From a virus, in the IMG/VR virus record IMGVR_UViG_3300045988_055134, positions 1,364 through 65,363 of that record: 64,000 bases of DNA; one strand, given 5' to 3'. How positions within the stretch are numbered: the first letter of the stretch is position 1; every line of letters starts with the position of its first letter. Both the position numbers and the translations under genes were made by a program. This document shows, piece after piece, positions 1 through 64,000 of the stretch. Below the pieces are notes generated by a model. The model was not told where the DNA came from. It searched no databases and saw nothing but the letters and a program-made list of their open reading frames with translations.

Positions 1-91
1 TAAGTAGGGGATACTTGAGGAGTAGTTATAGGTGAAGCCCCACCTCCACCTTCCTCATTATAATAAAGACACTTACAGCAAACTTGCTTAA

Positions 92-167
92 AAGCAATTA
101 GCTCAGTTGGTTAGAGCATTAAAGTTTATTTTAATTATGGGTTGGTTCGATTCCAACATTCGCTTCA
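92..167 (+). tRNA. tRNA-like element with canonical D-arm (GCTCAGTTGGTTAGAGC) and T-arm (GGTTCGATTCC) but only 5/7 acceptor pairs and an apparent 6-nt anticodon loop; anticodon undetermined, possibly a pseudo-tRNA
   Basis: Manual cloverleaf folding; D and T arms are clear, anticodon arm TTAAA/GTTTAT/TTTAA. Confidence 0.35.
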
Positions 168-184
168 AAAGGGTGTCTTGATAT

Positions 185-260
185 GCTGGCGTAGCTCAGT
201 TGGTAGAGCGCTTCACTTGTAATGAAGATGTCGCAGGTTCGACTCCTGTCGCCAGCTCCA
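185..260 (+). tRNA. tRNA-Thr (anticodon UGU), CCA encoded
   Basis: Acceptor GCTGGCG/CGCCAGC, anticodon stem CTTCA/TGAAG, loop CTTGTAA, T-arm GCAGG-TTCGACT-CCTGT. Confidence 0.85.
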
Positions 261-263
261 TAT

Positions 264-340
264 GTCCCTTTAGCTTAGTTGGATAAAGCGTACGGCTACG
301 AACCGTAAGACCGGGAGTTCGAATCTCTCAAGGGATGCCA
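264..340 (+). tRNA. tRNA-Arg (anticodon ACG), CCA encoded
   Basis: Acceptor GTCCCTT/AAGGGAT, anticodon stem TACGG/CCGTA, loop CTACGAA. Confidence 0.85.
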
Positions 341-341
341 T

Positions 342-418
342 GTGGCTGTAGCTCAGGTGGTTAGAGCACTTGATTGTGGCTCAAGTTGTCGTGGATTCAA
401 ATTCCACCAGTCACCCCA
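342..418 (+). tRNA. tRNA-His (anticodon GUG), discriminator C73, CCA encoded; position -1 is T, not G
   Basis: Acceptor GTGGCTG/CAGTCAC, anticodon stem CTTGA/TCAAG, loop TTGTGGC. Confidence 0.8.
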
Positions 419-483
419 TGAGACCCAAACAGCGATTTTCAATCATATGTTTTTGGTACATACAAGATGAAAGGGGTCTAGAA

Positions 484-636
484 ATGAATAAGAAGACTTA
501 TAAGCAAGCTATGAAGAGGACTGGCGATGAACTACAAGAGTGGCTTCAGTTCAAGCGTCGAGGATCTTCTGTACAAGCTAAGAAGGGCAAGGGATCGTAT
601 TCCCGCAAACAAAAGCATAAAGATAAGGAGTGGTAA
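484..636 (+). CDS. small highly basic hypothetical protein (about 50 aa)
   Basis: ATG with AAAGGGG RBS; K/R-rich; lies between tRNA genes. Confidence 0.3.
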   Translation: MNKKTYKQAMKRTGDELQEWLQFKRRGSSVQAKKGKGSYSRKQKHKDKEW

Positions 637-638
637 TT

Positions 639-953
639 ATGGCTCGTTCATATCGGAAACAACCGGTTTGGAAGGATCATAACCGTGGCATGAAGAAGAT
701 TGCTAATCGTAAAGTGCGGCGGGCGCTTAATAGAAACATTAACCTCGACTTATCGAATTCTGCTTACAAGAAATATACTTGTCAGTGGGATATTTGTGAT
801 TATTGCTCTCTTGTTCCAAGTTCTTTTGAACAGTTCTATCATATCTCTGTTAATAGATGGAAAGAACGTAAAAGCTATTGGTTCTGGAAAGATGAACCAA
901 GTCCTACGAGAGAAGAAGCCTACAGAGATTGGCTTAAATATCGAATGAAATAA
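639..953 (+). CDS. hypothetical basic protein (104 aa)
   Basis: AAGGAG RBS 10 nt upstream of ATG; ORF ends TAA. Confidence 0.45.
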   Translation: MARSYRKQPVWKDHNRGMKKIANRKVRRALNRNINLDLSNSAYKKYTCQWDICDYCSLVPSSFEQFYHISVNRWKERKSYWFWKDEPSPTREEAYRDWLKYRMK

Positions 954-1030
954 GTGCTATTAGCTCAGTTGGACAGAGCATCGGTCTTCTAAACCGAGGG
1001 TCATTGGTTCGAGTCCAATATAGCATACCA
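954..1030 (+). tRNA. tRNA-Arg (anticodon UCU), CCA encoded
   Basis: Acceptor GTGCTAT/ATAGCAT, anticodon stem TCGGT/ACCGA, loop CTTCTAA. Confidence 0.85.
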
Positions 1031-1107
1031 TTAAGACTCTAACAGCAATTCTTTAGCTTATTGAGCATCTAACCGTTAATTAGACTATAATAGAGTCTTG
1101 ATAATAA

Positions 1108-1134
1108 GCAGAGATGGCCGAGCGGTGTTAAGCG
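1108..1134 (+). pseudogene. 5' fragment of a class II (Ser/Leu-like) tRNA (GCAGAGATGGCCGAGCGGT...) with no matching 3' half
   Basis: Resembles the acceptor plus D-arm of tRNA-Ser/Leu; downstream sequence runs into a CDS. Confidence 0.3.
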
Positions 1135-1153
1135 TAGTAACTATTGTTAAGAA

Positions 1154-1591
1154 GTGGTGATTTCTTTGTATGACGTACTGACAATCTCAGATTACATTCT
1201 TAGACGCTGTTCTGACGAAGGGCACACTGTTAGTAATCTGAAGCTACAGAAATTACTGTACTTTGTTCAGGCTGAATTCCTTGTTACAACTGGAAAACCA
1301 TGTTTCCGAGAAAAAATTGTCGCTTGGGATTTTGGACCAGTAATTCCTGAAGTATATCGCAAGTTTTGCATTTTTGGTTCTGCTCATATTCCGGTATCCG
1401 CAGTCGCGAATCCGATATTATCTAAGGGAACCAAAGAACTTATTGATGGTATTGTATTCACTTGCTTACCATTTAGTTCGTCACAGCTCGTTGAAATCAC
1501 TCAGCATCAGACTCCGTGGCTCAACGCTTATATTAAAGGCTATGGCAGCGAGATCACAAATGAGTCAATTCTCAATTTCTTCGCAGAATAA
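1154..1591 (+). CDS. Panacea-domain (DUF4065, SocA-like antitoxin domain) protein
   Basis: Motif LKLQKLLYFVQAEF...WDFGPVIPEVY typical of DUF4065; GTG start. Confidence 0.65.
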   Translation: MVISLYDVLTISDYILRRCSDEGHTVSNLKLQKLLYFVQAEFLVTTGKPCFREKIVAWDFGPVIPEVYRKFCIFGSAHIPVSAVANPILSKGTKELIDGIVFTCLPFSSSQLVEITQHQTPWLNAYIKGYGSEITNESILNFFAE

Positions 1592-1661
1592 TATGCTCAG
1601 TCGGTAGAGCGTTCGATTGATAATCGAAAGGTCGTAAGTTCAAGTCTTATCTGGACTACCA
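1586..1661 (+). tRNA. tRNA-Ile(GAU)-like element: good D, anticodon (TTCGA/TTGATAA/TCGAA) and T arms and encoded CCA, but the 5' acceptor strand does not pair; probably defective
   Basis: Manual folding; 3' acceptor CTGGACT has no complementary 5' strand. Confidence 0.4.
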
Positions 1662-1723
1662 TTTGGGAATATTTCTTTAATTTAATTATCTGCTTCTTTA
1701 TAAATACTGAGGAAGGTGATAAA

Positions 1724-2583
1724 ATGAAGATTTATAATCCAACTAACTATTCTTATATCACTGTTGTAGAAATCCCTAAGACAGAGATTTCAAAGTTTGA
1801 TATGGCATTATGTCAATAGCCACGTTAGACTTTGAAAGCCTATTATGATAGCTGTACTGTTAAGCCTTCTATTATTTCAAATGGTGGTTTCTTTAACATG
1901 AGTAATGGTTCAACTATTTTGAATTATTCTGATGAAGGAAAAATCATTAGCTCTAATTCTTCTTATAAAGAAGGGTTTGGAACTATAAATGGAGAGCTAA
2001 GATACGGTGTAATTGGTCAAGAGAAGTTTGAAGACTTCGTAAGTGGTTATCCAGTTTTGATTAAGGCTGGCGCCGCAGTTCCTATTACTATTGCTTCTGA
2101 GATTAACTATAAAGCTAGAAGAACTGTTTTAGCTTATAATAAAGAGAATATCTTTATTGTGGCTATTGAATCTCCAGGTATGAACTTCTCGCAAATGCAA
2201 TCTTTCTTGCAGACTCTCAAGGTTGATTATGCTATTAACCTTGATGGAGGCGGAAGTACCAAGGTATTACATGATGGTAAGTGTATCACAAAAGCACTTA
2301 CTAATCGTCCTGTTGATAATGTAATGGCTGTTTATTTAAAGCCAAAAGTTATTTATAGAGTATAGCTTGGTGCATTTAGCAAGAAAGCTAATGCAAACGC
2401 ATTTTTGGCTAAGATTAAAGTTCTTCCAGACACAATCAATGCAGGATATAAAAACGCTTATGTCCGCAAGGTTGGTAGTTATTGGAAGGTACAAGTTGGT
2501 GCGTTTTCTGTGAAGACTAACGCAGCAAGAGTAGTTCATGATCTAGCTAACAAGGGATATAATGCTTTTGTTACAACAATTTG
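1724..2583 (+). CDS. phosphodiester-glycosidase (DUF2233/NAGPA-like, NLDGGGST motif) plus C-terminal SPOR domain protein; three in-frame TAG codons (1817, 1826, 2363)
   Basis: GAGGAAGGTGA RBS before ATG 1724; the reading frame is continuous through the TAGs to a TGA at 2581; SPOR motif YRV-TAG-LGAFS. Confidence 0.75.
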
Positions 2584-2658
2584 ATTTTGTATAAATATTA
2601 TGATATAATATTTATACAAGATAAGGAAAGACACATATTACAATATGTGTCTTTATAA

Positions 2659-2730
2659 CGGGGTGTAAGTCAGTGGTAGACGGCGATATTTGGGGTATCG
2701 AGGTCGCAGGTTCGAATCCTGTCACTCCGA
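2659..2730 (+). tRNA. tRNA-Pro (anticodon UGG)
   Basis: Acceptor CGGGGTG/CACTCCG, anticodon stem CGATA/TATCG, loop TTTGGGG, T-arm GCAGG-TTCGAAT-CCTGT; CCA not encoded. Confidence 0.75.
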
Positions 2731-2813
2731 GTCTTTTGTGATATAAACCTCCACGCGGTAAAAGATGGGTAACGCTAATTATATCAAAGTAAAAAGAAAG
2801 GAGTCATTTAGTT

Positions 2814-3437
2814 ATGGCATACATCTATTAGATCACTAATGACATAAATGGTAAAATTTATGTCGGTAAAACTGAATTCTCTATCGAGAAACGCTTTAAG
2901 GAACATTGTCGAGATGCTTTCAAAGAGCGTAACGAAAAGCGTCCATTATATTCTGCTATGCGGAAATATGGAATTGAACATTTCCATATTGAGCTAATTG
3001 AAGAAACGGATGATCCAGAAGAGCGAGAAGTTTATTGGATTGAACAAAAACGTTCTTTCAAGAATGGATATAATGCAACCCTTGGCGGCGATGGAAAGAG
3101 ATATTGTGACTATGATTTAATATATTCTTTATATAAAGAAGGATTAAATATTAAAGAAGTTGCAAAAATTTTGAATTATTCTACGGACACTTGTTCAAAG
3201 GTGTTAAATCAATATGGTATTTCCAAAGAAGAGCGAAGTATTAAAAGTCGTTTAGGTATTATTAAGCCTGTTATACAGATAGATAAAAATACCAATCAAA
3301 TTTTGAATATTTTCCCTTCAATTAAAGCTGCTTATGATCGTTTGGGTAAACAACATTCAGGGCATATAGCTGCTGTATGCAATGGCAAACGAAAAACTGC
3401 TTATGGATACAAATGGAAATACGGTGAAACCTCGTAA
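2814..3437 (+). CDS. GIY-YIG homing endonuclease (Seg/I-TevI-like) with in-frame TAG at codon 6
   Basis: N-terminus MAYIY-TAG-ITNDINGKIYVGKT...R..H matches the GIY-YIG motif; C-terminal NUMOD-like DNA-binding region; AAAGGAG RBS. Confidence 0.8.
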
Positions 3438-3898
3438 CTTGCCAGAGCTTAGATAAGGTTATCCCTTATAGTTACGGCCACTTCCCCATTAAATGGGGTT
3501 ATGTATCACTCCTTTCCTATGTTATGGAAAAGACCCATACAGCAAATTCTTCTATTTACTTGAATACAAGAATGTTTATTGGTAAGTATATTACCTCCAG
3601 ACTATGATATATCTCTTTAAGACGGAAACAAGCGAGAGATATGGAGTCATTAGCTTGAGTTTCTGTGGGTCTTGATTTGAAAAAATAATAAACCTACACG
3701 GTTAAGCATAAATCATAAATCGTGTAGTAAAACGCTATATCAGCAAACTTTTGTGCTACTAATTTGAATAAATATAAAAGATATTTATGGTTTTAAGACC
3801 ACGATCTTAAAACTTAGTTCTTTTGGGTAGTGAACATATGGGGAACCGACAAAAGGACGAAAAGGAATTGGTTATGCCCGTTAGCGTCTTGTAAATAT

Positions 3899-3973
3899 TG
3901 GGGTGTCGCCAAGCGGCAAGGCAACGGACTTTGACTCCGGTATTCGTGAGTTCGAATCTCACCATCCCAGCCA
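3899..3973 (+). tRNA. tRNA-Gln (anticodon UUG), CCA encoded
   Basis: Close to E. coli tRNA-Gln (TGGGGT.TCGCCAAGCGG.AAGGCA); loop CTTTGAC. Confidence 0.8.
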
Positions 3974-3975
3974 TT

Positions 3976-4090
3976 TGGAAGTTAGTGTAAGAAATAACAC
4001 GCGCGTAAGATTTAGCCTAGCAATAGGTTGTAACAGCAGTTTTATCGTATGGGACGCGAGATATGGGTTCAAATCCTGTACTTCCAACCA
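3976..4090 (+). tRNA. tRNA-like gene (acceptor, D-arm, anticodon stem CGCGT/ACGCG, T-arm, CCA) with a 47-nt insertion in the anticodon-loop position that includes a GCCTA-GCAA-TAGGT GNRA hairpin
   Basis: Manual folding; class I spacing is exact except for the anticodon-loop insert; the insert contains CTA. Confidence 0.4.
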
Positions 4091-4112
4091 CATGAAAGAG
4101 AGGAGAATGTAT

Positions 4113-4544
4113 ATGTCACAATATCTTAACTTCTTTGTTCGTCACAATGAGGATTTTATTCCTCTCGCAAACTACTCTCGTAATACTCATGTTTATGATA
4201 TTGCAGAAGCCCCTTATGAAAAGATTAGGCGGTTTAGTCAAGAACAGCTTGAATCAATAGCAAGCAGATTGCGGGAGAGCAAGACTTCTGCTCATAAAGA
4301 GATTGCTCGTCTACAGCAAGAAATCGAGATTGTAAAAGGAATTATCATTACCGTGGATAATTTCGATGAATTGCTTTGCGCTATTCACAATATCACGAAC
4401 ATGATTTCTGAATATCAAGAGGATATTGAAGCTCTCGAGCGAGAAGCAATCGAGATTGAGTTTATGCGGAATATGACCTATGATGATTGCGAAATCTTCG
4501 CAGGCATTGAAATTAGTGATCCAACAATGGATGATATTTGTTAA
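4113..4544 (+). CDS. hypothetical protein (coiled-coil)
   Basis: AGGAGA RBS; ORF ends TAA. Confidence 0.55.
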   Translation: MSQYLNFFVRHNEDFIPLANYSRNTHVYDIAEAPYEKIRRFSQEQLESIASRLRESKTSAHKEIARLQQEIEIVKGIIITVDNFDELLCAIHNITNMISEYQEDIEALEREAIEIEFMRNMTYDDCEIFAGIEISDPTMDDIC

Positions 4545-4557
4545 GAGGAAGAAAGAT

Positions 4558-4743
4558 ATGTATATTTGTCCAACTTGTCATAAGGCTTTCAGTTCAGAGA
4601 GCTACATCAAAAAGCATTTCTTAGATTGTTGGAAGGAGCAACACCCATTCCATCAATCAACTCCAGCACCTCGTTCAGAGGATATTGTAGAAGTTCAAGC
4701 AGATGATGATGTATTGGCTTTCTTTGCGAGGTTAAAAGCATGA
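4558..4743 (+). CDS. small C2H2/zinc-finger-like protein
   Basis: GAGGAAG RBS; CPTCHKAFSS...H motif. Confidence 0.5.
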   Translation: MYICPTCHKAFSSESYIKKHFLDCWKEQHPFHQSTPAPRSEDIVEVQADDDVLAFFARLKA

Positions 4744-5093
4744 CAGAAGATGTTATGATTAAGACCCATCTGATTGTTACAGATGTTCACGAAGAATATT
4801 CAATTAGATGGTGCGGACGGATCATTGATACGAAGCCTTTATTAGTAAACAATAAACCTATTTTTGTAATCATTGGTAGAAACAAGCGTGTTGAGGTCAA
4901 TACTATTGATATGAAGCACGTCGAAGAGTGCGCGAAGCGTGTAACAAATCCACGAGGCCGTGCCGCAATCACAAGCGATCAGGCTTCTATTTACATTAAA
5001 GAAGTAGATGACAAAGAAACTTGTATTGGAGTTATTACTCATCGTCATGTGAAAAGTTATGCTCCAATGTATGATGCAGTAGGTTATGAATAA
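4740..5093 (+). CDS. hypothetical protein
   Basis: ATGA overlap with the upstream gene; 117 aa. Confidence 0.5.
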   Translation: MTEDVMIKTHLIVTDVHEEYSIRWCGRIIDTKPLLVNNKPIFVIIGRNKRVEVNTIDMKHVEECAKRVTNPRGRAAITSDQASIYIKEVDDKETCIGVITHRHVKSYAPMYDAVGYE

Positions 5094-5101
5094 GAAAGTA
5101 T

Positions 5102-5187
5102 GCCGCCATGGTGGAACTGGTAGACACAGGGGACTTAAAATCCCCCGGTGTAGAACCGTGCGGGTTCGAGTCCCGCTGGCGGCACCA
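5102..5187 (+). tRNA. tRNA-Leu (anticodon UAA), class II, CCA encoded
   Basis: Acceptor GCCGCCA/TGGCGGC, anticodon stem GGGGA/TCCCC, loop CTTAAAA, long variable arm. Confidence 0.85.
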
Positions 5188-5191
5188 ATTT

Positions 5192-5265
5192 ACCGGTTTA
5201 GTATAATGGTAGTACAGAGGACTCTGACTCTTCTGACGGTAGTTCGACTCTACCAACCGGTGCCA
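5192..5265 (+). tRNA. tRNA-Gln (anticodon CUG), CCA encoded
   Basis: Acceptor ACCGGTT/AACCGGT, anticodon stem GAGGA/TCTTC, loop CTCTGAC. Confidence 0.8.
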
Positions 5266-5311
5266 TTTTCTCCTTCTTTACGGACTCCTGGCGGCTTTAA
5301 TGCCGTCATAT

Positions 5312-5388
5312 GGTTCTTTAGCTGAGTTGGTTACAGCCTTCCGCTCATAACGGAAAGATCCAGAGTTCGAGCCTCTGAAGAACCACCA
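5312..5388 (+). tRNA. tRNA-Met/Ile2 (anticodon CAU), elongator type, CCA encoded
   Basis: Acceptor GGTTCTT/AAGAACC, anticodon stem TTCCG/CGGAA, loop CTCATAA. Confidence 0.8.
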
Positions 5389-5391
5389 TAC

Positions 5392-5465
5392 GCGGGGTTA
5401 GGCTATAGGTAGACCATCAGCGTTAAAAGGCTGAAAAAGCGGTTCGAATCCGCAACCCCGCACCA
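5392..5465 (+). tRNA. atypical class I tRNA with an apparent 8-nt anticodon loop GTTAAAAG (UAA or UUA anticodon) and a 3-nt variable loop; CCA encoded
   Basis: Acceptor GCGGGGT/ACCCCGC is perfect; T-arm GCGG-TTCGAAT-CCGC; only the stem TCAGC/GCTGA fits. Confidence 0.5.
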
Positions 5466-5489
5466 TATACATTTGAAAGGAAGTAAAGT

Positions 5490-6602
5490 ATGAATATTGT
5501 AAATGCAGGTTCTCGCTATCAGGTGTATGGCGAAGATGTTCAGACATACAAAGAGTTGCCTACTGCAACTTACACAGTCGGTTTCCATCCGCAGATGGGT
5601 TTTTGGCTTACCAAGCATGATGACCTTGTAATCAATGAGGGCACGATTTATGGCGATCATGCTCGCAAGGCAGATAAAATCCTTAAATCGTTTCAGATTA
5701 GCGCAAGAAACTTCGGTGTTATTCTTTCTGGTAAGAAGGGTATCGGTAAGTCTTTGCTCGCTCGAATGATTGCTAACAAATCTATTGAAAATGATATGCC
5801 TGTTATTATTGTTGATGCGGCTGTGCCCGGTATCAGCAATTTTCTTAGCTCTATTCAGCAAGAGGTAACAATCATTTTCGACGAGTTCGAAAAGACTTTC
5901 CACAAGACAGATGATGGTGATCCGCAGATAGAAATGCTTAGTCTATTTGACGGCATTGATAATGGCAAGAAATTATTCGTTATCACCTGTAACGACCCGC
6001 GTGACCTCAATGAGTTTCTTGTTAATAGACCTGGTCGTTTCCATTATCATTTCGAGATTACTTGCCCTGCACCTGAGGAAATTCGTGCTTACATGACTGA
6101 TAAGCTCGGCACTGGCTGGGACGACGAGATTGATAAGATTATTAAGCTGTCTCAGATGTCGAATATCACCTTCGACTGTTTGCGGGCTATTGCTTTTGAT
6201 CTTAAGCAGGGATACCCTCTCGAGGAAACTCTCATGGATCTAAATATCAACTACGAGCGTGATGTCGCTTATGATATTACCATTAGACTTTCTAATGGTT
6301 GGACTAATACCAAGTATAGTTACAGAGTTAACCTGTATTCTGCGGGATGGGTATATTGTGAATTTTACAATAAAGAGTTCTGCTACCACGTTAAATTCGA
6401 TGTGAAGAGTGTCGTTGCTGAGAATGGCGTGCTTTGTGTTGATCCCGATAAGGTCACACTATCGTTGCCGTGGGATGCTTTTGATGAGCTGCCAGACAAC
6501 GATGCAGAGATTGCTAAGAAACAGTGGCTCAATTCCACCTCCATTCTTTCTCTCACACTCACTAAGGTAAACGACTTGATGATTAACAAGTTTGGTGTGT
6601 AA
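5490..6602 (+). CDS. AAA+ ATPase (Walker A GKKGIGKS, sensor NRPGRFH)
   Basis: Motif content; GGAAG RBS. Confidence 0.75.
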   Translation: MNIVNAGSRYQVYGEDVQTYKELPTATYTVGFHPQMGFWLTKHDDLVINEGTIYGDHARKADKILKSFQISARNFGVILSGKKGIGKSLLARMIANKSIENDMPVIIVDAAVPGISNFLSSIQQEVTIIFDEFEKTFHKTDDGDPQIEMLSLFDGIDNGKKLFVITCNDPRDLNEFLVNRPGRFHYHFEITCPAPEEIRAYMTDKLGTGWDDEIDKIIKLSQMSNITFDCLRAIAFDLKQGYPLEETLMDLNINYERDVAYDITIRLSNGWTNTKYSYRVNLYSAGWVYCEFYNKEFCYHVKFDVKSVVAENGVLCVDPDKVTLSLPWDAFDELPDNDAEIAKKQWLNSTSILSLTLTKVNDLMINKFGV

Positions 6603-6612
6603 GTAAATATAA

Positions 6613-6647
6613 ACCCTGTCATTATTATATAATGACAGGGTTTTTTG
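6613..6647 (+). terminator. rho-independent terminator (CCCTGTCATTA...TAATGACAGGG then a T-run)
   Basis: Perfect inverted repeat followed by TTTTTT. Confidence 0.7.
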
Positions 6648-6776
6648 TTGCATATATGTGGGCATTGGACCGCGCTCGGTGCAAACGCAAAGTAGTTTTA
6701 GAATTTTTCGGGCCAAATATGGGAAAATGACTTGCTACAATTTTTATATCTATGTGAGAGGAGGGATTTATAAGAA

Positions 6777-6989
6777 TGGCTGATTTAGTAGTTCTTAAAG
6801 GTTCTTTTGCCAATCTCGATAGCATCCCGATTAAAGAGGGCTAGTTGATTTTCACGACAGATGAGGGTAATCGTCTGATTTTCTTGGATACTGATAACAG
6901 TACTCGAGTATAGATCACTTCTCCCGCGATTGAGGATACTGATACAATCATTTTGGACGCCGGCGGCGCTCCTATAACAATAGGAGGTT
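6777..6989 (+). CDS. small protein with two in-frame TAG codons; its N-terminal motif is shared with the neighbouring fibre-like genes
   Basis: GAGGAGGG RBS; ATG 6777; ends TAA 6987. Confidence 0.5.
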
Positions 6990-6996
6990 AAGGCAT

Positions 6997-7509
6997 ATGG
7001 CTGTTAAAACAATTTAGATTGTCTTAAAGATGCGCCGTGATAATGATTACAATTACGAGAAGGTAAAGGATAGTTTTATTCCCGAAAAGGGCGAAATTTG
7101 TTTAGTAGATACTGCTAAGCAAGGCCTTTGCGTGATTGTTGGCGATGGCGTGTCAACTTATGGAAGTCTTGAGTATGAGAATACTATCTTCCAACGCGCT
7201 TATTTCATTGGTGAAAAGATTTTCAAAGATGTTGATGGCACTCAAGAAATCACTCCTAATGAAAATAAAATTTATATTGATGCCAATAACTCAAATGCTT
7301 TATATTATTATAATGGTGTTGAGTTTGTTGGCATTGGACCGGGTTCGCTTCCCGTAGCGTCTGCGGAAACCGCTGGTATTATGAAACTTTACACTGGTAG
7401 TGGAGAGAATACTGATGGCACCATGACGCAAAAAGCGATTACAGATGTACTGAACACCAAAATTGGCGTTACAGTTAATTTAGAAGATGAAATAGCTATC
7501 TTCAAATAA
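6997..7509 (+). CDS. tail-fibre/structural-like protein with in-frame TAG at codon 7
   Basis: TAGGAGG RBS; ATG 6997 is in frame with ORF 7030-7509. Confidence 0.6.
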
Positions 7510-7532
7510 TCTTATAGGAAGAAATTAATTTT

Positions 7533-8741
7533 ATGGCTATTTTTGATCCTAAGAATGTTCCTGTTATTTCCAAACTAACTATTGGAGATCAGACTTATTA
7601 TCTAAAGGACGCTGAAGTTCGTGAGCTGCTTAAGACTCTTGGTACTGCTGCTCAGAAAGATGTTGCCGCGGGTGTTGGCGCTGATGAGCAGGGTCTTGTA
7701 ACTGGTGCTCAGGTTCAGGCTGCCATTGCTAGCTCTATGCACTTCCGCGGTGTTGTTACTTCTTTTGATGACATTACCGATCCTGCCGCAGGTGATGTAA
7801 TTATCATTGGTGTTAAGGAGTACGTGTATGGCGGTGAGCCTGCTACATGGCATGAGCTTGGCGATGAGAGCATTTATGCTTTAAAGACTGTTACTATTGG
7901 TACTCAGAATCTGTCTGCTAATATTAACCTTGATACCCTTGCTGCGGATATGGGTCTTGGCAAGCTGGCTAAGAAGGATTCCGCTACTGGTACCGTAGCT
8001 GGCCAGACTATTACCGGTCTGAAGGCTAAGGGCAATGCCGCGGGTTCTATTGAGGTTGGTCTTACTCAGACTGCAACTGATGCTACTCTAACCAAGAGTG
8101 ATTATACTCCAGCAGGTACTGTAACCGGTACGACAACTGCTGCTGGTACTGTTAGTATTGCTAAGGATGCTGAAAACGGTGTTCAAATTTCCGGTTCTGT
8201 GTCTGCACCAAACGTAACCGTAACCCCAGCTAAGGATAGTATTAAAAAGGTAACTTCCGTTGGTTCTTTGCCGTCTAAGGCTAAGGATACTTTTGTTACC
8301 AACGGCGATGATACTTTTACTCAAGGTTCTCAGGCTTCTTGGAGTGCTTCTGTTGATGATGCCACTGAGACTTTAAGTTTTAGCTTTACCGCGAATGTAC
8401 TTCCTACTTTTGTGCAGGGCGCAAAGGCTTCTTATACAGAAGGTGCATTTGATGCAGGTACTCTTCCAGAACTTGCTGAAACCGCAACCGATGTTGTAAC
8501 TGGTATTACTAGCGCGACTGCTACGGCTCCAGTATTTACTGGCGATAAATTTGCAGCTACCTTTGCTGGTAATGAAGTCGATGTTAATGCTACCTTCGCA
8601 GGCACTAAGACTCAGGTTGTTACCGGCGTATCTTACGATAAGGCTGGCGTAGACACTGACAAGACCAAGTTCACTGGCGCTGCTGTTGAGCTTGATGTTG
8701 ACGACGTAGTAGTTACCGCTAAGGAAGTTACTGTTAAGTAA
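7533..8741 (+). CDS. Ala/Thr/Gly/Val-rich structural (fibre-like) protein
   Basis: Low-complexity TGT/TAT repeats; high GC; N-terminal motif ..YYLKDAEVREL. Confidence 0.6.
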   Translation: MAIFDPKNVPVISKLTIGDQTYYLKDAEVRELLKTLGTAAQKDVAAGVGADEQGLVTGAQVQAAIASSMHFRGVVTSFDDITDPAAGDVIIIGVKEYVYGGEPATWHELGDESIYALKTVTIGTQNLSANINLDTLAADMGLGKLAKKDSATGTVAGQTITGLKAKGNAAGSIEVGLTQTATDATLTKSDYTPAGTVTGTTTAAGTVSIAKDAENGVQISGSVSAPNVTVTPAKDSIKKVTSVGSLPSKAKDTFVTNGDDTFTQGSQASWSASVDDATETLSFSFTANVLPTFVQGAKASYTEGAFDAGTLPELAETATDVVTGITSATATAPVFTGDKFAATFAGNEVDVNATFAGTKTQVVTGVSYDKAGVDTDKTKFTGAAVELDVDDVVVTAKEVTVK

Positions 8742-8794
8742 TTTAGCACTAGCGAGTTAAATGCTCATTTATGAAAATAAAGGATGGTGAGTAA

Positions 8795-9265
8795 ATGGCG
8801 AATAAGTACATTTCCCATGTAGAACTCGGCAGTACCATTTACTCCCTTAAAGATGAAGAAGCAAGAGCCGCGGTCAATGCATTGCAAACTGCGGTTTCTT
8901 CTTCTCTAGTCTTTAAAGGTGTCGTCTCTAGTGCTGCCGATCTTACTGGTCTAAAGAACTACAAAATTGGTTGGACATATAAAGCTAATGCTTCTTTCGA
9001 GATTGCTTCTTTGGGCAAACTTGAAGTAGGCGATATGATTATATGTATCGGCGATTATAGCTCTAGCTATAAAGCAAGTGACTGGACAGTAGTTCAAAAC
9101 AATGTAGATACTATGACTGGAGCTTCCTCTACGGCCGGAGGCACGAGAGGTTTAGTACCAGCGCCTCAAGCAGGAGATACTGATAAGTATCTTAAAGGTG
9201 ATGGATCGTGGGGTTCTCCTTCTGCGTCTGTTGCTTGGGGCAATTTCTCTGATTTAATAGGATAA
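8795..9265 (+). CDS. structural/fibre-like protein paralogue
   Basis: N-terminus ...IYSLKDEEARAAV resembles the 7533 and 18180 genes. Confidence 0.55.
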   Translation: MANKYISHVELGSTIYSLKDEEARAAVNALQTAVSSSLVFKGVVSSAADLTGLKNYKIGWTYKANASFEIASLGKLEVGDMIICIGDYSSSYKASDWTVVQNNVDTMTGASSTAGGTRGLVPAPQAGDTDKYLKGDGSWGSPSASVAWGNFSDLIG

Positions 9266-9295
9266 AGCCATTAGGCTTTATCCTATTTTTTTATT
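9259..9295 (+). terminator. rho-independent terminator
   Basis: GGATAAAGCC/GGCTTTATCC followed by a T-run. Confidence 0.7.
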
Positions 9296-9377
9296 TTTCT
9301 CAAAAATTATTGTATTATATGTATATAAACAAAAGGAAATATGATAAGGATCGACACTAAGCTAGCTTAGATGATCT

Positions 9378-9406
9378 TTGACATATATGAAATTTTATTA
9401 TATAAT
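9378..9406 (+). promoter_or_regulatory. sigma70-type promoter: TTGACA, 17-nt spacer, TATAAT
   Basis: Exact consensus hexamers with 17-nt spacing. Confidence 0.65.
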
Positions 9407-9439
9407 ATATATAGTAAATGAGAAAAGGAGTTACAAGTT

Positions 9440-9772
9440 ATGTTTCCGATTGAGAAGTACAAGTTTTATACCAATGGTTCTCGTGTAATTGTGGTTTCCA
9501 CCTACGCAGGCAGGGTAGTGCGTGGTGTTGCAGTATGCCATGCAGATGACGAGTTTTCACTGGAGAAGGGTAAGCAGCTTGCTGCTCTGCGATGCGCAGA
9601 AAAGATTGCTACTAAGCGTATGAAGCGCGCAACGGCGAAGAAACTTGAGGCTAGACGCATTTATGATGATGCGGTTGCTCATTATTCTGATATGGCTGAT
9701 TATGAGAATGAGGCTGCGCATGAACTGCATGAAGTTATGGAAGCTAAACGAGAGTTTCTTGAAACTCTATAA
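9440..9772 (+). CDS. hypothetical protein
   Basis: AAAGGAG RBS. Confidence 0.55.
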   Translation: MFPIEKYKFYTNGSRVIVVSTYAGRVVRGVAVCHADDEFSLEKGKQLAALRCAEKIATKRMKRATAKKLEARRIYDDAVAHYSDMADYENEAAHELHEVMEAKREFLETL

Positions 9773-9809
9773 GTTGCTATCCTGAGCAAGATATAAAACT
9801 GCTCTATTT

Positions 9810-9903
9810 GGAGGATTAACCCTAATTGGTAAGGGAGCGGTCCTGAAAACCGCTAGTACCCGTGAACAACGGCGTAAGAGTTCAAGTCTCTTATCCTCCG
9901 CCA
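9810..9903 (+). tRNA. tRNA-Ser (apparent anticodon UGA, unusual C33), class II, CCA encoded
   Basis: Acceptor GGAGGAT/ATCCTCC, anticodon stem GCGGT/ACCGC, loop CCTGAAA, 22-nt variable arm. Confidence 0.7.
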
Positions 9904-9960
9904 ACAAATTAGACGAGAAATAGGAGGCAGAATAATGGACGCTTTAGAATTTGCAAAAGA

Positions 9961-10272
9961 ATGTGCAGGAGCCACGAGAGATGTCTCGACTGTCCGCTTA
10001 AAGGAGTCAAATGTAACGAGATTGATGAAAGTTACAGTAAAATCATTGCTATCGTTGAACAATGGTCGAAGGATCATCCACGCAAAACGCGACAGAGTGT
10101 ATTTCTAGAGCAGTGGCCTGATGCCGTCCTTGATAGGTTTGGAGTAATGCAGCTTTGTCCGATGAATGTTTCTGCTGCTCACAGAAGAAGAGACAATAGC
10201 GAAAAGTGTAAGAATCCAGAAAAACTGTGTATAGACTGCCGCCGCGAATTCTGGATGCAGGAAGTAGAATAA
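9961..10272 (+). CDS. Cys-rich (CxxC) hypothetical protein
   Basis: ORF of 103 aa; weak RBS; there is an alternative ATG at 9935 in another frame. Confidence 0.4.
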   Translation: MCRSHERCLDCPLKGVKCNEIDESYSKIIAIVEQWSKDHPRKTRQSVFLEQWPDAVLDRFGVMQLCPMNVSAAHRRRDNSEKCKNPEKLCIDCRREFWMQEVE

Positions 10273-10351
10273 TGAGAGATAAAAATCTCATAAATGCGGA
10301 AACTACACGCTGACTCATGAGACTGTAACGGATGCCGATGGAGGAGGAAAT

Positions 10352-10765
10352 GTGATGGAAAATGTTAATTGCCTGCGTTGCCGCTTTAGGCATAAGGATA
10401 ACGGAAACTGTACTGCGGTCGGTGGATTCTGCACGGCGGTCCCGGCGGCGCACTGCCCGCTACTGCGGGAATATTTGGACGGAGGTCAGTTAATGGGTAA
10501 ATACATCACGAAAGAAGCCGCGCTGAATACAATCTTCAGCGAACCGCCGGAAGCGCATTATCCGAGTTGGTACGCAGAGAGGATTAAGGCGCTGCCAGCT
10601 GCCGATGTTGCGCCGGTGGCGCATGGGTGGTGGAACGCAGACGAAACTTGCTCATTGTGCGGAGAGAAGTCAACGGAAGGACTGGACGCAACGAAGTGGA
10701 ACTATTGGCTCCCTAACTACTGCCCCAACTGTGGTGCAAAGATGGGCGGAAAGGATGGCTGCTAA
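10352..10765 (+). CDS. Cys-rich hypothetical protein in a GC-rich segment
   Basis: GAGGAGGAAATG RBS. Confidence 0.55.
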   Translation: MMENVNCLRCRFRHKDNGNCTAVGGFCTAVPAAHCPLLREYLDGGQLMGKYITKEAALNTIFSEPPEAHYPSWYAERIKALPAADVAPVAHGWWNADETCSLCGEKSTEGLDATKWNYWLPNYCPNCGAKMGGKDGC

Positions 10766-10827
10766 GCAGTCCTGGATTATTTACAATAAAAGCAAGAAAT
10801 GAGAAATTTGCAATAAAATAAATATTA

Positions 10828-10836
10828 TGATATAAT
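10828..10836 (+). promoter_or_regulatory. extended -10 promoter element TGATATAAT
   Basis: Member of the repeated promoter family. Confidence 0.5.
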
Positions 10837-10857
10837 ATGAAAGTGAGGGATTTAATA

Positions 10858-10950
10858 ATGCTGAATAAAGTAAGACACTTCTTCAAGGGTGTTTATCAGG
10901 CTGAGATGGATTATCAAAAGAAGAATAATGTTCGCTTCTTCTTGCGATAA
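10858..10950 (+). CDS. 30-aa peptide
   Basis: GAGGGA RBS directly downstream of a promoter element. Confidence 0.3.
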   Translation: MLNKVRHFFKGVYQAEMDYQKKNNVRFFLR

Positions 10951-10969
10951 TTCTCTTCTCTTCTTTTAA

Positions 10970-11051
10970 GGGCGAGTGGTGGAATGGTAGACACGGCAGA
11001 CTCAAAATCTGCTGCTTACGCGTGAGGGTTCGAATCCCTCCTCGCCTACCA
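10970..11051 (+). tRNA. tRNA-Leu (anticodon CAA), class II, CCA encoded
   Basis: Acceptor GGGCGAG/CTCGCCT, anticodon stem GCAGA/TCTGC, loop CTCAAAA. Confidence 0.8.
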
Positions 11052-11078
11052 TTAACTTACAGAAAGGGTTATAAAACA

Positions 11079-11330
11079 ATGAAAAAGAAGATTGTGGCAC
11101 TGGTTGCAGCTGCGGGTTTAGCATTCTGCTTAACTGGATGCGGAAACCATCAGATTTTAGATACTAATTTCTATTTTAATAGAGCAATTATCTCGATACC
11201 AGATGGCACAGTAGTTGATGGTATAGTTCAGTCTTGGAAAGACTTTGACGATGGTGATACTATTCAAATCAAGATTGATGATGTAACATATCTTACACAT
11301 ATTTCCAATGTAGTCTTAATGACCGATTAA
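11079..11330 (+). CDS. small lipoprotein (signal peptide plus lipobox LTGC)
   Basis: MKKKIVALVAAAGLAFCLTGCG. Confidence 0.65.
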   Translation: MKKKIVALVAAAGLAFCLTGCGNHQILDTNFYFNRAIISIPDGTVVDGIVQSWKDFDDGDTIQIKIDDVTYLTHISNVVLMTD

Positions 11331-11350
11331 GCGGCTTTTGTCGCTCTTAT

Positions 11351-11437
11351 GCGAACGTAGTCAAGTGGATTAAGACCCCGGCCTGCAAAGCTGTGTGACC
11401 CGTAAGGGCGTGAGTTCGAATCTCACCGTTCGCTCCA
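11351..11437 (+). tRNA. class II (long variable arm) tRNA with apparent anticodon GCA (Cys codons); anticodon stem is weak
   Basis: Acceptor GCGAACG/CGTTCGC, loop CTGCAAA, variable arm with CCC-GTAA-GGG hairpin, T-arm GTGAG-TTCGAAT-CTCAC, CCA. Confidence 0.5.
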
Positions 11438-11440
11438 TAA

Positions 11441-11515
11441 GACCTTAACAGCAAAGGAATGGACTGTAAATCCGTCGCTTATGCTACGCAGGTTCGAATC
11501 CTGCCCTCCTCACCA
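11441..11515 (+). tRNA. tRNA-Tyr(GUA)-like element lacking a complementary 5' acceptor strand; it abuts the CCA of the preceding tRNA
   Basis: Anticodon arm ATGGA-CTGTAAA-TCCGT, T-arm GCAGG-TTCGAAT-CCTGC, 3' CCTCCTC-A-CCA. Confidence 0.45.
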
Positions 11516-11628
11516 CTATATGCGGAGGTAGGGAAGTGGTCAAACCCAACGGAACCAAAAACAATAGGTCTAGAATTTAATCTCCCTTGTCCAAGGGAGC
11601 GACTAAAAATCAAAAGGAGATTGATACA

Positions 11629-13116
11629 ATGAATACTTTTATGAACGCTATGAAGCAGGACACTAACTTCACTCTGACTGAGAATGGCGCTATTACTCAT
11701 AAGTCTACGCTAAATGGACTTATGGATCTTTTTGCGCTTGGAGGCGCTTATCGTCAGCGCACTGATGCAGATTGCATCACTCTGTTCAAGGCTGCTTTTG
11801 ATGAGGACGAGGCTCATGCGCTGAAGTGTCTGTTTTATCTGCGCGATGTGCGTGGTGGACAGGGAGAACGTCGTTTCTTCCGCGTGGTTTCTCGTTGGCT
11901 TGCCTTCAATGAAACTGCAGCAATGCGCCGTAATCTGAAGTTCGTGCCCGAGTATGGTCGCTGGGATGATTTCTACGTCTTTGTCGGCACTCCTCTGGAG
12001 GACGAGGCTTTCAAGATTATGCGGCATCAGCTTGCGCTCGATGTTTCTTGTAAGACTCCGTCGCTTCTTGCTAAGTGGCTGAAGTCTGAGAACACTTCTT
12101 CTAAGGAGTCGCGCCGTCTGGCAACGATCTCTCGCAATCATTTCCATATGACTCCGAAGGAGTATCGCAAGACTCTGTCTGTACTGCGCGAGCGCATCCG
12201 CATTGTCGAACGTCTTATGTCTGAAAACCGTTGGGATGAGATTGAGTTTGATAAAATTCCTTCTCGCGCAGGCATTATCTATCGTAACGCATTTGCGCGT
12301 CGCGATATGATTAAGGCAAAGTATGAGGCTTTTGCTAAGGATACTGAAACTACCGTTAACGCTGGTGCGCTGTATCCGCATGACATTGCTCATCGTGCCT
12401 TCAACTCTCGCCATAAGAGCCTGGAAGAGCCTGAGCGTCTAATGCTCCAGAAATATTGGGATAATCTGCCCAATTTCTATGGCGACAATGCAGAGAATGG
12501 GATCGCGATTGTCGATGTTTCTGGCTCTATGTCTGGTGTTCCTATGGAAGCGGCTGTTTCTATGGGCGCATACATTGCAGATAAGGCGCACGGTCCGTTT
12601 GCTAACCACTTCATTACTTTTTCTGGCTCTCCGAAGCTGGTAAAGTTCGAAGGCGCAGATATTACGGATAAGCTGTGTCGCTGCATTAGCGCGGATTGGG
12701 GTATGAATACTAATATCGAAGCTGTTTTCGATATGCTGCTTGCGACCGCTATGAAGCAGTCTGTCCGTGCGGAAGATATGCCTGAGCGCGTATATATCTT
12801 TTCGGATATGGAATTTGATCGCTGTGTAACGAGTAATCATTTTACTGGCGGATGGTTTCGTGGCATGGAAATGCAGCAGATCAACACTCTCTTTGAAGAC
12901 ATGAAGGCTAAGTGGGCGCGTTGCAGTTACAAGATGCCGAGCTGTGTCTTTTGGAACTTGAACGCGCGTAATAACAACATTCCCGCGATTGGGGATGGCT
13001 TTAGCTATGTAAGCGGCTTTAGCCCTATTATGATCCAGCAGATTCTGAGTGGTAAGGACGGACTTGATCTTGTTCTTGAGAAGCTGGATAGTGAGCGTTA
13101 CGCGCGGATTCACTAA
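11629..13116 (+). CDS. vWA-domain protein (MIDAS motif DVSGSMSG), DUF2828/TROVE-like
   Basis: Motif content; AAAAGGAG RBS. Confidence 0.7.
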   Translation: MNTFMNAMKQDTNFTLTENGAITHKSTLNGLMDLFALGGAYRQRTDADCITLFKAAFDEDEAHALKCLFYLRDVRGGQGERRFFRVVSRWLAFNETAAMRRNLKFVPEYGRWDDFYVFVGTPLEDEAFKIMRHQLALDVSCKTPSLLAKWLKSENTSSKESRRLATISRNHFHMTPKEYRKTLSVLRERIRIVERLMSENRWDEIEFDKIPSRAGIIYRNAFARRDMIKAKYEAFAKDTETTVNAGALYPHDIAHRAFNSRHKSLEEPERLMLQKYWDNLPNFYGDNAENGIAIVDVSGSMSGVPMEAAVSMGAYIADKAHGPFANHFITFSGSPKLVKFEGADITDKLCRCISADWGMNTNIEAVFDMLLATAMKQSVRAEDMPERVYIFSDMEFDRCVTSNHFTGGWFRGMEMQQINTLFEDMKAKWARCSYKMPSCVFWNLNARNNNIPAIGDGFSYVSGFSPIMIQQILSGKDGLDLVLEKLDSERYARIH

Positions 13117-13120
13117 TATA

Positions 13121-13155
13121 AACGAGGAAATAGAAATATTTCCTTGTTTTTTCTT
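13121..13155 (+). terminator. rho-independent terminator
   Basis: AACGAGGAAATA/TATTTCCTTGTT followed by a T-run. Confidence 0.7.
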
Positions 13156-13226
13156 TTCTATTTGAAAATAATAAATAATTATTATATAATATATACATAA
13201 GGAAATAGGAAAGGAAGTTTATAAGA

Positions 13227-14045
13227 GTGTCTTATAATATGTATAAAGAAGAATTTAGCAGCATTTTTGAGCTTATGAACACGCTTAAAGAACGACCAAA
13301 CAATAGGTTTATGAGAGATGAACATAGTTCTCAAAAGACTGGTAACTCGAATTGGAGCGGTACAAATACTTATGAGGAAGCTGAATCTCTCTTGATTTAT
13401 GGATATCATGATCCAGTTAAAAATATCAAGAGCAATCTGATAAAGAACAAAAAGTTGGTTAGTAAGATGTATAATCTTATTCCTAAGCCGATTGCAACTA
13501 ATCAGATTGTAGGTTTCGTGCCTAATGTACCAAATGCGCTAATGGGCTTGCCGAAGTCTATGATTTCAGTAGAGAAAATCAATAGAAAGAAGAAAACTAT
13601 TTCTATTATCTATGCTACCGGTGGCGCGGCTATGGTAGAAAAAGAAGCGCTAGAAAGTGCGGGTGCAGCTCTTGTATCTGCTATTAACCTTATTGAACTT
13701 GCGGGAATTCAGACCAGACTCTCGATAGGATTTATTCCTTCTGTCTATAATAGACAGATAATTTTCCCTACTGTAAATATCAAAAATTTCAATGAGCGCT
13801 TTAGTCTGCAAAAGATTTGTTTCCCTATGGTTCACCCCAGTATGTTTAGGCGTATTGGTTTTAAGTATCTAGAGACTTGTCCTGGTATGGAAGAAGATTT
13901 TTCTTGTGGATATGGTAGACCAGCCTCGTTAGAAGAGATTAAAACTTGCTTAAAGGAAAAAGATACTTACATTATCAACAGAGAGTGGATTACAGATCAT
14001 GATAACAACATTGAAGAAATTCTTAAATACATGGAGGTATGCTAA
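13227..14045 (+). CDS. hypothetical protein; possible partner of the MoxR/vWA pair
   Basis: AGGAAAGGAAG RBS. Confidence 0.5.
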   Translation: MSYNMYKEEFSSIFELMNTLKERPNNRFMRDEHSSQKTGNSNWSGTNTYEEAESLLIYGYHDPVKNIKSNLIKNKKLVSKMYNLIPKPIATNQIVGFVPNVPNALMGLPKSMISVEKINRKKKTISIIYATGGAAMVEKEALESAGAALVSAINLIELAGIQTRLSIGFIPSVYNRQIIFPTVNIKNFNERFSLQKICFPMVHPSMFRRIGFKYLETCPGMEEDFSCGYGRPASLEEIKTCLKEKDTYIINREWITDHDNNIEEILKYMEVC

Positions 14046-14046
14046 T

Positions 14047-15006
14047 ATGGATAACGAGAAGATGCTTAAAGCAATGATGCAGGCGGTGACTAATGCCGTA
14101 GTTGATGTTAACGCGGACGAAGTTTTCGATCAGCTGTATCCTAAGATCGAGGAAAAGATCCATCAGACTTATGGTTTTCTCCCCGAAATTCATGAAATTC
14201 GCTCTCCCGAAGGTATTCATAAGATTGTCGGCACTACGCATGAGAAGTTCGATGAAGTAGCCAATATTGTTAATCTGGATATTCCAGTATATCTGACCGG
14301 TAAAGCAGGCACCGGCAAGAATGTTATTTGTCAGCAGGTTGCGGAAGCTCTGGGTCTGGATTTTTACTTCACCAATGCCGTTACGCAGGAGTACAAACTC
14401 ACTGGCTTTATTGATGCAAATGGCAATTATCAGGAGACCCAGTTTTATAAGGCTTTTACGAAGGGCGGTCTGTTCTTCTTGGACGAGATGGATGCGTCTA
14501 TCCCCGAGACTCTGATTATTTTGAACGCGGCCATCGCGAATAGATACTTCGATTTCCCCACCGGTAAAGTCAATGCGCACCCTAATTTTAGAGTTATTGC
14601 TGCCGGTAACACGGTTGGTACCGGTGCTGATAATAACTACACTGGTCGCTATTGCTTGGATAGAGCAAGTCTTGATCGTTTTGCAATGGTGAATATCGAC
14701 TATTCTGAGAAGATTGAGATGGCAATGGCGCATGATAACAAGAAGCTCGTTTCTTTCTGTCATTGTTTTCGTAATATTACTGATAAAACCGGCATTGAGT
14801 GTCTGTTCTCTTATCGTACTCTTGATAGAATTGCAAAACTGGAGCAGGTAATTAGTAACCTGTCTGAAGTTATGGCTATCTCTCTGCTCAAGGGTATTGA
14901 CGAAGATACTCTTACTATTCTGCGGAATGAACTGTCTAATGCGCCCGGAATGTCTAACAATAAGTATGCTAAAGCAATTATTAATAGCAATGCTTGGGAT
15001 TTTTAA
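14047..15006 (+). CDS. MoxR-like AAA+ ATPase (AAA_5; GKAGTGKN, FLDEMD)
   Basis: Walker A/B motifs; GGAGGT RBS. Confidence 0.75.
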   Translation: MDNEKMLKAMMQAVTNAVVDVNADEVFDQLYPKIEEKIHQTYGFLPEIHEIRSPEGIHKIVGTTHEKFDEVANIVNLDIPVYLTGKAGTGKNVICQQVAEALGLDFYFTNAVTQEYKLTGFIDANGNYQETQFYKAFTKGGLFFLDEMDASIPETLIILNAAIANRYFDFPTGKVNAHPNFRVIAAGNTVGTGADNNYTGRYCLDRASLDRFAMVNIDYSEKIEMAMAHDNKKLVSFCHCFRNITDKTGIECLFSYRTLDRIAKLEQVISNLSEVMAISLLKGIDEDTLTILRNELSNAPGMSNNKYAKAIINSNAWDF

Positions 15007-15019
15007 GGGAAGGTAAATC

Positions 15020-15283
15020 ATGAATAAAGAAAACTTTATTAAGCACGCACATAATCTCGCGCTCTATAATAAAAAAACAGTTGAACTCAGCAATATTCTT
15101 GATTACGGAGAGAGTTTTATTGACCTCATTGTAGGTGAGTATGGTGTTGCTCTTATTGAAGCTGTCAATCCGAATATCTCTGATGCCACTTATGAAGAGT
15201 TTTGGAGCAACATTTTCCGCGATACCTCTGATAATGGTCCCGTAGACTGGGGCGCATATTATGATAAAATGCGAGGTGAGTAA
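15020..15283 (+). CDS. hypothetical protein
   Basis: GGGAAGG RBS. Confidence 0.5.
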   Translation: MNKENFIKHAHNLALYNKKTVELSNILDYGESFIDLIVGEYGVALIEAVNPNISDATYEEFWSNIFRDTSDNGPVDWGAYYDKMRGE

Positions 15284-15285
15284 TC

Positions 15286-15387
15286 ATGTAGATAGGTTGG
15301 ATTTGTCCAAAGTGCGGACACGCAAATGCTCCGTGGGTAAAGTAGTGCGGCTGTGGCTACTTTAGAGAGCCATGTAAGCAAGAATAA
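15286..15387 (+). CDS. 33-codon zinc-ribbon peptide (CPKCG...CGCG) with two in-frame TAG codons (codons 2 and 20)
   Basis: GAGGTGAG RBS; the frame is open only if TAG is sense. Confidence 0.4.
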
Positions 15388-15390
15388 TGG

Positions 15391-15428
15391 TAAAGGAGAG
15401 CTAGATTAATAGCTCTCCTTTATTTTAT
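15391..15428 (+). terminator. rho-independent terminator
   Basis: AAGGAGAGCT/AGCTCTCCTT followed by a T-run. Confidence 0.7.
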
Positions 15429-15483
15429 TATAAAAATATCATATAATATATATAGAAAGTAAAGAAAGAGGGTAAATGAATTT

Positions 15484-16287
15484 ATGAAGTATTTTGTTGA
15501 CTTTGAAGCTACTCAGTTCGCGGGAGAGATTATTTCGATTGGTTGCGTGCGGGAAGATGGCAAGACTTTTTACTCGCTTGTGGCTCCCAGTAATTTTAAT
15601 AAAGTCACTGAATTTATCACTAAGCTGACAGGTCTCACGGTAGATATGCTGAAAAGTGCGCCGTCCGCGGACAAGGCTTTTGAAGAGTTCTATGATTGGG
15701 CTTTTGATGATGTTGATGATATGCCAGAGTTCTATGCTTGGGGTAACGCTGATATTGAATATCTGCGCCATACGTTCCATAATACGACTTCTATGAAAGC
15801 ACGTACTATGATGGGTTATATGTGCGGTGATATGAGAAATGCAGCCAAATGGTTCAGTAAGAGAACTAAAATTAAGGATTGCGCTTTGATTAGAGCCTAT
15901 AACCTCTTGATTGACAATGCAGCAGTTCAGACTCATAATTCTCTTGATGATGCAATGATGTTGGCTAAGGTCGTTAAGATTACTGATTCTATTCCTGCTG
16001 AAGAGCTGCGAGAGAAAATGGGTGTTAAGAAGAAAGAGGAAGTAGCTCCTTCTGTTAAGTTGAATGAAGTAGAATTTTCTGTCGGGACTGTTTGTATTGT
16101 AAACAAGAAGAAAGCAGTAATCAATCATTTTGATAACTTGCAGGCAGCTGCCGAGTGGGTTATTACCACAAAGGTTGGTGTAAAGCAACAGGAAACTATT
16201 AATGAGGATAATGTTGCTAAGAAAATTAAGCGAGCTTGCTTGAACGGTAAACTCTATTTTAGCTATAAATGGAGACTTATTGCATGA
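15484..16287 (+). CDS. DEDDh 3'-5' exonuclease (DnaQ-like; Exo I VDFEATQ, Exo III HNSLDDAMM)
   Basis: Motif content. Confidence 0.7.
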   Translation: MKYFVDFEATQFAGEIISIGCVREDGKTFYSLVAPSNFNKVTEFITKLTGLTVDMLKSAPSADKAFEEFYDWAFDDVDDMPEFYAWGNADIEYLRHTFHNTTSMKARTMMGYMCGDMRNAAKWFSKRTKIKDCALIRAYNLLIDNAAVQTHNSLDDAMMLAKVVKITDSIPAEELREKMGVKKKEEVAPSVKLNEVEFSVGTVCIVNKKKAVINHFDNLQAAAEWVITTKVGVKQQETINEDNVAKKIKRACLNGKLYFSYKWRLIA

Positions 16288-16595
16288 AATTATGGATTGA
16301 TGATACAAGACCCGCTCCCGTCGGATATATCTGGATTAAAAGCGTAGACTCAGCTAAAACCGCAATTTGGCACTATGAGCATAACATGGTAGATGATAAT
16401 ATCTTGATTGACCTTGATCATGATGCTGGTGACTATGTATCTAAAGGTGGGGACTATATCAAGTTACTCGATTGGCTAGAAGCTAAAGGTATTGTAGATA
16501 CTGGATATAGCTTTCATATACATAGTATGAATCCTGTCGGCGTCCAGAATATGAGAGTGATCATTGAGAAAAATAGATGGAGGGAGATTAGATAA
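16284..16595 (+). CDS. receiver-like phage domain protein (LWIDDTRP...LDHDAG motif)
   Basis: Conserved motif of unknown function. Confidence 0.45.
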   Translation: MKLWIDDTRPAPVGYIWIKSVDSAKTAIWHYEHNMVDDNILIDLDHDAGDYVSKGGDYIKLLDWLEAKGIVDTGYSFHIHSMNPVGVQNMRVIIEKNRWREIR

Positions 16596-16777
16596 TGGTT
16601 ATTATTAAGAAGCATAGATATATTGGTTATCGAGTTAAATGCGAAAAGTGCAAGTGCGTTTTTCATTGTAAGTTTAATGAAGTTACCCGTGGGGTTGGCA
16701 CTGGCCGACTTTTGACAGTTTGTCCTGCTTGTAACGAAATAGTTTACTACAATCATTTTAATTGGAGGAAGATTTAA
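16595..16777 (+). CDS. zinc-ribbon small protein
   Basis: CEKCKC...CPAC. Confidence 0.45.
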   Translation: MVIIKKHRYIGYRVKCEKCKCVFHCKFNEVTRGVGTGRLLTVCPACNEIVYYNHFNWRKI

Positions 16778-16839
16778 TAGGTAAGTTTTCAGAACTTAAT
16801 CTAAGATGGTATAAAAAAGAGAGGAAGAGGTGTAAAGTA

Positions 16840-17145
16840 ATGGGACGAATTACAAGACATAGCAAAGAGCGTATTGTTCAGCGAACCGATGGTTGCACTA
16901 GTTTTGCAGAAGCTAAAAAGCTAGCTAAGCAAGCTAAACGCTCCGGTGCGACGATTAATCAATTCCAGAAGTTTCCGCGATTTTTCTCTTACTTACAGAA
17001 CAAAAGAAATCAAACAAATACTTGCTCTATCAGAATATATCGGGGAAACATCTACATCTGGAGAGGTAAGGATACGCTCATTACCGCGCATCCTATTCCC
17101 GAGAGATATGTTAAAGAAATGGAGGCTATTGATAATGAAAAATGA
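16840..17145 (+). CDS. DUF4258-like (RelE/ParE-fold) small protein
   Basis: ITRHSKERIVQR motif; GAGAGGAAGAGG RBS. Confidence 0.4.
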   Translation: MGRITRHSKERIVQRTDGCTSFAEAKKLAKQAKRSGATINQFQKFPRFFSYLQNKRNQTNTCSIRIYRGNIYIWRGKDTLITAHPIPERYVKEMEAIDNEK

Positions 17146-17926
17146 AATTATGCAGCGTGTTCATGATCATCTGGAGGAAGCAAGAGAGACATTTGATAGC
17201 TCTCGTATCGTAGGTATTTTCCTTCAAGGCTCTCAAAATTATGGTTTGCAAATCCCGACTAGTGATGTGGATACCAAATTGATCCTCACTCCTACCTTTA
17301 AGGAGATTGTTTTCAATAAGAAACCAATCAGTACCACTCATGTTCGTGCCAACGATGAGTATACTGACCTTAAAGATATTCGCCTGATGTTCTCTACTTT
17401 CCGCAAGCAAAATCTCAATTTCATCGAGATCCTGTTCACTCCTTATCTGTGGGTAAATCCGCTTTTCGCAGATGAATGGAATAGACTGACTGCGGAACGC
17501 GAGAAAATTGCGCATTATTCTCCTTATAGTGCGGTAAAAACCATGAAGGGTATTGCTATGGAGAAGTACCATGCGATGGAGCATGAGTATCCTAGTAAAG
17601 TCGCCGTTCTCGCTAAATATGGCTACGACCCAAAACAGCTGCACCATCTACTGAGAGTACAGGAGTATATCCATCGTTATACTGAAGGCGAGTCTTACGA
17701 GGATTGTCTGCATCCCCGCAATCCAGAATTTCTTGTCGCAGTTAAGCAGGGATATTTTAATCTTGAGCAAGCGCGCATTTCTGCCAACAGTGCGATGGAA
17801 GATGTTCTTGCAACTGCGGACGCATTTTGTGAGAAAGTAGGCAAGTCTTTCGATCCTGAAGTCGATGAACTGCTTGATGATGTGCAATATAATATCGTGA
17901 AAGCCGCAATCCAGAAGGAGTTTTAA
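17135..17926 (+). CDS. Pol-beta superfamily nucleotidyltransferase (G-S-x10-SDVD)
   Basis: GSQNYGLQIPTSDVD motif; GGAGG RBS. Confidence 0.65.
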   Translation: MKNEIMQRVHDHLEEARETFDSSRIVGIFLQGSQNYGLQIPTSDVDTKLILTPTFKEIVFNKKPISTTHVRANDEYTDLKDIRLMFSTFRKQNLNFIEILFTPYLWVNPLFADEWNRLTAEREKIAHYSPYSAVKTMKGIAMEKYHAMEHEYPSKVAVLAKYGYDPKQLHHLLRVQEYIHRYTEGESYEDCLHPRNPEFLVAVKQGYFNLEQARISANSAMEDVLATADAFCEKVGKSFDPEVDELLDDVQYNIVKAAIQKEF

Positions 17927-17928
17927 GT

Positions 17929-18138
17929 ATGGGTACATTATATTTCGATAGAAGCAATGGCGAGCGCATTACTATTGCTGAGAATATTTCTAAACAAGAG
18001 GTATATAAATGTATTACTAAGGCTGTCAAGGATATGAACCCCAATTATAAGATTTATTATATGCGTGAGTGGGAGACCGCAGACGGCACAAGATATGACG
18101 TAGGTAGTCATACCGAGTTTTTCCAATTTGTTAAATAA
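17929..18138 (+). CDS. hypothetical protein
   Basis: ORF of 69 aa. Confidence 0.45.
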   Translation: MGTLYFDRSNGERITIAENISKQEVYKCITKAVKDMNPNYKIYYMREWETADGTRYDVGSHTEFFQFVK

Positions 18139-18186
18139 AAAAAAATAAGGGTCGAAGTATTTTAACTTCGACCCTTTAATTAAAAA
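18136..18186. terminator. bidirectional rho-independent terminator between convergent genes
   Basis: AAGGGTCGAAGT/ACTTCGACCCTT flanked by an A-run and a T-run. Confidence 0.7.
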
Positions 18187-18437
18187 TCTTTCCAAGTAAT
18201 TGTTTGCGGACTTCCAGTTCCACCGATCTCTTGATAGCGACCTTCGGAAGTGTAAATCAAAATAGCATCTTCTACAAAATAGATCTTTCCTTCTTCGCCA
18301 ACCTCGGGAAGTTCTGCTCTTGTAGTAATTTCTGCGCTTGTAGCGTTATCAATCTATTCCTTAACCCAGTTTTTTAGTTTGGCGTCATAGTGTGATAACA
18401 AGTTAAGGTCAATCAGTTTTTCTAATGCAACGCTCAT
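18180..18437 (-). CDS. fibre-family small protein with one in-frame TAG
   Basis: AAGGAGTG RBS on the minus strand; N-terminus MSVALEKLIDL. Confidence 0.5.
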
Positions 18438-18448
18438 TTTTTCACTCC

Positions 18449-18712
18449 TTAACCAAATAAATTATCAATGTCAGAAATATCGGCTAAGCTGCCATCAACG
18501 ACAACTGTCCCACCGCCTCCGCCACTACTTGACTTTTGTTTAATCCATTGACCCTGGTTATTCAATCTATAAACATTAGAGGTTGCAATAACCTCACAGG
18601 TACTGCCAGGGGCATAGTGGGTAGGAAGGGTGGCAATCTCGTCTTCGGTATCAGCTACTAAACGCACTAAATAGGGAGTTACTTTTTCCCCGCTCATCAT
18701 CTGAGAATACAT
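18449..18712 (-). CDS. hypothetical protein (Gly5 linker)
   Basis: Minus-strand ORF; start at the MYSQ methionine. Confidence 0.45.
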   Translation of the reverse strand: MYSQMMSGEKVTPYLVRLVADTEDEIATLPTHYAPGSTCEVIATSNVYRLNNQGQWIKQKSSSGGGGGTVVVDGSLADISDIDNLFG

Positions 18713-18856
18713 AGACAATCTGCCCCTTTCATTATTTTCTCTATTGTTATCTAAAAAATGATAATAAGAGTATATCAACTTTTGACCAAATAATAAGAGC
18801 AATTTGAAAATATTATATATTTATTATATAATATATATAGAAAGTGAGGGAAAGTA

Positions 18857-19255
18857 ATGAATAAGAACTTAAACAGCTACTTTAATTTAAGAGAACTTGT
18901 AAAAGACTATGGAGGTATTGAGAACTTTAGATTCTTTGGGCATTTGGACAAACCCGCAGGGTTATTTTTCTCTAGCTATTCCGATGATTGGGTAGAGTGT
19001 AAGTTGGAAGATGACCATTCTTATGGTGATCTTTACACGCTTGAAGGTGGCTATAAAGTAAAGGTTGTTCCTGCGAGAGATATGCGATATATTGGTCGCC
19101 ATTTCTATCAGCACGATCTACTTTCTATGATTAAAAATGGTTGTTTCATTCTTAAGACTGAAGATGGCGATCGTATTGTTGAACGAGAGGGAATTGAACC
19201 TTTGTGCGGAAGTGCCTATCTCTATCATCGTTGGCAAGAAGTTGTTAAGGAGTGA
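18857..19255 (+). CDS. hypothetical protein
   Basis: AGTGAGGGAAAG RBS downstream of a promoter element. Confidence 0.5.
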   Translation: MNKNLNSYFNLRELVKDYGGIENFRFFGHLDKPAGLFFSSYSDDWVECKLEDDHSYGDLYTLEGGYKVKVVPARDMRYIGRHFYQHDLLSMIKNGCFILKTEDGDRIVEREGIEPLCGSAYLYHRWQEVVKE

Positions 19256-19656
19256 TTATTATTCGTATCTGGCACCAAAAACTTATTCCCTATCTTGACC
19301 GTCAGCGTCTCTTAGGTCAGCATCGAGAATGCGCGGCTCTAAGAGGAAAAGGTTGGGGCAAGAAGCACGCAACTGTAGACTACGCTTTTACACATGACCC
19401 TGCTCTACTTGTCGCTTATCATTATCTGATTATGGACGAGATGGAGAAGCGTGGTTACCATCCAGATAAGATTTGGAAGAATCCGAACTGGCGAGGTGCT
19501 ACGCTAGGGGAAGATACATGGATTTCTGATTCCCGATATAAGGAAATTTATGAAACCGCAAAGCAGGGTAATATGATTTATCCTGAACATGATGACAGCT
19601 ATCTGCAAGAGTGTATTCGCATTTTGCATGATAAAGGAATTGACATTATGCTTTAA
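19252..19656 (+). CDS. denV: pyrimidine-dimer DNA glycosylase (T4 endonuclease V family)
   Basis: RIW..L..QRLLGQHRE motif; GTGA coupling to the upstream gene. Confidence 0.7.
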   Translation: MIIIRIWHQKLIPYLDRQRLLGQHRECAALRGKGWGKKHATVDYAFTHDPALLVAYHYLIMDEMEKRGYHPDKIWKNPNWRGATLGEDTWISDSRYKEIYETAKQGNMIYPEHDDSYLQECIRILHDKGIDIML

Positions 19657-19677
19657 TTAACAAGAGGAGGTTATAAT

Positions 19678-19851
19678 ATGATGCCTTATGTATGCAAAGG
19701 TACTATCGTTAATGTGGCTGGTGGTTACACCGGCAAGATCATTGGCATAAATCGTAAGACCAAGGTTGCGGTAATCTATACCGGCAAGGTATCTATTGCA
19801 ACCAAACTTGAGAATGTGGAAGTGGTTTCCTATAAAGATGTAGATGAATAA
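19678..19851 (+). CDS. 57-aa hypothetical protein
   Basis: Strong AGGAGG RBS. Confidence 0.5.
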   Translation: MMPYVCKGTIVNVAGGYTGKIIGINRKTKVAVIYTGKVSIATKLENVEVVSYKDVDE

Positions 19852-20188
19852 AGATATAAGATCTTATTATAAGGAAGAAAATCTTAATTTTAGACCTAGG
19901 TCAGAACAGATACGAGAGCTGGCGCGAGAATTTCAAGACAATCTGCAACAATTTGGTGAATGTATTCAGAAAACCCAAGAGTGTGCAAAACAGACGATGG
20001 GTATTATTGATGAAGCGAAGGGTCTTAATCAATCAATGATGAATTCGTGTCAAAAGATTTCAACTGCGTGTCAAGAGGTTTCGACTTCATGTCGAGAAAT
20101 TTCAGATGGTTGTCAAAATATAATTACCGCTACTAATAAAGCAAAAGAAGTAGGAAACACAATTAAACAAACTATAAGGAGAGTGTAA
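19844..20188 (+). CDS. hypothetical protein
   Basis: ORF of 114 aa. Confidence 0.5.
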   Translation: MNKDIRSYYKEENLNFRPRSEQIRELAREFQDNLQQFGECIQKTQECAKQTMGIIDEAKGLNQSMMNSCQKISTACQEVSTSCREISDGCQNIITATNKAKEVGNTIKQTIRRV

Positions 20189-20191
20189 GTT

Positions 20192-21457
20192 ATGGCATAT
20201 TTTGGTTTGATAACTCGACTGCAGAACTGCCGCAAGGACGAGAACTCTGATCGTCTGTATCTCGCCGATTGCTTTAATGAAGGCGTCATCATCGGTCCTG
20301 ACATGAAGACCGGCGACCCTGTTCTGTATCTGCCTACCGACGGCGAGATTGACCATTGGTTTGGTGATAAATTCAAACTCTTCCGCAAGAATGAGGATGG
20401 TACTGAGCAGGGTGGTTATCTGGAGAATAATGGCCATGTGCGGGCGATTAAGCTCCGTGGCAACCAGAGTTCTGGTATTGTCATTTCTCTTCCTCATGTC
20501 TATGAGGTATTTGGCGATCAGCATTGGGAGGATGGCGACAAGGTAAATACCGTCAATGATAAAGAGTTCTGCCGCAAGTATATCCCGAAGCGTAAATATC
20601 CGCAGACTGCGGCCAAGACTTCTTATAAGGGTCGTAAGGCAGAGGGTATTGTATATCCGGATTTTGCAATGCACATTGATACTGCGCAGCTTGCTTACAA
20701 TCTTGATGCGTTCCGTCCGGGTGATCAGTTGAACATGACTCTCAAGATGCACGGTACTTCTCAGCGTTCTATGAATACTGTTGCGGAGCTGCCGAATGGC
20801 TTCTTTCGTCGTCTGTTTCATATGAAGAAGCGTACTAAGCAGGCTTATGTACTTGGTACTCGTCGTTGTGTAGTTTCTGAGGATGATGGTGGCTACTACG
20901 GTGATAATAAGTTTCGACTGCCGCATCACGAGGCGCTGAAGCCGTTCCTTGAGCCGGGCATGGAAGTCTTTTACGAGGTCGTAGGTTACTATGGTCTTGG
21001 CGATGGAGATACTATCATGCCGATTGGCGATAACTCGAAGCTGAAAGATAAGGCTTTCCAGAAGCAGTTCGGCAAGCGTTCTATTTTCTCTTACGGGTGC
21101 GAGCCGGGTGAGTCTCATATGTGGATTTACCGCATCACTTCTGAGAACGGCGAGCGCGAGTGGACTCCTGACGAGATTACTGCATGGTGCGATAAGCATG
21201 GCTTTAATCGAGTACCAGTGATTGACAACTTTGAGTTTACTACCGTAGATGATCTGTTGAAGCGCATCAATGATTACTTCGAGGATCTTGCAGACCCGAT
21301 TGGCAAAACTCATGTCAAGGAGGGCGTTGTAATCCGTATTGTAAATCGTCGTTCTTTCACTGCTTTCAAGTCTAAGACCTACGAGTTTAAGGTACTTGAA
21401 GGTATCATTAAGGAGACTGAAACCGCTCCAGATATGGAGGAAGCGCAGGAGGTATGA
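20192..21457 (+). CDS. RNA ligase, Rnl2/Rnl5-like (motif I KMHGTS) with N-terminal extension
   Basis: KxHGT nucleotidyltransferase motif. Confidence 0.6.
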   Translation: MAYFGLITRLQNCRKDENSDRLYLADCFNEGVIIGPDMKTGDPVLYLPTDGEIDHWFGDKFKLFRKNEDGTEQGGYLENNGHVRAIKLRGNQSSGIVISLPHVYEVFGDQHWEDGDKVNTVNDKEFCRKYIPKRKYPQTAAKTSYKGRKAEGIVYPDFAMHIDTAQLAYNLDAFRPGDQLNMTLKMHGTSQRSMNTVAELPNGFFRRLFHMKKRTKQAYVLGTRRCVVSEDDGGYYGDNKFRLPHHEALKPFLEPGMEVFYEVVGYYGLGDGDTIMPIGDNSKLKDKAFQKQFGKRSIFSYGCEPGESHMWIYRITSENGEREWTPDEITAWCDKHGFNRVPVIDNFEFTTVDDLLKRINDYFEDLADPIGKTHVKEGVVIRIVNRRSFTAFKSKTYEFKVLEGIIKETETAPDMEEAQEV

Positions 21458-21606
21458 AAATTATTTGTTTTCTCTTGTGGATTGCTACAATCATTATTGG
21501 TCAGATTATTGGAGCTGACCAAGAAGATTTGGCAACCGCTTATCAGGCAGGGTTTATGTTTGGCAACTTAGCGGTTGCATTTGCGTATATTGCATTATTT
21601 GGGTAA
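21454..21606 (+). CDS. small membrane peptide
   Basis: ATGA overlap with the upstream gene; hydrophobic. Confidence 0.4.
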   Translation: MKIICFLLWIATIIIGQIIGADQEDLATAYQAGFMFGNLAVAFAYIALFG

Positions 21607-21618
21607 AGGAGAATATAA

Positions 21619-22008
21619 ATGGTTAATTGGATGATTGTTGCATTGATCGCGGCGATGCTGTTTGTAATGCTGCTTATCGTTTCTATTAAGGTATTTGGCC
21701 ATGAATACGATTGGATTGCGGCGCTCGGCGCAGCTTTTTGTGGCGTGACGGCCTTAGTTATTCTGCTTGTTGCTATTTCTTATAGCATGGAATATAAAAA
21801 CTTTGAAGCATCGTTTGAAATCCAGAGACAGACTATTGCTGCACTAACTGAAAAAAATAACATCAATAGTGACAATCTACTCTATATGGCTGATATGGTA
21901 GAAGCTAATAAACAGCTCGCAGAAATGCAGGCAAGCAAGAGAAATTGGAAAAACTGGAGTATGTATCCAGATAGTGTGCTTGATATTAAGCCTATTGGTC
22001 TGGATTAA
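21619..22008 (+). CDS. membrane protein (2 TM)
   Basis: AAGGAGAA RBS. Confidence 0.5.
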   Translation: MVNWMIVALIAAMLFVMLLIVSIKVFGHEYDWIAALGAAFCGVTALVILLVAISYSMEYKNFEASFEIQRQTIAALTEKNNINSDNLLYMADMVEANKQLAEMQASKRNWKNWSMYPDSVLDIKPIGLD

Positions 22009-22012
22009 AAAC

Positions 22013-22047
22013 ATGAGAGCCTTGTTCAAAGGCTCTCTTTTATTTTT
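22013..22047 (+). terminator. rho-independent terminator
   Basis: GAGAGCCTT/AAGGCTCTC followed by a T-run. Confidence 0.7.
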
Positions 22048-22048
22048 A

Positions 22049-22057
22049 TAAATAATT
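22049..22057 (+). promoter_or_regulatory. extended -10 element TGATATAAT
   Basis: Promoter family member. Confidence 0.5.
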
Positions 22058-22095
22058 ATGATATAATTAAAGAATAAGGAAAGGAGTTTTCCCCT

Positions 22096-22608
22096 ATGAA
22101 GAAAATTCTTATTGTAATTGATATGCAGAATGATTTTGTGACCGGCGCACTCGGTTCTGAAGCTGCTCAGACTGCGACAAAGAACATTGCCGATCATATT
22201 AAGGACTACGATATGGTTGTCTTTACTCGTGACACTCACAATGATGATTATCTCAATACTCTTGAAGGCAAGTATCTGCCGGTTCAGCATTGTGTGAAGA
22301 ATACTGAGGGTTGGGATATTGTTCCCGAATTAACAGACGCGGCTTCTGCAATTAAGAACTTTTATGTTATTGATAAGGATACTTTTGGTACCTTTATGTG
22401 GAAGAATATGCCGGTAAAGGATACTGCACAGATTGAGATTTGCGGTGTTTGCACTGACATTTGTGTTGTATCGAATGCACTGATCCTTCGAGCACTCTAT
22501 CCCAATAGAGAAATTGTATGCCATAAGGATTGGTGCGCCGGTACTACCAAGGAAGCGCATGAAGCAGCTCTGGCAGTAATGAAGTCTTGCCAGATTAAAA
22601 TTGTGTAA
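22096..22608 (+). CDS. isochorismatase-family hydrolase (nicotinamidase PncA-like)
   Basis: ILIVIDMQNDF; catalytic Cys in CGVCTDICV. Confidence 0.75.
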   Translation: MKKILIVIDMQNDFVTGALGSEAAQTATKNIADHIKDYDMVVFTRDTHNDDYLNTLEGKYLPVQHCVKNTEGWDIVPELTDAASAIKNFYVIDKDTFGTFMWKNMPVKDTAQIEICGVCTDICVVSNALILRALYPNREIVCHKDWCAGTTKEAHEAALAVMKSCQIKIV

Positions 22609-22620
22609 GGAGAATATATT

Positions 22621-23433
22621 ATGCTTTCTGTTAAAACTTTCTCTTACCCCGGAATTTGGCTGCCAGTTATTCAGAGTCATTTTCCAGATGGGACTTTACG
22701 TTTGGAACCTCCGGAGTTGAGTAATACTTTTGCTTCCGCAATACGGTGGGACTATGAAAACGATGCAGAATTATTCTCGCTTATTTGTTTAAAGAACCAC
22801 TATTGCAATGATAATATCTCGCTTTATATGCCCTACTGTCCGCACGCCCGCATGGACAGAGTAAAGAGTTCTAATGATGTTTTTACTCTCAAGAGTTTTG
22901 CAGGCATTATCAACTCGCTTAATTTCTCTAAGGTAGTTGTCTATGATGCACACAGTAATGTAAGTCTAGCACTTATTGATCGTGTTGAAAATCGTGATAA
23001 CACTCCTTTTGTTGAACGTGCAATCAACAAAATCAGCGATCCAGATCTTGTTATGTATTATCCTGATGAGGGAGCAATGAAGAGATACTCTGAACAGTTT
23101 AATCGTCCTTATAGTTTCGGCATGAAGAAGCGAGATTGGGCGACTGGTAACATTAAAGGCATTGATATTATCAACAAGGAAGCTGTAAGAGGCAAGAATA
23201 TTCTTATTGTTGATGATATTTGTTCGCGCGGCGGCACCTTCTTCCATTCTGCTAAGGCACTTAAAGCTGAGGGTGCGAAGAATATTTATCTCTTTATCAC
23301 TCATTGCGAAACCACTATCATGGAAGGAGAGCTAATCAAGAGTGGACTGATTAAGCACATCTTTACGACCAACTCTCTTGCTAGTAATTTCCCAACTAAT
23401 CTCATCACTGTCGACCCTATTATTCTTTCATAA
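22621..23433 (+). CDS. ribose-phosphate pyrophosphokinase (Prs)-family enzyme; candidate ADPR-PP synthetase (Adps-like)
   Basis: PRPP-binding motif ILIVDDICSRGGT and overall Prs-like layout. Confidence 0.7.
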   Translation: MLSVKTFSYPGIWLPVIQSHFPDGTLRLEPPELSNTFASAIRWDYENDAELFSLICLKNHYCNDNISLYMPYCPHARMDRVKSSNDVFTLKSFAGIINSLNFSKVVVYDAHSNVSLALIDRVENRDNTPFVERAINKISDPDLVMYYPDEGAMKRYSEQFNRPYSFGMKKRDWATGNIKGIDIINKEAVRGKNILIVDDICSRGGTFFHSAKALKAEGAKNIYLFITHCETTIMEGELIKSGLIKHIFTTNSLASNFPTNLITVDPIILS

Positions 23434-23448
23434 AGGAGTTTTGCATAA

Positions 23449-25173
23449 ATGTTTAATCCTCTGTTAATGATTGATTTCTATAAGAGCACTCACCATGAGC
23501 AGTATCCCGCGGGATTAACTAAGATGGTTAGTTACTATACTCCTCGTATGAGTAGGCTGCAGGGAGTTGATAAAGTTACTCTCTTTGGTCTGCAAGCCTT
23601 TATTAAAGAATATCTTATTGCAGGCTTCAACGATAGTTTCTTTAATCGCTCGGAGGATGAGGTAGTGACCGAGTATGAACGTGTGCTCAATGCCACGCTC
23701 GGTAAAGGTGCTTTCCAGTCTGATAAGATTAGAGAACTGCATCGACTCGGTTATTTGCCGCTTGAAATCTCCGCTGTCCCGGAAGGTACTAGAACTGCGA
23801 TTGGAGTTCCACAGATTGAGATCACTAATACCCATCCAAACTTTGTTTGGCTTGTAAATACCATTGAAACTCTGCTGTCTGCAACTATGTGGCATACGCA
23901 GGTATCCGCGGAAGTCGGCTATCGGTATCGTCAGATTGTGCAGCAGTATCACGATATTAGTTGTGATGATGATGTTTCTGTCGCTCGACTGCTTGGTGAT
24001 TTCTCTATGCGCGGTCAGCAGTCTGCAGAATCCGCGATTAAGAGTTCTGCGGGTTGGTGTCTTTCTTTCTTGAATACTGCTACTGTACCCGCAATTATGT
24101 GGCTTGAGAAGAACTATAATTGTGATTGTGCTACTGAGCCTGTTGCTTATGGCGCAATCTCTACAGAGCACAGTGTTATGTGTTCTAATTACGCGGTTGA
24201 TGGTGATGAGATCACTCATATCCGCAGACTTCTAACAGAGATTTATCCTCACCACAATTTCTCTATGGTATCTGATAGTTATGACTATTGGAGACTCGTA
24301 GATAAGATCCTTCCGCAGTTGAAAGACGAAATTATGGCGCATGATGGTTGTCTTTCTATTCGTGGTGACAGCGGCGATCCTGTGGAGATTATCGCAGGAA
24401 AAGAAATCTTCTATCTCGACGAGAAGGAATGGAAGAACCTAAAAGATGACCCCAGCGAATTCGTTGCTGAGTTCTTTGAACGAGACTTAAAGGAGGACAC
24501 TCAGCAGATTTTCTCTTACAATGGAGAGTATGCTCTTGCTGACATCACAGTCGAATGGACTAATGAGCGTGGGGCTTGGACTGATTGCAAATATTGGTTC
24601 ATTGAAGGCTATAACGTCAAACTGACTGAAAACTATGAGCTTACTTCCGAAGATAAAGGAACCGTCTGGCGCCTGTGGGATATTTTCGGTGGCACCATCA
24701 ATAGCAAGGGTTATAAGGTTCTTGATCCCCACATTAAAGCTATCTATGGTGATAGTATTACTCCTCAGCGTTGCGCTCGTATTTATCATCGCCTTGTGAA
24801 TAATGGATTTGCCATTAACAACACTTCACTTGGCGTGGGTTCGTTCTCGTTCATGTGTCTTGAGGAAGATGGTAAGTTTAATCCTTATACGAGAGATACT
24901 TTCGGCATTGCGGTAAAAGCTACTTACGCAGAAGATGCAAATGGCAAGCCTATTATGATCTATAAGCAGCCTAAAGCGCTTAGCTGGAAGAAGTCTCAAA
25001 AGGGTTGCTGTCGAGTTTGTCTTGATGGTCAGAGTTATGAAGATGAGCTGACTTGGAATGAACACCTTGGTGAAGACAACCTGCTTCAACCCATTTTCCG
25101 TAATGGCACTATGATTAAGGAGGATACATTGCATGATATTAGAGCAAGACTCTACCGAGAAGGTTTTATGTGA
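23449..25173 (+). CDS. nicotinamide phosphoribosyltransferase family (NAMPT/NadV/Namat-like)
   Basis: N-terminus NPLLMIDFYKSTHHEQYP resembles NAMPT. Confidence 0.8.
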   Translation: MFNPLLMIDFYKSTHHEQYPAGLTKMVSYYTPRMSRLQGVDKVTLFGLQAFIKEYLIAGFNDSFFNRSEDEVVTEYERVLNATLGKGAFQSDKIRELHRLGYLPLEISAVPEGTRTAIGVPQIEITNTHPNFVWLVNTIETLLSATMWHTQVSAEVGYRYRQIVQQYHDISCDDDVSVARLLGDFSMRGQQSAESAIKSSAGWCLSFLNTATVPAIMWLEKNYNCDCATEPVAYGAISTEHSVMCSNYAVDGDEITHIRRLLTEIYPHHNFSMVSDSYDYWRLVDKILPQLKDEIMAHDGCLSIRGDSGDPVEIIAGKEIFYLDEKEWKNLKDDPSEFVAEFFERDLKEDTQQIFSYNGEYALADITVEWTNERGAWTDCKYWFIEGYNVKLTENYELTSEDKGTVWRLWDIFGGTINSKGYKVLDPHIKAIYGDSITPQRCARIYHRLVNNGFAINNTSLGVGSFSFMCLEEDGKFNPYTRDTFGIAVKATYAEDANGKPIMIYKQPKALSWKKSQKGCCRVCLDGQSYEDELTWNEHLGEDNLLQPIFRNGTMIKEDTLHDIRARLYREGFM

Positions 25174-25594
25174 TCCATATATCTACACTCATAATGCCGC
25201 TGAGAGACTATACAATGAATATAAGAAGTATGGCAGTATAATCATAGCATTTGACTTTGATTATACTGTCCATAATTTCAAAGATGAACAATGGCGCTAT
25301 GATGGTGTAATTAACTTGCTGCGGGCATGGCAACCATATGCCAAGCTCGTTGTATTTACAGCTTCCGCGGAAGAGCGTTATCCATATATTGAAAAATATT
25401 TACGCGATAATGATATTCCATTTGGCTATATCAATGAAGATATTCTTCCACCAGAAAAGCATACCCCAGCGCGAAAAATTTATTACAATATTTTGCTCGA
25501 TGATCGCGCTGGGCTTGGTAATGCGTTCGCAATATTGAGAGAAGTATACAATAGACTTGAAGCAGAAGGAGAACTTAAAACATGGAGAAAGTAA
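25133..25594 (+). CDS. HAD-superfamily phosphatase/nucleotidase-like
   Basis: DxDxT motif FDFDYTV; LDDR. Confidence 0.5.
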   Translation: MILEQDSTEKVLCDPYIYTHNAAERLYNEYKKYGSIIIAFDFDYTVHNFKDEQWRYDGVINLLRAWQPYAKLVVFTASAEERYPYIEKYLRDNDIPFGYINEDILPPEKHTPARKIYYNILLDDRAGLGNAFAILREVYNRLEAEGELKTWRK

Positions 25595-26316
25595 TTCCTA
25601 AGATTTTAGATTGGACTAAGAACTATTTTGTGCAGAATGGCGCAGATTGCAAGGCAATCATCGGTATTTCTGGCGGTAAAGATAGCACTGTAACTGCGGC
25701 GCTTCTCGTTAAAGCGCTCGGAAAAGACAGGGTAATTGGTGTAAAGATGCCGCAGGGCAATCAGCATGACATCGACATTGCCAATAAAGTAATTGATTAT
25801 CTCGGTATTCGGAGTTACGAAATCAATATTGGCGATGTCTGTGAATCCTTATATCATGCTATTGATGAGGGGTATGATTTTGATAGTACGGTTAAAAACA
25901 ATCCCCAAGTTACTTCTAACTCTCCTGCCCGCGTCCGCATGACAGTGCTTTATGCTATTGCTGCGCTTGAACATGGTAGAGTAGCAAATACCTGCAACAA
26001 GAGCGAGGATTTTATTGGTTACTCTACTAAGTTTGGCGACTCCGCAGGTGATTTTTCTCTTCTGTCGAACCTTACAGTAAAGGAAGTTCTTGCTATTGGT
26101 AGAGAACTGGGCTTGCCGGAAGAGTTTATTAGCAAAGCACCGGAAGATGGTCTTAGTGGAAAAACTGACGAAGATAATCTTGGTTTTACCTACAAAGAGC
26201 TAGATGATTTTCTTGTATTTGGCAATGTACCTGACTACGACACCTTTGCCAATATTATGGAACGTCACCACCGTAATCTCCATAAGGTAGAACCGATGCC
26301 TACTTTTCCGTGGTAA
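25582..26316 (+). CDS. nadE: NH3-dependent NAD+ synthetase
   Basis: PP-loop GISGGKDST. Confidence 0.8.
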   Translation: MEKVIPKILDWTKNYFVQNGADCKAIIGISGGKDSTVTAALLVKALGKDRVIGVKMPQGNQHDIDIANKVIDYLGIRSYEINIGDVCESLYHAIDEGYDFDSTVKNNPQVTSNSPARVRMTVLYAIAALEHGRVANTCNKSEDFIGYSTKFGDSAGDFSLLSNLTVKEVLAIGRELGLPEEFISKAPEDGLSGKTDEDNLGFTYKELDDFLVFGNVPDYDTFANIMERHHRNLHKVEPMPTFPW

Positions 26317-26325
26317 ACATAGATT

Positions 26326-26356
26326 TTAAGGGAGCTTAAAGCTCCCTTTATTTTTT
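26326..26356 (+). terminator. rho-independent terminator
   Basis: AAGGGAGCTT/AAGCTCCCTT followed by a T-run. Confidence 0.7.
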
Positions 26357-26485
26357 ATAAAATATATGTTATTATATATACATAAAATAAAGAAGAATGA
26401 AAAGCAATAGCTGTTATATCTTATTTGATTTAGATTATCCGTTTATTGCAGATAATGCGATTGATTTAACTAAGGAGGTTTTGTA

Positions 26486-27394
26486 ATGATCCCTGGACTC
26501 TATAAGATCTTTGACCACTGGCACGCTGAAGGCACGGTGTATATCTACTCTGATCCCCACTTCAATGATGAAGAGATTGTAGCAGGTGTGCCGGAACGAC
26601 CCTCCGCAGAAGAACAGGTTAAACTTATCAATAGTAAAGTTGGTAAGAAGGATACGCTCATTATTCTTGGAGATTGCGGCGATCCAGCTATGTGCGCCAA
26701 ACTGCGTGGTTACAAGGTACTTATTATGGGAAACCATGACGCCGGTCGCAGTAACTATGAGCGCAAAAAGATTTCTCGTAAGTTTCCCAAAGAAGTCTTT
26801 CAGAAATCTGAGGCTCTTGATGAAATGAAACGCGTCTATCCCGGTTGTCAGTATTTTATTACCGAAGGATATGACTTCCACTCTCCCTTTGAGTATTGGG
26901 AAGTCTTTGCGGACAATAATCTCTTTGACGAGATCTATGAAGGGCCTCTCATGATTGGTGAGAAACTTATTCTATCGCATGAACCGCTTCCTATGATGCC
27001 TTGGGTATTCAACATTCATGGTCATATCCATGATCGTTGTCACAAAGATGATGACAGACATCTGAATGTTTGCTCTGATGTAATTAACTACACGCCAGTC
27101 AATCTGAACAGGTTAATGAAGAGAGGATTAACGGCAAAAATCCAATCTGTGCATAGACAGACCATTGATGTAGCTACGAAAAGAGCGAGAAAAAGAAAAC
27201 TGAAGAACAAAGAATGTTATGATTGTAAACATTTTTACCGTGAATGGTTCCGCGGCCATGCTGCTTGTAGATGTCATAAGCATGGTTCTTTAGATTGCGA
27301 CCAGCCTAAGGAACATAGACCTGATACCGCTGCGAAACATTGCAAAGATTACTGCTACGAAAAGGGGCATCAAAAACAGAAATGTTATTTTTAA
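26486..27394 (+). CDS. calcineurin-like metallophosphoesterase with C-terminal Cys-rich tail
   Basis: DPHFND...GDCGD...GNHD motifs. Confidence 0.7.
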   Translation: MIPGLYKIFDHWHAEGTVYIYSDPHFNDEEIVAGVPERPSAEEQVKLINSKVGKKDTLIILGDCGDPAMCAKLRGYKVLIMGNHDAGRSNYERKKISRKFPKEVFQKSEALDEMKRVYPGCQYFITEGYDFHSPFEYWEVFADNNLFDEIYEGPLMIGEKLILSHEPLPMMPWVFNIHGHIHDRCHKDDDRHLNVCSDVINYTPVNLNRLMKRGLTAKIQSVHRQTIDVATKRARKRKLKNKECYDCKHFYREWFRGHAACRCHKHGSLDCDQPKEHRPDTAAKHCKDYCYEKGHQKQKCYF

Positions 27395-27567
27395 TGCTTT
27401 TAGCTATGCTGTTTATTAGCATATTCTTAATCGTTGGAGTCGGCTCTCGACTTGCCATTTGGGGAGGACTTATTATAGGTTCGTGGGCGCTTATGATCTC
27501 TATTGTCTATTTTATTTATTTTATCGTGAGGAGTATAATCGGATGTTTGATGATTTTCTGTCTGTAA
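27382..27567 (+). CDS. small 2-TM membrane peptide
   Basis: Hydrophobic ORF. Confidence 0.4.
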   Translation: MLFLMLLAMLFISIFLIVGVGSRLAIWGGLIIGSWALMISIVYFIYFIVRSIIGCLMIFCL

Positions 27568-27812
27568 TTGGCGCGTTAGTAAGTATCGTTTTCCTGATTG
27601 TAATTAAGCCATTCGTATATTTTTGGTTCGCTTACCTTGGTGGTTGGATTGCTTCAATCACGATTGGTAATATTCTCGCTACTGGTTTGAATACTATGTT
27701 CAATGTAGCATGGTTCACTAAGGATATGATCCCGCTGTGTGCAGGTACTCTTGGTTGGATCGGTGGCTTCTTTAAGAATGATACCTCTATTTTCGGAAAG
27801 GATAAAGACTAA
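27543..27812 (+). CDS. membrane protein
   Basis: GAGGAG RBS. Confidence 0.45.
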   Translation: MFDDFLSVIGALVSIVFLIVIKPFVYFWFAYLGGWIASITIGNILATGLNTMFNVAWFTKDMIPLCAGTLGWIGGFFKNDTSIFGKDKD

Positions 27813-27962
27813 TGAAGCTACGTAAGCTATCTAAGACTCTCGAAAACATGGAACGAGATCTCGCCAAAATGGACGATGAAACTTTCTTCGCTCTTCTTGG
27901 GACAAGTATTGAGGAACTTAAACAAAAAGCGAAAGAAATGGAAGGAGCAAACAAAGAATGAC
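27813..27962 (+). CDS. 49-aa hypothetical protein
   Basis: Short ORF coupled to the next gene. Confidence 0.35.
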
Positions 27963-28800
27963 TGATAAACTTGGTATGCGCATGAAAGAGTTTTATGAAA
28001 CGGTTCCTAAGGCTAGATTGATGCGCAGAACTCCTGTCGCAATCCGCATTGATGGCAAGGTTTTCCACACTTTCACTCGTGGTTTTAACAAGCCTTTCGA
28101 TCATATTCTTGGAACTGCTATACAAGAAACTATGAGATACCTGTGTCAAAATATTCAAGGTTGTGTACTTGGATATACCCAGAGTGATGAAATTACTCTG
28201 ATCCTTGTAGATTATAAACGACTAAATAGCTCCGCATGGTTTGATTATGAGGTTCAGAAAATGTGCTCTGTCGCCGCATCTATGGCGACTATGGCTTTCA
28301 ATAAAGCCTTCCATAAGGCAGTTGAAGACGCAGATTTCTTCTGGAAAACTAGTCTAACTCCTCAAAGCGTTGAAATCCAGCAAGGGCATCAAAAGTACAT
28401 GGAAATTCTGCGGGCCGCCAGCTCTAAAGGCGCCATGTTTGATGCACGTTGCTTCAATATCCCGAGAGAAGAAGTTACTAACCTTATCTATTGGCGCCAG
28501 TTAGACGCAACCCGCAATTCTATCCAGATGGCAGGCCAGGCTAATTTCTCTCATAAAGAACTTCAAGGTAAATCTTGTATCCAAATCAAGAAAATGCTCT
28601 CTGATATTGGTATTGAATGGGACGATTATCCCATTTCTTATCAGCGCGGCTCTTGTTGTATTAAGACTTATATCCAAGATGTCGCTCCCGATGGAATTGA
28701 GCATATTCGTTCTGAATGGATTATTGATAAAAACATCCCGCTGTTTATCGGAGAGGGACGTGAATATATCGAATCTCTAATCCAGAGCGAGGAGGAATAA
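27958..28800 (+). CDS. Thg1-like protein (tRNA-His guanylyltransferase family, 3'-5' nucleotide addition)
   Basis: VAIRIDGKVFHTFTRGFNKPFD...YTQSDEITL signature. Confidence 0.75.
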   Translation: MTDKLGMRMKEFYETVPKARLMRRTPVAIRIDGKVFHTFTRGFNKPFDHILGTAIQETMRYLCQNIQGCVLGYTQSDEITLILVDYKRLNSSAWFDYEVQKMCSVAASMATMAFNKAFHKAVEDADFFWKTSLTPQSVEIQQGHQKYMEILRAASSKGAMFDARCFNIPREEVTNLIYWRQLDATRNSIQMAGQANFSHKELQGKSCIQIKKMLSDIGIEWDDYPISYQRGSCCIKTYIQDVAPDGIEHIRSEWIIDKNIPLFIGEGREYIESLIQSEEE

Positions 28801-28802
28801 TT

Positions 28803-29282
28803 ATGGCTGAATGGCAAAGAGGAACAGGATGGAAAGAATGGTTTGAAATCACTGGCGCAGATGGAGTAGATTTCCACCCAATTGGTCAAGATCCGCGTAA
28901 AACCCCGGTCATGATATTGCAGTCTAATACCAAGGAAGATATTCTAGAAAGAAAAGTCGGCTATCCAAAGAGTGACTATTCATTTTGGAAGAAAATCAAT
29001 GGTAAGAAGTATTATATCTCTCTTGATAATCCAATGGAACTAACCCATAAAATTAATGTAACAGTTGAGGTAGAGTACGTCATAGGCCATCTGCAAAACG
29101 GCTATTATAATGGAAACCTTGAGCTTTCTGATGAAGAGTATAAAAAGTTCCGAAAAGCACCGGAGGTTTTTCTATTAACCCATCCGAATCTATGGGAAGA
29201 TTGGCCTCTTACAGTAGATAGCTATGAGGTTGATGAAATTGGAGATATTGACAAAATCTATTTTACCGATCAAACTAATTAA
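28803..29282 (+). CDS. hypothetical protein
   Basis: ORF of 159 aa. Confidence 0.5.
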   Translation: MAEWQRGTGWKEWFEITGADGVDFHPIGQDPRKTPVMILQSNTKEDILERKVGYPKSDYSFWKKINGKKYYISLDNPMELTHKINVTVEVEYVIGHLQNGYYNGNLELSDEEYKKFRKAPEVFLLTHPNLWEDWPLTVDSYEVDEIGDIDKIYFTDQTN

Positions 29283-29286
29283 ATAA

Positions 29287-29330
29287 AAATCAAAAGGTTC
29301 TAAGGAAATAGAACCTTTTGATTTTTTTAT
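29287..29330 (+). terminator. rho-independent terminator
   Basis: ATCAAAAGGTTC/GAACCTTTTGAT followed by a T-run. Confidence 0.7.
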
Positions 29331-29380
29331 AAATATATATTATAATATATATAGAAAGTGAAAGAGAGGAGAAAATAAAT

Positions 29381-29530
29381 ATGATTGATAAGAACAAGGC
29401 TCTTGAAGCATGGAAGCACCTTGATGCAATTATTGACAGCCTCGATTGGAGTGGTGCATTTGCCAATAGCGAGATGTGTACAGTTGAAGAGTCTATGAAT
29501 ATTATCTATCGGTTTATTAAGGAGGAATAA
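29381..29530 (+). CDS. 49-aa hypothetical protein
   Basis: AGAGGAGAAAA RBS. Confidence 0.4.
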   Translation: MIDKNKALEAWKHLDAIIDSLDWSGAFANSEMCTVEESMNIIYRFIKEE

Positions 29531-29531
29531 T

Positions 29532-29717
29532 ATGTATACCGTCCCTTTTCTTTCGTTTGCCGAACATCAACAAGATCTTGAGGACGCGGTTAATATCATT
29601 CTTGAAGCAAGAGCAAAAGGAGAGAATTGTTCGATCGAGTTTGAAACCGAAGTATCTGATGAAGATATTGCGTGGGTTATGGCAGAAGCTAATCGAAGAA
29701 TGAGAGGGGTTATTTAA
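29532..29717 (+). CDS. hypothetical protein
   Basis: ORF of 61 aa. Confidence 0.45.
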   Translation: MYTVPFLSFAEHQQDLEDAVNIILEARAKGENCSIEFETEVSDEDIAWVMAEANRRMRGVI

Positions 29718-29758
29718 GATGTGGGATCCTTTTATTGAGATTTGGGAGGGAAAAAGCT

Positions 29759-29959
29759 ATGAGATGGCTATGTTTCTTTGGTGTCCATGAGTTAGAAGAC
29801 AAAGATCGTTTTTCTAATTTGCTTGATGACACGTGGATAAAGAAATGCAAATACTGTAACCGTTATACGGTATATTGTCATGGTATAAAAACAAATATGT
29901 CGCAGAAAGCAGCTAAACGCCTTATAAGAAAGGTAAATAGCATTGCAACGGGAGAATGA
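29759..29959 (+). CDS. Cys-containing small protein
   Basis: GGGAGGG RBS. Confidence 0.4.
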   Translation: MRWLCFFGVHELEDKDRFSNLLDDTWIKKCKYCNRYTVYCHGIKTNMSQKAAKRLIRKVNSIATGE

Positions 29960-30041
29960 TTGCAAATACTGTAGTGCACCAAATACAAGATGTATTCATT
30001 GGCAAGGTATCTTTTGTGAGCTAGATATGGAGGTACGAAGA

Positions 30042-30560
30042 ATGACGACTGAACTTAAAGTAATGGTAGGTGTACCCGGTAGTGGTAAATCTACTTGGGT
30101 CGAGCAAGAGATTGCTCGACTGGAAGATGATCACCGCACCACTTGTGTAGTTTCCAGAGATTTCGTGCGGAAGTCCCTCTTAAACGATCACGATGGCTAC
30201 TTCGATAAGGAAACCGAAGTATTCAATGAGTTCGTGCGGCAGATCAATGAAGCCATGGAGCTTGGTATTGATGTTGTGTTTGCTGATGCAACGCATATCA
30301 GTCCTGCTTCTCGAGCCAAATTGCTTGGTCGGTTGGCAGCAGACCCGCACACTAAGCTGACCTTTGAGGTTATTGATGTTCCTCTTGATGTTGCTATTAA
30401 GCGCAATGCACAGCGTAGTGGTTTCGCGAGAGTGCCGGATTCTGCAATCAAGAACATGAAGAAAGGATTTTCTATCCCGAGTGCAAAGGAGTTCCCTAAG
30501 ACTAAGTGGGGCTTTTCGGATATTAAAATCAATGTACATGGATACGAGAGAAAAGATTGA
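30042..30560 (+). CDS. polynucleotide 5'-kinase (T4 Pnk kinase-domain-like)
   Basis: GVPGSGKSTW...DVP..VAIKRN..R motifs parallel T4 Pnk; GGAGG RBS. Confidence 0.75.
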   Translation: MTTELKVMVGVPGSGKSTWVEQEIARLEDDHRTTCVVSRDFVRKSLLNDHDGYFDKETEVFNEFVRQINEAMELGIDVVFADATHISPASRAKLLGRLAADPHTKLTFEVIDVPLDVAIKRNAQRSGFARVPDSAIKNMKKGFSIPSAKEFPKTKWGFSDIKINVHGYERKD

Positions 30561-30656
30561 ATGTAGAGGAGGGTTTTAGCTATGCAGTAGTAGAAGATTT
30601 AGCAAGAGTAATGGATAACAAATTAAAGATATTACTTTATTAACTAATCAAAAGGA

Positions 30657-31226
30657 GTGATAACACTGAATATTTATGTTTCTAGCGACTACCACCTGAA
30701 CCATGATAAAGAATTTATCTGGAAGGCTCGCGGTTTTGATAGTGTCGAAGAGATGAATGAAGCCATTATCACACGAAATAATGAGCTTGTTTCTCCAGAT
30801 GATCCTTTGATTATCTGCGGCGACCTAATGCTTGGTGGAAGCGAGAACCTTGAAAAAGGTATTGAAATGCTAAACCGCATGAATGGTAAGAAACTCATTG
30901 TTGGCGGTAATCACGATACTCGCGCTAGACGCGAAGCATATCTTAAAGCAAATATTCCGGTATTTGATGCTTATGCTTTCACTTATCGCAAGTATCATTT
31001 TTACGCATCGCATTATCCAACTTTGACCGGCAATCTTGAAAAAGAGTCGCTCAAAAAGACGGTATGCAATCTTTTTGGGCATACCCATCAGACTACTAAC
31101 TTCTACAATGAAATTCCTTTTATCTACCACGTAGGTGTTGATTCACATAATTGCTATCCCGTTCATCTCGATACTGTAATCGAAGATATGGAACAGCAGG
31201 CAAAGAAATGTATTGAAATGCTTTAA
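30657..31226 (+). CDS. calcineurin-like metallophosphoesterase (candidate 2',3'-phosphatase or phosphodiesterase)
   Basis: SDYHLNHD...GDLM...GNHD...GHTH motifs. Confidence 0.7.
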   Translation: MITLNIYVSSDYHLNHDKEFIWKARGFDSVEEMNEAIITRNNELVSPDDPLIICGDLMLGGSENLEKGIEMLNRMNGKKLIVGGNHDTRARREAYLKANIPVFDAYAFTYRKYHFYASHYPTLTGNLEKESLKKTVCNLFGHTHQTTNFYNEIPFIYHVGVDSHNCYPVHLDTVIEDMEQQAKKCIEML

Positions 31227-31273
31227 TTGGCATTTATAAATAAATAAACAATTTAATATTAAGGAGTAAACAC

Positions 31274-32761
31274 ATGGAAATTCTAACTACTATCCTTCCT
31301 TTTGTCCCCGTAGCGATTATCGTAATTGCGATTATCGTATTTCTTGTTTCGAGCTATGTAAAGGCTCCGCCGGATGTGGCATATATTATCTCTGGTATGC
31401 ACAAGAAACCGCGAGTACTTGCTGGTAAGGCTGGTATTAAAATTCCTTTCCTTGAGCGAATGGATAAGTTGGCACTTGGCGCTATTCAGATCGACGTAAA
31501 GACAGGATCTGCCGTTCCCACCGCGGAATACATCAATGTACGCGTTGACTCCACTGTTTCTGTACGAGTAGGACAGACTGATGAAATGATTGCTCTTGCT
31601 GCACAGAACTTTCTGAATGTATCCCGTGCGGAGATTGCTCAGAAGATTAACGATCTCCTTGAAGGTAATATCCGTGAGATTGTAGGTCAGATGAAGCTGA
31701 CCGAGATGGTTGGCGACCGCAAGGCATTCTCCGAAAAGGTACAGGAAAATGCAGTGCCTGATCTGGCTCGTTTCGGCCTGGAACTGGTTTCCTTTAATGT
31801 TCAGAACTTCTCTGATGACAATGATGTTATCACCAACCTTGGTATTGATAATGTCGAGCAGATTCGCAAGGATGCTGCTATTGCTAAGTCTAATGCCCAG
31901 CGTGAGATTGCAGTCGCTGAAGCAGAAAATGCTAAGGCTTCTAATGACGCTCGTGTAAAGGCTGAGGAAGAGATTGCTAAGCGCAATAATAGTCTTGCTA
32001 TCCAGAAGGCTCAGCTGAAGCAGGAATCCGATACTAAGCAGGCTCAGGCTAATGCTGCTATGGAAATCGAGTCTGAGAACCAGCGCAAGCTGCGTGATGT
32101 TGCAGCGGCTGACGCAGATATTGCTCGTCAGGAGAAGGAAATCGACCTTAAGGAACGCGAAGTTACTATCAAGGAACGTGCTCTGGAAGCTGAGGTAAAG
32201 AAGACCGCTGAGGCTAAGAAGTATGCCGCTCAGCAGGAAGCTGATGCGCGACTCTACGCAACGCAGAAGCAGTCTGAGGCTGATCTCTATGAGCGTCAGA
32301 AGACCGCAGAGGCTGAGCGTTTCGAAGCAGAGCAGCGAGCTGAAGCACAGCGTGCAACCGCGGAAGCTATTCGTATTCAGGGTGAGGCTGAAGCCGCAGC
32401 TGCAAAGGCTCGTGGTGAAGCAGAGGCAGCTGCTATTCAGGCAAAGGCTGAGGCAGAAGCTGAAGGTCTTATGAAGAAGGCAGAAGCCATGAAACAGTAT
32501 GGTGAAGCCGCTAAGATGGATATGCAGATGGAAGCCCTCAAGATGTACTTCCAGCAGCTCCCGGCTATCGCAGAAGCAACTGGTCAGGCGTATACCAATG
32601 TTGATAAGATTGTGATGTTTGGCGACAACACAAGCAAGCTCTCTGGAGATATTATCAACAATGTCGCTCAGATTTCTGAGGGACTGAGTGAGTCTCTCGG
32701 CATTGATGTAAAGGCTATGCTGGCTGGCTTCCTTGGTGGAAAGATCGCTGATAAGAACTAA
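31274..32761 (+). CDS. SPFH/band-7 (flotillin/YqiK-like) membrane protein with long Ala/Glu coiled coil
   Basis: N-terminal TM, SPFH region, EA-rich repeats. Confidence 0.7.
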   Translation: MEILTTILPFVPVAIIVIAIIVFLVSSYVKAPPDVAYIISGMHKKPRVLAGKAGIKIPFLERMDKLALGAIQIDVKTGSAVPTAEYINVRVDSTVSVRVGQTDEMIALAAQNFLNVSRAEIAQKINDLLEGNIREIVGQMKLTEMVGDRKAFSEKVQENAVPDLARFGLELVSFNVQNFSDDNDVITNLGIDNVEQIRKDAAIAKSNAQREIAVAEAENAKASNDARVKAEEEIAKRNNSLAIQKAQLKQESDTKQAQANAAMEIESENQRKLRDVAAADADIARQEKEIDLKEREVTIKERALEAEVKKTAEAKKYAAQQEADARLYATQKQSEADLYERQKTAEAERFEAEQRAEAQRATAEAIRIQGEAEAAAAKARGEAEAAAIQAKAEAEAEGLMKKAEAMKQYGEAAKMDMQMEALKMYFQQLPAIAEATGQAYTNVDKIVMFGDNTSKLSGDIINNVAQISEGLSESLGIDVKAMLAGFLGGKIADKN

Positions 32762-32764
32762 TTT

Positions 32765-32805
32765 TAAGAACCTCGTCTATATAGACGAGGTTCTTTTTTT
32801 TTTTA
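32765..32805 (+). terminator. rho-independent terminator
   Basis: AAGAACCTCGTCTAT/ATAGACGAGGTTCTT followed by T10. Confidence 0.75.
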
Positions 32806-32897
32806 TCGCCAGCGTCGTCAGGCTCCGAGTTTCCGTGCGCATAGGCCCAGCAATTTTTTTTAGTAATTAGGCCAAATTTGATTTATCTATAAAAATG

Positions 32898-32906
32898 TGC
32901 TATTAT
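32898..32906 (+). promoter_or_regulatory. extended -10 element TGCTATTAT
   Basis: Promoter family member. Confidence 0.45.
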
Positions 32907-32939
32907 ATAAATAAAGAGATAGATAAGGAGAATCAAACA

Positions 32940-33404
32940 ATGAAACTAATTAAATCTATATATAAAGCTCCTGTAGTTGTAAAAGAATATTGCGAAGAGC
33001 AAGGTATAACTTTTGTAATAATCAATTATAATGGAAAAAATTTTTATGGTACAGCCATTTTAAGCAAGCAAGATGAAGGTTTTTATTCTAAAAAAGTAGG
33101 TTACAACATCGCCCTATCAAAAGCAAGAATTCAAGCTCTTAAATACTCTTATGAGAAAGAGGAAAGTAAGCTCAATTCCCGCAAGCAATTCTATCAAGAG
33201 GTATTAGGCTTCGGTGCTAAAACTTCTGCGGAAGTTGATCCCTCTAACGCTTTCCACCACAATATTGCGCGTATTGAATCTCGCCTTTCCGCAATTAAAT
33301 CAGCTCTTGATAAAGAGGAAGATATGTTAAATAAATATATTGTTGGTCAAGATAAAGCGATTGAATCTGTAAAGCGTTTTAGACGTAAGGCCAACGATAA
33401 TTAA
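32940..33404 (+). CDS. hypothetical protein
   Basis: AAGGAGAA RBS. Confidence 0.5.
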   Translation: MKLIKSIYKAPVVVKEYCEEQGITFVIINYNGKNFYGTAILSKQDEGFYSKKVGYNIALSKARIQALKYSYEKEESKLNSRKQFYQEVLGFGAKTSAEVDPSNAFHHNIARIESRLSAIKSALDKEEDMLNKYIVGQDKAIESVKRFRRKANDN

Positions 33405-33663
33405 AAATTCTTTTTTATTTATCATTATAAATAAGAGGTGGTTTTATTGACAATATTATTATATATCTTACTGGGAGTTCTTTTGATCACTGTGGGTACC
33501 ACCTTATTGACTAGTGTTACTGAAATCATCAGCACACTAACAGAACTTGTTAAAGCTAATATAAATGAAAGGATTGTTCGACACAATGTTACCATTAGTG
33601 AACTTAATGAGTAGAAAACTCAAACTAGAACAATCGGATTCACTACCACAACTGAAGAGGACA

Positions 33664-34935
33664 ATGAATATGTATAATGAATTTCGCTTCCCAACAGACA
33701 CTTATTTTTATGATACTTGCTCTCTGTTGTTGGGAGGAGAAGAGTTATTTGAGCAAGATACTAAGCCATTTTTAGTATCCTCTATTACACTTAAAGAGCT
33801 TGAAAGAATTAAGACAGCATCTAATAAAGACGCTGATATAAAATATGCCGCTCGTCTCTTGTTACATCTATTTGAGAAATATCCAGATAGATATGAAGTA
33901 GTCCCGCATAAGATTTGTTACGAAAAGGTCATTCTTAAAAAGGGATTTGATATTACTGATGACACTAGAATCTTGTCTGACGCAATCGCAAGAGATAAGA
34001 ATGAAGATATTGTATTCGTAACTAATGATCTTAGTCTCAAACATATCGCAAATCAATTTCTTGGTCACGGAATGATAGAAAGCGTGAACGAAGATGCTGA
34101 TAACTATACAGGTTATGTAGAAGTAATCTTAGATGATAATGAGCTAAATGACTTCTATCAAAAGGCAGATAATAACTTTGGTTTACTGCCAGGACAGTAT
34201 CTCATTATTAAAGATAAAGACAATAAGATTGTAGACCTGCGAGTTTGGACAGGTAATGAGTTCAAATATCTTGTTTCAAAGCCCATTAAATCTAAATGGT
34301 TTGGCAAGATTATCCCGTATCAAGATGACATCTATCAAAAAATGTTATTTGATAGTTTACGAAATAATAAGTTGACTTTAGTGAAAGGCCCTGCTGGTAG
34401 CGGAAAAACTTATGTTTCTCTTGCTTATTTAATGGCGAAATTAGAAGCCGGAGAGCTAGATAAAATTATCGTATTTTGTAACACTATTGCCACAGCAAAT
34501 TCTGCTAAATTGGGTTATTACCCTGGAACAAAAGATGAAAAACTACTAGATTCTCAGATCGGTAATTTGCTGAGTAGTAAATTTGGAGGCAGAGAAGCTG
34601 TTGAAAAAATGATTGCAGACGGCAAGCTAGTTCTTCTACCTTTTTCCGATATTCGTGGATATGATACAACAGGAATGAGCGCAGGCATCTATATTTCCGA
34701 AGCTCAAAATCTAGATCGTACACTTATGAAACTAGCTTTACAGCGAGTTGGCGAAGATTGTATTTGTATTATTGATGGTGACGAAAAAACCCAGGTAGAT
34801 GACATTCATTTTTCTGGAGCTAATAACGGTATGAAACGTGTCTCTAAAATCTTTAGAGGACAAGACAGTTATGGTGAAGTCACTCTTAAGAATATCTATC
34901 GAAGCAAGATTGCGGCGATTGCTGATAAAATTTAA
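33664..34935 (+). CDS. PIN-domain plus PhoH-like ATPase (YlaK-like)
   Basis: N-terminal PIN, Walker A GPAGSGKT. Confidence 0.75.
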   Translation: MNMYNEFRFPTDTYFYDTCSLLLGGEELFEQDTKPFLVSSITLKELERIKTASNKDADIKYAARLLLHLFEKYPDRYEVVPHKICYEKVILKKGFDITDDTRILSDAIARDKNEDIVFVTNDLSLKHIANQFLGHGMIESVNEDADNYTGYVEVILDDNELNDFYQKADNNFGLLPGQYLIIKDKDNKIVDLRVWTGNEFKYLVSKPIKSKWFGKIIPYQDDIYQKMLFDSLRNNKLTLVKGPAGSGKTYVSLAYLMAKLEAGELDKIIVFCNTIATANSAKLGYYPGTKDEKLLDSQIGNLLSSKFGGREAVEKMIADGKLVLLPFSDIRGYDTTGMSAGIYISEAQNLDRTLMKLALQRVGEDCICIIDGDEKTQVDDIHFSGANNGMKRVSKIFRGQDSYGEVTLKNIYRSKIAAIADKI

Positions 34936-34942
34936 TAGTTAA

Positions 34943-34975
34943 GCCAAGAGTCTGAAAAAGACTCTTGACTTTAAT
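34943..34975 (+). terminator. rho-independent terminator
   Basis: CAAGAGTCT/AGACTCTTG followed by a T-rich tail. Confidence 0.6.
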
Positions 34976-35061
34976 TATATCCTTAGCAACAACTAAGATT
35001 TAATTAATTGCTACTAAGATAAAACTAAATAACTTAATTCACATTTGGAGGTGAACCATTA

Positions 35062-35805
35062 ATGGAAATAAAATTTATTCCCGCTCATTCATCTAATTAT
35101 TATAGTGGGCGTAGTGGTAACTCTATTCTATATATTGTAGTCCACTATACTGCGAATAACGGAGATACAGCAGCCGGTAATGGCAACTATTTCTCTGGAG
35201 CTAATCGCCAGGCTTCCGCGCACTACTTTGTAGATGAAAACAGCATAGTTCAATCTGTGAAGGATTCAGATGGTGCTTGGCATTGCGGCGGCTCTTTAGA
35301 GTCTTCACATCACCCATATCGAAATATCTGCACAAACCGAAATTCTATTGGTGTCGAGATGTGCAGCGATATTGTAAATGGTAAATATGTCATTACCGAA
35401 GCAACAGTAAATCGTACAGTTGAACTAGTAAAGATGTTAATGAAAAAGTATAATATTGCGGCAGACCATGTTATTAGACATTATGACGTAACTGGTAAGC
35501 GTTGCCCAGAACCTTGGGTACGCGATGAAAGCAAGTGGATTGATTTCAAAAAGCGTCTGACCGCGACTGCACCAGCTAAATAGGAGGAAGAAATTGTGAC
35601 ACAGGATCAATTTAATAAAATGATGGATACTTACCTTGCGCAAAGAGATGTAAAGCCTATGACTTGGGAACAAGAGGCAATGAAATGGGCACAGGAGCAA
35701 GGTCTAATTAAAGGTAACGAAAAGGGTCAATTGATGCCAAAAAGCTTCCTGACTCGTGGCGAATTCGTTACTGTATTGAAGCGCTATGCTGAAAAGCAAA
35801 ACTAA
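35062..35805 (+). CDS. endolysin: N-acetylmuramoyl-L-alanine amidase (Amidase_2/PGRP) joined through an in-frame TAG (35581) to a C-terminal SLH-like wall-binding segment
   Basis: YIVVHYTANNG...AHYFVD...HCGG motifs; ORFs 35062-35583 and 35596-35805 are contiguous in frame across the TAG. Confidence 0.7.
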
Positions 35806-35878
35806 ATCAACTTAGCAAAAAAAGCATAGACAAAAATCTAAGAAAGAGTTTTCTAAATAGTTAATTTGCGATATTCGC

Positions 35879-36133
35879 TTGCTGTTATGGGTCGTAACTC
35901 TTTCTGGTATTTTGTTAGCGTTTTATTGCGTGCACTTAGGATATCTGGGATCTTTACCTTGGATTAGTGCGTTAGTTGGTTTACCTTGGTCAGCTCATGG
36001 GATAGTTTGCTCATTCTATCTTAATATGAGCAAGTCAGATCATAAAAAGGGTGGGATTACCTACGATCTAGCTATGTATAATGCATAGTAGTAGATGACA
36101 TACCCTTCTGATGAAGATTCAACGATCTAATAA
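35879..36133 (+). CDS. holin-like 2-TM protein whose frame runs through TAGTAGTAG (36086-36094) to a TAA at 36131
   Basis: Hydrophobic small ORF downstream of the endolysin. Confidence 0.4.
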
Positions 36134-36178
36134 TAAAGCTCGATAGACTTTCGTCTATCGAGCTTTTATTTGTTTTTA
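36134..36178 (+). terminator. rho-independent terminator
   Basis: AAAGCTCGATAGAC/GTCTATCGAGCTTT followed by a T-run. Confidence 0.75.
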
Positions 36179-36200
36179 ATTTGATTTTTTATAAAAAATA

Positions 36201-36209
36201 TGATATTAT
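36201..36209 (+). promoter_or_regulatory. extended -10 element TGATATTAT
   Basis: Promoter family member. Confidence 0.45.
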
Positions 36210-36267
36210 ATATACAGAAAAGGAAAAGGAGAACTTAAAAATAAATGAAGTATTTGAGGTATTCGCT

Positions 36268-36771
36268 ATGATTGTGATTTATACAGATGGTTCAACCTTG
36301 AAGAACGGCGATAAAAACGCTAAAGGTGGTTTCGGTGTTGTAGTTTGTGAAGCCGAACCGTATCAGGATCCAGAAACTTATAAGGTAATTGCCGCATACT
36401 CAGAACGAGCTGAAGGCACTACAAACAATAGAATGGAAATGTCCGCAATCTTGTGGGCTATCAATAACTATGGAGCTAAAGATGGTGATTTCTTTGTTCC
36501 TGTTGTTTATAGCGATTCTATGTATTGCGTGAATAGTTTCACTAATTGGATTAAGAACTGGAAGGCAAATGGCTGGGTTCGCGCCGGCAACAAACCATTA
36601 GAAAACAAGGATTTAATTCTTGAATATGATAGACTTACATCAAAAGAAGGATTAAAAATAGATTTACGATATGTAAAAGGACATAATGGAACACTATTTA
36701 ATGAGCTTGCTGATCAATTAGCTACTGGCAAAATTACTGAACAGCAAGTATTAGATATGTATGGAGGTTAA
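36268..36771 (+). CDS. rnhA: ribonuclease HI
   Basis: IYTDGS...TNNRMEM...GHNG..NELAD motifs. Confidence 0.8.
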   Translation: MIVIYTDGSTLKNGDKNAKGGFGVVVCEAEPYQDPETYKVIAAYSERAEGTTNNRMEMSAILWAINNYGAKDGDFFVPVVYSDSMYCVNSFTNWIKNWKANGWVRAGNKPLENKDLILEYDRLTSKEGLKIDLRYVKGHNGTLFNELADQLATGKITEQQVLDMYGG

Positions 36772-36773
36772 AG

Positions 36774-38672
36774 ATGGGAAAACTATATGATGAGAAGTCA
36801 ATTGAGTCACTCTCGCCTCTTGAATTTACAAGACTGCGGCCAGGTGTTTACGTCGGCAGTACTGAGTATTCTACTCAGCTGTTGATTGAGATTGTATCTA
36901 ACGCGGTTGACGAGTTTAAAGCTGGGCATGGTAATAAAATTAACGTGACTATTAAGAAAGATAATACTATTATCGTGGAAGATAATGGTCAGGGTTTTAT
37001 TCCTAACGCCAAGCGAGACGATGGAAAGACCGTTCTTGAAGCATCTTTTAGCGTACTCAATACTTCTGGTAAGTATTCTGATGATGGCGTTTATGAAGGT
37101 ACAGCTCTTGGCTTGAACGGTATCGGTAGTAAGCTGACCACTTATCTTTCTCATTGGCTCGAAGTAATCAGTCATAGAGATGGTAAGTATGAACATATCT
37201 GGTTCAAGGAAGGCGTCTTCGAGAAGCGTGAATGTGGCGCATGGGATAATAAAAATTATCCTTCTGGTACTCTTGTTCAGTGGCAGCCAAGTGAAGAGTT
37301 CTTCACTCATCCAGAAGTAGATATGCCAGTTATTATCAACCTCTTTAAAGTAATTGCGTGTCTGTGTCCCGGTCTGACTATCGAGCTAAATAGAGAGAGA
37401 CAGCCGCAGATTATTTTCGCTTCTAAGAATGGTCTTATGGACTTAGTAGATGAAGCAGTAAAGGGCAAGGAGATTTTGAAAAACCGTCTGAACTTCAACT
37501 TTTCTGATAACAAGAACAAGCTGGATTTAGTTCTGACCTACACAAATTCTTATTCTGCAACCATTGTTCCGTATGTAAATACTGGTCTTACAGATTCAGG
37601 TCCGCATATTACGCAGGTAAAGACTATTCTCACTAGAGAAATGAATAAGTTCTTCCGTGAGAAAGGTTGGCTGAAAGACAAGGACGAAAATCTCACGGGT
37701 GAAGATTGTCAAGAAGGCGTATATATCGCATTCAACGTAACTGCGCCGGGTGTTGCATATGATGCGCAGACCAAGAGTAGAGTAGTTAAACTTGACATGA
37801 AGCCATTTACCTCGGCAATCGCTGAAGAGCTTCAATATTGGCTCGCAGCGAATGAAAAAGATGTCAAGAAGATTGCGGATAAGGCTCTTAATGCGCGTAA
37901 GGCTAGAGAAGCAGCACGTAAAGCGCGTGATGCTGCTCGTGGTGTAAAGGGTAAGAAAGAAACCGGTTTAAAGGCAAAAATGCAAATCAGTAATAAGTTT
38001 ATTGATTGCACAAATAAGAACCCCAAAAACCGTAATCTTCTGGTAGTAGAGGGCTTGTCTGCAGGTGCCTCCGCAGTAGAAGCCCGCAATCCAAAGACAG
38101 ATTGCATCTATATGTTGCGTGGTAAAATTGTATCTCCGCTTAAAACTGCGGTAGAAAAAATTCTTGCTAATCAAGAGATGTCTGATATTGTGCGTGTAAT
38201 TGGCGCCGGATTTGGTTCTTCTTTTGATGTCAACAAGATGAATTTCGACAAGGTTGTTATTACTTCTGATGCTGATAGTGATGGCGCGGACATTGAGTTG
38301 CTGCTGATTACTTTCTTCTATACTTATATGCGCCCTCTTGTGGAAGCTGGTAAGCTATACAGAGCTGTAACTCCGTTGTATATTATTCGTCATAAGGGAA
38401 ATGAGTATTACTGTTACACAGAAGATGAACTGACTGAATGGAAGAATACTCATACCGGTTCATACGACCTGCTTCGCGCAAAGGGCCTTGGTGAGTTAAA
38501 TCCTGAGGATTTGCAGAAAGTATGTTTTATGAATGAGAGATATAAACGTATTTCTATCTCTGATGCAGAGAAAACCACGGAATTGTTAAATATTCTCATG
38601 GGTAGTGCAGTGGAACCTCGCAAGCAGTATATCTATGATAATGCTAATGAATTAGGTTTCAATTTTGAGTAA
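36774..38672 (+). CDS. type II DNA topoisomerase ATPase/Toprim subunit (GyrB/T4 gp39-like)
   Basis: GHKL ATPase and Toprim EGLSAGAS motifs. Confidence 0.8.
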   Translation: MGKLYDEKSIESLSPLEFTRLRPGVYVGSTEYSTQLLIEIVSNAVDEFKAGHGNKINVTIKKDNTIIVEDNGQGFIPNAKRDDGKTVLEASFSVLNTSGKYSDDGVYEGTALGLNGIGSKLTTYLSHWLEVISHRDGKYEHIWFKEGVFEKRECGAWDNKNYPSGTLVQWQPSEEFFTHPEVDMPVIINLFKVIACLCPGLTIELNRERQPQIIFASKNGLMDLVDEAVKGKEILKNRLNFNFSDNKNKLDLVLTYTNSYSATIVPYVNTGLTDSGPHITQVKTILTREMNKFFREKGWLKDKDENLTGEDCQEGVYIAFNVTAPGVAYDAQTKSRVVKLDMKPFTSAIAEELQYWLAANEKDVKKIADKALNARKAREAARKARDAARGVKGKKETGLKAKMQISNKFIDCTNKNPKNRNLLVVEGLSAGASAVEARNPKTDCIYMLRGKIVSPLKTAVEKILANQEMSDIVRVIGAGFGSSFDVNKMNFDKVVITSDADSDGADIELLLITFFYTYMRPLVEAGKLYRAVTPLYIIRHKGNEYYCYTEDELTEWKNTHTGSYDLLRAKGLGELNPEDLQKVCFMNERYKRISISDAEKTTELLNILMGSAVEPRKQYIYDNANELGFNFE

Positions 38673-38686
38673 TAAGGAGTGATTTT

Positions 38687-41050
38687 ATGAGTTTGATTAC
38701 TGAAGTTGATATTCTTGATGAAGCGAAAGATAATTTCTTGACATATGCAGAAGAAGTCTTGACTGATCGAGCCATCCCCGCCGCAGAGGATGGACTCCTT
38801 AGTGCTCAACGAAAAATCCTGTGGACTATGGAAGATTACTTAAAAATGGATAGCAAGAGTAAAACAAAGAAGTGTAATGCTATCATTGGCTCTACGCTTG
38901 CGACCTCTTATTTCCATGGCGATATTGCTTGTTATGGCGTTCTTCGTAAGATGGCACAGGAATTTCTTATGCGTTATCCTCTTGTTACAGGACAGGGGCA
39001 GCTGGGTACGCAAGAGAGCAATGATATGTTCTCGTCTTCTCGTTATACTGAAGCTAAGCCATCTAAGTTTACTGATCTAATGATGAATGACTTTGCTAAG
39101 AAAGTTGTTCCAACAAAAGAAACTTATAATGGTGAGTTCCAGGAGCCAATTATTCTCCCGTCGTTGTTCCCTAATGCTATCTGCAATGGTCGTCAAGCTA
39201 TTGGTATTTCAATGGCACATAATTCCGCGCCACACAATCTTACTGAGGTATGTAACGCGGCAATTGCACTAATTAAAAAGGGCAATCTTTCTATTGATGA
39301 AGTATTGTCTTATATTCCCGGTCCAGATTTTCCTCTCGGCGGCACAGTTCTTAATATTAAGGATGTGCGGACTGCGTTTGCATCTGGCAAATCTAATGTA
39401 TCACTTAAAATTCAAGGTGATTATGAGATTGACGGGCAAGACATTATTTTTACAAGTATCCCTTATCGCACTTATCGTAACAAGATTAAAGAGCAGATCG
39501 AAAAGAATATTGATGTTCTGAGCGAGATGATTGACGACTTTGATGATGAGTCTAATATCGGTCAGAATAGACTGGTGTTTCATATTAAAGATGGTGTTTC
39601 TGTATCTAAAGCCTTGAACAAGCTGTTTCTGCTGACTGATTTGCAGTCTACGCTATCTTACAATATGAATTACATTGTCAATGGTACACCTAAGTTATGT
39701 TCTATGGTGGATCTACTGCGAGCTTATGTAGACCATCAGGAAAATGTGTTAATCAATGCGATAACCTTTGATAAAGAAAAAGCAGAAGCAAGAGCACATA
39801 TCTTAGAAGGTCTGATTGCGGCAGTTGATAAAATTGACGATGTAATCGCGCTTATCAAACAGTCTGCTGGTCGCGCAGATGCCCGCGCTAAGTTGATGGA
39901 ATTTCTTACCGTTGATGAAGTGCAGGCAAATGCAATTCTTGATATGAAGCTCGGTAAATTAACACGCATTGACAAGGAAGAACTTGTAAATGAGTTGAAA
40001 GAAAAGAGAGTTTTTATCGAGGAGTGTATCAATCTTTTAACTAATAAGGAAATCCGCAACCGAGTTCTTATCGAGAAAATCTCTAAGTTAAGAGATACTT
40101 ATGGTGACGCTCGTAGAACTAAACTTCTCAATGTCGATATTCCTAAGCAGGAAAAAGAGATGGTAGTAGTCGAACCAAAGGACTGCGTTGTAGTAGTTTC
40201 TAAAAAGAACATTATCAAGAGAATTGATGCTAAGAGTTTTAAAGCGCAGAAACGCAATACTGTTGGTGTTAAGACTGGAGATATTATTATCTTTTCGCAG
40301 AGAACTAATACTCAGGATACTTTAATGGTATTCTCGTCTAAGGGTAAAATGTATCGTATACTGGTAGACAATATTCCAGAGGGTACTAATGCATCTAATG
40401 GTGCGCCTATCTCTAGCTTAATTGAATTTGAGAATGGCGAAGTACCTATGGCATTTACTACTCTAACAAGAGATACAGATAAGAAATTTATTTTCTTTGC
40501 TACCAAAAATGGCACTATTAAAAAGGTTCCGTTAAATGAGTACGATAAAATGAAGCGTACTGGCATTATTGCAATTAGCTTCAAGGGCGATGATGAACTC
40601 GTAGATGTTACATTTATTAATCAAGAGCAGATGATTCTTGTAACTAAAAATGGTATGACCATTCGCTTTGGAACCGCGGAAATGCCCATTTCTTCGCGTA
40701 CAGCGCAAGGTGTAAAGGGTATGAAACTAAATGATGGAGATAGCGTAATCGCGGCTTTGCCGATCACAGATCCCGCAGACTATCTTGCTATTGTTTCTAA
40801 GAATGGCTTAGGCAAGAAAATTAAGATTGATGAACTTACACTCCAGAATCGTGGAGGTAAGGGTCTGATGTGCTATAAGGAAGAAATTGCGGGTGCGGAG
40901 ATTATTAAGGAAACTGATAATCTCCTCATCAATGGTAATAAATCTTCTATTGTTATTAGTGGTAAGGATATTCCCACTCTTGGAAGAGCTTCTATGGGTA
41001 ATATCATGCTGAAGAATAACGATCAGACTATCTCTATTACGCGAGTATAA
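38687..41050 (+). CDS. type II DNA topoisomerase subunit A (GyrA/T4 gp52-like)
   Basis: AAEDGLLSAQRKILW region; C-terminal beta-pinwheel repeats. Confidence 0.8.
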   Translation: MSLITEVDILDEAKDNFLTYAEEVLTDRAIPAAEDGLLSAQRKILWTMEDYLKMDSKSKTKKCNAIIGSTLATSYFHGDIACYGVLRKMAQEFLMRYPLVTGQGQLGTQESNDMFSSSRYTEAKPSKFTDLMMNDFAKKVVPTKETYNGEFQEPIILPSLFPNAICNGRQAIGISMAHNSAPHNLTEVCNAAIALIKKGNLSIDEVLSYIPGPDFPLGGTVLNIKDVRTAFASGKSNVSLKIQGDYEIDGQDIIFTSIPYRTYRNKIKEQIEKNIDVLSEMIDDFDDESNIGQNRLVFHIKDGVSVSKALNKLFLLTDLQSTLSYNMNYIVNGTPKLCSMVDLLRAYVDHQENVLINAITFDKEKAEARAHILEGLIAAVDKIDDVIALIKQSAGRADARAKLMEFLTVDEVQANAILDMKLGKLTRIDKEELVNELKEKRVFIEECINLLTNKEIRNRVLIEKISKLRDTYGDARRTKLLNVDIPKQEKEMVVVEPKDCVVVVSKKNIIKRIDAKSFKAQKRNTVGVKTGDIIIFSQRTNTQDTLMVFSSKGKMYRILVDNIPEGTNASNGAPISSLIEFENGEVPMAFTTLTRDTDKKFIFFATKNGTIKKVPLNEYDKMKRTGIIAISFKGDDELVDVTFINQEQMILVTKNGMTIRFGTAEMPISSRTAQGVKGMKLNDGDSVIAALPITDPADYLAIVSKNGLGKKIKIDELTLQNRGGKGLMCYKEEIAGAEIIKETDNLLINGNKSSIVISGKDIPTLGRASMGNIMLKNNDQTISITRV

Positions 41051-41086
41051 TAAGAAAGAATGGCTATGCCATTCTTTCTTTTATTG
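41051..41086 (+). terminator. rho-independent terminator
   Basis: AAGAAAGAATGGC/GCCATTCTTTCTT. Confidence 0.7.
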
Positions 41087-41143
41087 ACTTTTCTTTTTAA
41101 TTATTATATTATATTCATATAAAAGAAAGGGTAATAACAATAA

Positions 41144-42292
41144 ATGAGTTTTGATAAAGAAAAGATACATGAATTGTATCCCGAAGCAGAGGAGCTAATG
41201 ATTGAGCCGATGCTTATTTGGAAGCTCCCAGCAGGCAAGGAATCTATGCTTTCTGAAGTATGCTCTAATGGAGAATACTTTCTTGAAGAGAAGATCGATG
41301 GAGCCTTTTATCAGTTTGTAAAAACCGAAAATCATTGTTATCTTTTTGGTCGCACGGTAAGTAAATTATCTGGTATTCTTACAGAAAAAAGTGACAATGT
41401 ACCTCACCTAAAAGAAGCATTGAACTGCCTTCCCGCGGGAACAATTCTCATTGGAGAAATTTATGTTCCCGGTGGTACATCGAAAGATACTGTAAGTATT
41501 ATGGGTTGTCTTCCAACTCTTGCTATCAAGAGACAGAAAGACGCTCCAATTCATTACTATGTGCATGACATTATTGCATATGATAGCGTCAATCTTATTA
41601 ACTCACCTGCGGATTTGCGCTATAAAATTCTTGCAGCAATCTGGGAGAAACATAATCTTAACCAGTATAGTTTCTTGAGACTTGCTACTCGTGTTGACGA
41701 AGATATGGAAGCTGAAATCTCTCGTATCTTAAAATCTGGTGGTGAGGGCGTAGTTCTAAAGAAGAAAGACTATCCATATAGTCCTGGTAAAAGACCCGCT
41801 TGGTCTACTATTAAAGTTAAACAGATGGATTCTATTGACCTAATTTGTACGGGTTTTTGTGATGCTACTAAAGAATATACTGGTAAGGAGCTAGAAACCT
41901 GGCCCTATTGGGAAGAGCGCGGTGAGCAAAATCAAGATGGTGAATATACTTGGCTATTAAGCGAAGGTCAGTATTATGAGGATTATATTCATAATCCTCA
42001 TATTTATAGACCAGTAACCAAACCTTATTTTCTTGGCTGGAAAACCGCAATTAGAATTGGAGCATACAATGATAAAGGTGAACTTATTGACTTAGGTACA
42101 GTTAGCTCTGGTTTAACTGACGATAACAAAAGAGAGATGACTGAACATCCAGAATTGTGGCTTGATAAGGTTGTAGCTCTTGATTGTATGCAAGTTGACA
42201 AGAAAGAACACACTCTGCGGCATCCTGTTTTCAAGTGTAAGAGAGATGATAAGGATGCGAAAGATTGCGTAATATCAGAAATTTTTTGTTGA
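41144..42292 (+). CDS. ATP-dependent DNA ligase
   Basis: Motif I EEKIDGA (KxDG). Confidence 0.75.
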   Translation: MSFDKEKIHELYPEAEELMIEPMLIWKLPAGKESMLSEVCSNGEYFLEEKIDGAFYQFVKTENHCYLFGRTVSKLSGILTEKSDNVPHLKEALNCLPAGTILIGEIYVPGGTSKDTVSIMGCLPTLAIKRQKDAPIHYYVHDIIAYDSVNLINSPADLRYKILAAIWEKHNLNQYSFLRLATRVDEDMEAEISRILKSGGEGVVLKKKDYPYSPGKRPAWSTIKVKQMDSIDLICTGFCDATKEYTGKELETWPYWEERGEQNQDGEYTWLLSEGQYYEDYIHNPHIYRPVTKPYFLGWKTAIRIGAYNDKGELIDLGTVSSGLTDDNKREMTEHPELWLDKVVALDCMQVDKKEHTLRHPVFKCKRDDKDAKDCVISEIFC

Positions 42293-42308
42293 CTTAAAAA
42301 ATATTTTC

Positions 42309-42317
42309 TGATATAAT
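42309..42317 (+). promoter_or_regulatory. extended -10 element TGATATAAT
   Basis: Promoter family member. Confidence 0.5.
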
Positions 42318-42363
42318 ATATAATGTAATCAGGAAGCAATAGAAAAGTTAAAGGACAGATTAT

Positions 42364-42564
42364 ATGACCCGAAAACAGATGAAGAAGTTCGCGGACGAAA
42401 TCTACAAATGCGAACTTATTCACCAAGATGAAAATGCTTCGAAAGAAGCAAAATCTCGTGCTGAAGATAGAATCATATCTCTTACTAATCAAATTATGGC
42501 TCTATCAGACGGGATAAATGCTTTACTGGAAATTGATGCAATGATAGCATCGAAAAATAAATAA
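42364..42564 (+). CDS. hypothetical protein
   Basis: ORF of 66 aa. Confidence 0.45.
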   Translation: MTRKQMKKFADEIYKCELIHQDENASKEAKSRAEDRIISLTNQIMALSDGINALLEIDAMIASKNK

Positions 42565-42589
42565 ATGTATTAAGAGAGGAAAAATTATT

Positions 42590-42853
42590 ATGGCTATGAA
42601 GGAAAACACTCGTAAGGTTTTTGATTATCTAAAGGACAATGCTGGCAAGGATCTGACCGCTGCTGACATCGCTGAGGTTCTTGGTCTTGAGAAGCGCCAG
42701 GTTGATGGCATCTTTACATCTGCTCTACAGCGCAAGGATCTTGGCGTTCGTGAGCCGGCTGAGGTTGAGCTTGCCGATGGCTCCCATCAGAAGGTTAAGT
42801 ATCTCCGCTTGACCGACAAGGGCATGGCTTTCGATCCTGATGCACAGGAGTAA
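42590..42853 (+). CDS. hypothetical protein (GC-rich)
   Basis: GAGAGGAAAAA RBS. Confidence 0.5.
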   Translation: MAMKENTRKVFDYLKDNAGKDLTAADIAEVLGLEKRQVDGIFTSALQRKDLGVREPAEVELADGSHQKVKYLRLTDKGMAFDPDAQE

Positions 42854-42861
42854 TAAATTGA

Positions 42862-42898
42862 GAGTCGGTAAGAGAATATCTCTTACCGACTTCTTTTA
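42862..42898 (+). terminator. rho-independent terminator
   Basis: AGTCGGTAAGAGA/TCTCTTACCGACT followed by a T-run. Confidence 0.75.
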
Positions 42899-42901
42899 AT
42901 T

Positions 42902-43813
42902 ATGATATATTTACTATTAGGTTTAATTATTGCTGCTTTGGCAGGATATGCTGTCCACCTCCGCAATGATCGGCTTAAAGTAGTATCAATAAATAGAGAG
43001 CGATAGGCAGAAAATGAGCGCATTGAATCAGATATTGAACGACATAATCTAGATTTAATGTAGCTAAAAGCTAACATAGATTAGTAGAATGAAGTTATCA
43101 ACTCTTTAATTGATACAGCTACTAAAATGCGGGAAAACGCAGAGCAGCAAGCTAAAGAAAGCGCAAAGACAATATATGCGCGAGAAACTGAAAAGTTAGA
43201 AAAAGTCTATCAAGAGTTCGAACAGCAAAAGGAAAAAGAACTCGCGGAAATCGCCTAGTAGGTTCTAGTAGAACAAGACAAACTGGAGCAGTTAGAAGCT
43301 AAATAGTTAGCATATATCCAAGCTCAATAGCGTCAAGAAGAGAGTGCCGCAAATTAGGACTATTATAGACTAACTATTGATGATTTAAGTGTTAATGATA
43401 TAAGTCTGTTGCGAGAATTATAGACTCGTTTCTTCAAGAAAGAAGCTATTGATAAGTTAATTTGGGAAACTTATTATAAGCCATCTTATGATGCACTTAT
43501 GAGTAAGTTATTTCCAAAAGCCTCTAAAGTCTGTGGTATCTATAAGATTACCAATTTAATCACTGGCTAGGCCTATATTGGTCAATCTGTTGATATTAAA
43601 GAACGTTTTAGGCAACATATTAAAACTTCTTTAGCTTACGGTCCAGCAACTAATAAGCTATATCAGGCAATGCAAAAATCCGGACAGCATAATTTCATGT
43701 TCGAAGTTTTGGAAGAAGTGCCTCGAGCTTAGTTGAATGAGCGAGAGACTTATTGGATTGAGTTCTATAAAACAAAAGATTATGGTCTAAATAGTACCAG
43801 AGGAGGCTCCTAA
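42902..43813 (+). CDS. 303-codon ORF carrying about 12 in-frame TAG codons: N-terminal TM helix, Gln/Glu coiled coil, C-terminal GIY-YIG nuclease domain (possible internal start at 43499)
   Basis: Continuous frame from ATG 42902 to TAA 43811 if TAG is sense; GIYKITNLITG-TAG-AYIGQS...YWIEFYK motif. Confidence 0.55.
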
Positions 43814-44118
43814 TGTTTAAGGTAATTACAAATAGAGGAGCTGGTAAAACAGCTACCTTAATGCGATATGCTAATTAGCTTGCTAAAGAAAATCCCGACA
43901 AGCAAGTTTTATTTGTTGGTAATGCCCCTTCTTCTCAGGTAAAACGATTTATTACAGAAGTGGGACCTCTTCCATCAAACTTGGGATTTATTAGCTATTC
44001 ATATTATATGGATAACTTTAGAGGCAAGAGATGCGTCGCCGTTGTAGATGATTTAGATTATTGGTTAGCTAGTAATTTTAATGTAGTAGGCTATTCTAAT
44101 ACAGTGGGAGAATCATAA
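43813..44118 (+). CDS. 101-aa protein with P-loop-like TNRGAGKT and one in-frame TAG
   Basis: TAATG coupling; frame open to TAA 44116. Confidence 0.45.
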
Positions 44119-44756
44119 TGCAAGTAAATAATGTAAAAATTTATGACCTTGAAGAGAGCTTGGTCGCGGCAGGCTATCCAATGCGGACGACCGTGGAAAT
44201 GCGTGAAGCAACAGAGTAGGATGTAAAGCGTGGTACTAGACTATCAAAAGCAGCATCGGGTGGCAATGGCGCACATAATCAGTTTATGACTGGTATTAGA
44301 GTAGCTTTTGATTTAACCTGCTCTAATAAAATGTGGGTAGAGGCTGAGAGATACCGCTTCTTGGAGTTTGTAAGTTCTCAAAGCACGATGCACCGCATTA
44401 CCAAATTTGATGTGCGAGAGCAGTATAATGAATATGTTGATCCTCGTGTTATTGATATTATGGAAGAAAAAATCGCTCGTTATAACGCACTTGATCAAGC
44501 AAGAGCGCAGGCTGTAAAGGATAATAAGGTTGCTCTTGTTGTCAAATTAACCGAACAGATGAAACAATTATATCTTGAAATTCTTTATACAAATCCCGCG
44601 GGATTTGAGCTTACTGCGCGCATGACAACGAATTATCGTTGCCTAAAGAATATTTATGTTCAGCGTCACGACCATCGTCTCCCCGAATGGAGAGAGTTTT
44701 GCAAGTGGATTGAAACTCTTCCGTACGCACAAGAATTGATTCTTTGTGAAGCATGA
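44118..44756 (+). CDS. 212-aa hypothetical protein with one in-frame TAG (44217)
   Basis: ATG 44118 is in frame with ORF 44286-44756. Confidence 0.5.
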
Positions 44757-44769
44757 TAGACAACGCTAG

Positions 44770-44798
44770 TTGACATAACTTCTTTTTTATTGTATTAT
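44770..44798 (+). promoter_or_regulatory. promoter: TTGACA, 17-nt spacer, TG-TATTAT
   Basis: Consensus -35 plus extended -10. Confidence 0.6.
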
Positions 44799-44828
44799 AT
44801 ATACATAAAAAATAAAGGAAATGAATAA

Positions 44829-45209
44829 ATGAATAATAAGTATAAGCGTTTTATTGAATATTTCGATTGGCTCGTGCAGAATTGTAAAGAGCCAGTAAAT
44901 CTTCCTGACGAGGTTCAGGATGTCTATAATCTGTTGCGTGAGCAGCAAAATATGGAGAAGCCAATGTTCACAGAGAGTGGACTGGCAATTTTAGAATACT
45001 TACAGTCCTGTGATGCTACAAGTTAGAAAGCAAAAGATATTGCAGATGGAATGATTATTTCATCTCGTAAGATCTCTGGAGCTATTCGAAAACTCGTAAC
45101 CGATGGGTTTGTAGATAAATATGGCCAGAATCCTGTCATTTATAGCTTGACGGAAAAGGGTAAAAATTTTGATATTGACGGCTATAAAAACAATTTGAAC
45201 GAGAACTAA
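44829..45209 (+). CDS. winged-helix (MarR/PadR-like) DNA-binding protein with in-frame TAG (45024)
   Basis: The frame continues past the TAG into the wHTH segment ...ISGAIRKLVTDGFV... Confidence 0.5.
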
Positions 45210-45222
45210 AAGGAGAATAATA

Positions 45223-46176
45223 ATGTCCAAGAAAATGAAAAATGAATCTCATGTTGAAGGTTATGTTTACGAGCACAAGCTGGAAATGAAGAAGAGTGGT
45301 CCAAACTCTAAGAATCCGGGTACTGAGTTTATTAGCGGTATTCTGAGTGTCGCAACAGACGATGAACTGCTCAATGTTGTGCAGACTCATTTCACTTATG
45401 TTACTGCGGTAACTGCCAAGGGTAAGCCCAACAACACTTTCAATGTTCTTCAGTCTATTATCAGTGGTAAGATTGGTTCTGTTATGGAACATGGTAAGGA
45501 AAATGCGGGTAAGGTTCGTATTGATACTGCCATTGGTCTGAATGAGTGGTATGATAAGGATGACAAGCTCGTCTCTATTCGCCGCAATGAGGGTGGTTTT
45601 GTTCACCAGGTACAGGAGCTGTGTGAGCCAAAGAGCCGCGCAACTTTCAATACTGATATGGTAATTACCAATGTTCGTCGCATTGAGGCAGATGAAGAGC
45701 GCAATACTCCGGAAAAGGTAATTGTTAAGGGTTGTGTATTTGATTTCCGCAATGCACTGCTCCCTGTTGAGTTCAGTGTTTACGAGCCTCATGCTCCGGC
45801 AAAGGCACTTGATTACTTTGAAAATCTCGGTGCTTCTAGTAGTAATCCGGTATTTACTCGTGTTCAGGGTATTCAGGTATCTCGAACTATTGTTCGTAAG
45901 ATTGAGGAGGAAAATGCTTTTGGTGAAGCAATCGTCAAGGAAAGCCGTTCTTCTCAGCGTGATCTGGTAATCAACTGGGCACAGCCAGAAATTTATGAGT
46001 GGGATAGCGAAGATACTCTGCTCGCATCCGAGTTTGCTGAAATGATTTCTAATCGTGAGGTTCACCTCGCTGAAATCAAGCGACGTCAGGACGAGTATCA
46101 GGCTTCTCGCGGTAACGCATTGACCGGTGGCGCGACTAAGACTGCAACTCCTGCGAAGGGCGACTACAACTTCTAA
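45223..46176 (+). CDS. putative ssDNA-binding protein
   Basis: Position ahead of the replication genes; GC-rich and probably highly expressed; weak call. Confidence 0.4.
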   Translation: MSKKMKNESHVEGYVYEHKLEMKKSGPNSKNPGTEFISGILSVATDDELLNVVQTHFTYVTAVTAKGKPNNTFNVLQSIISGKIGSVMEHGKENAGKVRIDTAIGLNEWYDKDDKLVSIRRNEGGFVHQVQELCEPKSRATFNTDMVITNVRRIEADEERNTPEKVIVKGCVFDFRNALLPVEFSVYEPHAPAKALDYFENLGASSSNPVFTRVQGIQVSRTIVRKIEEENAFGEAIVKESRSSQRDLVINWAQPEIYEWDSEDTLLASEFAEMISNREVHLAEIKRRQDEYQASRGNALTGGATKTATPAKGDYNF

Positions 46177-46251
46177 TTGAATAAGGGGTAGTTAATCTAC
46201 CCCTTTTAATTCCTCATTAAATAAAAGAATATATAAAGGAGAAAATCATTT

Positions 46252-47226
46252 ATGAGTTTGCTAGACCTTAAACCGCATGAAGTATCAAGAGATCTAAGAG
46301 GATATTCCGTTTTGTTCTATGGCACTCCTAAGTCTGGTAAGACTACGATTGCCAGTAAGTTTCCGGGAGCACTGCTTCTCGCTTTTGAGAAAGGTTATAA
46401 TGCACTGCCAGGTGTATATGCCCAGCCGATCAATAGCTGGGGCGAATTTAAGAAGCTATTTACAGAGTTAAAAACTCCAGAAGTACAGGAAAAGTTCCAG
46501 ACCATTGTTATTGACACCGCAGATATTGCTTACAGCTATTGCGAAAAGTATATTTGCAACCGCGAAGGTGTTGATACCATCGCCGACCTTGCTTATGGTA
46601 AAGGCTATTCCATGGTTGGTACCGAATTTGACGAGGCAATCCGCAAGATTCTCCAGTTGAATTATGGTCTAATTCTTATTTCTCACTCTACCGATAAGGT
46701 ATTTAAAGACGAGGAAGGTAATGAGTATAATCAGATTGTTCCTACTCTTGATAAGAGAGGCCGTTTAATTTGCGAAAGAACTTGTGACATCATTGGTTAT
46801 TCTACTTCCGTAAATACTGATGAAGGTGTCCAAACCCGTCTCTTTATGAGAGGTACTCCTCGTTACGTAGCAGGTTCTCGTTTCAAGTATATTCCTAATT
46901 CTATTGAATTTACTTATGACAACTTGGTAAGCGCGATTGCGGGAGCTATTGATAAGCAGGCAGAAGAAACTGGTGGTAAGTTCATCTCTAACGAAGCAAC
47001 ACAGGTTGTTACAGAAGATGTTACTTATGATTTTGACCGACTAACAGCTCGTTTTCAGGAGCTTGTTGGTGAGCTGATGTCTGCAAATCAGTCCAATGCC
47101 GCGAAGATTACAGCTATTGTTGACAAGTATCTCGGTAAAGGAAAGAAAGTCGGAGAATGTTCTCCTGAGCAAGCTGAACAGATTGATCTTATTGTTCACG
47201 ACTTGGAGCTTCTGATCGCTGGCTAA
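46252..47226 (+). CDS. Sak4-like/AAA_24 RecA-fold ATPase
   Basis: LFYGTPKSGKTT Walker A. Confidence 0.7.
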   Translation: MSLLDLKPHEVSRDLRGYSVLFYGTPKSGKTTIASKFPGALLLAFEKGYNALPGVYAQPINSWGEFKKLFTELKTPEVQEKFQTIVIDTADIAYSYCEKYICNREGVDTIADLAYGKGYSMVGTEFDEAIRKILQLNYGLILISHSTDKVFKDEEGNEYNQIVPTLDKRGRLICERTCDIIGYSTSVNTDEGVQTRLFMRGTPRYVAGSRFKYIPNSIEFTYDNLVSAIAGAIDKQAEETGGKFISNEATQVVTEDVTYDFDRLTARFQELVGELMSANQSNAAKITAIVDKYLGKGKKVGECSPEQAEQIDLIVHDLELLIAG

Positions 47227-47228
47227 TA

Positions 47229-47272
47229 TAAAGGAGAGTATTATAAATAATACTCTCCTTTGATTTTTTATC
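47229..47272 (+). terminator. rho-independent terminator
   Basis: AAGGAGAGTATTAT/ATAATACTCTCCTT followed by a T-run. Confidence 0.75.
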
Positions 47273-47279
47273 ATAAATT

Positions 47280-47288
47280 TGATATAAT
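47280..47288 (+). promoter_or_regulatory. extended -10 element TGATATAAT
   Basis: Promoter family member. Confidence 0.5.
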
Positions 47289-47325
47289 ATATATAGAAAA
47301 GTAATAAAGAAAGGAGCGTAATATT

Positions 47326-47856
47326 ATGGCAAAGCACATGGTCAAATGTTTATATTGTGGCAAAATGTTTGACGCTAATATGGAGCCATTTGTGAAACCA
47401 AATCCTAGACGTTACGCTCATGAGTCGTGCGCGAAAGCAGCAGAAGAAAATCAAAATCAAGAAGAGAAAGATAAGAAAGAATTAGAAACATATATCAAGA
47501 GCTTATTTGGAATTAACAGTATCTCCGTTAAAATTAGAAAACAGATGGAGACCTTTAGAAAGGATAATAATTATACCTATTCTGGCATGAGAAAGACGTT
47601 AAAGTATTTCTTTGAGATACGAGGAAACTCGATCGAAAAGGCTAATGGTGGTATTGGTATTATCCCATATGTCTATGATGAAGCGTTCAATTATTGGAGA
47701 GCTTTATGGGAAGCTAAGCAACGCAATCAAGGAATAGAAATTCAGAAATATAATTTGCCAGTAAGAGAAGTTCACATTGTTCCTCCTAAGCGAGAACCGA
47801 TGAAGCATACGCGGCAATTATTTACATTCTTAGATGAACAGGAGGAAGATACATGA
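47326..47856 (+). CDS. hypothetical protein with N-terminal zinc ribbon
   Basis: AAGGAG RBS. Confidence 0.5.
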   Translation: MAKHMVKCLYCGKMFDANMEPFVKPNPRRYAHESCAKAAEENQNQEEKDKKELETYIKSLFGINSISVKIRKQMETFRKDNNYTYSGMRKTLKYFFEIRGNSIEKANGGIGIIPYVYDEAFNYWRALWEAKQRNQGIEIQKYNLPVREVHIVPPKREPMKHTRQLFTFLDEQEEDT

Positions 47857-49397
47857 ATAGTAGCTTTGTTGATACTGCTGCTATCACTCAAATCATTGGA
47901 TGTGTCTTTAATAATGCCGCAATTCTCGATGATACAGATAAGTATATAATCCACGAAGATGACTTTGTAGAGAACTTCCACAAGATTGTATTCGGTAGTA
48001 TGTATAATATTCATCAGACAGGAAGCCAGGTGAATATTGATGCAATTATTGATTATCTCGCAAATCGACCGAAATTTGATGCTATCTTTAAGCAGAATAA
48101 AGGCGTTGAATATCTTCTAGAAGCATCCCAGAATGCTCGACAGGATACTTTCAATTACTATTATGGCAGAATGAAGAAATTTTCATTGCTGCGAGCATAT
48201 GATAGCTATGGTGTAAATGTAAGCGAGCTTTACGATCCAGATAATCTACTCGATACTAAGAAGCGCCAACGACAAGAGGATTGGCTTGATGCAACTTCAT
48301 TAACTGATATAGCCAATACTATTGATAAGCGTATTGATGAAATCAAAAGCAAATATATCGAAGATGATTTAGGCTTGGGATACCAGGCGGGCGACGGTAT
48401 TATAGATTTGATCGAGCGTTTGGAAGAGCATCCTGAGGTTGGTATTCCTCTTTACGGACCACTTATCAACACGGTAACAAGAGGTGCAAGATTAAAGAAG
48501 TTTTATTTACGATCTGCGGCCACTGGCATTGGTAAGACACGAAGTCTAATCGCGGATGCCTGTAACTTTGCTTGTAATAGAATTTATCACGAACAATTTG
48601 GTTGGATAAAAAATGGCGCGTCACAGCCTACTTTATTTATTGCAACAGAGCAAGATAAAGAAGAGGTTCAAACTATGATGTTAGCTTTTCTTTCTTCTGT
48701 TAATGAGGATCATATCTTGAATGGTCAGTATCTTGAAGGAGAAAGAGAACGCGTAGTAGAAGCTGGTAAGATTATCCAAGAAAGTCCAATTTGGGTTGAA
48801 GAATTGCCGGATTTCTCGTTACAGGATGTTGAAAACAAGATTAAGAAGAATATTCGCGAGCATGATGTGAAATACGTCTTGTTTGATTATATTCAGACCT
48901 CGCTAAAAATTCTAGAAGAAATTTCACGAAGAAGTGGCGGAGTTCGATTAAGAGAAGATAATATCTTGTTTATGTTATCTGCTCGACTAAAAGATTTGGC
49001 GAATAAATATGGTATCTTTATTATGTCAGCTACTCAGCTAAATGGTGATTATAAAGATAGTGAAACTCCAGATCAGAACTTGCTGCGCGGTGCTAAAAGT
49101 ATCGCAGATAGAATTGACGTAGGCATGATTTTGTTAGGTGTATCAGAGGAAGACTTGGTAAAGCTAGAACCTATTTTGGAAGCAAATCCAAATCTTCAAA
49201 GACCAAATGTTAAAATGTCAGTATATAAAAATAGACGAGGAGCCTATAAAGGAGTATTCCTATGGTGCACCGCAGACTTAGGCACTTGTCGTATTCATCC
49301 TCAGTTCTGTACCACTTGGCATCATGAGATGGTAGGTATCGAGGATCTGCGGGTTATTATAGATGACGAACCCAGCGCATGGGATAATAAAAATTAA
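47853..49397 (+). CDS. DnaB-like replicative helicase
   Basis: SAATGIGKT Walker A; DnaB-like N-terminal domain. Confidence 0.75.
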   Translation: MNSSFVDTAAITQIIGCVFNNAAILDDTDKYIIHEDDFVENFHKIVFGSMYNIHQTGSQVNIDAIIDYLANRPKFDAIFKQNKGVEYLLEASQNARQDTFNYYYGRMKKFSLLRAYDSYGVNVSELYDPDNLLDTKKRQRQEDWLDATSLTDIANTIDKRIDEIKSKYIEDDLGLGYQAGDGIIDLIERLEEHPEVGIPLYGPLINTVTRGARLKKFYLRSAATGIGKTRSLIADACNFACNRIYHEQFGWIKNGASQPTLFIATEQDKEEVQTMMLAFLSSVNEDHILNGQYLEGERERVVEAGKIIQESPIWVEELPDFSLQDVENKIKKNIREHDVKYVLFDYIQTSLKILEEISRRSGGVRLREDNILFMLSARLKDLANKYGIFIMSATQLNGDYKDSETPDQNLLRGAKSIADRIDVGMILLGVSEEDLVKLEPILEANPNLQRPNVKMSVYKNRRGAYKGVFLWCTADLGTCRIHPQFCTTWHHEMVGIEDLRVIIDDEPSAWDNKN

Positions 49398-49409
49398 GGA
49401 GAGAAAACT

Positions 49410-49571
49410 ATGAAGATCGGTTATCAGATGAATAAGAAGCAGTTTGACGCACTTGTTGCAACTCGTAAGGGCGCAGACGCAAAGAAGAATCCGTATCAGT
49501 ATGTCATGGAGATTATCAACACATCTTATGGTCTGCGTGGCACTGTAACTCGTCTTTCTATTGTAGACTGA
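49410..49571 (+). CDS. 53-aa hypothetical protein
   Basis: AAGGAGAG RBS. Confidence 0.45.
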   Translation: MKIGYQMNKKQFDALVATRKGADAKKNPYQYVMEIINTSYGLRGTVTRLSIVD

Positions 49572-50677
49572 TGTCGCGTTACTATGATAAAGACGAGCTA
49601 AAGGAGAAACTTGAACTTGAGCAGATATATGATTTAATTGAAGCCTGGGGAGGTGAGCCTGAATATACAGATGGCGGGCTTATCTCCCAAACTATCTGTC
49701 ATAATCTGCCGGGAGAGGGTTCTCGCAAGCTCTATTATTACACAAATACAAGATTGTTCAGATGTTACACTGGGTGTGTAGATCCTACCTTCGATATTTT
49801 TGATTTGTGTATTAAGGTAATGAAAAATCAAAAGGACTTGAAGTGGGAGATGTATGATGCAATGGATTATATTGCATCATACTTTGGCTTTGACGGCGTA
49901 GAACAACGAGATGACGAACAGCCAGAACTGAAAGATTGGGAAGTGTTTAAGCGACATAATTTGCGGATGGCAGAGAAAAAATCTACCAATCAGCTAAAAG
50001 AATATGATCCAATTATTCTTAGTCGTTTCGCCTATCCAAGAATAGAAAGTTGGGAACGAGAAGGAATTAGCGATGAGGTGAGTAAGAAGAATCTCATTGG
50101 CTACTATCCTGGCGGTGAGCAGATCACAATCCCGCATTTCGACATTAATAATCGTTTAATTGGCATCAGAGGTCGTTCATTAGCAGAAGATGAAGCTGAA
50201 CGATATGGCAAGTATAGACCTCTATTGATTGGCAAGAAGCTGTATAATCACCCTCTTAGTATGAATCTATATAATCTCAACAATAGCAAAGATAATATTG
50301 CTAAGATGCACGCAGCAGTTATCTTCGAGTCTGAGAAGTCTTGCCTTATGTATCAGTCTTATTATGGTCATGAAAATGATATTTCTGTGGCAATTTGCGG
50401 AAGTAGCTTATCAAGCTATCAAGTTGATTTATTAAAGCAGGTTGGAGCGAGAGATATTGTAATTGCTCTTGATCGACAATTCCAAGAAATTGGAGATGAT
50501 GAGTTTAAGCGATTAAAAGCTAAATTAATTCATTTCTACAACAAGTATAATAACTCTATTAGAGTAACCGCTATATTCGATAAAGCTATGATTTCTCCTT
50601 ATAAGGCAAGTCCGATAGATGAAGGTCCGGAAGTCTTTGAGAAGCTATTAGCTTCGCGAATTATTCCTAAAAACTAA
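49571..50677 (+). CDS. DnaG-like DNA primase (CHC2 zinc finger plus Toprim)
   Basis: CHNLPGEG...CYTGC zinc finger; FESEKS; DIVIALDRQ. Confidence 0.75.
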   Translation: MSRYYDKDELKEKLELEQIYDLIEAWGGEPEYTDGGLISQTICHNLPGEGSRKLYYYTNTRLFRCYTGCVDPTFDIFDLCIKVMKNQKDLKWEMYDAMDYIASYFGFDGVEQRDDEQPELKDWEVFKRHNLRMAEKKSTNQLKEYDPIILSRFAYPRIESWEREGISDEVSKKNLIGYYPGGEQITIPHFDINNRLIGIRGRSLAEDEAERYGKYRPLLIGKKLYNHPLSMNLYNLNNSKDNIAKMHAAVIFESEKSCLMYQSYYGHENDISVAICGSSLSSYQVDLLKQVGARDIVIALDRQFQEIGDDEFKRLKAKLIHFYNKYNNSIRVTAIFDKAMISPYKASPIDEGPEVFEKLLASRIIPKN

Positions 50678-50688
50678 GGAGGTTAATC

Positions 50689-52437
50689 ATGGATTATCAA
50701 TTAATCAAGCCTATTCAAGAAAACTATTCAGCGATTGAATAGGTTCTTACTAATCGAGGTATTAAGTTTGAAGACATCGCTCATTATCTTAATGTAACAG
50801 AGGAAGATAACTTATCTCCACTGCTATTAGACAATATAGAACAAGCCGCTAAGATGCTGTTTAACCAGTTACATAAAGACGGTTTCCATATTCATGTGCA
50901 AGTAGATAGTGATTGCGATGGTTATACTTCAGCAGCCTTACTATTGAATTACATTCATGCAATTATTCCATCTGCTATTGAGCATATCTCTTATAGTTTC
51001 CATAATGGCAAAATGCACGGAATTAATCCAGCTCTTATTCCATCAGAAACAACGCTGGTGATTGCTCCAGACTCGAGTTCAAACGATTATGATATTCATA
51101 AGATGTTGCATAATAAAGGAGTTGAAGTTCTTGTACTGGACCACCACCAAGCAGAAAAGATTTCTGAATATGCGTGTATTGTAAATAATCAGTTATGTGA
51201 TTATCCAACCAAATCATTATCTGGTGTTGGTGTTGTGTATAAGTTATGCCAGTTTATTGATTCTTTACTCCCAGCCAGTGAGCAAAAGGCAAATCAATTC
51301 TTAGATATGGTTGCAGTTGGTCTCGTTGGAGATATGATGGATTTACGAGATTTTGAAACCCATTATCTTGTTCAAACTGGTTTAAGTCAGCTTCAAAATC
51401 CTTTTATCAAGGGTATGGCAGAAAAAAACCATTATCAATTAGGTGACAATCCCACTCCAATAGGCGTAGCGTTCTACATTGTTCCTTTAATCAACTCGAT
51501 TACACGAGTAGGTACGTTAGAAGAAAAGACTTTATTATTCGAATCTATGTTGAATTGGAAAGCCTTTGACCTGGTGCCCTCCACTAAACGAGGATGCGCT
51601 GGCCAGCAAGAGACAAGATTAGATCAAAGTTTGCGGACTTGCACTAATGTCAAAAACCGCCAGACTAGAAACCAAGATGCTGCGGTTGAATAGGTTAAAA
51701 GTATTATCAAAGAAAATAATCTTTTAGATCATAAAATCTTACTTGTTAAGTTAGAACATCCGTCTTTTGATAGAGGTATTACTGGTCTAATTGCTAACAA
51801 GCTAATGGCAGAATATCAGCGTCCTGTTGCTCTACTTGTTGAAGTAGACGAAGATGGTAAAAAGGCTTGGAGTGGTTCTGCACGAGGATATGAGAAATCT
51901 AAGCTCAATGATTTTAGAGGTTTCTGCCGAGATAGTGGTTTGATTTATCTCGCGGAAGGACATCCTAATGCGTTTGGCTTTGGTATCTTAGATGAAAATT
52001 TTGATGCTTTTGTTGAGTACGCAGATACAACTCTTAAAGATATTGAGTTCTCACCTAGTTACAAGGTAGACTTTATTCATTCAGCCAATGACGTTAGACC
52101 TAAAGAAATCTTAGAACTAGGTAATATGAAGAATCTTTGGGGACAGAATGTAGATGAGCCGCTTATCGCGGTAGAACATTTATCTATCACTAAAGATATG
52201 ATTACCTTAATGTCTAGAGATCGAAATCCCACTTTAAAGATACAGTTATCCAATGGAATAACCTGTATCAAGTTTAAGTCTAGCGAAGAAGAACTAGAAA
52301 GTTTGTTTAGCGAGAATGGTTGTGTTACGATTAATCTCGTTGGCAAGGCGGAGGTAAACAAGTATTTCAATAGCGTGACACCACAGCTAATTATTCAGAA
52401 CTATGAAATCATAAATCGTCAAGAGTATTTCTTTTAA
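50689..52437 (+). CDS. RecJ-like DHH/DHHA1 phosphoesterase-exonuclease with two in-frame TAG codons (50740, 51691)
   Basis: AAGGAGG RBS; ORFs 50854-51693 and 51805-52437 are joined in frame across the TAGs; DHH motif VLDHHQ. Confidence 0.7.
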
Positions 52438-52529
52438 ATAGATTGAGGAAACTGCGGACTGGCCGGAGCCTAGACGATCGTCCGCAGAAACCAAAATAGG
52501 GTTTACTATTTTTTGAAAGGAAAAGCGGT

Positions 52530-52739
52530 ATGAATATTTTATATGTAGATTTGACTAGCATGAATACTTCAAAAGCGGAACAGATACATAAGCAACTCTC
52601 ACATGAACTAAATGGTGATTTGATTACATTGCCGATGAATACTAGATTACTCTATGATGTGAAATTGGAAGATCTGTATAATTTAAAAGCTAAAGTAGAT
52701 GCAGCGATTAAGGAGAAGGAAAATGGAACTAACACGTAA
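52530..52739 (+). CDS. hypothetical protein
   Basis: ORF of 69 aa. Confidence 0.45.
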   Translation: MNILYVDLTSMNTSKAEQIHKQLSHELNGDLITLPMNTRLLYDVKLEDLYNLKAKVDAAIKEKENGTNT

Positions 52740-53880
52740 GCAAGAGCAAGGACTCAAGATTGCTATTGATAGATACCATAACGGAGAAGCATATACTGTA
52801 ATTAGTGGTTACGCAGGAACAGGTAAATCTACTCTTATCAAGTTTATTATCTCCGCTCTCGATATTGACCCCGAAAGAGTTGGATATATCGCTTATACTG
52901 GCAAAGCTGCACAGGTACTAAGAAATAAAGGTTGTCCCACTGCTATGACCGCACATAGACTCTTATATAAATCTGTCCCGCGCGCAGATGGCAGCTTTAT
53001 TCATATCCCTAAAGACAGTATTTCTGATTATGATATTATCGTAGTTGATGAGGTATCTATGCTACCTAAGCTTATGTGGAATTTGCTGCTGTCGCATGGC
53101 ATTTATGTAATTGCTTGCGGCGATCCTGGTCAGCTACCGCCTATTGGCGAAGAAAATGGCATTCTTGAACATCCGCATATTTTTCTCGATGAAATTATGC
53201 GTCAGGCTGCGGAAAGCGAGATTATTCGTCTGTCCGCGGACATTCGAGAGGGTAAACTTATCAAGCCTTATAAGGGTACTGAAATCAATATTGTGCGTCA
53301 TAGAGAAATGTGTGATGGCATGTTTACATGGGCAGATCAGATTCTTTGCGGGAAAAATATTACTCGTCATACATTAAATAATTATTACCGCAATATGCGC
53401 TATGGTGAAGACATTCCTAATCCTATTGTTGGAGATAAAGTTATTTGTCTTAAAAACAACTGGGATAAGATTACTGAGACTGGAGACGCTCTTGTCAATG
53501 GCACTATTGGCACTATTGATAAGATTGCTACCGCCCCAAATAAGTGGCTTAATCCTATGTGCTTAATTGATTTTACTCCTGAGACGATTGATAATGCTGA
53601 TAAAAGAGATCAGACATTTCATGACCTCTTGATGGATTGGAAACTTATTACCACCAAAGAAACAACAGTAAATCGAGAAAACTTTCGACTGTTTCCTAAG
53701 CAGTTGCGGCCGGAGCAGTTTGATTATGGCTATTGTATCACGACTCATAAATCCCAAGGTAGCGAGTATGATAAGGTATTAGTAGTCGAGGAAGTATTAA
53801 GACAAGCAGATCATGCTCGGTGGCTTTACACAGCTTGTACTCGTGCGGCACAGAAATTAACTTTGGTGTTAAAAGATTGA
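52723..53880 (+). CDS. Dda/RecD-like SF1B DNA helicase
   Basis: GYAGTGKST, VVDEVSM, TTHKSQGSE motifs. Confidence 0.75.
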   Translation: MELTRKQEQGLKIAIDRYHNGEAYTVISGYAGTGKSTLIKFIISALDIDPERVGYIAYTGKAAQVLRNKGCPTAMTAHRLLYKSVPRADGSFIHIPKDSISDYDIIVVDEVSMLPKLMWNLLLSHGIYVIACGDPGQLPPIGEENGILEHPHIFLDEIMRQAAESEIIRLSADIREGKLIKPYKGTEINIVRHREMCDGMFTWADQILCGKNITRHTLNNYYRNMRYGEDIPNPIVGDKVICLKNNWDKITETGDALVNGTIGTIDKIATAPNKWLNPMCLIDFTPETIDNADKRDQTFHDLLMDWKLITTKETTVNRENFRLFPKQLRPEQFDYGYCITTHKSQGSEYDKVLVVEEVLRQADHARWLYTACTRAAQKLTLVLKD

Positions 53881-53904
53881 TGAATTGCTTTTTATTATAA
53901 AATA

Positions 53905-53913
53905 TGATATAAT
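53905..53913 (+). promoter_or_regulatory. extended -10 element TGATATAAT
   Basis: Promoter family member. Confidence 0.5.
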
Positions 53914-53942
53914 TATTATAGAAAGATTAAAGGAGGAAGTGT

Positions 53943-56900
53943 ATGAGTTATTTTAACAACCATGCTCATACTGAGTATAGTAATTTGCGCCTTCTCGATT
54001 GTATCAATCATCCAGAAGAGTTGATTGATAAGGCTATTGAGCTTGGTTTGACTGGTATTGCCATCACAGATCACGAATCCTTAAGTTCGCATATGCGAGT
54101 AAATAAGTATGCAAAGAAACTTCAGGAAACTCATCCTGAGTTTACTGTAGCATTGGGTAATGAGATTTATCTTACCGATACTCGAGATATGGGACAAAAG
54201 TATTATCACTTTATTTTGCTTGCAAAGAACGAGCATGGATACAGAGGTCTTAAAGAGCTATCTTCTATTGCGTGGACTAATAGTTACTATGATCGTGGTA
54301 TGGAACGAGTTCCGCTTTTGAAATCAGAATTACAGGAAGTTATGCAGAGATTTAAGGGAGATATTATCGGCACGACTGCATGTATCGGTGGTGAATTAGG
54401 TAGTTCTATTCTTAATCTCGATGCTCGCGAAAAAGCTAATGATACTGACAACGCGTATCGTTACCATAGACAGATTATTGACTTTATGGAATTTTGTATT
54501 GGCGTTTTTGGCAAGGACGATTTCTATGTTGAGTGCGCTCCTGCAAGCAACAATGATCAGATTACTGCAAATAAGAGAATGCTCAAAATTGCTCAAGCAT
54601 TTGATGTAAAGATGTGCGTTGGTACGGATGCTCATTATCTAACTAAAGAAGATAGATATGTTCACAAGTCTTATCTTAATTCTAAGGGTGGTGAGCGAGA
54701 AGTTGATTCATTCTATGAATTCACATATCTTATGACTGAGCAAGAGACAACTGATTTACTTTTGTCTAGCTTTGACTTAAATACAGTTTACTCTATCTAT
54801 GACAATTCTAATGAGATCAAGGATAAGATTGAGTTTTATTCTCTTGAGAAGCATCAGTCTGTCCCAGAAGTAGCAGTAACTCATTATAATCGCAGCGACT
54901 GGTCTCGCGTTCCCGCGGATATGATGGATACTTTCCGTGATGATTATAAGGTACTAACTTCCTTGATTGAGTCTGATAATGAGCAAGAGAAATATTGGAT
55001 TCAGGAGTGCATCATTGCAATGCAGGAGAAAGGTCTTATCCACAAGAAAGAGTATTGGGAAAGACTCGAAGAAGAAGCAAGAGTAAAGAGAGTTATTGGT
55101 GAGAAGTTGCAGACTTGTATGTTCGCATATCCTAATACATTGAAGCACTATGTAGATTTGTTCTGGAATTGCGGCAGTACAGTCGGCGCAGGTCGTGGTT
55201 CTGCGTGTGCAGCTTTAAATCATTATCTCCTTGGTATTACTCAGCTTGACCCCCTTGAATGGGACTTACCTTTCTGGCGTTACATTAATGATGAACGTGT
55301 TGAGTTAGGTGATATTGATCTTGACTTGGCGCCGTCTAAAATTCAGAAGATTTTTGCCGAAATCCGCAAGGAAAGAGGAGAACTTGGTCTTATTCAGGTT
55401 TGCACTTTCGGTACAGAGGGCACAAAATCTGCAATCTTGACTGCGTGTAGAGGTTATCGTTCTGAGGAATATCCCGACGGCATTGATGTTGATGAAGCCC
55501 AGTATTTAAGTTCTTTGATTCCTCAAGAGCGTGGTTTCCTGTGGCCGATTGAAGATGTTGTAAATGGTAATCAAGAGAAAGGCAGAAAGCCTGTTAAAGC
55601 ATTTGTAACCGCGGTTTCGCAGTATGAAGGCTTGCTTGATATTATTATTCGTATTCAAGGCATGGTTAATAAAAGAAGTAGTCACGCTTCTGGTGTTATC
55701 CTTTTTGATGAAAACATCTATGACTCTGCCGCGGTTATGCGAACTCCTAAGGGCGCGTTAATTACACAGTGGGATCTGCATGACCAAGAGGCTGCAGGTT
55801 CTGTAAAGTATGACTTCCTGCTAACAAGTGTACAGGACATTATCATTCAGACTATTGAGCTGCTTCAAGCAGATAAAGTTATTGAGCAAAACTTAACTCT
55901 TAGAGAGGTCTATAATAAGTATCTGCATCCATCTATTTTGCCGCAAGATGATGAAGCTATGTGGAACGCTCTGGCTAACAATGATGTAATTGGTTGTTTT
56001 CAGTTTGATAGCGCAGTTGGCGCACAGGCAGCTAAGAAAATCCGTCCGCATAATCCGTTAGAGATGGCGGATGCCAATGGTTTGATGCGTCTTATGGCTT
56101 CTGAGCCGGGCGCGGAAACTCCGATGGAAAAGTATGTTCGTTATAAGCATGATATTTCTCTTTGGTATAAAGAGATGGACAATAATGGCTTGACTAAGCA
56201 AGAACAGAAAACTTTGGAACCTTACTTCTTATCTTCTTATGGCGTACCTCCTTCTCAGGAGCAGCTAATGAAGATGTTGCGGGATCCAGATATTTGTAAC
56301 TTTAGTCTGGCTGAAGCGAATGCCGCGAGAAAGATTGTTGGTAAGAAACAGATGCATAAAATTCCAGAGCTTCATCAGAAAGTTTTGGATACGGCGAAAT
56401 CCGAGAAGTTAGGTAAGTACGTCTGGAAGTTTGGTCTCGGTCCGCAGATGGGTTATTCATTCTCCGTCATTCATGCTCTTGCTTATAGCTTCGTTGGTAT
56501 GCAGACTCTTTATCTTGCTACACATTTCAATCCTGTATATTGGAATACAGCATATCTTATCGTTAATAGTGGTGCTATTGATGAAGATGAGAGTGAGCAG
56601 TCAGATTATACAAAGTTAGCAAAGGCGATTGGTGAAATTCGTAACAAGGGTATTAAGGTATCTCTTGTTGATATTAACCATTCTGAGCTTGGCTTTAAAC
56701 CCGATACAGAGAATAATCAGATTTTGTTTGGCTTAAAAGGTTTAACAAATGTCAATAACGATTTGATTAAGACTATTATTGCAAATCGCCCATACGCATC
56801 TATGATAGATTTCTATTATAGAATAGCTCCTAATAAGCAAGCTATGATTGCTCTTATTAAGGGTGGCGCATTTGATCAATTCAAAGACCGCAAGAAGACT

Positions 56901-57833
56901 ATGGTAGAATATTTGTGGTTAACTTGCGACAAGAAGAAGCGATTAACTTTGCAGAATATACCGGGTCTTATTCGTTATGATTTAATTCCAAAGAATGATA
57001 CTTTTGCTTTACCAAAGCGAGTATTTGAGTTTAATAGATATTTAAAGGCTGAATGTAAAGATCCATTTGACCATGAGAGATACCATCTTGATGTAAGAGC
57101 GATTAACTTCTTAACTGAGATTGATTGTGAAGGACTCCTTGATGGTGAACTCGAGTCTTGGTATATCAATATTAAGACTTGGGATAAAGTTTATCAGAGT
57201 TATATGGATATTTTTAGAGATTGGATTAAAGAGAATAAGGATAGTATTCTTGATGAGTTGAACTCTCGTATCTTTATGCAAGATTGGGAAAAGTATGCTA
57301 GTGGTAACATCTCGTCTTGGGAAATGGAAGTTCTTTGCTTCTATTATCACGACCATGAATTAAGTAATGTAAATACTACTAAGTATGGTTTAGTTAATTT
57401 CTTTTCTCTTCCTGAAGAACCGGTTATTGAGAAAACTTTCAAGAAGGGTGCATCTCTTATTCCAATTTACAAGCTCAACCGCATTTGCGGAACTTGTATT
57501 GCAAAGAATAAAACCAAGAGTGTTGTATATCTTTTGACAACGACTGGTGTAGTATCTGTTAAGTTTAGACAGGAATATTTTTCACTGTTTGATAGACAGA
57601 CATTCCGCCGAAATAGCGATGGTACTAAGATTGTCATTGAGAAATCTTGGTTTAATCGCGGTAATATGATTGTTGTACAGGGCATCCGTCGTGGTGATGA
57701 ATTTGTAACCAAGAAGTATGCAAGTTCTGGTGGACATCAGTTGTATCATATTGACGAGGTATTAACAGATGGTTCGCTTATTCTTAGAAGTGAGCGAGCA
57801 ACAGGAGAGGAAGAAGATAATGGAGAAAACTAA
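53943..57833 (+). CDS. DNA polymerase III alpha-like (DnaE family) replicative polymerase with N-terminal PHP domain
   Basis: HTEYSNLRLLD...GIAITDHE PHP motifs; length 1296 aa. Confidence 0.8.
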   Translation: MSYFNNHAHTEYSNLRLLDCINHPEELIDKAIELGLTGIAITDHESLSSHMRVNKYAKKLQETHPEFTVALGNEIYLTDTRDMGQKYYHFILLAKNEHGYRGLKELSSIAWTNSYYDRGMERVPLLKSELQEVMQRFKGDIIGTTACIGGELGSSILNLDAREKANDTDNAYRYHRQIIDFMEFCIGVFGKDDFYVECAPASNNDQITANKRMLKIAQAFDVKMCVGTDAHYLTKEDRYVHKSYLNSKGGEREVDSFYEFTYLMTEQETTDLLLSSFDLNTVYSIYDNSNEIKDKIEFYSLEKHQSVPEVAVTHYNRSDWSRVPADMMDTFRDDYKVLTSLIESDNEQEKYWIQECIIAMQEKGLIHKKEYWERLEEEARVKRVIGEKLQTCMFAYPNTLKHYVDLFWNCGSTVGAGRGSACAALNHYLLGITQLDPLEWDLPFWRYINDERVELGDIDLDLAPSKIQKIFAEIRKERGELGLIQVCTFGTEGTKSAILTACRGYRSEEYPDGIDVDEAQYLSSLIPQERGFLWPIEDVVNGNQEKGRKPVKAFVTAVSQYEGLLDIIIRIQGMVNKRSSHASGVILFDENIYDSAAVMRTPKGALITQWDLHDQEAAGSVKYDFLLTSVQDIIIQTIELLQADKVIEQNLTLREVYNKYLHPSILPQDDEAMWNALANNDVIGCFQFDSAVGAQAAKKIRPHNPLEMADANGLMRLMASEPGAETPMEKYVRYKHDISLWYKEMDNNGLTKQEQKTLEPYFLSSYGVPPSQEQLMKMLRDPDICNFSLAEANAARKIVGKKQMHKIPELHQKVLDTAKSEKLGKYVWKFGLGPQMGYSFSVIHALAYSFVGMQTLYLATHFNPVYWNTAYLIVNSGAIDEDESEQSDYTKLAKAIGEIRNKGIKVSLVDINHSELGFKPDTENNQILFGLKGLTNVNNDLIKTIIANRPYASMIDFYYRIAPNKQAMIALIKGGAFDQFKDRKKTMVEYLWLTCDKKKRLTLQNIPGLIRYDLIPKNDTFALPKRVFEFNRYLKAECKDPFDHERYHLDVRAINFLTEIDCEGLLDGELESWYINIKTWDKVYQSYMDIFRDWIKENKDSILDELNSRIFMQDWEKYASGNISSWEMEVLCFYYHDHELSNVNTTKYGLVNFFSLPEEPVIEKTFKKGASLIPIYKLNRICGTCIAKNKTKSVVYLLTTTGVVSVKFRQEYFSLFDRQTFRRNSDGTKIVIEKSWFNRGNMIVVQGIRRGDEFVTKKYASSGGHQLYHIDEVLTDGSLILRSERATGEEEDNGEN

Positions 57834-58374
57834 AATAATTGCTATTTGCGGCAAGGCGGGAAGCGGGAAGGATAGTATCCTTCACGCTCTCGTTAAACGT
57901 TACCCCGATAAATTTAATGAGATCATTAGTTGCACTACTCGTCCTGCACGACAGGGGGAGCGTTATGGCGTTAACTATTATTTCTTGACAGTAGATGAAT
58001 TTACTACTAAGGTATTAAATGGTGATATGCTAGAAGCTACGGAATTTAATGGCTGGCATTATGGCACTGCTTTATCGAGTTTATCAAAAGATAAAGTCAA
58101 CGTTGGTGTCTTTAATCCAGAAGGTATCCGCTGTCTTATGGAGGATGGCCTTATTGACTTAACCGTATATTATGTACAGGCTAGCGATAAAGAACGCTTG
58201 CTTCGTCAGCTTAAAAGAGAACAGGATCCAGACGTTAAAGAAATTATTCGACGTTTTTCCGCAGACGAACAAGATTTTAGCGATCTAACGGATATTGATT
58301 ATCAGGTACTTGCAAACCAAGATATAGGAAACTTTTTTCAAGCTATTGATCTTATCGCTGGGCAGTTTTGTTAA
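57820..58374 (+). CDS. guanylate-kinase-family nucleoside monophosphate kinase
   Basis: GKAGSGKDS...CTTRPARQGE..GVNYYF. Confidence 0.7.
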   Translation: MEKTKIIAICGKAGSGKDSILHALVKRYPDKFNEIISCTTRPARQGERYGVNYYFLTVDEFTTKVLNGDMLEATEFNGWHYGTALSSLSKDKVNVGVFNPEGIRCLMEDGLIDLTVYYVQASDKERLLRQLKREQDPDVKEIIRRFSADEQDFSDLTDIDYQVLANQDIGNFFQAIDLIAGQFC

Positions 58375-58430
58375 ATTTGCCTATCAAAAATACCAAATAT
58401 AGTATCCGTCTAAAAAAATAAATACAAGGG

Positions 58431-60659
58431 GTGTTTCTATTGCTACAAGTAAAGAAAAGAAATGGTATCCTTGTACCATTTGATAAGCAAAGAATTGTAA
58501 ACGCTATCAACAAGGCTTTTATCGAGGTTGATGGCATTCTGTATGAAGAAGATACGGCGAAAGATATTGCCGATGAAATTAAATATAGCGTAAAGACTGC
58601 GGATGATATTATCTCAGTTGAAGAAATTCAAGATATGATTGAGAATTTCTTAATGCGCTCTGAAAGAAAAGATGTTGCCAAGGCTTATATCAGATATAGA
58701 TATAAGAGAGAAATGGTGCGCTCTAGTAATGATGACTTTATTCAAGCGTTCTCTGAAAAAGTTAGCGGCTCTTCTATTGAACGACAAAACGCTAATGTTG
58801 ATGAGCTATCGTTTGGAGGTCGTGTTGGCGCAAGTTCAGACCTTTAGATGAAGAAATATGCGCTTGATTATTGCGTATCTGATATGGCTCGCAATAATCA
58901 CCGCAATAATGAAATTTATATCCATGATTTATCCGCTTATGCAGTTGGTATGCACAACTGTCTATCTATTCCTTTTGATCACTTGCTTGCCGATGGGTTT
59001 AACACTAGACAAACTGATGTAAGACCCGCAGGTTCAGTGAATACTGCATTTCAGTTGGTAGCAGTGATTTTCCAACTTGAATCTCTCCAGCAGTTTGGTG
59101 GCGTAAGTGCAACACACCTCGACTGGACGATGGTTCCTTATGTAAGAAAAAGTTTTAGAAAGTACTATATTGAAGGCTTAAAATATATTGAGAATATCTC
59201 CGATAAAGAGCTTTTTGACCATATTCCAGATAATGCTGGAATTGAAGATGATGAATATATGATTTATGATAAAGCATATCAATATGCTCTTGATATGACT
59301 ATTAAAGAAGTACATCAAGCTGTAGAAGGTATGTATCATAATCTTAATACTCTTCAGTCTCGCTCTGGTAATCAACTACCATTCACATCTATTAACTATG
59401 GTACTTGCACTTTGCCCGAAGGTAGAATGGTAATTAAAGCATTACTTGATGTCTCTATTGAGGGACTTGGTAAACTGCATAAAACTTCTATCTTCCCATG
59501 CGGTATCTTCCAATGTATGAAGGGCGTCAATCAAAAGCCAGATGATCCGAACTATGATTTGTTTAGACTGGCTCTAAGATCCACTGCAACTAGACTCTAT
59601 CCTAACTATGCTAACGTTGATTGGTCTGGCAATGCAGGATATGACCCGAATGATCCCAAGACCTATTTTAGCACGATGGGTTGCCGCACCGCGAATGGTT
59701 GGGACGTCAATGGCATGGGTCAAACAAAAGATGGTAGAGGTAATATCTGCCCTGTAACCATCATCATGCCTACTCTTGCTATGGAAGCAAAAGAAGCAGC
59801 AGATGCCGCATATCCTGACGCAAACGCCATTGATTGTTTTATGTCTCTACTTGACCAGAAAATTCATGAAGCTAAGGATATGCTGCTAGAACGATTTGAT
59901 TATATTTGCTCTCAGCCTGCTGAATCCGCGAAGTTCATGTATGAAAATGGCGTAATGGCTGGCTATGATGGCAAGACAACCCGTAGTGCATTAAAGCATG
60001 GTACTCTTGCTGTTGGTCAATTAGGCCTTGCAGAAACGCTACAAATTCTTATTGGTCAGGATCATACTACTTCGCAGGGTATGGAACTAGCTAAGAAGAT
60101 TGAGCAGCTCTTCCAAGATAGATGTGCAGCTTTCAAACAACAGTATCAGTTAAACTTTGGCGTTTATTATACACCTGCGGAGAACCTCTGTTACACTGCT
60201 ATGACGAAGTTTAAGGACAAGTATGGAGAAATTCCAAACGTAAGTGATAGAGATTATTTCACTAACTCTATTCATGTTCCGGTATGGAAGAAGATGTCAC
60301 CTTTTAAGAAGATTGATATTGAAAGCCAGCTGACCGGTTATTCTTCTGCTGGCTGCATTACTTACGTTGAACTTGATAGTGGCGTTAAGAATAACATTGA
60401 CGCTCTGGAAACTTTGGTACTTTATGCTATGGAACATGATATTCCGTATTTCGCAATTAACGTTCCTAACGACACTTGTCTTGAGTGTGGTTACATGGAC
60501 GAATTTAATGATCACTGCCCAGTTTGCGGAAGTCACCATATTCAACAGCTTCGACGTGTTACAGGCTATCTAACCGGTAATTATACAACTGCCTTTAATG
60601 CAGGTAAAGTTGCCGAAGCCAATGATAGAGTAAAACATTCAGGTCGATTGGAGGAATAA
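58431..60659 (+). CDS. nrdD: anaerobic ribonucleoside-triphosphate reductase with N-terminal ATP-cone; in-frame TAG at 58845 at the cone/catalytic junction
   Basis: ATP-cone VKKRNGILVPFD; glycyl-radical RVTGYL; C-terminal CxxC..CPVC. Confidence 0.8.
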
Positions 60660-60662
60660 CTC

Positions 60663-61157
60663 ATGCAGTACGCAGGAATTATTTATGATGACTTTTCAGC
60701 CGCGCCAGGCGTGTGCCTATCTTTCTTTGTCCAAGGTTGTCCTTTCCGTTGTGAAGGATGTCACAATCCAGAAACATGGGATTTTAGTGGAGGTAGAGAG
60801 TTCACTCAAGGAACTCTCGACTCCATTATTAAAGGACTGCGCGCTAATGGTGTGCATAGAAATCTTTGTATTATGGGCGGAGAACCTCTTTGTCCAGAGA
60901 ACTCTTTCCTTACTAGGTTGGTCGTAACAACAGTAAAGAAGGAATTACCGGATACTAAGATCTATATTTGGACAGGTAATACCTATGAAAATCTCGCAAT
61001 CTTCTCAGACTTAAATATGCGAGAAATCTTTAATAACGCGGATTTCTTGATTGATGGCCCCTATATTCAAGCTGAACGCGATTTAACTCTACCTATGCGC
61101 GGCAGCCGCAATCAACGTATTATTGATTTGCACGAGGTATGCCATGAAGAAGCGTGA
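60663..61157 (+). CDS. nrdG: anaerobic RNR activating protein (radical SAM)
   Basis: CPFRCEGCHN. Confidence 0.8.
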   Translation: MQYAGIIYDDFSAAPGVCLSFFVQGCPFRCEGCHNPETWDFSGGREFTQGTLDSIIKGLRANGVHRNLCIMGGEPLCPENSFLTRLVVTTVKKELPDTKIYIWTGNTYENLAIFSDLNMREIFNNADFLIDGPYIQAERDLTLPMRGSRNQRIIDLHEVCHEEA

Positions 61158-61182
61158 GTAGATCAAAAGAGAAGTTACCTTA

Positions 61183-61779
61183 ATGAATGATAAGATTTAG
61201 GCTGGAGTAGAATCCAGCCTAAATCAAATTGTTCAGCAGGTTATTACGTATAGTAATAAACCGGAACAATCAAAAACTTTATTAGATAAAACGCAACAGT
61301 TGTTCTATGACTCCCTTACTCAAACTTATAGCACGACTTCGGGTGATTTAAAACGGATTTATTCTAGAACAAAGGATTTTGAAGTCAAGGATATTTTATC
61401 TTTAACATATAATAAAGATAATAAAACCTTGAATGAAAGAATTGCAGAACACTGGAATAAAGCATCAGAGTATTCTAATAAAACAGCGATGCAAGCATAT
61501 TTAATTGATAAATATGATAGACTACTAAGAAACGAAACACAGATTGTTAAAAATGCCGTTATGTTTAATAAAGTAGGTACACTTAGTCAACTTGCTATTG
61601 TTGAAAATAGCGGCGGAGATTGTGATGGTGGTTGCGCTGAATATGCAGGTGAGTGGCCAGTAGATGAGGTAATCCTCCCTCCGTATCATCCTAATTGTTG
61701 TTGCCAAGTGTACTATGATGATACAGATAACGAGGATGACATAGAAGATTTGGAGCTAGAAAATGAAGATATTGTCTAA
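61183..61779 (+). CDS. hypothetical protein with in-frame TAG at codon 6; Cys cluster and acidic tail
   Basis: ATG 61183 is in frame with ORF 61300-61779. Confidence 0.45.
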
Positions 61780-62317
61780 CTCAATTCTTGGAGGAGTAAT
61801 GATAGCAATAGCAAGCTATATTTACCTACAAATAGGTGGTATCGCTGGCGCTTTCTTATTCTCCATTGGATTATTAAGTATATTAAATATGGATTTTAAG
61901 TTATACACTGGCGCGATAGGATTTTATCACTCTTCATTACAAGACATGAAGATGCTAACGACCATACTTATCGGCAACTGCATAGGCACATCTTTGCTTT
62001 TGATGTTTCCTAACGCGGAAGCCCAGGTTTTAGTTGCCACCAAACTAGCTTTATTACCGGGCATAGTGTTTATTAAAGCAGTGGTTTGCGGGATGTTTAT
62101 GTATATAGCAGTAGCCTGTTTCCGCAATTCGGCTTACTATATGGTTCCAGTATGTGTAGCAGGATTTATCCTATTTGGTGGAGAACACTGTATCGCTGAT
62201 CTATGTTACTTTATAGCATCTAATTCATTTGATTATAGGATGTTTCCTTTCTTTATTACCACTCTCATAGGCAACTCTACGGGAGCAATTTTAATTGACA
62301 AAATTAAAGTTTTATGA
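61763..62317 (+). CDS. polytopic membrane protein (about 6 TM), transporter-like
   Basis: Hydrophobicity pattern. Confidence 0.55.
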   Translation: MKILSNSILGGVMIAIASYIYLQIGGIAGAFLFSIGLLSILNMDFKLYTGAIGFYHSSLQDMKMLTTILIGNCIGTSLLLMFPNAEAQVLVATKLALLPGIVFIKAVVCGMFMYIAVACFRNSAYYMVPVCVAGFILFGGEHCIADLCYFIASNSFDYRMFPFFITTLIGNSTGAILIDKIKVL

Positions 62318-62347
62318 TATTATAATAATAGAAAAGGAGATTTGTAT

Positions 62348-62692
62348 ATGACTTTATATGAAATCAACTAGGCTGCTTATAGCAACCTTTCTAAGATGAC
62401 TAAGGCCGACGTGCAGAAGGCAGCTGAGAAGCTAGAAGAGTTTCTTACAAAGCACGACGCAAAATATTATCTCATGCTTAATGTAGAAGGTAGATATTAT
62501 ACTATGTACACCTATAATCAAGAGCATGATGTTAAAAAGATGGCTTACGAGATGATTGATGTAGCAAAGACTCTCGGCGTCCTCAAAGGCATTCAGATCG
62601 AAAAGGATATGGTAGAGTTCTGGATTCAAAATGGCAAGACCTGTGAAATGTATGCTATGTTCGACTATACAAAAGGAGTGATTGAAGTATGA
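62348..62692 (+). CDS. hypothetical protein with in-frame TAG at codon 8
   Basis: Strong AAAGGAG RBS before ATG 62348; in frame with ORF 62396. Confidence 0.5.
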
Positions 62693-62949
62693 ATCAGACA
62701 ATGGTAATTCTATATGATCCATTTGCCGTAGACTCTACAATTTATGTATTTCAAGATGGACATATTATCAATCAAGCGTCTATCCCATCTGATGCTTCAA
62801 CGCTCGCTGCTAATATCGCGGCGTATGCAGATGCAACTAATATTTTTTCTGTAAAGATTGAGGCTTCACCTTCTTTAGTAGAAGAAATTAAACAACAGCT
62901 AAATACAACTAATTATACAAAGCAAAAAATTGAAGTGGAAGGTATTTAA
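62689..62949 (+). CDS. hypothetical protein
   Basis: ATGA coupling. Confidence 0.45.
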   Translation: MNQTMVILYDPFAVDSTIYVFQDGHIINQASIPSDASTLAANIAAYADATNIFSVKIEASPSLVEEIKQQLNTTNYTKQKIEVEGI

Positions 62950-63200
62950 TGATGTATACTTTGAAAACAACTACTGTATATCGCGTGCCCACGGTTGAAG
63001 ATGCTCTTCGTCTGCGGGAATGGCTTGATAAGAATTGCACTGGCGAGCTAACCGGCTTTAAGTATACCACCAAGTATATCAAGGCTAAGGGTGAAATTAT
63101 TGAAGAATATCAGCTCGTTACTGCTACTATTACTATCGACAATGAGAAAGAACCAGAAGGCATTATGCCGATTATGATGGAGGATGTAAATAATGGTTAA
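62949..63200 (+). CDS. hypothetical protein
   Basis: TAATG coupling. Confidence 0.45.
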   Translation: MMYTLKTTTVYRVPTVEDALRLREWLDKNCTGELTGFKYTTKYIKAKGEIIEEYQLVTATITIDNEKEPEGIMPIMMEDVNNG

Positions 63201-63756
63201 GTTTCAGAAGGTATCTCGTTTTGCTGACATTGATCTCCCTCTGCCGACTCGAGCAACCGCAGATTCCGCAGGTTATGATTTTGTAGTCGCAGAGGATATT
63301 GTAATTCCTCCATATGACTTCCTGAGAACTAAGATTCAGGACGACTTGTTCGAGAAGGAACGTCACGAAGACTTCTATGGTTTTATCGACCCTCTTACTC
63401 TTGATGATATGGCAAGTATTACTAAGGCCCTCAAGGCAAAGATCCCGCTTGTATCTACTGGTATGAAATGTCATCTGGAGCCAGGTCAGTATCTTGAACT
63501 AAGTGTCCGCAGTTCTACTCCCCTTAAACACTGGTTGATTATGGGTAATAGCGTTGGTATTATTGATGCTGATTATTGTGATAATCCGGATAATGAGGGC
63601 GAGATTTTCTTCCAGCTTATCAACCTTTCTCCTTTTGCTATTCAGCTTAAGCGCGGTGATAAGATTGGACAGGGTATTATTAAGACTTACGGTGTAACCG
63701 ATGATGACTCTGCGACTGGCGAGCGTTTGGGTGGTTTCGGTTCTACAAGCAAGTAA
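63193..63756 (+). CDS. dut: dUTP pyrophosphatase
   Basis: AGYDF, IIDADY, GERLGGFGSTS motifs. Confidence 0.75.
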   Translation: MVKFQKVSRFADIDLPLPTRATADSAGYDFVVAEDIVIPPYDFLRTKIQDDLFEKERHEDFYGFIDPLTLDDMASITKALKAKIPLVSTGMKCHLEPGQYLELSVRSSTPLKHWLIMGNSVGIIDADYCDNPDNEGEIFFQLINLSPFAIQLKRGDKIGQGIIKTYGVTDDDSATGERLGGFGSTSK

Positions 63757-64000
63757 TGAGTCGCCTTTTAGCTTTAGATTAGGCTTCGAAGGTTACTGGT
63801 TGGGCAATCTTTGAAGATGGTAAGTTAGAAAAGTATGGTAAGATTTCCTTAGACGATCCTAATATCGACACTAGACTAGTTTAGTTACGATAGAATATCT
63901 GGGCTTTAATTGAAAGCGAAAATATCAACGAAGTAGTATTTGAAGATATTCAACAATAGAATAATGTCGCTAATAACGTCTAGACCTTTAAGATTTTAGC
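63757..64000 (+). CDS. RuvC-like Holliday-junction resolvase, 5' partial, with at least 5 in-frame TAG codons in 80 codons
   Basis: LLALD-TAG-ASKVTGWAIFEDGKL resembles the RuvC N-terminus. Confidence 0.5.

What the first reader, a model, noticed from the sequence alone, without database searches (positions are those of the whole stretch)
3899..5470. No CUA suppressor tRNA found; two Gln tRNAs present
Recoding normally needs a phage tRNA with a CUA anticodon. None of the 18 tRNA-like loci in the window shows an unambiguous CUA anticodon. The phage does carry both tRNA-Gln(UUG) and tRNA-Gln(CUG). The CUG isoacceptor is one G36 to A change away from an amber suppressor, and CUG tRNA-Gln is the classic near-cognate reader of UAG. 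The true suppressor may lie outside the window or be one of the aberrant tRNA-like genes.
Basis: inference. Interest (0 to 1): 0.6.

Follow-up and report, generated by a model that had tools for sequence, protein, structure and literature searches.

The report
Amber suppressor tRNA sits just upstream
The "missing" UAG-reading tRNA of this stop-codon-recoded phage lies about 1.5 kb before the window starts, so the gap is a window-edge effect; the tRNA also carries an extra hairpin that copies the glutamine anticodon loop, which may explain how it is loaded with glutamine.

Summary
The window has tRNA-Gln(UUG) at 3899-3973 and tRNA-Gln(CUG) at 5192-5265, about 18 tRNA-like loci, and no CUA anticodon. 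The gap is a window-edge effect. A metagenome contig identical to window 1-10953 carries a 91-nt tRNA(CUA) 1,477-1,567 nt upstream of window base 1, and every close relative has it too. TAG encodes glutamine: in an 81-sequence NrdD alignment, TAG falls in 10 otherwise invariant Q columns, and the window's own NrdD TAG is Q in its nearest relatives. Near-cognate reading by tRNA-Gln(CUG) is therefore unnecessary, and it is implausible for an ORF with 12 in-frame TAGs. The aberrant tRNA-like genes are remnants or insertion-bearing tRNA-like RNAs, not suppressors. The suppressor itself is unusual. It has an unpaired U1·C/U72, a G73, and an extra arm whose covarying stem closes a 7-nt loop, YU(C/U)UGAR, which is the tRNA-Gln anticodon loop. 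This arm occurs in 34 of 43 long-armed phage tRNA(CUA) and in 0 of 153 other long-armed tRNAs. I found no published description. It may supply the Gln anticodon determinant that CUA lacks; that is inferred, not shown.

The parts
1..92 (+). Left edge of the window, which cuts through the phage's tRNA array. THE SUPPRESSOR LIES BEYOND THIS EDGE and cannot be given in window coordinates. It is a 91-nt amber suppressor tRNA(CUA) at L003 7796-7886, which is 1,477-1,567 nt upstream of window base 1 (window position = L003 position minus 9362). It has anticodon arm GCGGU-CUCUAAA-ACCGU, extra arm UUCC-UUCUGCA-GGAG, a U1.C72 mismatch, G73 and an encoded CCA.
   Evidence: Called by ARAGORN and by Rfam tRNA at 53.6 bits. 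L003 is identical to window 1-10953. The MFE fold is a five-arm cloverleaf. A promoter-like TTGAAA-17-TGnTATAAT site lies about 95 nt upstream of the tRNA. Fourteen further tRNAs lie upstream of the window in L003.
3899..3973 (+). tRNA-Gln(UUG), canonical: U1-A72, G2-C71, G3-C70, G73.
3976..4090 (+). tRNA-like RNA with a full cloverleaf body and a Gln-like acceptor (U1-A72, G2-C71, G3-C70). Its anticodon loop is replaced by 47 nt that hold a hairpin, AGCCUA-GCAA-UAGGUU. It is not a CUA suppressor.
   Evidence: ARAGORN with introns allowed. It is conserved in L001-L007 and L114, with 7 pairs showing compensatory changes, including pairs in the inner hairpin.
5102..5187 (+). tRNA-Leu(UAA).
5192..5265 (+). 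tRNA-Gln(CUG): A1-U72, G73, D loop AAUGGUA. It is the positional and sequence counterpart of the class-I tRNA(CUA) found in distant relatives.
5312..5388 (+). tRNA-Met(CAU).
5392..5465 (+). tRNA with an 8-nt anticodon loop, GUUAAAAG (ARAGORN reads the anticodon as 'UAAA'). It is accessory: present in 4 of 7 strains. It is not CUA.
   Evidence: Rfam 37.9 bits. It is cleanly absent in L004-L006, and the acceptor pair covaries U7-A66 to C7-G66.
93..166 (+). Degenerate tRNA-like gene with a 6-nt anticodon loop (GUUUAU), a weak acceptor stem and no CCA.
   Evidence: Rfam 33.9 bits; strain alignment.
1108..1658 (+). Remnants of a tRNA-Ser(AGA)/tRNA-Ile(GAU) pair. The 5' fragment is at 1108-1147, and Ile(GAU) lacking its 5' acceptor strand is at 1585-1658. 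The pair is split by the inserted ORF 1148-1591.
   Evidence: Rfam 48 bits for 1585-1658. The pair is intact in L002 and L004-L006. Sequence.
11442..11550 (+). tRNA-Tyr(GUA)-like gene in permuted order. The 3' two-thirds, ending in CCA, is at 11442-11510. The matching 5' third follows at 11517-11550.
   Evidence: Rfam partial hit; sequence; conserved in L004 and L005.
1724..2584 (+). NAGPA + SPOR protein with 3 in-frame TAGs (1817, 1826, 2363). The TAG at 2363 sits at the Q of the SPOR motif, YRV-Q-LGAFS.
   Evidence: called as 286 aa with both Pfam domains. There is a TAG/CAG polymorphism at codon 32.
35062..35805 (+). Endolysin. An Amidase_2 domain and an SLH wall-binding domain are separated by the TAG at 35581.
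42902..43813 (+). Coiled-coil + GIY-YIG protein with 12 in-frame TAGs.
50689..52437 (+). RecJ-like exonuclease (DHH, DHHA1, RecJ_OB) with TAGs at 50740 and 51691.
58446..60659 (+). Anaerobic ribonucleotide reductase NrdD with a TAG at 58845. The start codon is uncertain.

Best explanation
The phage reads UAG as glutamine with its own dedicated amber suppressor tRNA. That tRNA is part of the same tRNA array the window cuts through, and it lies 1,477-1,567 nt upstream of window base 1. It is transcribed from its own extended -10 promoter. Host enzymes load it with glutamine, since no synthetase was seen in the phage DNA I examined. It then competes with release factor 1 at the roughly 25-45 in-frame UAG codons of the window's genes, which include homing endonucleases, lysis enzymes, NrdD, RecJ and UDG. 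The two ordinary tRNA-Gln genes in the window serve CAA and CAG and are not the UAG decoder.

Shown: the gene exists, it has a canonical CUA loop, it is conserved in all relatives, and TAG means Gln.

Inferred: the tRNA is expressed, it is charged with Gln by host GlnRS or by ND-GluRS plus GatCAB, and it is the only suppressor in the genome.
For: - Contig L003 (ERZ27261476 k99_36653, 144,503 bp) matches window 1-10953 with 0 mismatches. It carries tRNA(CUA) at 7796-7886, which scores 53.6 bits against Rfam tRNA.
- The loop is C32 U33 C34 U35 A36 A37 A38 on a 5-bp stem.
- The same 91-nt gene is present in all seven close relatives (L001-L007) and in relatives with 76% protein identity (L100, L102-L105, L109, L112, L114).
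- TAG means Gln. In the 81-sequence NrdD alignment, 25 columns hold TAG. Ten of them are otherwise invariant or dominant Q, against a background Q frequency of 3.9%.
- The window's own NrdD TAG is Q in L014 (99% identity), L015 and L016-L027.
- TAG/CAG polymorphisms occur in UDG and NAGPA.
- No ORF ends in TAG, and Pfam domains continue across TAG codons.
- The acceptor end is Gln-like: U1 unpaired, G73, G2-C71, G10. According to the identity review PMC9976931, amber tRNA-Ser, tRNA-fMet and tRNA-Trp become GlnRS substrates, and the 1-72 and 3-70 pairs matter for Gln identity.
- A promoter-like site matching 11 of 12 positions, with TG, lies upstream.
- Similar 136-kb TAG-to-Gln phages with tRNA-SUP-CTA genes have been described (PMC10607447).
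Against: - About 53 kb of the roughly 144.5-kb genome could not be read, so a second suppressor cannot be excluded. phAss-1 has three.
- There is no expression, charging or proteomic evidence for this phage.
- The long extra arm and G73 could in principle attract SerRS.
- C3-G70 differs from the E. coli Gln identity pair G3-C70.
- The host is unknown, so the glutamine-charging route is unknown too. Only indirect hints point to Bacillota: DNA pol III alpha is 39% identical to Enterococcus and SPbeta phages, and the endolysin has an SLH domain.
Confidence: 0.85

Rival explanations
1. UAG is read by near-cognate pairing of the phage tRNA-Gln(CUG) at 5192-5265, with no dedicated suppressor.
For: The phage does carry an extra tRNA-Gln(CUG). 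Gln tRNAs are the classic near-cognate readers of UAG (established knowledge). No CUA tRNA exists inside the window.
Against: A cognate tRNA(CUA) sits 1.5 kb upstream in the same genome. Near-cognate readthrough runs at a few per cent at best, so it cannot produce a protein with 12 in-frame TAGs (42902-43813, with its GIY-YIG domain confirmed). TAG also occupies invariant catalytic-core Q columns of NrdD in relatives.
Confidence: 0.03
2. One of the aberrant tRNA-like genes inside the window (93-166, 3976-4090 or 5392-5465) is the real UAG decoder.
For: All three are conserved in several strains. 3976-4090 has a Gln-like acceptor stem, shows covariation in every stem, and contains the triplet CUA.
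Against: In 3976-4090 the CUA lies inside a covarying stem, not in a loop, and no linear splice of the insert yields a CUA loop (sequence). 93-166 has a 6-nt loop, GUUUAU, a weak acceptor and no CCA. 5392-5465 has the loop GUUAAAAG and is missing from 3 of 7 strains that keep their TAG codons.
Confidence: 0.03
3. The 91-nt tRNA(CUA) is a class II (Ser, Leu or Tyr type) suppressor that inserts serine, leucine or tyrosine rather than glutamine.
For: It has a long extra arm. Among long-armed tRNAs of the phage, it is most similar to tRNA-Tyr(GUA) and tRNA-Leu(CAA), at 0.51-0.57 identity, and its anticodon arm resembles that of tRNA-Tyr. Its G73 matches SerRS preference. True Ser-like tRNA(CUA) genes do exist in other phages in the survey.
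Against: TAG aligns with invariant Q, and with CAG or Q in the nearest relatives. A73, which LeuRS and TyrRS require, is absent. The extra arm is 2-4 bp with a 7-nt loop and a 5-6-nt tail, unlike the Ser, Leu and Tyr arms in the same genomes. Once its extra arm is trimmed, its closest non-self relatives include the class-I Gln-type suppressors, at 0.65-0.66 identity.
Confidence: 0.05
4. Another suppressor tRNA in the unread ~53 kb of the genome does most of the UAG decoding, and the 91-nt gene plays a minor role.
For: The related phAss-1 phages carry 2-3 tRNA-SUP-CTA genes. Only about 91 of 144.5 kb was examined.
Against: All tRNAs seen lie in one array, from -5.5 kb to +11.5 kb. There are none in the 10 kb after the window, and none in the roughly 12 kb before the array in a 99%-identical relative. 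The 91-nt gene is strictly conserved at the same array position across lineages.
Confidence: 0.1

Closest known systems
Phage-encoded tRNA-Sup(CUA) of 'code 15' (TAG to Gln) gut phages: Lak, crAss-like, Garnet, Agate and phAss-1 groups (bioRxiv 10.1101/2021.08.26.457843; PMC9523058; PMC10607447).
   Same: A large gut-metagenome phage with a tRNA array. TAG is read as Gln, concentrated in lysis genes, homing endonucleases and some DNA-metabolism genes. It carries its own CUA tRNA and shows no phage synthetase. Genome size and tRNA count resemble phAss-1 (136 kb, 36 tRNAs).
   Different: There is no nucleotide-level relative in the annotated phage collection. The papers I read describe these suppressors only by anticodon and tRNAscan isotype. 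None mentions the extra arm with a Gln anticodon-loop sequence or the unpaired 1:72 position.
E. coli supE (glnV amber suppressor: tRNA-Gln CUG to CUA).
   Same: The CUA anticodon sits on a Gln-accepting body. The class-I tRNA(CUA) of distant relatives (L008-L013, L108) looks like exactly this kind of derivative of the phage tRNA-Gln(CUG): same D loop, 6 of 7 acceptor positions shared, and G73.
   Different: The window phage's suppressor has an added 16-nt arm and a mismatched 1:72 pair in place of U1-A72. supE has neither.
Identity-switched amber suppressors charged by GlnRS: amber tRNA-Ser with altered 1-72 and 3-70 pairs, and amber tRNA-fMet and tRNA-Trp (summarised in PMC9976931). From my own recollection, supF tRNA-Tyr mutants at positions 1, 72 and 73 also insert Gln.
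   Same: A long-armed tRNA with a CUA anticodon, a disrupted first base pair and G73 is the type of molecule that E. coli GlnRS accepts.
   Different: Those are laboratory mutants. This is a natural, conserved design, and the host enzyme is unknown.
Class II tRNAs (Leu, Ser, Tyr, Sec) with long variable arms, and engineered V-arm hairpin tRNAs (PMC7590224).
   Same: The extra helix emerges between the anticodon arm and the T arm. Its overall size (19-24 nt) is in the range ribosomes tolerate.
   Different: The loop is 7 nt and carries anticodon-loop sequence conservation (Y32 U33 Y34 U35 G36 A37 R38). The stem is only 2-4 bp, and a 5-6-nt tail resembles a class-I variable loop. None of 153 Leu, Ser, Tyr and other long-armed tRNAs in the same loci has this motif.

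Membership tests
tRNA (Rfam RF00005) | The cloverleaf scores above the family's gathering threshold of 29 bits. | tested here: met
   L003 7796-7883 scores 53.6 bits. The ARAGORN cloverleaf and the MFE fold agree.
Amber suppressor tRNA, tRNA-Sup(CUA) | A 7-nt anticodon loop with U33, C34-U35-A36 and a purine at 37, on a 5-bp stem. | tested here: met
   The loop is CUCUAAA on the stem GCGGU/ACCGU.
Amber suppressor tRNA, tRNA-Sup(CUA) | The tRNA is expressed, aminoacylated, and inserts an amino acid at UAG. | not testable with these tools
   The only evidence is indirect: in-frame TAGs in conserved genes of the same genome, and a promoter-like site upstream.
Genetic code 15 (TAG = Gln) phage | In-frame TAG aligns with Gln in homologues, and TAG is not used as a terminator. 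| tested here: met
   TAG falls in 10 otherwise invariant or dominant Q columns of NrdD. The window's own TAG is Q in its nearest relatives. TAG/CAG polymorphisms occur. None of 78 ORFs ends in TAG.
tRNA-Gln identity set (E. coli GlnRS) | A weak or open 1:72 pair (U1-A72 in the native tRNA). | tested here: met
   U1.C72 or U1.U72 in all variants of this lineage. Across arm-B suppressors there is never a G1-C72.
tRNA-Gln identity set (E. coli GlnRS) | G73 as the discriminator base. | tested here: met
   G73 in this lineage, and in 16 of 23 arm-B suppressors.
tRNA-Gln identity set (E. coli GlnRS) | G2-C71 and G3-C70. | tested here: not met
   G2-C71 is present, but position 3:70 is C3-G70.
tRNA-Gln identity set (E. 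coli GlnRS) | U35 and G36 in the anticodon. | tested here: inconclusive
   The decoding arm has U35 but A36. U35 and G36 are both present, and invariant, in the loop of the extra arm. Whether any enzyme reads that loop is unknown.
Class II tRNA-Leu / tRNA-Tyr | A73 discriminator together with a long variable arm. | tested here: not met
   The discriminator is G73.
Class II tRNA-Ser | A long, well-paired variable stem (about 5-7 bp) with a short loop, together with G73. | tested here: not met
   The arm is 2-4 bp with a 7-nt loop. Ser tRNAs of the same genome have 6-7-bp arms. TAG aligns with Q, not S.
Near-cognate (programmed) UAG readthrough | No cognate tRNA for UAG is available in the system. 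| tested here: not met
   A cognate tRNA(CUA) is encoded in the same genome.
Theta (HDV-like) ribozyme-associated phage tRNA-Sup (PMC10879173) | A minimal HDV-like ribozyme with its cleavage site at the tRNA 3' end. | tested here: inconclusive
   An Rfam E-value scan of L003 3500-10000 gave no HDV-like hit after the tRNA. However, the theta motif may not be in Rfam, and I ran no descriptor search. The tRNA encodes its own CCA.

The most novel reading that the evidence does not exclude
A large family of phage amber suppressors, including this phage's, is built as a 'two-anticodon-arm' tRNA. Arm A (CUCUAAA) decodes UAG on the ribosome. Arm B, in the variable-arm position, is a conserved copy of the tRNA-Gln anticodon loop (YU-C/UUG-AR) on a covarying stem. 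Together with an unpaired 1:72 and G73, arm B provides the U35/G36 determinant that the Gln-charging machinery requires and that a CUA anticodon lacks. That machinery would be GlnRS, or ND-GluRS with GatCAB. Arm B might be read either in an alternative fold, in which it takes the anticodon-arm position, or through a non-canonical contact. This would be a natural way to uncouple what a tRNA is charged as from what it reads.
Probability: 0.35. Interest if true: 0.85.

Novelty: new variant of a known kind. Interest (0 to 1): 0.6.

Why it matters
For the finding as written, the answer is reassuringly ordinary. Annotation of this phage should use translation table 15.

What goes beyond that is the architecture of the suppressor. 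A recognised open question for recoded phages is how host synthetases come to load stop-codon-reading tRNAs with glutamine. Borges et al. say so explicitly. The conserved, covarying extra arm with a Gln anticodon-loop sequence is specific to CUA tRNAs. Combined with systematically weakened 1:72 pairs and G73, it turns that question into a simple experiment. It also suggests a design principle for orthogonal or identity-preserving suppressor tRNAs in genetic-code engineering.

Tried and rejected
- **Relaxed ARAGORN thresholds (70-80%, introns up to 3 kb).** These gave hundreds of noise calls and no credible CUA tRNA in the window.
- **Group I intron or other Rfam family for the interrupted tRNA genes and for the region after the GIY-YIG gene.** Nothing reached significance.
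- **Splicing the 40-nt insert of 3976-4090 at every possible position.** No 7-nt loop with CUA results; ARAGORN's 'His(AUG)' parse is arbitrary.
- **Megablast of the first 12 kb against annotated phages.** Only tRNA-Thr matched, so no close named relative was found.
- **PDB alignment of NrdD to read the residue at the TAG site.** The position is variable (T/V), so it was uninformative. I replaced it with the 81-sequence alignment.
- **Pairwise tRNA identities to decide the ancestry of the 91-nt suppressor.** The signal is weak and mixed: Gln-type suppressors at 0.65, Asn at 0.70, Tyr and Leu at 0.5-0.57. Ancestry is left open.
- **DNA pattern search for more copies of the 3976-4090 insert.** It returned only two chance matches in coding sequence.
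- **First look-up of the last ORF.** It used a wrong start codon and returned only a 1.7-kb contig. I repeated it with the ATG start.
- **First submission of this report.** The suppressor is now described under the window's left edge, part 1-92.
Full report
**1. The observation**

ARAGORN finds 14 tRNA genes, all on the + strand, between window positions 93 and 11437. They include tRNA-Gln(UUG) at 3899-3973 and tRNA-Gln(CUG) at 5192-5265. Rfam confirms both, at 57.1 and 60.0 bits. Rfam also adds a tRNA hit at 1585-1658 and a partial hit at 11442-11504.

With introns allowed, ARAGORN adds a tRNA with a 40-nt insertion at 3976-4090. A 5' tRNA fragment is visible at 1108-1147. None has a CUA anticodon. 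Relaxed thresholds produce only noise.

**2. TAG is recoded**

All 78 + strand ORFs of at least 60 codons end in TAA (62) or TGA (16), and none ends in TAG. TAG occurs in frame in about 20 genes and makes up at most 7% of Gln-type codons.

Pfam domains continue across TAG codons in four cases:
- NAGPA + SPOR, called as one 286-aa protein in six independent assemblies.
- Amidase_2 + SLH in the endolysin.
- DHH + DHHA1 + RecJ_OB in the RecJ-like exonuclease.
- A GIY-YIG domain in an ORF with 12 TAGs.

**3. TAG means glutamine**

I aligned the window's NrdD with 80 phage homologues of 62-99% identity. Twenty-five columns contain TAG in at least one sequence. Ten of those columns are otherwise invariant or dominant Q, with 52-80 of the other sequences showing Q. 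The background Q frequency is 3.9%.

The window's own NrdD TAG (nt 58845) is Q in the 99%-identical L014, in L015, and in the roughly 90%-identical L016-L027. Those last sequences place a TAG of their own in an invariant Q column.

Among six strain-level contigs, the only changes at TAG codons are TAG/CAG, in UDG codon 152 and NAGPA codon 32. The TAG at 2363 occupies the Q of the SPOR motif YRV-Q-LGAFS; that consensus comes from my own knowledge.

**4. Where the suppressor is**

An exact-sequence look-up of the 104-aa protein at 639-953 returned six contigs of 139-148 kb. One of them, L003 (ERZ27261476 k99_36653, 144,503 bp), is identical to window 1-10953 at every base. A second look-up shows the same record also holds the window's far end. 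The window is therefore a rotated piece of this genome.

The tRNA array continues upstream of the window. In total the array holds 28 ARAGORN tRNAs, running from -5.5 kb to +11.5 kb.

At L003 7796-7886, which is 1,477-1,567 nt before window base 1, lies a 91-nt tRNA with the anticodon loop CUCUAAA. ARAGORN labels it 'Pyl' only because of the anticodon. Rfam scores it 53.6 bits. A TTGAAA-17-TGnTATAAT promoter-like site matching 11 of 12 positions lies about 95 nt upstream.

The gene is present in all seven close relatives and in relatives at 76% protein identity. No tRNA occurs in the 10 kb after the window. None occurs in the roughly 12 kb before the array in a 99%-identical relative. About 53 kb of the genome remains unread.

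**5.

A cognate decoder exists, so near-cognate reading by tRNA-Gln(CUG) is unnecessary. It would also be hopeless for a protein with 12 UAG codons.

The aberrant tRNA-like genes are not suppressors:
- 1108-1147 and 1585-1658 are what is left of a Ser(AGA)/Ile(GAU) pair. The pair is intact in other strains. In the window it is split by the ORF at 1148-1591.
- 11442-11550 is a Tyr(GUA)-like gene in permuted order.
- 93-166 has a 6-nt loop, a poor acceptor stem and no CCA.
- 5392-5465 has an 8-nt loop, GUUAAAAG. It is cleanly absent from three strains, yet it shows a compensatory acceptor change where it is present.
- 3976-4090 is a real, selected RNA. All four cloverleaf stems and an inner hairpin with a GNRA-type loop show compensatory changes across seven variants. 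Its CUA triplet, however, is inside a stem. What this RNA does is unexplained.

Distant relatives (L008-L013, L108) have a 72-75-nt class-I tRNA(CUA) in the neighbourhood where the window has tRNA-Gln(CUG). That tRNA shares its D loop (AAUGGUA), 6 of 7 acceptor positions and G73 with the window's tRNA-Gln(CUG). Its nearest non-suppressor relatives are Gln(CUG) tRNAs.

**6. The suppressor's unusual build**

- **Position 1 is unpaired.** It is U1.C72 or U1.U72 depending on strain, so the mismatch itself is what is conserved. The discriminator is G73.
- **Between the anticodon arm and the T arm there are 20 nt that fold into an extra hairpin**.

To see whether this build is general, I collected phage tRNAs that share the 15-nt anticodon arm (at least 119 IMG/VR contigs). 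Among the 86 distinct tRNA(CUA) sequences, about 40% are 84-95 nt long. In 31 of the 40 long-armed ones, counting the four variants of the window's own lineage added by hand, the extra arm has three features:
- A stem of 2-5 bp, most often 3.
- A 7-nt loop reading CUCUGAA (17), CUUUGAA (4), UUCUGCA (3, this phage's lineage), UUCUGAG (2), UUCUGAA, CUCUGAC, CCCUGAA, UUUUGAU or UUUUGAG.
- A tail of 5-6 nt before the T arm.

That loop is the anticodon loop of tRNA-Gln: Y32, U33, C or U at 34, U35 and G36 invariant, A37. CUCUGAC is letter for letter the loop of the window's own tRNA-Gln(CUG).

The stem covaries, with forms UCC/GGA, GGC/GCC, GCC/GGC, AGC/GCU, UGC/GCA, AUC/GAU, CUC/GAG and CCA/UGG. 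On alignment A3 the covariation score is 0.562, against 0.151 for shuffles (0 of 500 reach it) and at most 0.19 for slid registers. The second pair from the loop is CG 11, GC 7, UA 3, and is never unpaired.

Across every tRNA predicted in all loci fetched, the motif occurs in 34 of 43 long-armed tRNA(CUA). It occurs in 0 of 153 other long-armed tRNAs, which are mostly Leu, Ser and Tyr. It also occurs with other arm-A stem sequences.

Arm-B suppressors never have G1-C72. They have U-A (9), U.U (7), A-U (3), A.C (1) or C-G (3), and G73 in 16 of 23. Several short Gln-type suppressors likewise have U1.C72 or U1.U72 with G73.

In one genome for each of 185,579 prokaryotic species, the combined pattern hits only two true tRNAs. 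Both are on phage-like tRNA-array contigs.

**7. Interpretation**

The secure part is that this phage decodes UAG with a dedicated, conserved tRNA(CUA) and that the codon means Gln.

How the tRNA gets its glutamine is inferred. The open 1:72 pair and G73 are what E. coli genetics says favours GlnRS. The identity review (PMC9976931) records that amber tRNA-Ser becomes a Gln acceptor after changes at the 1-72 and 3-70 pairs. It also records that amber tRNA-fMet and tRNA-Trp are glutaminylated, and that GluRS2 and the amidotransferase read the first base pair.

The extra arm's Gln anticodon-loop copy suggests that the charging machinery, which depends strongly on U35 and G36, is offered those bases in a second arm.

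Four points count against that idea:
- Class I synthetases bind with the variable region facing solvent (established knowledge), so an alternative fold or a new contact would be needed.
- The arm-B stem is short.
- Related phages manage with class-I suppressors that lack arm B.
- The host is unknown, although the SLH endolysin and the polymerase relatives hint at Bacillota.

A neutral origin by tandem duplication of the anticodon arm is plausible as history. It does not explain the conservation and covariation.

**8. Literature**

TAG-to-Gln recoding with phage suppressor tRNAs is well known. Borges et al. state that the charging mechanism is open and that only about 40% of TAG-recoded genomes have a detectable suppressor. 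Theta ribozymes flank many phage suppressor tRNAs; I saw no Rfam hit for one here.

Five full-text searches and four papers read turned up no description of the anticodon-loop-like extra arm or of the 1:72 mismatch. The library lacks most subscription journals, so prior description cannot be excluded.

**9. Verdict**

The finding as written is explained, and by itself it is ordinary: a window-edge effect in a code-15 phage. The suppressor it led to is a new variant of a known kind, with a testable and potentially important twist.

Noticed in passing
window 3976-4090; also L114 20075-20197, L008 10755-10948, L111 18057-18227: tRNA genes whose anticodon loop carries a 40-124-nt insertion recur in this phage group. 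The window's copy has a Gln-like acceptor, and all its stems plus an inner GNRA-loop hairpin covary. L008's copy is a tRNA-Gln(UUG/CUG)-like gene and the only Gln tRNA in that 20-kb locus. No group I intron signal was found. Their function or splicing is unknown. The phage encodes an RNA ligase (window 20189-21454).
   Followed up: partly
window 11442-11550: A tRNA-Tyr(GUA)-like gene lies in circularly permuted order. The anticodon arm, T arm and CCA come first, and the matching acceptor-5' strand and D arm follow 6 nt later. It is conserved in two other strains and absent in two.
   Followed up: partly
window 5392-5465: A well-formed tRNA has an 8-nt anticodon loop, GUUAAAAG, which makes it a possible quadruplet or frameshift-type reader. 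It is an accessory gene, present in 4 of 7 strains, with a compensatory change in the acceptor stem.
   Followed up: partly
window 1108-1658: A tRNA-Ser(AGA)/tRNA-Ile(GAU) pair has been destroyed by insertion of a 147-aa ORF (1148-1591). The pair is intact in other strains. GIY-YIG homing endonuclease genes come and go throughout the array.
   Followed up: partly
window 67, 421, 1034, 3531, 11440 (+ strand); L003 7722; L008 10441: The motif AGAC-N5-CAGCRA occurs 6 times on the + strand of the window, against 0.17 expected. Five of the six sit in intergenic leaders of the tRNA array. A 50-nt promoter-like repeat (TTGTATAAATATTATGATATAATATTTATACAAGATAAGGAAAGACACATA) precedes both the suppressor tRNA and tRNA-Pro (window 2587-2637).
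   Followed up: partly
L003 9058-9115 (about 250-300 nt upstream of window base 1): A sub-threshold Rfam hit to the type-P1 twister ribozyme (31.3 bits, E = 9e-4, gathering score 67) lies 37 nt upstream of tRNA-Ser(GCU).
   Followed up: no
window 42902-43813: A coiled-coil + GIY-YIG protein has 12 in-frame TAGs, two of them as adjacent TAG-TAG pairs. This is by far the densest recoding in the window. Homing endonucleases and lysis genes carry most of the TAGs, in line with the published idea that recoding delays their expression.
   Followed up: partly
L100 17655-18000, L111 19026-19364, L114 17196-17540: Related phages carry a tmRNA gene (tag peptide DN(N/D/S)YF(D/E)(S/N)H(M/L)AA) inside the tRNA array. 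The window's phage has none (ARAGORN -m found nothing).
   Followed up: no
L008 3581-3653 and homologues in L009-L013: Distant relatives encode a tRNA with anticodon AAA and the loop CCAAAAG, which lacks U33. They carry it alongside a normal tRNA-Phe(GAA).
   Followed up: no
window 35062-35805: The endolysin's SLH wall-binding domain is reached only by reading through the TAG at 35581, so a truncated amidase would be made without the suppressor. The SLH domain also hints at a host with an S-layer or secondary cell-wall polymer, which would fit Bacillota.
   Followed up: no
L096 18907-20139: One strain carries a reverse transcriptase gene (RVT_1) next to a Big_3 protein, possibly a diversity-generating retroelement. 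It is absent from the window's strain at that position.
   Followed up: no

Follow-up and report, generated by a model that had tools for sequence, protein, structure and literature searches.

A tRNA-like phage gene with a repeated module in place of its anticodon loop, a candidate Y-RNA-like RNA linked to a Ro60-like protein

Ro60 proteins and Y RNAs are known from animals as well as from some bacteria and a small number of phages. A precedent for a phage Ro60 with Y-RNA-like RNAs encoded next to it is Thermus phage phiLo, with Yrl1 and Yrl2 (PMC4201824; PMC12135203). YrlA RNAs have been described as mimicking tRNAs, and the YrlA of M. smegmatis is cleaved by RNase P and receives CCA (PMC4201824; PMC12135203). 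Jumbo phages with alternative genetic codes, among them the Lak megaphages, have been found to carry 'enigmatic introns' in their tRNA genes (PMC6784885; PMC13037316).

Our analysis of 64,000 nucleotides of a virus record (the window; positions 1,364 to 65,363 of IMGVR_UViG_3300045988_055134) revealed a tRNA-like gene that touches on both of these themes. It is 115 nt long (3976-4090, plus strand), can be read directly as a cloverleaf with a 47-nt domain replacing the anticodon loop, and is conserved in fold in 25 other contigs. We interpret it, with middling confidence and by analogy, as a tRNA-shaped, non-decoding, Y-RNA-like RNA that would present a docking module for a Ro60-like protein, and not as an intron-containing tRNA. 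This reading builds on a conserved fold, a module homologous to the ends of an RNA family, the genomic linkage of that family to Ro60-like genes, and a Ro60 fold predicted for the protein.

Structure and conservation of the tRNA-like gene

The body of the element is a canonical tRNA cloverleaf in its 7-bp acceptor stem, D-arm, T-arm with a UUCRANY T-loop and 3′ CCA. From direct reading and the consensus fold, the 5′ body (3976-4006, plus strand) consists of the 5′ acceptor strand, U8 and A9, the D-arm (3985-4000), G26 and the 5′ strand of a 5-bp stem, and the 3′ body (4054-4090, plus strand) of the other strand of this stem, a variable loop AGAT (AGAU in the RNA), the T-arm, the 3′ acceptor strand, a discriminator (A/G; A in the window) and an encoded CCA (4088-4090). 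All seven acceptor pairs form between TGGAAGT (3976-3982) and ACTTCCA (4080-4086), and the pairing reaches a perfect 8 bp if T3975:A4087 is counted. The D-stem is GTGT/ACAC (3985-3988/3997-4000), the "anticodon" stem is CGCGT/ACGCG (4002-4006/4054-4058), and the T-arm reads ATGGG-TTCAAAT-CCTGT (4063-4079), with two G.U pairs in the variant of the window. The D-loop, with the sequence AAGAAAUA, lacks the conserved G18 G19 and is variable among homologs.

The two halves of the 5-bp stem are separated by the inserted domain (4007-4053, plus strand; 47 nt, and 46-49 nt in aligned homologs). It contains a fully paired hairpin, P3 (4013-4030; U.AGCCUA / UAGGUU.G, read in the DNA as AGCCTA-GCAA-TAGGTT), capped by the GNRA tetraloop GCAA at 4020-4023 (GUAA in some homologs). 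The homolog alignment further shows a conserved unpaired motif, UAACAGCAG (4031-4039; ACAGCAA in homologs L002 and L021), and then, at 4044-4053, AUCGU as a possible partner of AAGAU (4007-4011) followed by an AUGGG linker with three independent 1-nt insertions among homologs. Two candidate pairings could form a helix that links the hairpin to the 5-bp stem, AAGAUU/AG.UUUU and AAGAU/AUCGU, the first of which is broken in homolog L046. The folding energy of the element is ordinary (z = -0.7). The preliminary description, which had reported a tRNA-like gene with a structured 47-nt insertion, a hairpin and an encoded CCA directly after tRNA-Gln(UUG), is thereby confirmed.

The tRNA-Gln(UUG) gene (3899-3973, plus strand; called by ARAGORN and present in relatives) ends two nucleotides (UU) upstream of the element and directly precedes it in every one of the 25 related contigs, and both probably share one transcript. 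An ORF of 143 aa with a ribosome-binding site begins 23 nt after the CCA, so that the element always has tRNA-Gln on one side and this ORF on the other, and in distant relatives an ordinary tRNA occupies the place of the element, ahead of a homologous ORF. This constant position might indicate a cis-acting processing or regulatory element, whose tRNA-like fold would offer RNase P/Z entry sites that free the 3′ end of tRNA-Gln and make the 5′ end of the downstream mRNA. We regard this as highly improbable, since an ordinary tRNA would suffice for it and the conserved 47-nt domain with its Ro60-linked module would be left unexplained. The same tRNA array contains further broken tRNAs (1100-1150/1585-1658 and 11442-11504) and odd tRNAs (93-166 and 5392-5465).

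The tRNA-like gene was not called by default ARAGORN. The preliminary description had proposed a search with covariance and intron-aware tRNA models, and the two parts of it diverged: the Rfam tRNA model (RF00005) gave no match even at E<=10, whereas the intron mode of ARAGORN did call the element. This call is above chance, because 20 dinucleotide shuffles of the 64-kb window gave no call. The same Rfam model assigns 43 bits to a tRNA of a relative that carries a 124-nt insertion, yet misses the element. tRNA annotation pipelines will miscall or overlook such genes.

The 25 other contigs that carry the element are related gut-metagenome sequences with 88.7-99% identity, and they provide 15 distinct sequences. 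Across these variants 99-100% of the cloverleaf and hairpin pair cells remain paired: nine stem changes are one-sided and preserve pairing (transitions), one is a compensatory double change, and one, in a single sequence, breaks a pair. The only compensatory change (C:G to U:A, contig L024) lies in hairpin P3, at the pair that covaries as R:Y in the linear RNA family described below. Covariation within the element is thin (one double change; 29-52/500 shuffles) because the lineage carrying it is shallow (at least 88% identity). Variation clusters in the D-loop, T-loop position 57, the discriminator and the 'N' position of the GNRA loop, and in most comparisons the insertion is as conserved as the tRNA body or more so.

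A recent pseudogene would be a module-bearing tRNA gene that lost its anticodon arm and persists, without function, as its lineage is young. Such an origin would account for the lack of a recoverable anticodon, for the loss of the D-loop GG and for an overall divergence equal to that of the neighbouring DNA, and it would find company in the other broken tRNAs of the array. We nevertheless consider it unlikely. Nine of ten variable stem pairs still pair, against 33-50% expected for random transitions/transversions, and one more change is compensatory; the GNRA class survives a C/U change; the ACAGCA motif and the hairpin are nearly invariant whereas the D-loop drifts; and L024 retains the element although the tRNA-Gln ahead of it belongs to a divergent allele (59% identity in that segment). 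Because pairing is preserved and the insertion is conserved like the tRNA body, the element, judged by its pattern of substitution, is not decaying.

Decoding and splicing capacity

Where a canonical tRNA has an anticodon loop of 7 nt, the element and its homologs have 46-49 nt, and both U33 and a conserved anticodon are missing. There is no conserved anticodon because independent indels (three 1-nt insertions and one deletion among homologs) fall at both junctions, and the anticodon assigned by ARAGORN switches among variants between His(atg), Pro(ggg) and Pro(tgg). The earlier suggestion of a disabled tRNA thus holds in the sense that the gene appears unable to decode; in the sense of decay it does not, given the preserved pairing and the conserved insertion. 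The tRNA body is nearest to a phage tRNA-His (L001), but its T-arm and acceptor sequence is also found in a Loktanella tRNA-Gln and a Mogibacterium tRNA-His, and the attempt to trace its ancestry was dropped.

We then have to ask whether the gene is an intron-containing tRNA, from which protein enzymes (e.g. a nuclease and the phage RNA ligase) would remove a 40-47-nt insertion with the module as splicing signal. The insertion lies in the anticodon region, the intron mode of ARAGORN calls the element, the window encodes an RNA ligase, a phosphoesterase, a PIN-domain protein and Thg1, and unexplained phage tRNA 'introns' are on record (PMC6784885; PMC13037316). Moreover, an in-silico deletion scan that removes approximately 41-52 nt from module-bearing genes of other phages restores excellent canonical Sup(CUA), Leu(UAA), Asn(GUU) and Ile(GAU) tRNAs, so splicing may be needed there. 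In the element, by comparison, no deletion restored a canonical tRNA at a stringent threshold, and the weak solutions differ between variants. The indels at both junctions and the missing U33 and D-loop GG also speak against an intron. An insertion-free allele was not found in IMG/VR (four DNA patterns), JGI metagenomes (one pattern), GTDB genomes (one pattern) or ENA/Logan contigs; the pattern searches of the first three yielded nothing but close relatives with the insertion or tRNAs that are unrelated. Among INPHARED phages there was no match.

Two established classes of tRNA intron were compared and rejected. Like the element, group I introns and archaeal/eukaryal bulge-helix-bulge introns interrupt tRNA genes in the anticodon region. 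Group I introns are usually longer than 200 nt and possess a P3-P8 core, in contrast to the 47 nt found here, which have no Intron_gpI or other Rfam match; the insertion is indeed too short for this class, as had been stated earlier. Bulge-helix-bulge introns require two 3-nt bulges on opposite strands and a 4-bp helix, whereas here both unpaired segments are on the 3′ strand and junction lengths are not conserved. Covariance models of HDV-like/theta, hammerhead, twister, pistol and hatchet ribozymes gave no hit at E<=10 in 3890-4120. The element is therefore, judged from sequence, not a spliceable tRNA, and an intron-containing tRNA appears decidedly unlikely. The novel small intron offered in the preliminary description was not borne out, with no Rfam family, no insertion-free allele in the collections named above and no deletion that gives a canonical tRNA. 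Its other proposal, a processed suppressor precursor, is unsupported because the CTA triplet (4017-4019) is base-paired within the covarying stem of the hairpin.

Further candidates were rejected. Possible anticodon loops hidden inside the insertion (CUGUAAC, AUCGUAU) have unpaired flanks or a pairing or loop size that is not conserved. Likenesses to the 11-nt GAAA-receptor (UAUGG/CCUAAG) and to a T-box-like pairing were by-eye only, with strands that are not opposed. A search for antisense targets of the conserved bulges found none within the window.

The hairpin-ACAGCA module and its linkage to a Ro60-like gene

We defined here (models R1 and R2) a phage RNA family with the pattern AAGRC-N4-ACAGCAA ... 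GYCUUG, whose ends pair, so that the module corresponds to the covarying paired 5′ and 3′ ends. Its closing stem shows 27 double-change cells against 9.7 in shuffles (0/500). At least 119 stretches in IMG/VR match a strict sub-pattern, and at least two of three further stem pairs form in 87 of the 93 examined. The window contains six copies, all on the plus strand. Among them, member E (3731-3891; 5′ AAAACGCUAUAUCAGCAAA ... UUAGCGUCUUG 3′; motif and model match) lies just 5′ of tRNA-Gln, member D (AAGACCCAUACAGCAA ... GGGUCUUG; motif match) occupies 3530-3674, and member C (11437-11582; 116 bits, with covariation), which is Y-RNA-like with a tRNA-like interior, lies directly 5′ of the Ro60-like gene and shows five compensatory pairs against L003-L008. 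Another linear member is at 1033-1100.

The insertion of the tRNA-like gene carries the same module at 4010-4040 (plus strand): a strand UUAGCCUAG, a loop, a strand AUAGG(U/C)U, four nucleotides and ACAGCAG. Model R2, for which only the ends of 17 linear family members were joined and the element was left out, matches it over its full length and without gaps (16.1 bits, E 0.044), which is the third-best match in the window. Insertions of homologs score 20.6-31.0 bits, with L002 at the top (31.0 bits, E 2.5e-6) and the others at 20.6-24.7 bits; the low score of the window copy is due to a C to U change and its final G. The homology is significant solely with this structure-aware model of joined family ends; in an unguided local alignment, the insertion matched the window as a whole no better than shuffled sequence did. 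Relative to the family stem AAGRCNNN/NNNGYCUU, the element has (U)AGGC(U/C)UG / UUAGCCUA(G), with one conserved A-U pair flipped to U-A and a C:G to U:A exchange at the R:Y pair. ACAGCAG in most variants, and ACAGCAA in L002 and L021, starts exactly 4 nt past the conserved C of the stem. Family stems are formed from the two ends of the RNA and enclose a variable domain; here the strands are instead joined by a tetraloop, and this permuted hairpin form recurs within other phage tRNA genes. The preliminary description was not in a position to reveal that this insertion copies a recurrent module with linkage to a Ro60-like gene.

The protein gene in question (11629-13116, plus strand; the ORF opens at 11587) encodes 509 aa with DUF2828 and DUF7788 domains. 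Pfam TROVE, NCBIfam and PDB phmmer searches did not recognise it as Ro60, and the relation comes from the predicted fold only. Foldseek with the predicted structure (pLDDT 77) gave Ro60 structures as best matches (1yvr, E 2e-5; phage phiLo Ro60 9l5y_B, E 1e-4), at 12-16% identity to solved Ro60. The DUF2828-type protein is thus predicted to have a Ro60 fold. The RNA family lies beside such a gene in many large phages. When loci were collected by the RNA pattern and nothing else, 44 of 119 encoded a Ro60-like protein (31-56% identity), whereas any one of 13 control genes was encoded in 0-8. In all 44 the motif copy nearest to the Ro60-like gene is on its strand, and in 22 it is at most 150 nt away. 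Y RNA genes usually have their Ro60 homologue within a few kb. The tRNA-like gene is on the same strand as the Ro60-like gene but 7.5 kb upstream, whereas linear family members are approximately 0.1-0.5 kb from it, and this distance speaks against the reading as a partner RNA. By analogy with Y RNAs, the module most likely docks the Ro60-like protein. Because the canonical Ro60-binding motif (GNCGAA / CGAA) is absent from the element, the case for this putative binding comes from its genomic linkage, and the Ro60-like protein concerned is very divergent.

In other phages that encode the Ro60-like protein, the module sits inside tRNA cloverleafs within tRNA arrays (for example L222 1454-1579, L204 4435-4573, L240 651-769 and L138 3660-3781). 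It is placed at the junction of D-arm and anticodon stem (about position 26/27) and is followed by an intact anticodon arm; the hairpin, N4 and ACAGCAA are the same as in the element, which in contrast has no anticodon arm. By eye, short direct repeats flank the module in L222 (AUCAGA) and L204 (CGGA), which is compatible with a mobile-DNA origin. Homing-endonuclease-like ORFs occur nearby. The module might accordingly be selfish DNA, a miniature element inserting into tRNA genes and intergenic sites of tRNA arrays, with its conservation reflecting transposition signals. Its multiple copies within genomes, its recurrence at one place in many tRNA types, the flanking repeats and the nearby endonuclease-like ORFs would all fit. 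Several observations nonetheless render this improbable. From copy to copy, the variable part of the stem is not identical but covaries, as would be expected of selection on RNA structure more than of recent transposition. The bias to one strand is complete, in the 44 loci as in the window; tight and specific linkage to one protein gene would be unexpected for a selfish insert; and no associated transposase was seen.

Acceptor stem, D-arm, T-arm and CCA are features recognised by RNase P, by 3′-end and CCA maturation enzymes and by other tRNA-binding proteins. Under the favoured reading as a Y-RNA-like RNA, selection keeps these parts in an RNA that does not decode, and the RNA would probably be excised from the tRNA-Gln co-transcript as a tRNA would be. 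The 5-bp stem carries the 47-nt domain, with the hairpin and, 4 nt on, ACAGCA as its core. The strands of the family's terminal stem are here joined by the tetraloop and the RNA ends shifted to the acceptor stem, amounting to a circular permutation. By analogy with Y RNAs, in which a Ro60-binding stem is combined with a tRNA-like module, this module would dock the phage Ro60-like protein. The tRNA-like body might serve for maturation and stability, and possibly offer a point of contact for proteins that bind tRNA or repair RNA.

The window joins three previously separate things: a Ro60-like protein (DUF2828) that is very divergent and widespread in phages, a multi-copy RNA family without annotation that shows tight linkage to this protein, and tRNA genes, including those of amber suppressors in related phages, with the same module. 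If the module is a docking site, phages would wire an RNA quality-control protein straight to tRNA-shaped RNAs. This would offer a concrete, testable handle on the purpose of tRNA mimicry by Y RNAs, and would bear on the control of phage tRNA pools and code-switching suppressors and on the nature of some phage 'tRNA introns'. A wider and more doubtful proposal is an undescribed chimeric tRNA/Y-RNA class in large gut phages with a DUF2828-type Ro60-like protein, in which otherwise intact tRNAs for Asn, Leu and Ile, and amber suppressors, would bear an arm of docking hairpin and ACAGCAA where D-arm and anticodon arm meet, and in which this arm would replace the anticodon arm here. If such a class exists, the Ro60-like protein could retain phage tRNAs, act in their maturation or quality control, or set the time of their release, possibly also for code-switching suppressors, and the class might account for some 'enigmatic tRNA introns' of phages.

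Comparison with phage tRNA introns, tmRNA and Y RNAs

The 'enigmatic introns' of Lak megaphages resemble the element in that the anticodon region is interrupted by tens to approximately 100 nt of conserved sequence that is not group I. However, exons of Lak genes yield scorable tRNAs, unlike those of the element, from which no tRNA could be reconstituted. Neither ACAGCAA nor CAGCAA occurs in the Lak introns of Table S6, and the Lak introns were therefore rejected as the same element.

tmRNA likewise combines a tRNA-like acceptor/T-arm domain and CCA with the absence of an anticodon, and is matured by tRNA enzymes. The element differs in having neither a tag reading frame nor pseudoknots, and tmRNA was rejected since ARAGORN made no tmRNA call and inspection found no tag reading frame. 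The element carries G3-C70, not G3:U70, the alanine identity element.

YrlA and Yrl1/Yrl2 of phiLo are also among the closest known RNAs. The element differs from these in several respects: ACAGCA(A) stands in place of GNCGAA(N)G / CGAA in the terminal stem; the partner is a DUF2828-type protein that is Ro60 by predicted fold only; the topology is permuted, the candidate docking stem being a capped hairpin on the anticodon arm of an RNA that ends at a 7-bp acceptor stem with encoded CCA; and the gene is 7.5 kb from the Ro60-like gene and matches no Rfam family. In overall design they appear alike. Both are modular RNAs with a (here putative) docking stem, a conserved motif in the adjacent bulge and a tRNA-like module of T-arm, D-arm and acceptor stem, and both occur as several paralogous RNAs in genomes that also encode a Ro60 homologue (here a Ro60-like protein by predicted fold).

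The tRNA-like element and its conservation

Direct reading of window positions 3976-4090 (+ strand) confirmed exactly the layout given in the preliminary description, that of a tRNA-like gene in which 47 nt (4007-4053) stand in place of the 7-nt anticodon loop. The acceptor stem has seven perfect base pairs, or eight with T3975:A4087, and is accompanied by a 4-bp D-stem, a 5-bp stem at the anticodon position (CGCGU/ACGCG), a 4-nt variable loop, a T-arm with the canonical UUCAAAU loop, and a discriminator A followed by an encoded CCA. The element begins 2 nt past the end of tRNA-Gln(UUG), and a 143-aa ORF with a good ribosome-binding site begins 23 nt past its own end. Neither default ARAGORN nor the Rfam tRNA model called it, Rfam remaining silent even at E<=10. 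ARAGORN in intron mode did return it, under the label 'tRNA-His(atg)' and with the 40-nt intron placed at 32/33, a non-canonical position. Since 20 dinucleotide shuffles of the window yielded no ARAGORN call, chance does not account for the cloverleaf; RNAalifold recovered it, together with the extended arm, from the alignment of the element.

The window derives from a large phage genome. Its DNA polymerase III alpha shares ~39% identity with the counterparts in SPbeta-like and Enterococcus phages, and a nucleotide search of INPHARED gave no match. Relatives were retrieved via homologs of the downstream ORF and DNA patterns. The element was present in 25 further contigs, nearly all gut metagenome assemblies, at 88.7-99% identity, and 15 distinct sequences from these contigs form alignment A4. 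The insertion and the preceding tRNA-Gln(UUG)+UU occur in every contig bearing the element, even in L024 with its divergent tRNA-Gln allele. On the described structure, 99-100% of pair cells hold standard pairs, with one-sided pair-preserving transitions at nine stem pairs, a two-sided change at one (C:G to U:A in the hairpin of L024) and one pair broken in a single sequence. The shallow depth of the lineage makes formal tests of covariation weak, the observed value being reached in 29-52 of 500 shuffles; nine of ten variable pairs are nevertheless still paired, more than the 33-50% expected under unconstrained substitution. Free variation lies at sites that tolerate it in tRNAs and GNRA loops (D-loop, T-loop position 57, discriminator, N position of the GNRA loop), and the insertion is at least as conserved as the tRNA body in most pairwise comparisons. 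A decaying pseudogene is therefore unlikely, and the insertion belongs to whatever selection acts on; to a recent pseudogene we assign a small chance.

The insertion as a copy of a repeated RNA end-module

A structured RNA at 11437-11582, directly upstream of a Ro60-like gene, is closed by a terminal stem (AAGACCU/AGGUCU), and its interior resembles a tRNA and gives a partial match to the Rfam tRNA model. It is ~72% identical in distant phages, with five compensatory pairs, while protein identity to the same phages is only ~33% (downstream ORF) to 56% (Ro60-like protein). R1, a covariance model of this RNA, gave 50 matches across the collected loci, with several in each phage; the matches have in common the 5′ end AUAAAG(R)C-N4-ACAGCAA(W) and the 3′ end NNN-G(Y)CUUG. 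Six copies of the family lie in the window, all on the + strand and inside the tRNA array: 66-180, which encloses an aberrant tRNA (93-166; 6-nt anticodon loop, acceptor mismatches), 420-481, 1033-1100, 3530-3674, 3731-3891 and 11437-11582. The copies are interspersed with tRNAs and several begin 1-2 nt past a tRNA's CCA. The terminal stem of the family covaries strongly, with 93% of cells paired and 27 double-change cells versus 9.7 in shuffles (0 of 500). A strict sub-pattern, AAGACNNNNACAGCAAN{35,65}GTCTTG, was found in at least 119 IMG/VR stretches, and 87 of the 93 matches examined contain at least two of three further stem pairs. The AAGRC-N4-ACAGCAA...GYCUUG family has no entry in Rfam 15, and our search found no published description of it.

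In the insertion, UUAGCCUAG-CA-AUAGGC-UGUA-ACAGCAG, the 3′ strand of the family (NNNGYCUUG) comes first and the 5′ strand with the motif (AAGRC-N4-ACAGCAA) second, joined so that the family's flanking nucleotides form the tetraloop. R2, a covariance model built without the element from the joined ends (last 11 nt, then first 20 nt) of 17 linear members, matched the insertion over its full length, without gaps and with all eight pairs standard. Scores were 31.0 bits (E 2.5e-6) in the relative L002, 24.7 bits in L024, 23.0-23.2 bits in consensus variants and contig L046, 20.6 bits in L047, and 16.1 bits (E 0.044) in the window, the third-best match in 128 kb with filters off. The sole family-conserved pair that deviates in the element is flipped from A-U to U-A and not broken, and the element's only compensatory change coincides with the covarying R:Y pair of the family. 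The insertion is a copy of the family's end-module, a relationship detectable only with structure and permutation modelled; an earlier unguided local alignment of the insertion was not significant.

Introns, module-bearing tRNAs and the tRNA array

A spliceable intron, one possibility raised in the preliminary description, was not borne out. The insertion matched no Rfam family, be it a group I intron, any of the small ribozymes or another, and no insertion-free allele was found in IMG/VR, JGI metagenomes, GTDB genomes or ENA/Logan contigs. When every deletion of 20-74 nt was scanned with ARAGORN in six variants of the element, none of the six was restored to a tRNA at the stringent threshold, and at the lax threshold the solutions differed between variants. 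At the junction with the 3′ strand of the stem, 1-nt insertions occurred three times independently (+G in L010/L011, +A in L049/L050, +U in L046), and L024 has a 1-nt deletion at the 5′ junction; the ARAGORN 'anticodon' therefore switches among His(atg), Pro(ggg) and Pro(tgg). We give an intron removed by enzymes little probability. A bulge-helix-bulge intron was ruled out because both unpaired segments sit on the 3′ strand. The CTA triplet, which had raised the idea of a suppressor precursor, is base-paired within the hairpin stem, and this idea fell away as well.

In other loci, gapless R2 matches fall mostly within tRNA genes that ARAGORN calls 'intron-bearing'. Across 1.5 Mb ARAGORN made 58 calls of this type, and ~27 of them contain the module. 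Deletion of ~41-52 nt from position 26-28 (D-arm/anticodon-stem junction) gives one consistent high-scoring tRNA per gene: Sup(CUA) in L222 (1454-1579) and Leu(UAA) in L204 (4435-4573), both with short direct repeats flanking the module, Asn(GUU) in L240 (651-769), L138 (3660-3781), L196 (6600-7854, five in a row) and L235 (3061-3176), and Ile(GAU) in L237 (2155-2270). The module of related phages is therefore an extra element in otherwise intact tRNAs. The element studied here, in contrast, lacks an anticodon arm and closes its domain with a GC-rich 5-bp stem; that its insertion is mobile DNA we consider very unlikely. The lineage bearing the exact element is narrow, while the module family and its tRNA-embedded form are widespread. 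Insertions without the ACAGCAA module were also seen in tRNAs (L003-L008, 6755-6951; L027, 482-626, and L028, 31-175; L006, 11994-12180): one high-scoring tRNA (Rfam 43 bits) has a 124-nt multi-hairpin insertion, another, Leu(UAA)-like, a 58-nt GC-rich insertion, and a third, called Thr(UGU), a 112-nt insertion containing T-arm-like sequence.

A SocA/Panacea-domain ORF (1154-1591) lies between a 5′ half of a type-II tRNA (1100-1150) resembling the relatives' tRNA-Ser(AGA) and a 5′-truncated tRNA-Ile-like remnant detected by Rfam only (1585-1658); as both tRNA-Ser(AGA) and tRNA-Ile(GAU) are intact at this site in L002 and other relatives, an insertion here destroyed two tRNA genes. The tRNA at 5392-5465, with the 8-nt anticodon loop GUUAAAAG (ARAGORN anticodon 'taaa'), is kept in L002 (7280-7353), L010 and L021. 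Homing-endonuclease-like ORFs lie inside the tRNA array, a NUMOD1/HTH type at 2958-3437 and GIY-YIG types in relatives (L019, 175-933; L021, 568-1176), and whether they are present differs from relative to relative. CUA-anticodon tRNAs (amber suppressors) in the lineage and relatives (L002, 376-466; L029, 1728-1818; L031, 9877-9967; L003-L008, ~7864-7939; upstream regions of L027/L028) suggest that part of the genome is recoded at TAG; the long ORFs of the window read normally under the standard code. The tRNA-His genes of phage L001 (8034-8108) and a Mogibacterium MAG (L039, ~1105-1180) have acceptor mismatches U4.U69 and Y5.U68 in common, and their T-arm and 3′ acceptor strand are common to both and the element.

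The window also encodes an RNA-repair-type set: an RNA ligase (PF09414, DRB0094-like; 20192-21457), a metallophosphoesterase (26486-27394), a nucleotidyltransferase (16946-17926), an RNase T-like exonuclease (15484-16287), a PIN-PhoH protein (33565-34935) and a Thg1-like 3′-5′ nucleotidyltransferase (27958-28800). The latter presumably adds G-1 to the phage tRNA-His(GUG) (342-418), which has U at position -1 and C73 and does not encode G-1.

The Ro60-like protein and a possible Y-RNA-like role

The gene at 11629-13116 (ORF from 11587) encodes a 495-aa DUF2828+DUF7788 protein, labelled 'RNA-binding protein' in PHROGs, and is adjoined by DUF7192 and MoxR/CobS-like AAA_5 ATPase genes (13227-15006). 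Sequence searches with the protein gave no connection to Ro60. The best full-length structural matches of its AlphaFold model (pLDDT 77, built from 26 homologs) were Ro60 proteins, namely Xenopus 1yvr (E 2e-5), Thermus phage phiLo 9l5y_B (E 1e-4) and human Ro60 complexes, and a Ro60 fold is thus predicted. Among the 119 listed loci, selected by RNA pattern alone, a gene for the Ro60-like protein (31-56% identity) is present in 44, compared with 0-8 for each of 13 control genes of the window. The nearest RNA copy shares the gene's strand in all 44 and lies within 150 nt in 22. The placement of the 11437-11582 RNA just ahead of this gene matches that described for Ro60 genes and Y RNAs, phages included (PMC4201824; PMC12135203; PMC7824862). 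That the element is a mere processing signal appears highly improbable to us. A separate hairpin, CUCCCUUGUCCAAGGGAG (~11582-11599), lies just before the gene's ribosome-binding site; its consensus YCYCUUGUCCAAGRGR recurs ~30-60 nt ahead of the start codon in most of 77 DUF2828 loci (L052-L130) from highly divergent phages and may be an autoregulatory site or operator.

We put at about even the chance that the element is a Y-RNA-like RNA with tRNA-type maturation whose module docks the predicted Ro60-like protein. The analysis itself establishes the fold and how it is conserved, the homology of the module, the link between its family and the Ro60-like gene, and the predicted Ro60 fold of the protein; the further steps are drawn from the analogy to Y RNAs. 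The element would probably be co-transcribed with tRNA-Gln and matured like a tRNA, via RNase P and 3′-end enzymes, for which YrlA of M. smegmatis is a precedent (PMC4201824). The long arm would present the hairpin and ACAGCA as the docking site, and the L-shaped body would make the RNA stable and might offer a point of contact to tRNA-binding partners or the phage RNA-repair enzymes.

The published tRNA 'introns' of Lak megaphages do not contain the module motif and are a different element. The closest working likeness is the YrlA-type Y RNA; however, its defining CGAA motif is absent here, and its docking stem is made by the RNA ends, which is not so in the element. We rate the element among a known kind, the Y-RNA-like tRNA mimics of phages, to which it adds three new features: its motif, its partner family, which is Ro60-like but very divergent, and its permuted, tRNA-embedded topology.

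Follow-up and report, generated by a model that had tools for sequence, protein, structure and literature searches.

Introduction

Natural tRNAs with an enlarged anticodon loop are very rare, and we know of none with a known role outside mitochondria and laboratory suppressor mutants. Gene finders usually dismiss such molecules as 'undetermined' or as pseudogenes. The yeast mitochondrial tRNA-Thr1(UAG), whose loop UUUUAGGU has 8 nt, is a triplet decoder (PMC3113583), and at the A site SufJ pairs as a triplet in the zero frame (PMC4238358); an 8-nt loop alone does not imply quadruplet decoding (PMC3113583, PMC4238358). Decoding is tuned by two interacting loop positions, 32 and 38, which in SufJ are 31.5 and 38 (PMC4238358).

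Here we analyse a class I tRNA gene of 74 nt, encoded CCA included, that lies at positions 5392-5465 (+ strand) of a stretch of phage DNA of 64 kb, which we call the window, from a genome of ~145 kb. The phage that carries it is distantly related to Bacillota phages of the Herelleviridae type and reads TAG as sense; its relatives encode CUA suppressor tRNAs. In the literature, we found no report of this 8-nt-loop tRNA family.

Results

A tRNA gene with an 8-nt anticodon loop

ARAGORN calls a tRNA at exactly this location and strand, with the label 'Leu|Phe (taaa)' and the four-base anticodon 'taaa', which corresponds to an 8-nt loop. The Rfam tRNA model RF00005 matches the same segment with 37.9 bits, above its gathering score of 29 (E-value 2.2e-4 for the whole window, 3.5e-7 locally), and in the alignment the anticodon loop has an insertion of 1 nt. 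The minimum free energy (MFE) fold is a cloverleaf (-30.8 kcal/mol, z = -4.3) with the same 5-bp anticodon stem and 8-nt loop, both of which RNAalifold retains for 13 distinct family members, and none of ARAGORN, the Rfam model, single-sequence folding or RNAalifold returned an alternative fold with a 7-nt loop. In sequence and alignment, U8, A14, G18 and G19 are all present, together with the 7-bp acceptor stem, the T-loop TTCGAAT and the 3' CCA of a cloverleaf (Table 1). The locus is confirmed as a genuine tRNA gene with an 8-nt anticodon loop.

Table 1. Positions in the window of the tRNA's structural elements and of nearby genes
Feature	Position	Strand	Remarks
Class II tRNA-Leu(UAA), bona fide	5102..5187	+	Same array; its loop CTTAAAA has UUAAAA in common with the 8-nt loop
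tRNA-Met(CAU), upstream neighbour	5312..5388	+	Ends 3 nt before the 8-nt-loop tRNA; ARAGORN and Rfam
Acceptor stem, 5' strand GCGGGGT	5392..5398	+	Pairs with ACCCCGC at 5455-5461; 7 standard pairs, perfect
D arm, stem GGCT/GACC	5401..5415	+	7-nt loop ATAGGTA with G18 and G19; C12.A23 mismatch in stem
Anticodon stem, 5' strand TCAGC	5417..5421	+	Pairs with GCTGA at 5430-5434; 5 of 5 pairs invariant in 13 distinct family sequences
Anticodon loop GTTAAAAG, 8 nt	5422..5429	+	Anticodon AAA (3-3-2), UAA (2-3-3) or four-base UAAA
Variable region AAA, 3 nt	5435..5437	+	Deletion relative to consensus in the Rfam alignment
T arm AGCGG / TTCGAAT / CCGCA	5438..5454	+	4 pairs and unpaired A49.A65; canonical T-loop sequence
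Discriminator A73, then encoded CCA	5462..5465	+	Read from the sequence
ATPase gene (phrog_2376), downstream neighbour	5490..6602	+	Starts 24 nt past the CCA of the 8-nt-loop tRNA

An earlier note on this DNA had described the molecule as class I, with a perfect 7-bp acceptor stem, the anticodon stem TCAGC/GCTGA, an 8-nt loop, a 3-nt variable region and CCA, and ARAGORN, the Rfam model, the MFE fold and RNAalifold agree that it did so correctly. It had proposed ARAGORN as a check, which gave the call above, and had named a 7-nt-loop fold from a covariance model as one outcome that would speak against it; the Rfam model accommodates the loop by an insertion instead. Three details were absent from that description, namely the C12.A23 mismatch, the T stem of four pairs with 49.65 unpaired, and the fact that the 3-nt variable region counts 4 nt when the T stem is taken as 4 bp. 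Of the 13 distinct family variants, 5 have U at position 12 and thereby a U-A pair in place of the C12.A23 mismatch; position 49.65 is unpaired in every family copy, as A.A or, in one relative (L011), as A.G.

In canonical elongator tRNAs the anticodon loop is 7 nt long, with Y32, U33 and a purine in position 37, the variable region counts 4-5 nt, and all 5 bp of the T stem are formed. The tRNA described here departs from the first of these features in ~32 of ~32 copies, and from the variable region and T stem as well. A G at position 32 is rare in tRNAs. Nor does the molecule look like a bacterial tRNA-Leu, in which one expects the long variable arm of class II and A73: its body is class I, its variable region is 3 nt long, and most copies have G73. 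The A73 identity rule for tRNA-Leu is established knowledge on E. coli LeuRS. The Rfam score of the tRNA is the third lowest among the 15 tRNA matches in the window.

Distribution and conservation among gut phages

The gene is carried by ~32 related contigs of human-gut phages, 10 in IMG/VR and 22 in metagenomes, which come from a wide range of samples. Examples are ERZ1034928.5 NODE-5 (146 kb), ODKV01000053.1, UONT01000067.1 and IMGVR_UViG_3300045988_054378, while IMGVR_UViG_3300045988_051454 and IMGVR_UViG_3300045988_060821 are contigs without it. In pattern searches that permitted 5 to 10 loop bases, the loop was 8 nt long in all ~32 copies, and its TT and AAAA runs are free of any insertion or deletion. 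We rejected a sequencing error in a homopolymer, as independent assemblies from many samples give the same 8-nt loop. One of the carriers (L116) is a phage without any of the cluster proteins of the window.

Outside this group the tRNA was absent from ~185,000 representative bacterial and archaeal genomes, and a DNA search of GenBank phages gave no match in near or distant mode; a search of GenBank phages with the ATPase found relatives at 39-47% identity only. Scans of IMG/VR, JGI/ENA metagenomes and the 185,000 species genomes with the 5-10-base pattern revealed no 7-nt-loop version or progenitor: the single 7-nt match (L115) and 24 of the 25 genome matches were discarded as chance matches within coding sequence, and the only real tRNA among those 25 is an unrelated Bacteroidetes tRNA-Gly(CCC). 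A 16-mer scan for the anticodon arm in other tRNA bodies hit 48 extra loci, 0 of them in a tRNA. Among ~1,200 phage tRNAs there was no paralog, the best matches, to tRNA-Val(UAC), sharing the acceptor stem only. A remnant of an integration site (attP) was also dismissed, since the sequence is carried by no host genome.

Between the window and the main clade, 69-71 of the 74 nt of the tRNA are identical (93-96%), compared with 52% of the third codon positions of the ATPase gene, which are saturated between these lineages, and with 77% for the adjacent tRNA-Met. The tRNA is one of the three best conserved among 10 shared tRNAs and beats 7 of the 9 others compared. Acceptor pair 7:66 is U7:A66 in the window and one relative (L110) and C7:G66 in most relatives, a compensatory change; it is the only pair changed on both sides, in a family whose uniformity leaves little covariation to support the structure. 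Most relatives have G as discriminator and six lineages have A, in copies that are otherwise nearly identical, and disruptive changes occur in single copies (C2.A71 in L020, A1.C72 in L130 and C56 to A in L119).

The bases U-U-A at loop positions 2-4 are invariant across the family, whose loop variants are GTTAGAAG (L012) and TTTAAAAA (L116). In L116 both loop-end bases change jointly (G..G to U..A) and the core UUAAAA is retained; by our own calculation, the chance that 2 of the 6 substitutions in L116 hit both loop-end positions is ~0.006. Inside the loop there is a single variant, A to G in L012; the loop of the genuine tRNA-Leu of these phages varies in the same way, from CTTAAAA to CTTAGAA. 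From these comparisons, the 8-nt loop looks like a selected state rather than damage. Its strict clade-wide conservation could not have been seen by the earlier note.

The same clade harbours a second 8-nt-loop tRNA, CTTGTTAA, at 12 loci, and a 7-nt allele of it, CTGTTAA, at 3 loci, which places the extra U 5' of the anticodon. A tRNA(AAA) whose loop has 7 nt, present in L030 and L205, resembles the tRNA described here in its anticodon and T arms and differs from it in the acceptor stem; it is a possible distant cousin with a 7-nt loop, and the only candidate for one. In distant relatives, loops of 6, 7 or 8 nt have G-U-(U)-A-A-A-A in common.

Genomic neighbourhood

No terminator-like site was found on the + strand between the tRNA and the ATPase gene, and a strong one follows that gene at 6611-6643; the tRNA is probably co-transcribed with the ATPase gene. 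In two relatives (L019 and L021) the tRNA gene is cleanly deleted and tRNA-Met abuts the ATPase gene, an exact loss which indicates that the tRNA is dispensable. Another relative (L013) keeps the tRNA though the adjoining tRNA-Met has lost its 5' half. An obligatory processing signal for the ATPase mRNA was considered and rejected, as tRNA-Met holds that position in the two deletion lineages and a different tRNA is found there in every distant relative.

The window also encodes normal Leu(UAA) and Leu(CAA) tRNAs, and a Phe(GAA) tRNA is present in L011, a relative that is 98% identical. A truly decayed tRNA (Ile GAU) lies at 1585-1658 and, in contrast to the 8-nt-loop tRNA, has several unpaired acceptor positions, and an ORF with a Panacea domain (antitoxin-like) is located inside the tRNA array.

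Stop codons and in-frame quadruplets

TAA is the main stop codon of this phage, ending 35 of the 48 + strand stop-to-stop ORFs that are 150 codons or longer. In-frame stops detected in window genes are TAG, not TAA as an ochre suppressor would call for. Quadruplets are not depleted in window genes: TTT followed by A occurs at 148 in-frame sites (34.9% vs 32% expected) and TTA followed by A at 98 (44% vs 32% expected). Among the 11 ORF pairs of the window that overlap in the +1 frame, 0 require a +1 shift, the partners being complete or overlapping without a suitable codon.

Discussion

The reading that we favour, tentatively and at somewhat less than an even chance, is that of a selectively maintained accessory phage tRNA that pairs as a triplet with a UUN codon, through the anticodon AAA or UAA, in the manner of the yeast mitochondrial 8-nt-loop tRNA-Thr. 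Such a tRNA would be transcribed in the phage tRNA array along with the downstream ATPase mRNA, would be excised by RNase P and 3'-end processing in the same way as its neighbours, and would then act in translation as an accessory tRNA by ordinary triplet pairing with a codon of the UUN box. In a 3-3-2 register, as in SufJ and yeast mitochondrial tRNA-Thr, the loop would comprise G31.5, U32, U33, the anticodon A-A-A (codon UUU), A37 and G38; in a 2-3-3 register, as in SufA6, it would comprise G32, U33, the anticodon U-A-A (codons UUA and UUG), A37, an extra A and G38. The structure, the conservation, the constant loop length, the restriction to phages and the lack of signals of quadruplet avoidance or split genes are observed, whereas expression, aminoacylation, the anticodon register and triplet decoding itself are all steps that we infer.

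Natural triplet-decoding 8-nt-loop tRNAs are marked by a clade-wide 8-nt loop and by the tolerance of in-frame quadruplets (PMC3113583), and both are found here. The lack of depletion of TTT-A and TTA-A in window genes argues for triplet rather than quadruplet reading. The joint loop-end change in L116 and the A-to-G variant in L012 would be typical behaviour of a decoding tRNA, which they fit at least as well as they fit a decoy.

Some features are not what one would expect of a decoding tRNA. With a Leu or Phe identity one would not expect the discriminator to drift between A and G; such drift would suit an RNA that does not become aminoacylated at all. Efficient elongator tRNAs do not usually show an unpaired 49.65, a 3-nt variable region or a G as first loop base. 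The candidate codons already have normal tRNAs to read them, Leu(UAA) and Leu(CAA) being encoded in the window and Phe(GAA) in L011, and our scans found no 7-nt-loop progenitor that would fix the amino-acid identity.

It is also conceivable, if rather unlikely, that the molecule is a non-decoding tRNA-like RNA, which has kept the L-shape and is removed from translation by its enlarged loop. It could then serve as a decoy or inhibitor of a tRNA-targeting host enzyme, or as an aminoacyl or other carrier for a non-ribosomal reaction. The drifting discriminator would suit such a role, and the peculiarities at 49.65, in the variable region and at the first loop base, which would weaken its use by synthetase, EF-Tu or ribosome, would be irrelevant to a decoy. 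The core of the loop, UUAAAA, is identical to positions 33-38 in the loop of the phage tRNA-Leu(UAA), as in a mimic, and the motif shared by the 6-, 7- and 8-nt loops of distant relatives hints at a greater importance of the motif than of the register in which it is read. Phage tRNAs are moreover known to counter tRNA-targeting host defences (PMC10264068, PMC11555353, PMC11464382), and the antitoxin-like Panacea-domain ORF sits within the array. The published cases, however, are functional, cleavage-resistant tRNAs and not decoys, and the tRNA described here keeps its encoded CCA and a perfect acceptor stem. The loop variants of L116 and L012 are explained at least equally well by decoding. 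The loop complement CTTTTAAC is not enriched in the window, which also counts against a decoy and led us to reject pairing of the loop with an antisense target.

Clearly less probable is a natural +1 frameshifting or quadruplet tRNA (UUU-A or UUA-N) that would serve to express or regulate a few genes, probably late ones, outside the window. An 8-nt loop is the hallmark of the classical suppressors sufD, SufJ, SufA6 and SufB2 (PMC4238358, PMC5009743), and an anticodon loop of at least 8 nt, as expected of a +1 suppressor, is indeed what we find, with strictly conserved length and a four-base anticodon, UAAA, assigned by ARAGORN. The phage already alters decoding through TAG recoding, and the window covers 64 kb of its ~145-kb genome. 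The extra U of the second 8-nt-loop tRNA would also pair with a fourth-position A (AAC-A). Within the 64 kb, however, neither shift-requiring genes nor avoidance of in-frame quadruplets was found, the gene has been precisely deleted in two relatives, and the L012 variant would turn the quadruplet UUUA into UCUA. A 2016 review knows of no natural phage tRNA with a non-standard loop that has been shown to frameshift (PMC5009743). The earlier note had pointed to frameshift suppressors, an implication that these results (quadruplets not avoided, no +1-dependent ORF pair, two clean deletions) speak against. Its proposal of UAA (Leu) or a four-base anticodon still stands as a possibility, given the ARAGORN label, but the suppressor function that came with it finds no support here. 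A broader version, in which TAG-recoded gut phages would keep 8-nt-loop tRNAs (UAAA and an Asn-like UGUU) as +1 or quadruplet decoders (of UUU-A and AAC-A) for a few genes outside the 64 kb, we likewise regard as a long shot. If it were true, 8-nt-loop quadruplet decoders would form a second, frame-level layer of phage recoding above the reassignment of stop codons.

We consider it very unlikely that the gene is a decaying tRNA pseudogene, in which slippage inserted a base in the TT or AAAA run and the copy has not yet eroded. One-base insertions in homopolymer runs are the commonest indels, which counts for this explanation, as do the defects of the body (C12.A23, A49.A65 and the short variable region), the low Rfam score, the loss of the gene in L019 and L021 and the disruptive changes in the few single copies noted above; tRNA decay does happen in this cluster. 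A pseudogene should nevertheless show relaxed constraint, loss of pairing and a near-neutral rate, and the tRNA shows 93-96% identity against 52% at saturated synonymous sites, is better conserved than most other shared tRNAs, and has undergone one compensatory and one pair-restoring change. A 7-nt ancestor or revertant occurs in none of the ~32 copies, nor in IMG/VR, the metagenomes or the 185,000 genomes, and the gene has been kept in the very different phage L116.

An ochre (UAA) suppressor reading through the invariant U-U-A, as the earlier note had entertained, is hardly credible despite the stop-codon suppressor tRNAs of relatives, as the UUA is preceded by G instead of the universal U33, readthrough of the main stop codon TAA would be harmful, and the recoded stop is TAG, read by CUA tRNAs.

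Clade-wide conservation makes this tRNA more interesting than a one-off oddity. It offers a sequence-defined candidate with which to ask whether loop-expanded phage tRNAs are used for decoding, for low-level frame shifting, or for evading or blocking tRNA-targeting defences, and its sequence could serve as a natural scaffold in quadruplet-codon engineering. Should the molecule be no more than an ordinary accessory tRNA in which one additional base is tolerated, the default annotation of 8-nt loops in phage arrays as pseudogenes would be unwarranted.

Comparison with known systems

With the classical suppressors sufD, SufJ, SufA6 and SufB2, the tRNA has in common an 8-nt loop in an otherwise normal cloverleaf (PMC4238358, PMC5009743). 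The base inserted on the 5' side in SufJ assumes the pairing with position 38, and an equivalent arrangement would explain the joint loop-end change in L116. The classical suppressors are, however, laboratory mutants with one base inserted in a known 7-nt isoacceptor, selected against a specific frameshift mutation, whereas the phage gene is wild-type and conserved, and we detected neither a 7-nt parent nor a suppressible site for it.

Among phages, the nuclease-escaping tRNAs are likewise phage-encoded, dispensable members of a large array with a non-cellular anticodon loop (PMC10264068, PMC11464382, PMC11555353); they carry substitutions within 7-nt loops and still decode, and a change of loop size is not described for them, in contrast to the 8-nt loop reported here. 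The 'tRNAs in a phage' of Atkins et al. 2016 resemble it in having non-7-nt loops and no known frameshifting role (PMC5009743). The phAss-1 group resembles the phage itself in its human gut habitat, a genome of ~135-148 kb, dozens of tRNAs, CUA suppressors, in-frame TAG and a probable Bacillota (Clostridia) host (PMC10607447); anticodon loops are unmentioned in that report (PMC10607447), and the window is without a DNA match of at least ~85% identity in GenBank phages.

The yeast mitochondrial tRNA-Thr1 differs from the phage tRNA in its known origin (from tRNA-His), its synthetase (MST1) and its demonstrated reassignment of CUN to Thr, as well as in being an organellar rather than a phage gene. 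Yet both have a natural, clade-wide 8-nt loop with pyrimidines 5' and purines 3' of the anticodon, and in both systems in-frame quadruplets are not avoided, which was the original argument for triplet decoding in yeast. The L012 variant even carries UAG, as does yeast tRNA-Thr1.

Structure of the tRNA with an 8-nt anticodon loop

The tRNA gene, on the + strand, reads GCGGGGT-TA-GGCT-ATAGGTA-GACC-A-TCAGC-GTTAAAAG-GCTGA-AAA-AGCGG-TTCGAAT-CCGCA-ACCCCGC-A-CCA. ARAGORN reported a tRNA of undetermined type with a 4-base anticodon, 'taaa'. The Rfam tRNA model scored it at 37.9 bits (gathering score 29), requiring a 1-base insertion in the anticodon loop, flagging C12.A23 and A49.A65 as non-standard pairs and finding the variable region, AAA, one base short. 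Thermodynamic folding gave the same cloverleaf (-30.8 kcal/mol, z = -4.3), and RNAalifold, applied to 13 distinct homologues, retained the 8-nt loop together with an invariant 5-bp anticodon stem. As none of these four methods proposed a 7-nt loop, no better fold emerged to contradict the earlier note's description of a class I tRNA with an 8-nt loop, which is thus borne out; to it we can add one unpaired position each in the D stem and the T stem.

Conservation of the family

With the neighbouring ATPase gene as query, and with pattern scans that did not fix the length of the loop, homologues were found on 10 contigs from IMG/VR and 22 from human-gut metagenomes. All copies have eight bases in the loop, which read GTTAAAAG in all lineages but two, GTTAGAAG in one lineage (contig L003 = L012) and TTTAAAAA in contig L116. 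The tRNAs of the window and of the main clade agree at 69-71 of their 74 nucleotides; the ATPase is 72% identical as a protein and only 52% at third codon positions, and among the neighbouring tRNAs identity runs from 63% to 97%, the adjacent tRNA-Met standing at 77%. At acceptor pair 7:66 the window and contig L110 have U:A and the other copies C:G, a compensatory change, and a C12-to-U substitution in 5 of 13 distinct variants restores the D-stem pair. In contig L013 the gene is intact next to a tRNA-Met that lacks its 5' half, and in L116, a different phage, a copy with 68 of 74 identical nucleotides directly follows a class II tRNA-Leu(UAA). From this conservation, the constant loop, the compensatory change and the retention in L116 and L013 we conclude, on comparative sequence grounds, that purifying selection acts on the gene, loop length included; the weakness of the covariation statistics is due solely to the uniformity of the family. 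In two contigs (L019, L021) a clean 77-nt deletion between the two CCA ends has removed spacer and tRNA, and the gene is therefore dispensable. Its sequence is absent from 185,579 bacterial and archaeal species (one genome each), which rules out a host tRNA or an attachment-site remnant.

Over its 12 kb, L116 has only a homing-endonuclease-like ORF in common with the window, where it lies within the tRNA array. That this is the sole protein common to two phages with an 8-nt-loop tRNA suggests that mobile endonucleases may shuffle tRNA cassettes between phages.

Genomic setting and TAG recoding

All genes of the window lie on the + strand (GC ~0.40), and an array of 15 tRNA or tRNA-like genes, with small ORFs between them, is followed by replication and nucleotide-metabolism genes (topoisomerase II subunits, DnaB-like helicase, PhoH, NAMPT, NAD synthase, DnaE-type polymerase and NrdD). 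The closest relatives in culture are Bacillota phages of the Herelleviridae type, with an ATPase identity of only 39-44%, and no DNA match to the window was found among GenBank phages. The 8-nt-loop tRNA starts 3 nt after tRNA-Met and ends 24 nt before the ATPase gene, and a strong terminator is present only 3' of the latter, so that a polycistronic tRNA-mRNA transcript is the probable source of the tRNA. In the NAD salvage cluster, a 153-aa ORF of no known family overlaps the NAMPT end by 41 nt.

TAA terminates 35 of the 48 long ORFs and TAG only 3, two of which are the in-frame cases of the NrdD and RecJ-like genes; given these in-frame codons and the rarity of TAG at ORF ends, TAG appears to serve the phage as a sense codon, even in genes of early expression or replication. 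CUA suppressor tRNAs and tmRNA genes are present in relatives.

Coordinates of the features discussed (window unless a contig is named)
Feature	Position	Remarks
tRNA or tRNA-like gene array	1-11,500	15 genes
Asn-like abnormal-loop tRNA	93-166; L015 639-713; L019 352-426; L130 2392-2466; L016 1-74; L021 424-497	all-A/T acceptor stem, no encoded CCA
Panacea-domain ORF	1154-1591	SocA-like antitoxin domain, within array
Decayed tRNA-Ile(GAU)	1585-1658	Rfam 48 bits; missed by ARAGORN
Homing-endonuclease-like ORF	2958-3437; L116 1222-1704	NUMOD1/HTH; 50% identity
8-nt-loop tRNA	5392-5465	
tRNA-Cys(GCA)	11351-11437	variable region unusually long (13 nt)
Tyr(GUA)-like tRNA body	11442-11504	no acceptor stem; Rfam positions 9-63 only
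DUF2828/DUF7788 ORF	11587-13116	PHROGs label 'RNA-binding protein'
NAD salvage cluster	23449-26316	NAMPT, 153-aa ORF, NAD synthase
RecJ-like nuclease gene	50854-52437	DHH / TAG (51691-51693) / DHHA1 + RecJ_OB
NrdD gene	58431-60659	ATP-cone / TAG (58845-58847) / NRDD
Class-I-sized Leu tRNAs	L029, L040 (e.g. 11711-11786), L042, L044, L047, L051, L052	72-77 nt
tRNA(AAA), 7-nt loop GTAAAAT	L030 1654-1725; L205 (match at 3594-3612)	72 nt, no encoded CCA

Anticodon register and competing explanations

We tentatively favour an accessory tRNA that decodes triplets. Two registers fit, and in either the anticodon would pair with a UUN-box codon. In the 3-3-2 register, G31.5, U32 and U33 would precede the anticodon A-A-A, followed by A37 and G38; U32-U33 would then be canonical. 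This geometry has been solved for SufJ, a +1 frameshift suppressor, in which contact with position 38 passes to the inserted 5' base (PMC4238358), and the loop UUU-UAG-GU of yeast mitochondrial tRNA-Thr has it too (PMC3113583). The register explains why both loop-end bases are altered together in L116 (G..G to U..A), for which we calculate a chance of ~0.006 among its six substitutions. The clade's second abnormal-loop family, an Asn-like tRNA, matches it as well: its 8-nt loop CTTGTTAA (C-UU-GUU-AA; 12 loci) has a 7-nt allele, CTGTTAA (C-U-GUU-AA; 3 loci), which places the extra U 5' of the anticodon. The copy in the window and its close relative L011 is diverged, with a 6-nt loop (ARAGORN anticodon 'tt'). 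Also in agreement is the tRNA(AAA) of contigs L030 and L205, similar to the 8-nt-loop tRNA in D arm, anticodon stem and T arm and quite different in the acceptor stem; between its two copies G7:C66 has changed to A7:U66, a compensatory change. A-first anticodons are frequent in these phages (Ser AGA, Cys ACA, Thr AGU, Leu AAG, Pro AGG, Ile AAU and Phe AAA in L013-L022, L037, L040, L042 and others); to our knowledge, bacteria normally have only Arg ACG. In several of these phages tmRNA genes are found too, with tags like DNNYFDSHMAA.

In the 2-3-3 register, G32 and U33 would be followed by U-A-A, A37, an extra A and G38. The loop core UUAAAA is what the phages' own tRNA-Leu(UAA) loop, CTTAAAA, has at positions 33-38, and one A added to this canonical loop would give that of L116. 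The sole internal loop variant, in L012, would change UAA to UAG, still within the Leu codon families, paralleling the step from CTTAAAA to CTTAGAA in these phages' genuine Leu tRNAs. In bacteria, tRNA-Leu normally belongs to class II; many class-I-sized tRNAs with Leu anticodons (CAA, UAG, AAG, GAG) occur in distant relatives, beside or in place of the class II form.

A serious rival to triplet decoding, albeit one we consider unlikely, is a non-decoding tRNA-like RNA acting as decoy or carrier. Among copies that are otherwise almost the same, most have G as discriminator, and six lineages have A; under the E. coli LeuRS identity rules a G at position 73 is expected to cost a tRNA its Leu identity, and a position 73 that varies freely would fit an RNA that never receives an amino acid. 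Position 49.65 is unpaired in all copies, the variable region consists of AAA, the loop begins with a purine, and distant relatives (L050, L030, L051) have 6-, 7- and 8-nt loops sharing G-U-(U)-A-A-A-A. A Panacea-domain ORF, which may be a counter-defence gene against tRNA-targeting toxins, lies inside the array, and tRNAs of phages are known to oppose host defences directed against tRNAs (PMC10264068, PMC11464382, PMC11555353). Against this, the RNA has no known partner, and the complement of its loop is not enriched in the window.

Improbable, too, is a +1 or quadruplet decoder, which would have to shift with low efficiency or act at a site in the ~80 kb of genome outside the window. Across the 66 ORFs called on the + strand (51.7 kb), A is the next base after in-frame TTT in 34.9% of 424 cases and after TTA in 44% of 221; neither lies below the 32% background of A at first codon positions, so the quadruplets of a UAAA decoder are not avoided, a logic already applied to the yeast mitochondrial tRNA (PMC3113583). 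Only 2 of 11 +1-frame overlapping ORF pairs contain TTT or TTA in the overlap: in one, NAMPT ends at full length (...G-F-M-stop) and the next ORF has its own ATG; the other joins two ORFs without recognisable family. The pairs DUF7192/AAA ATPase and DnaE/guanylate kinase were rejected, as each partner is a protein complete in itself and independent of the other. The suppressor interpretation in the earlier note thus receives only partial support: the expanded loop stands, while frameshifting found no positive support within the 64-kb window, in which neither quadruplet avoidance nor a suppressible site was seen.

We give still less credence to a pseudogene, as the truly decayed tRNA-Ile(GAU), probably a decaying copy of the intact gene in L011, is quite unlike the 8-nt-loop tRNA, with several unpaired acceptor positions. 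This decayed copy overlaps the end of the Panacea ORF. The ochre (UUA) reading once proposed is scarcely credible, since G precedes UUA and TAA is the main stop codon.

Where the array ends, the Tyr-like body lies directly 3' of tRNA-Cys, and with the ORF directly downstream this locus may represent a tRNA-like RNA paired with an RNA-binding protein.

Comparison with known systems

We found no published description of this family; according to a passage in a 2016 review, non-standard loop sizes with no known frameshifting occur in a small number of natural tRNAs, 'tRNAs in a phage' among them (PMC5009743). In anatomy, the classical +1 suppressors come closest, but they have a 7-nt parent and a suppressible site, neither of which was found here, and we therefore do not file the tRNA with them. 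The description that suits it best is a tRNA variant of TAG-recoded gut phages, new, conserved and specific to phages, with an obligatory 8-nt anticodon loop; it is unusual, directly testable in its candidate function, and closest in its probable working to the 8-nt-loop tRNA-Thr of yeast mitochondria.
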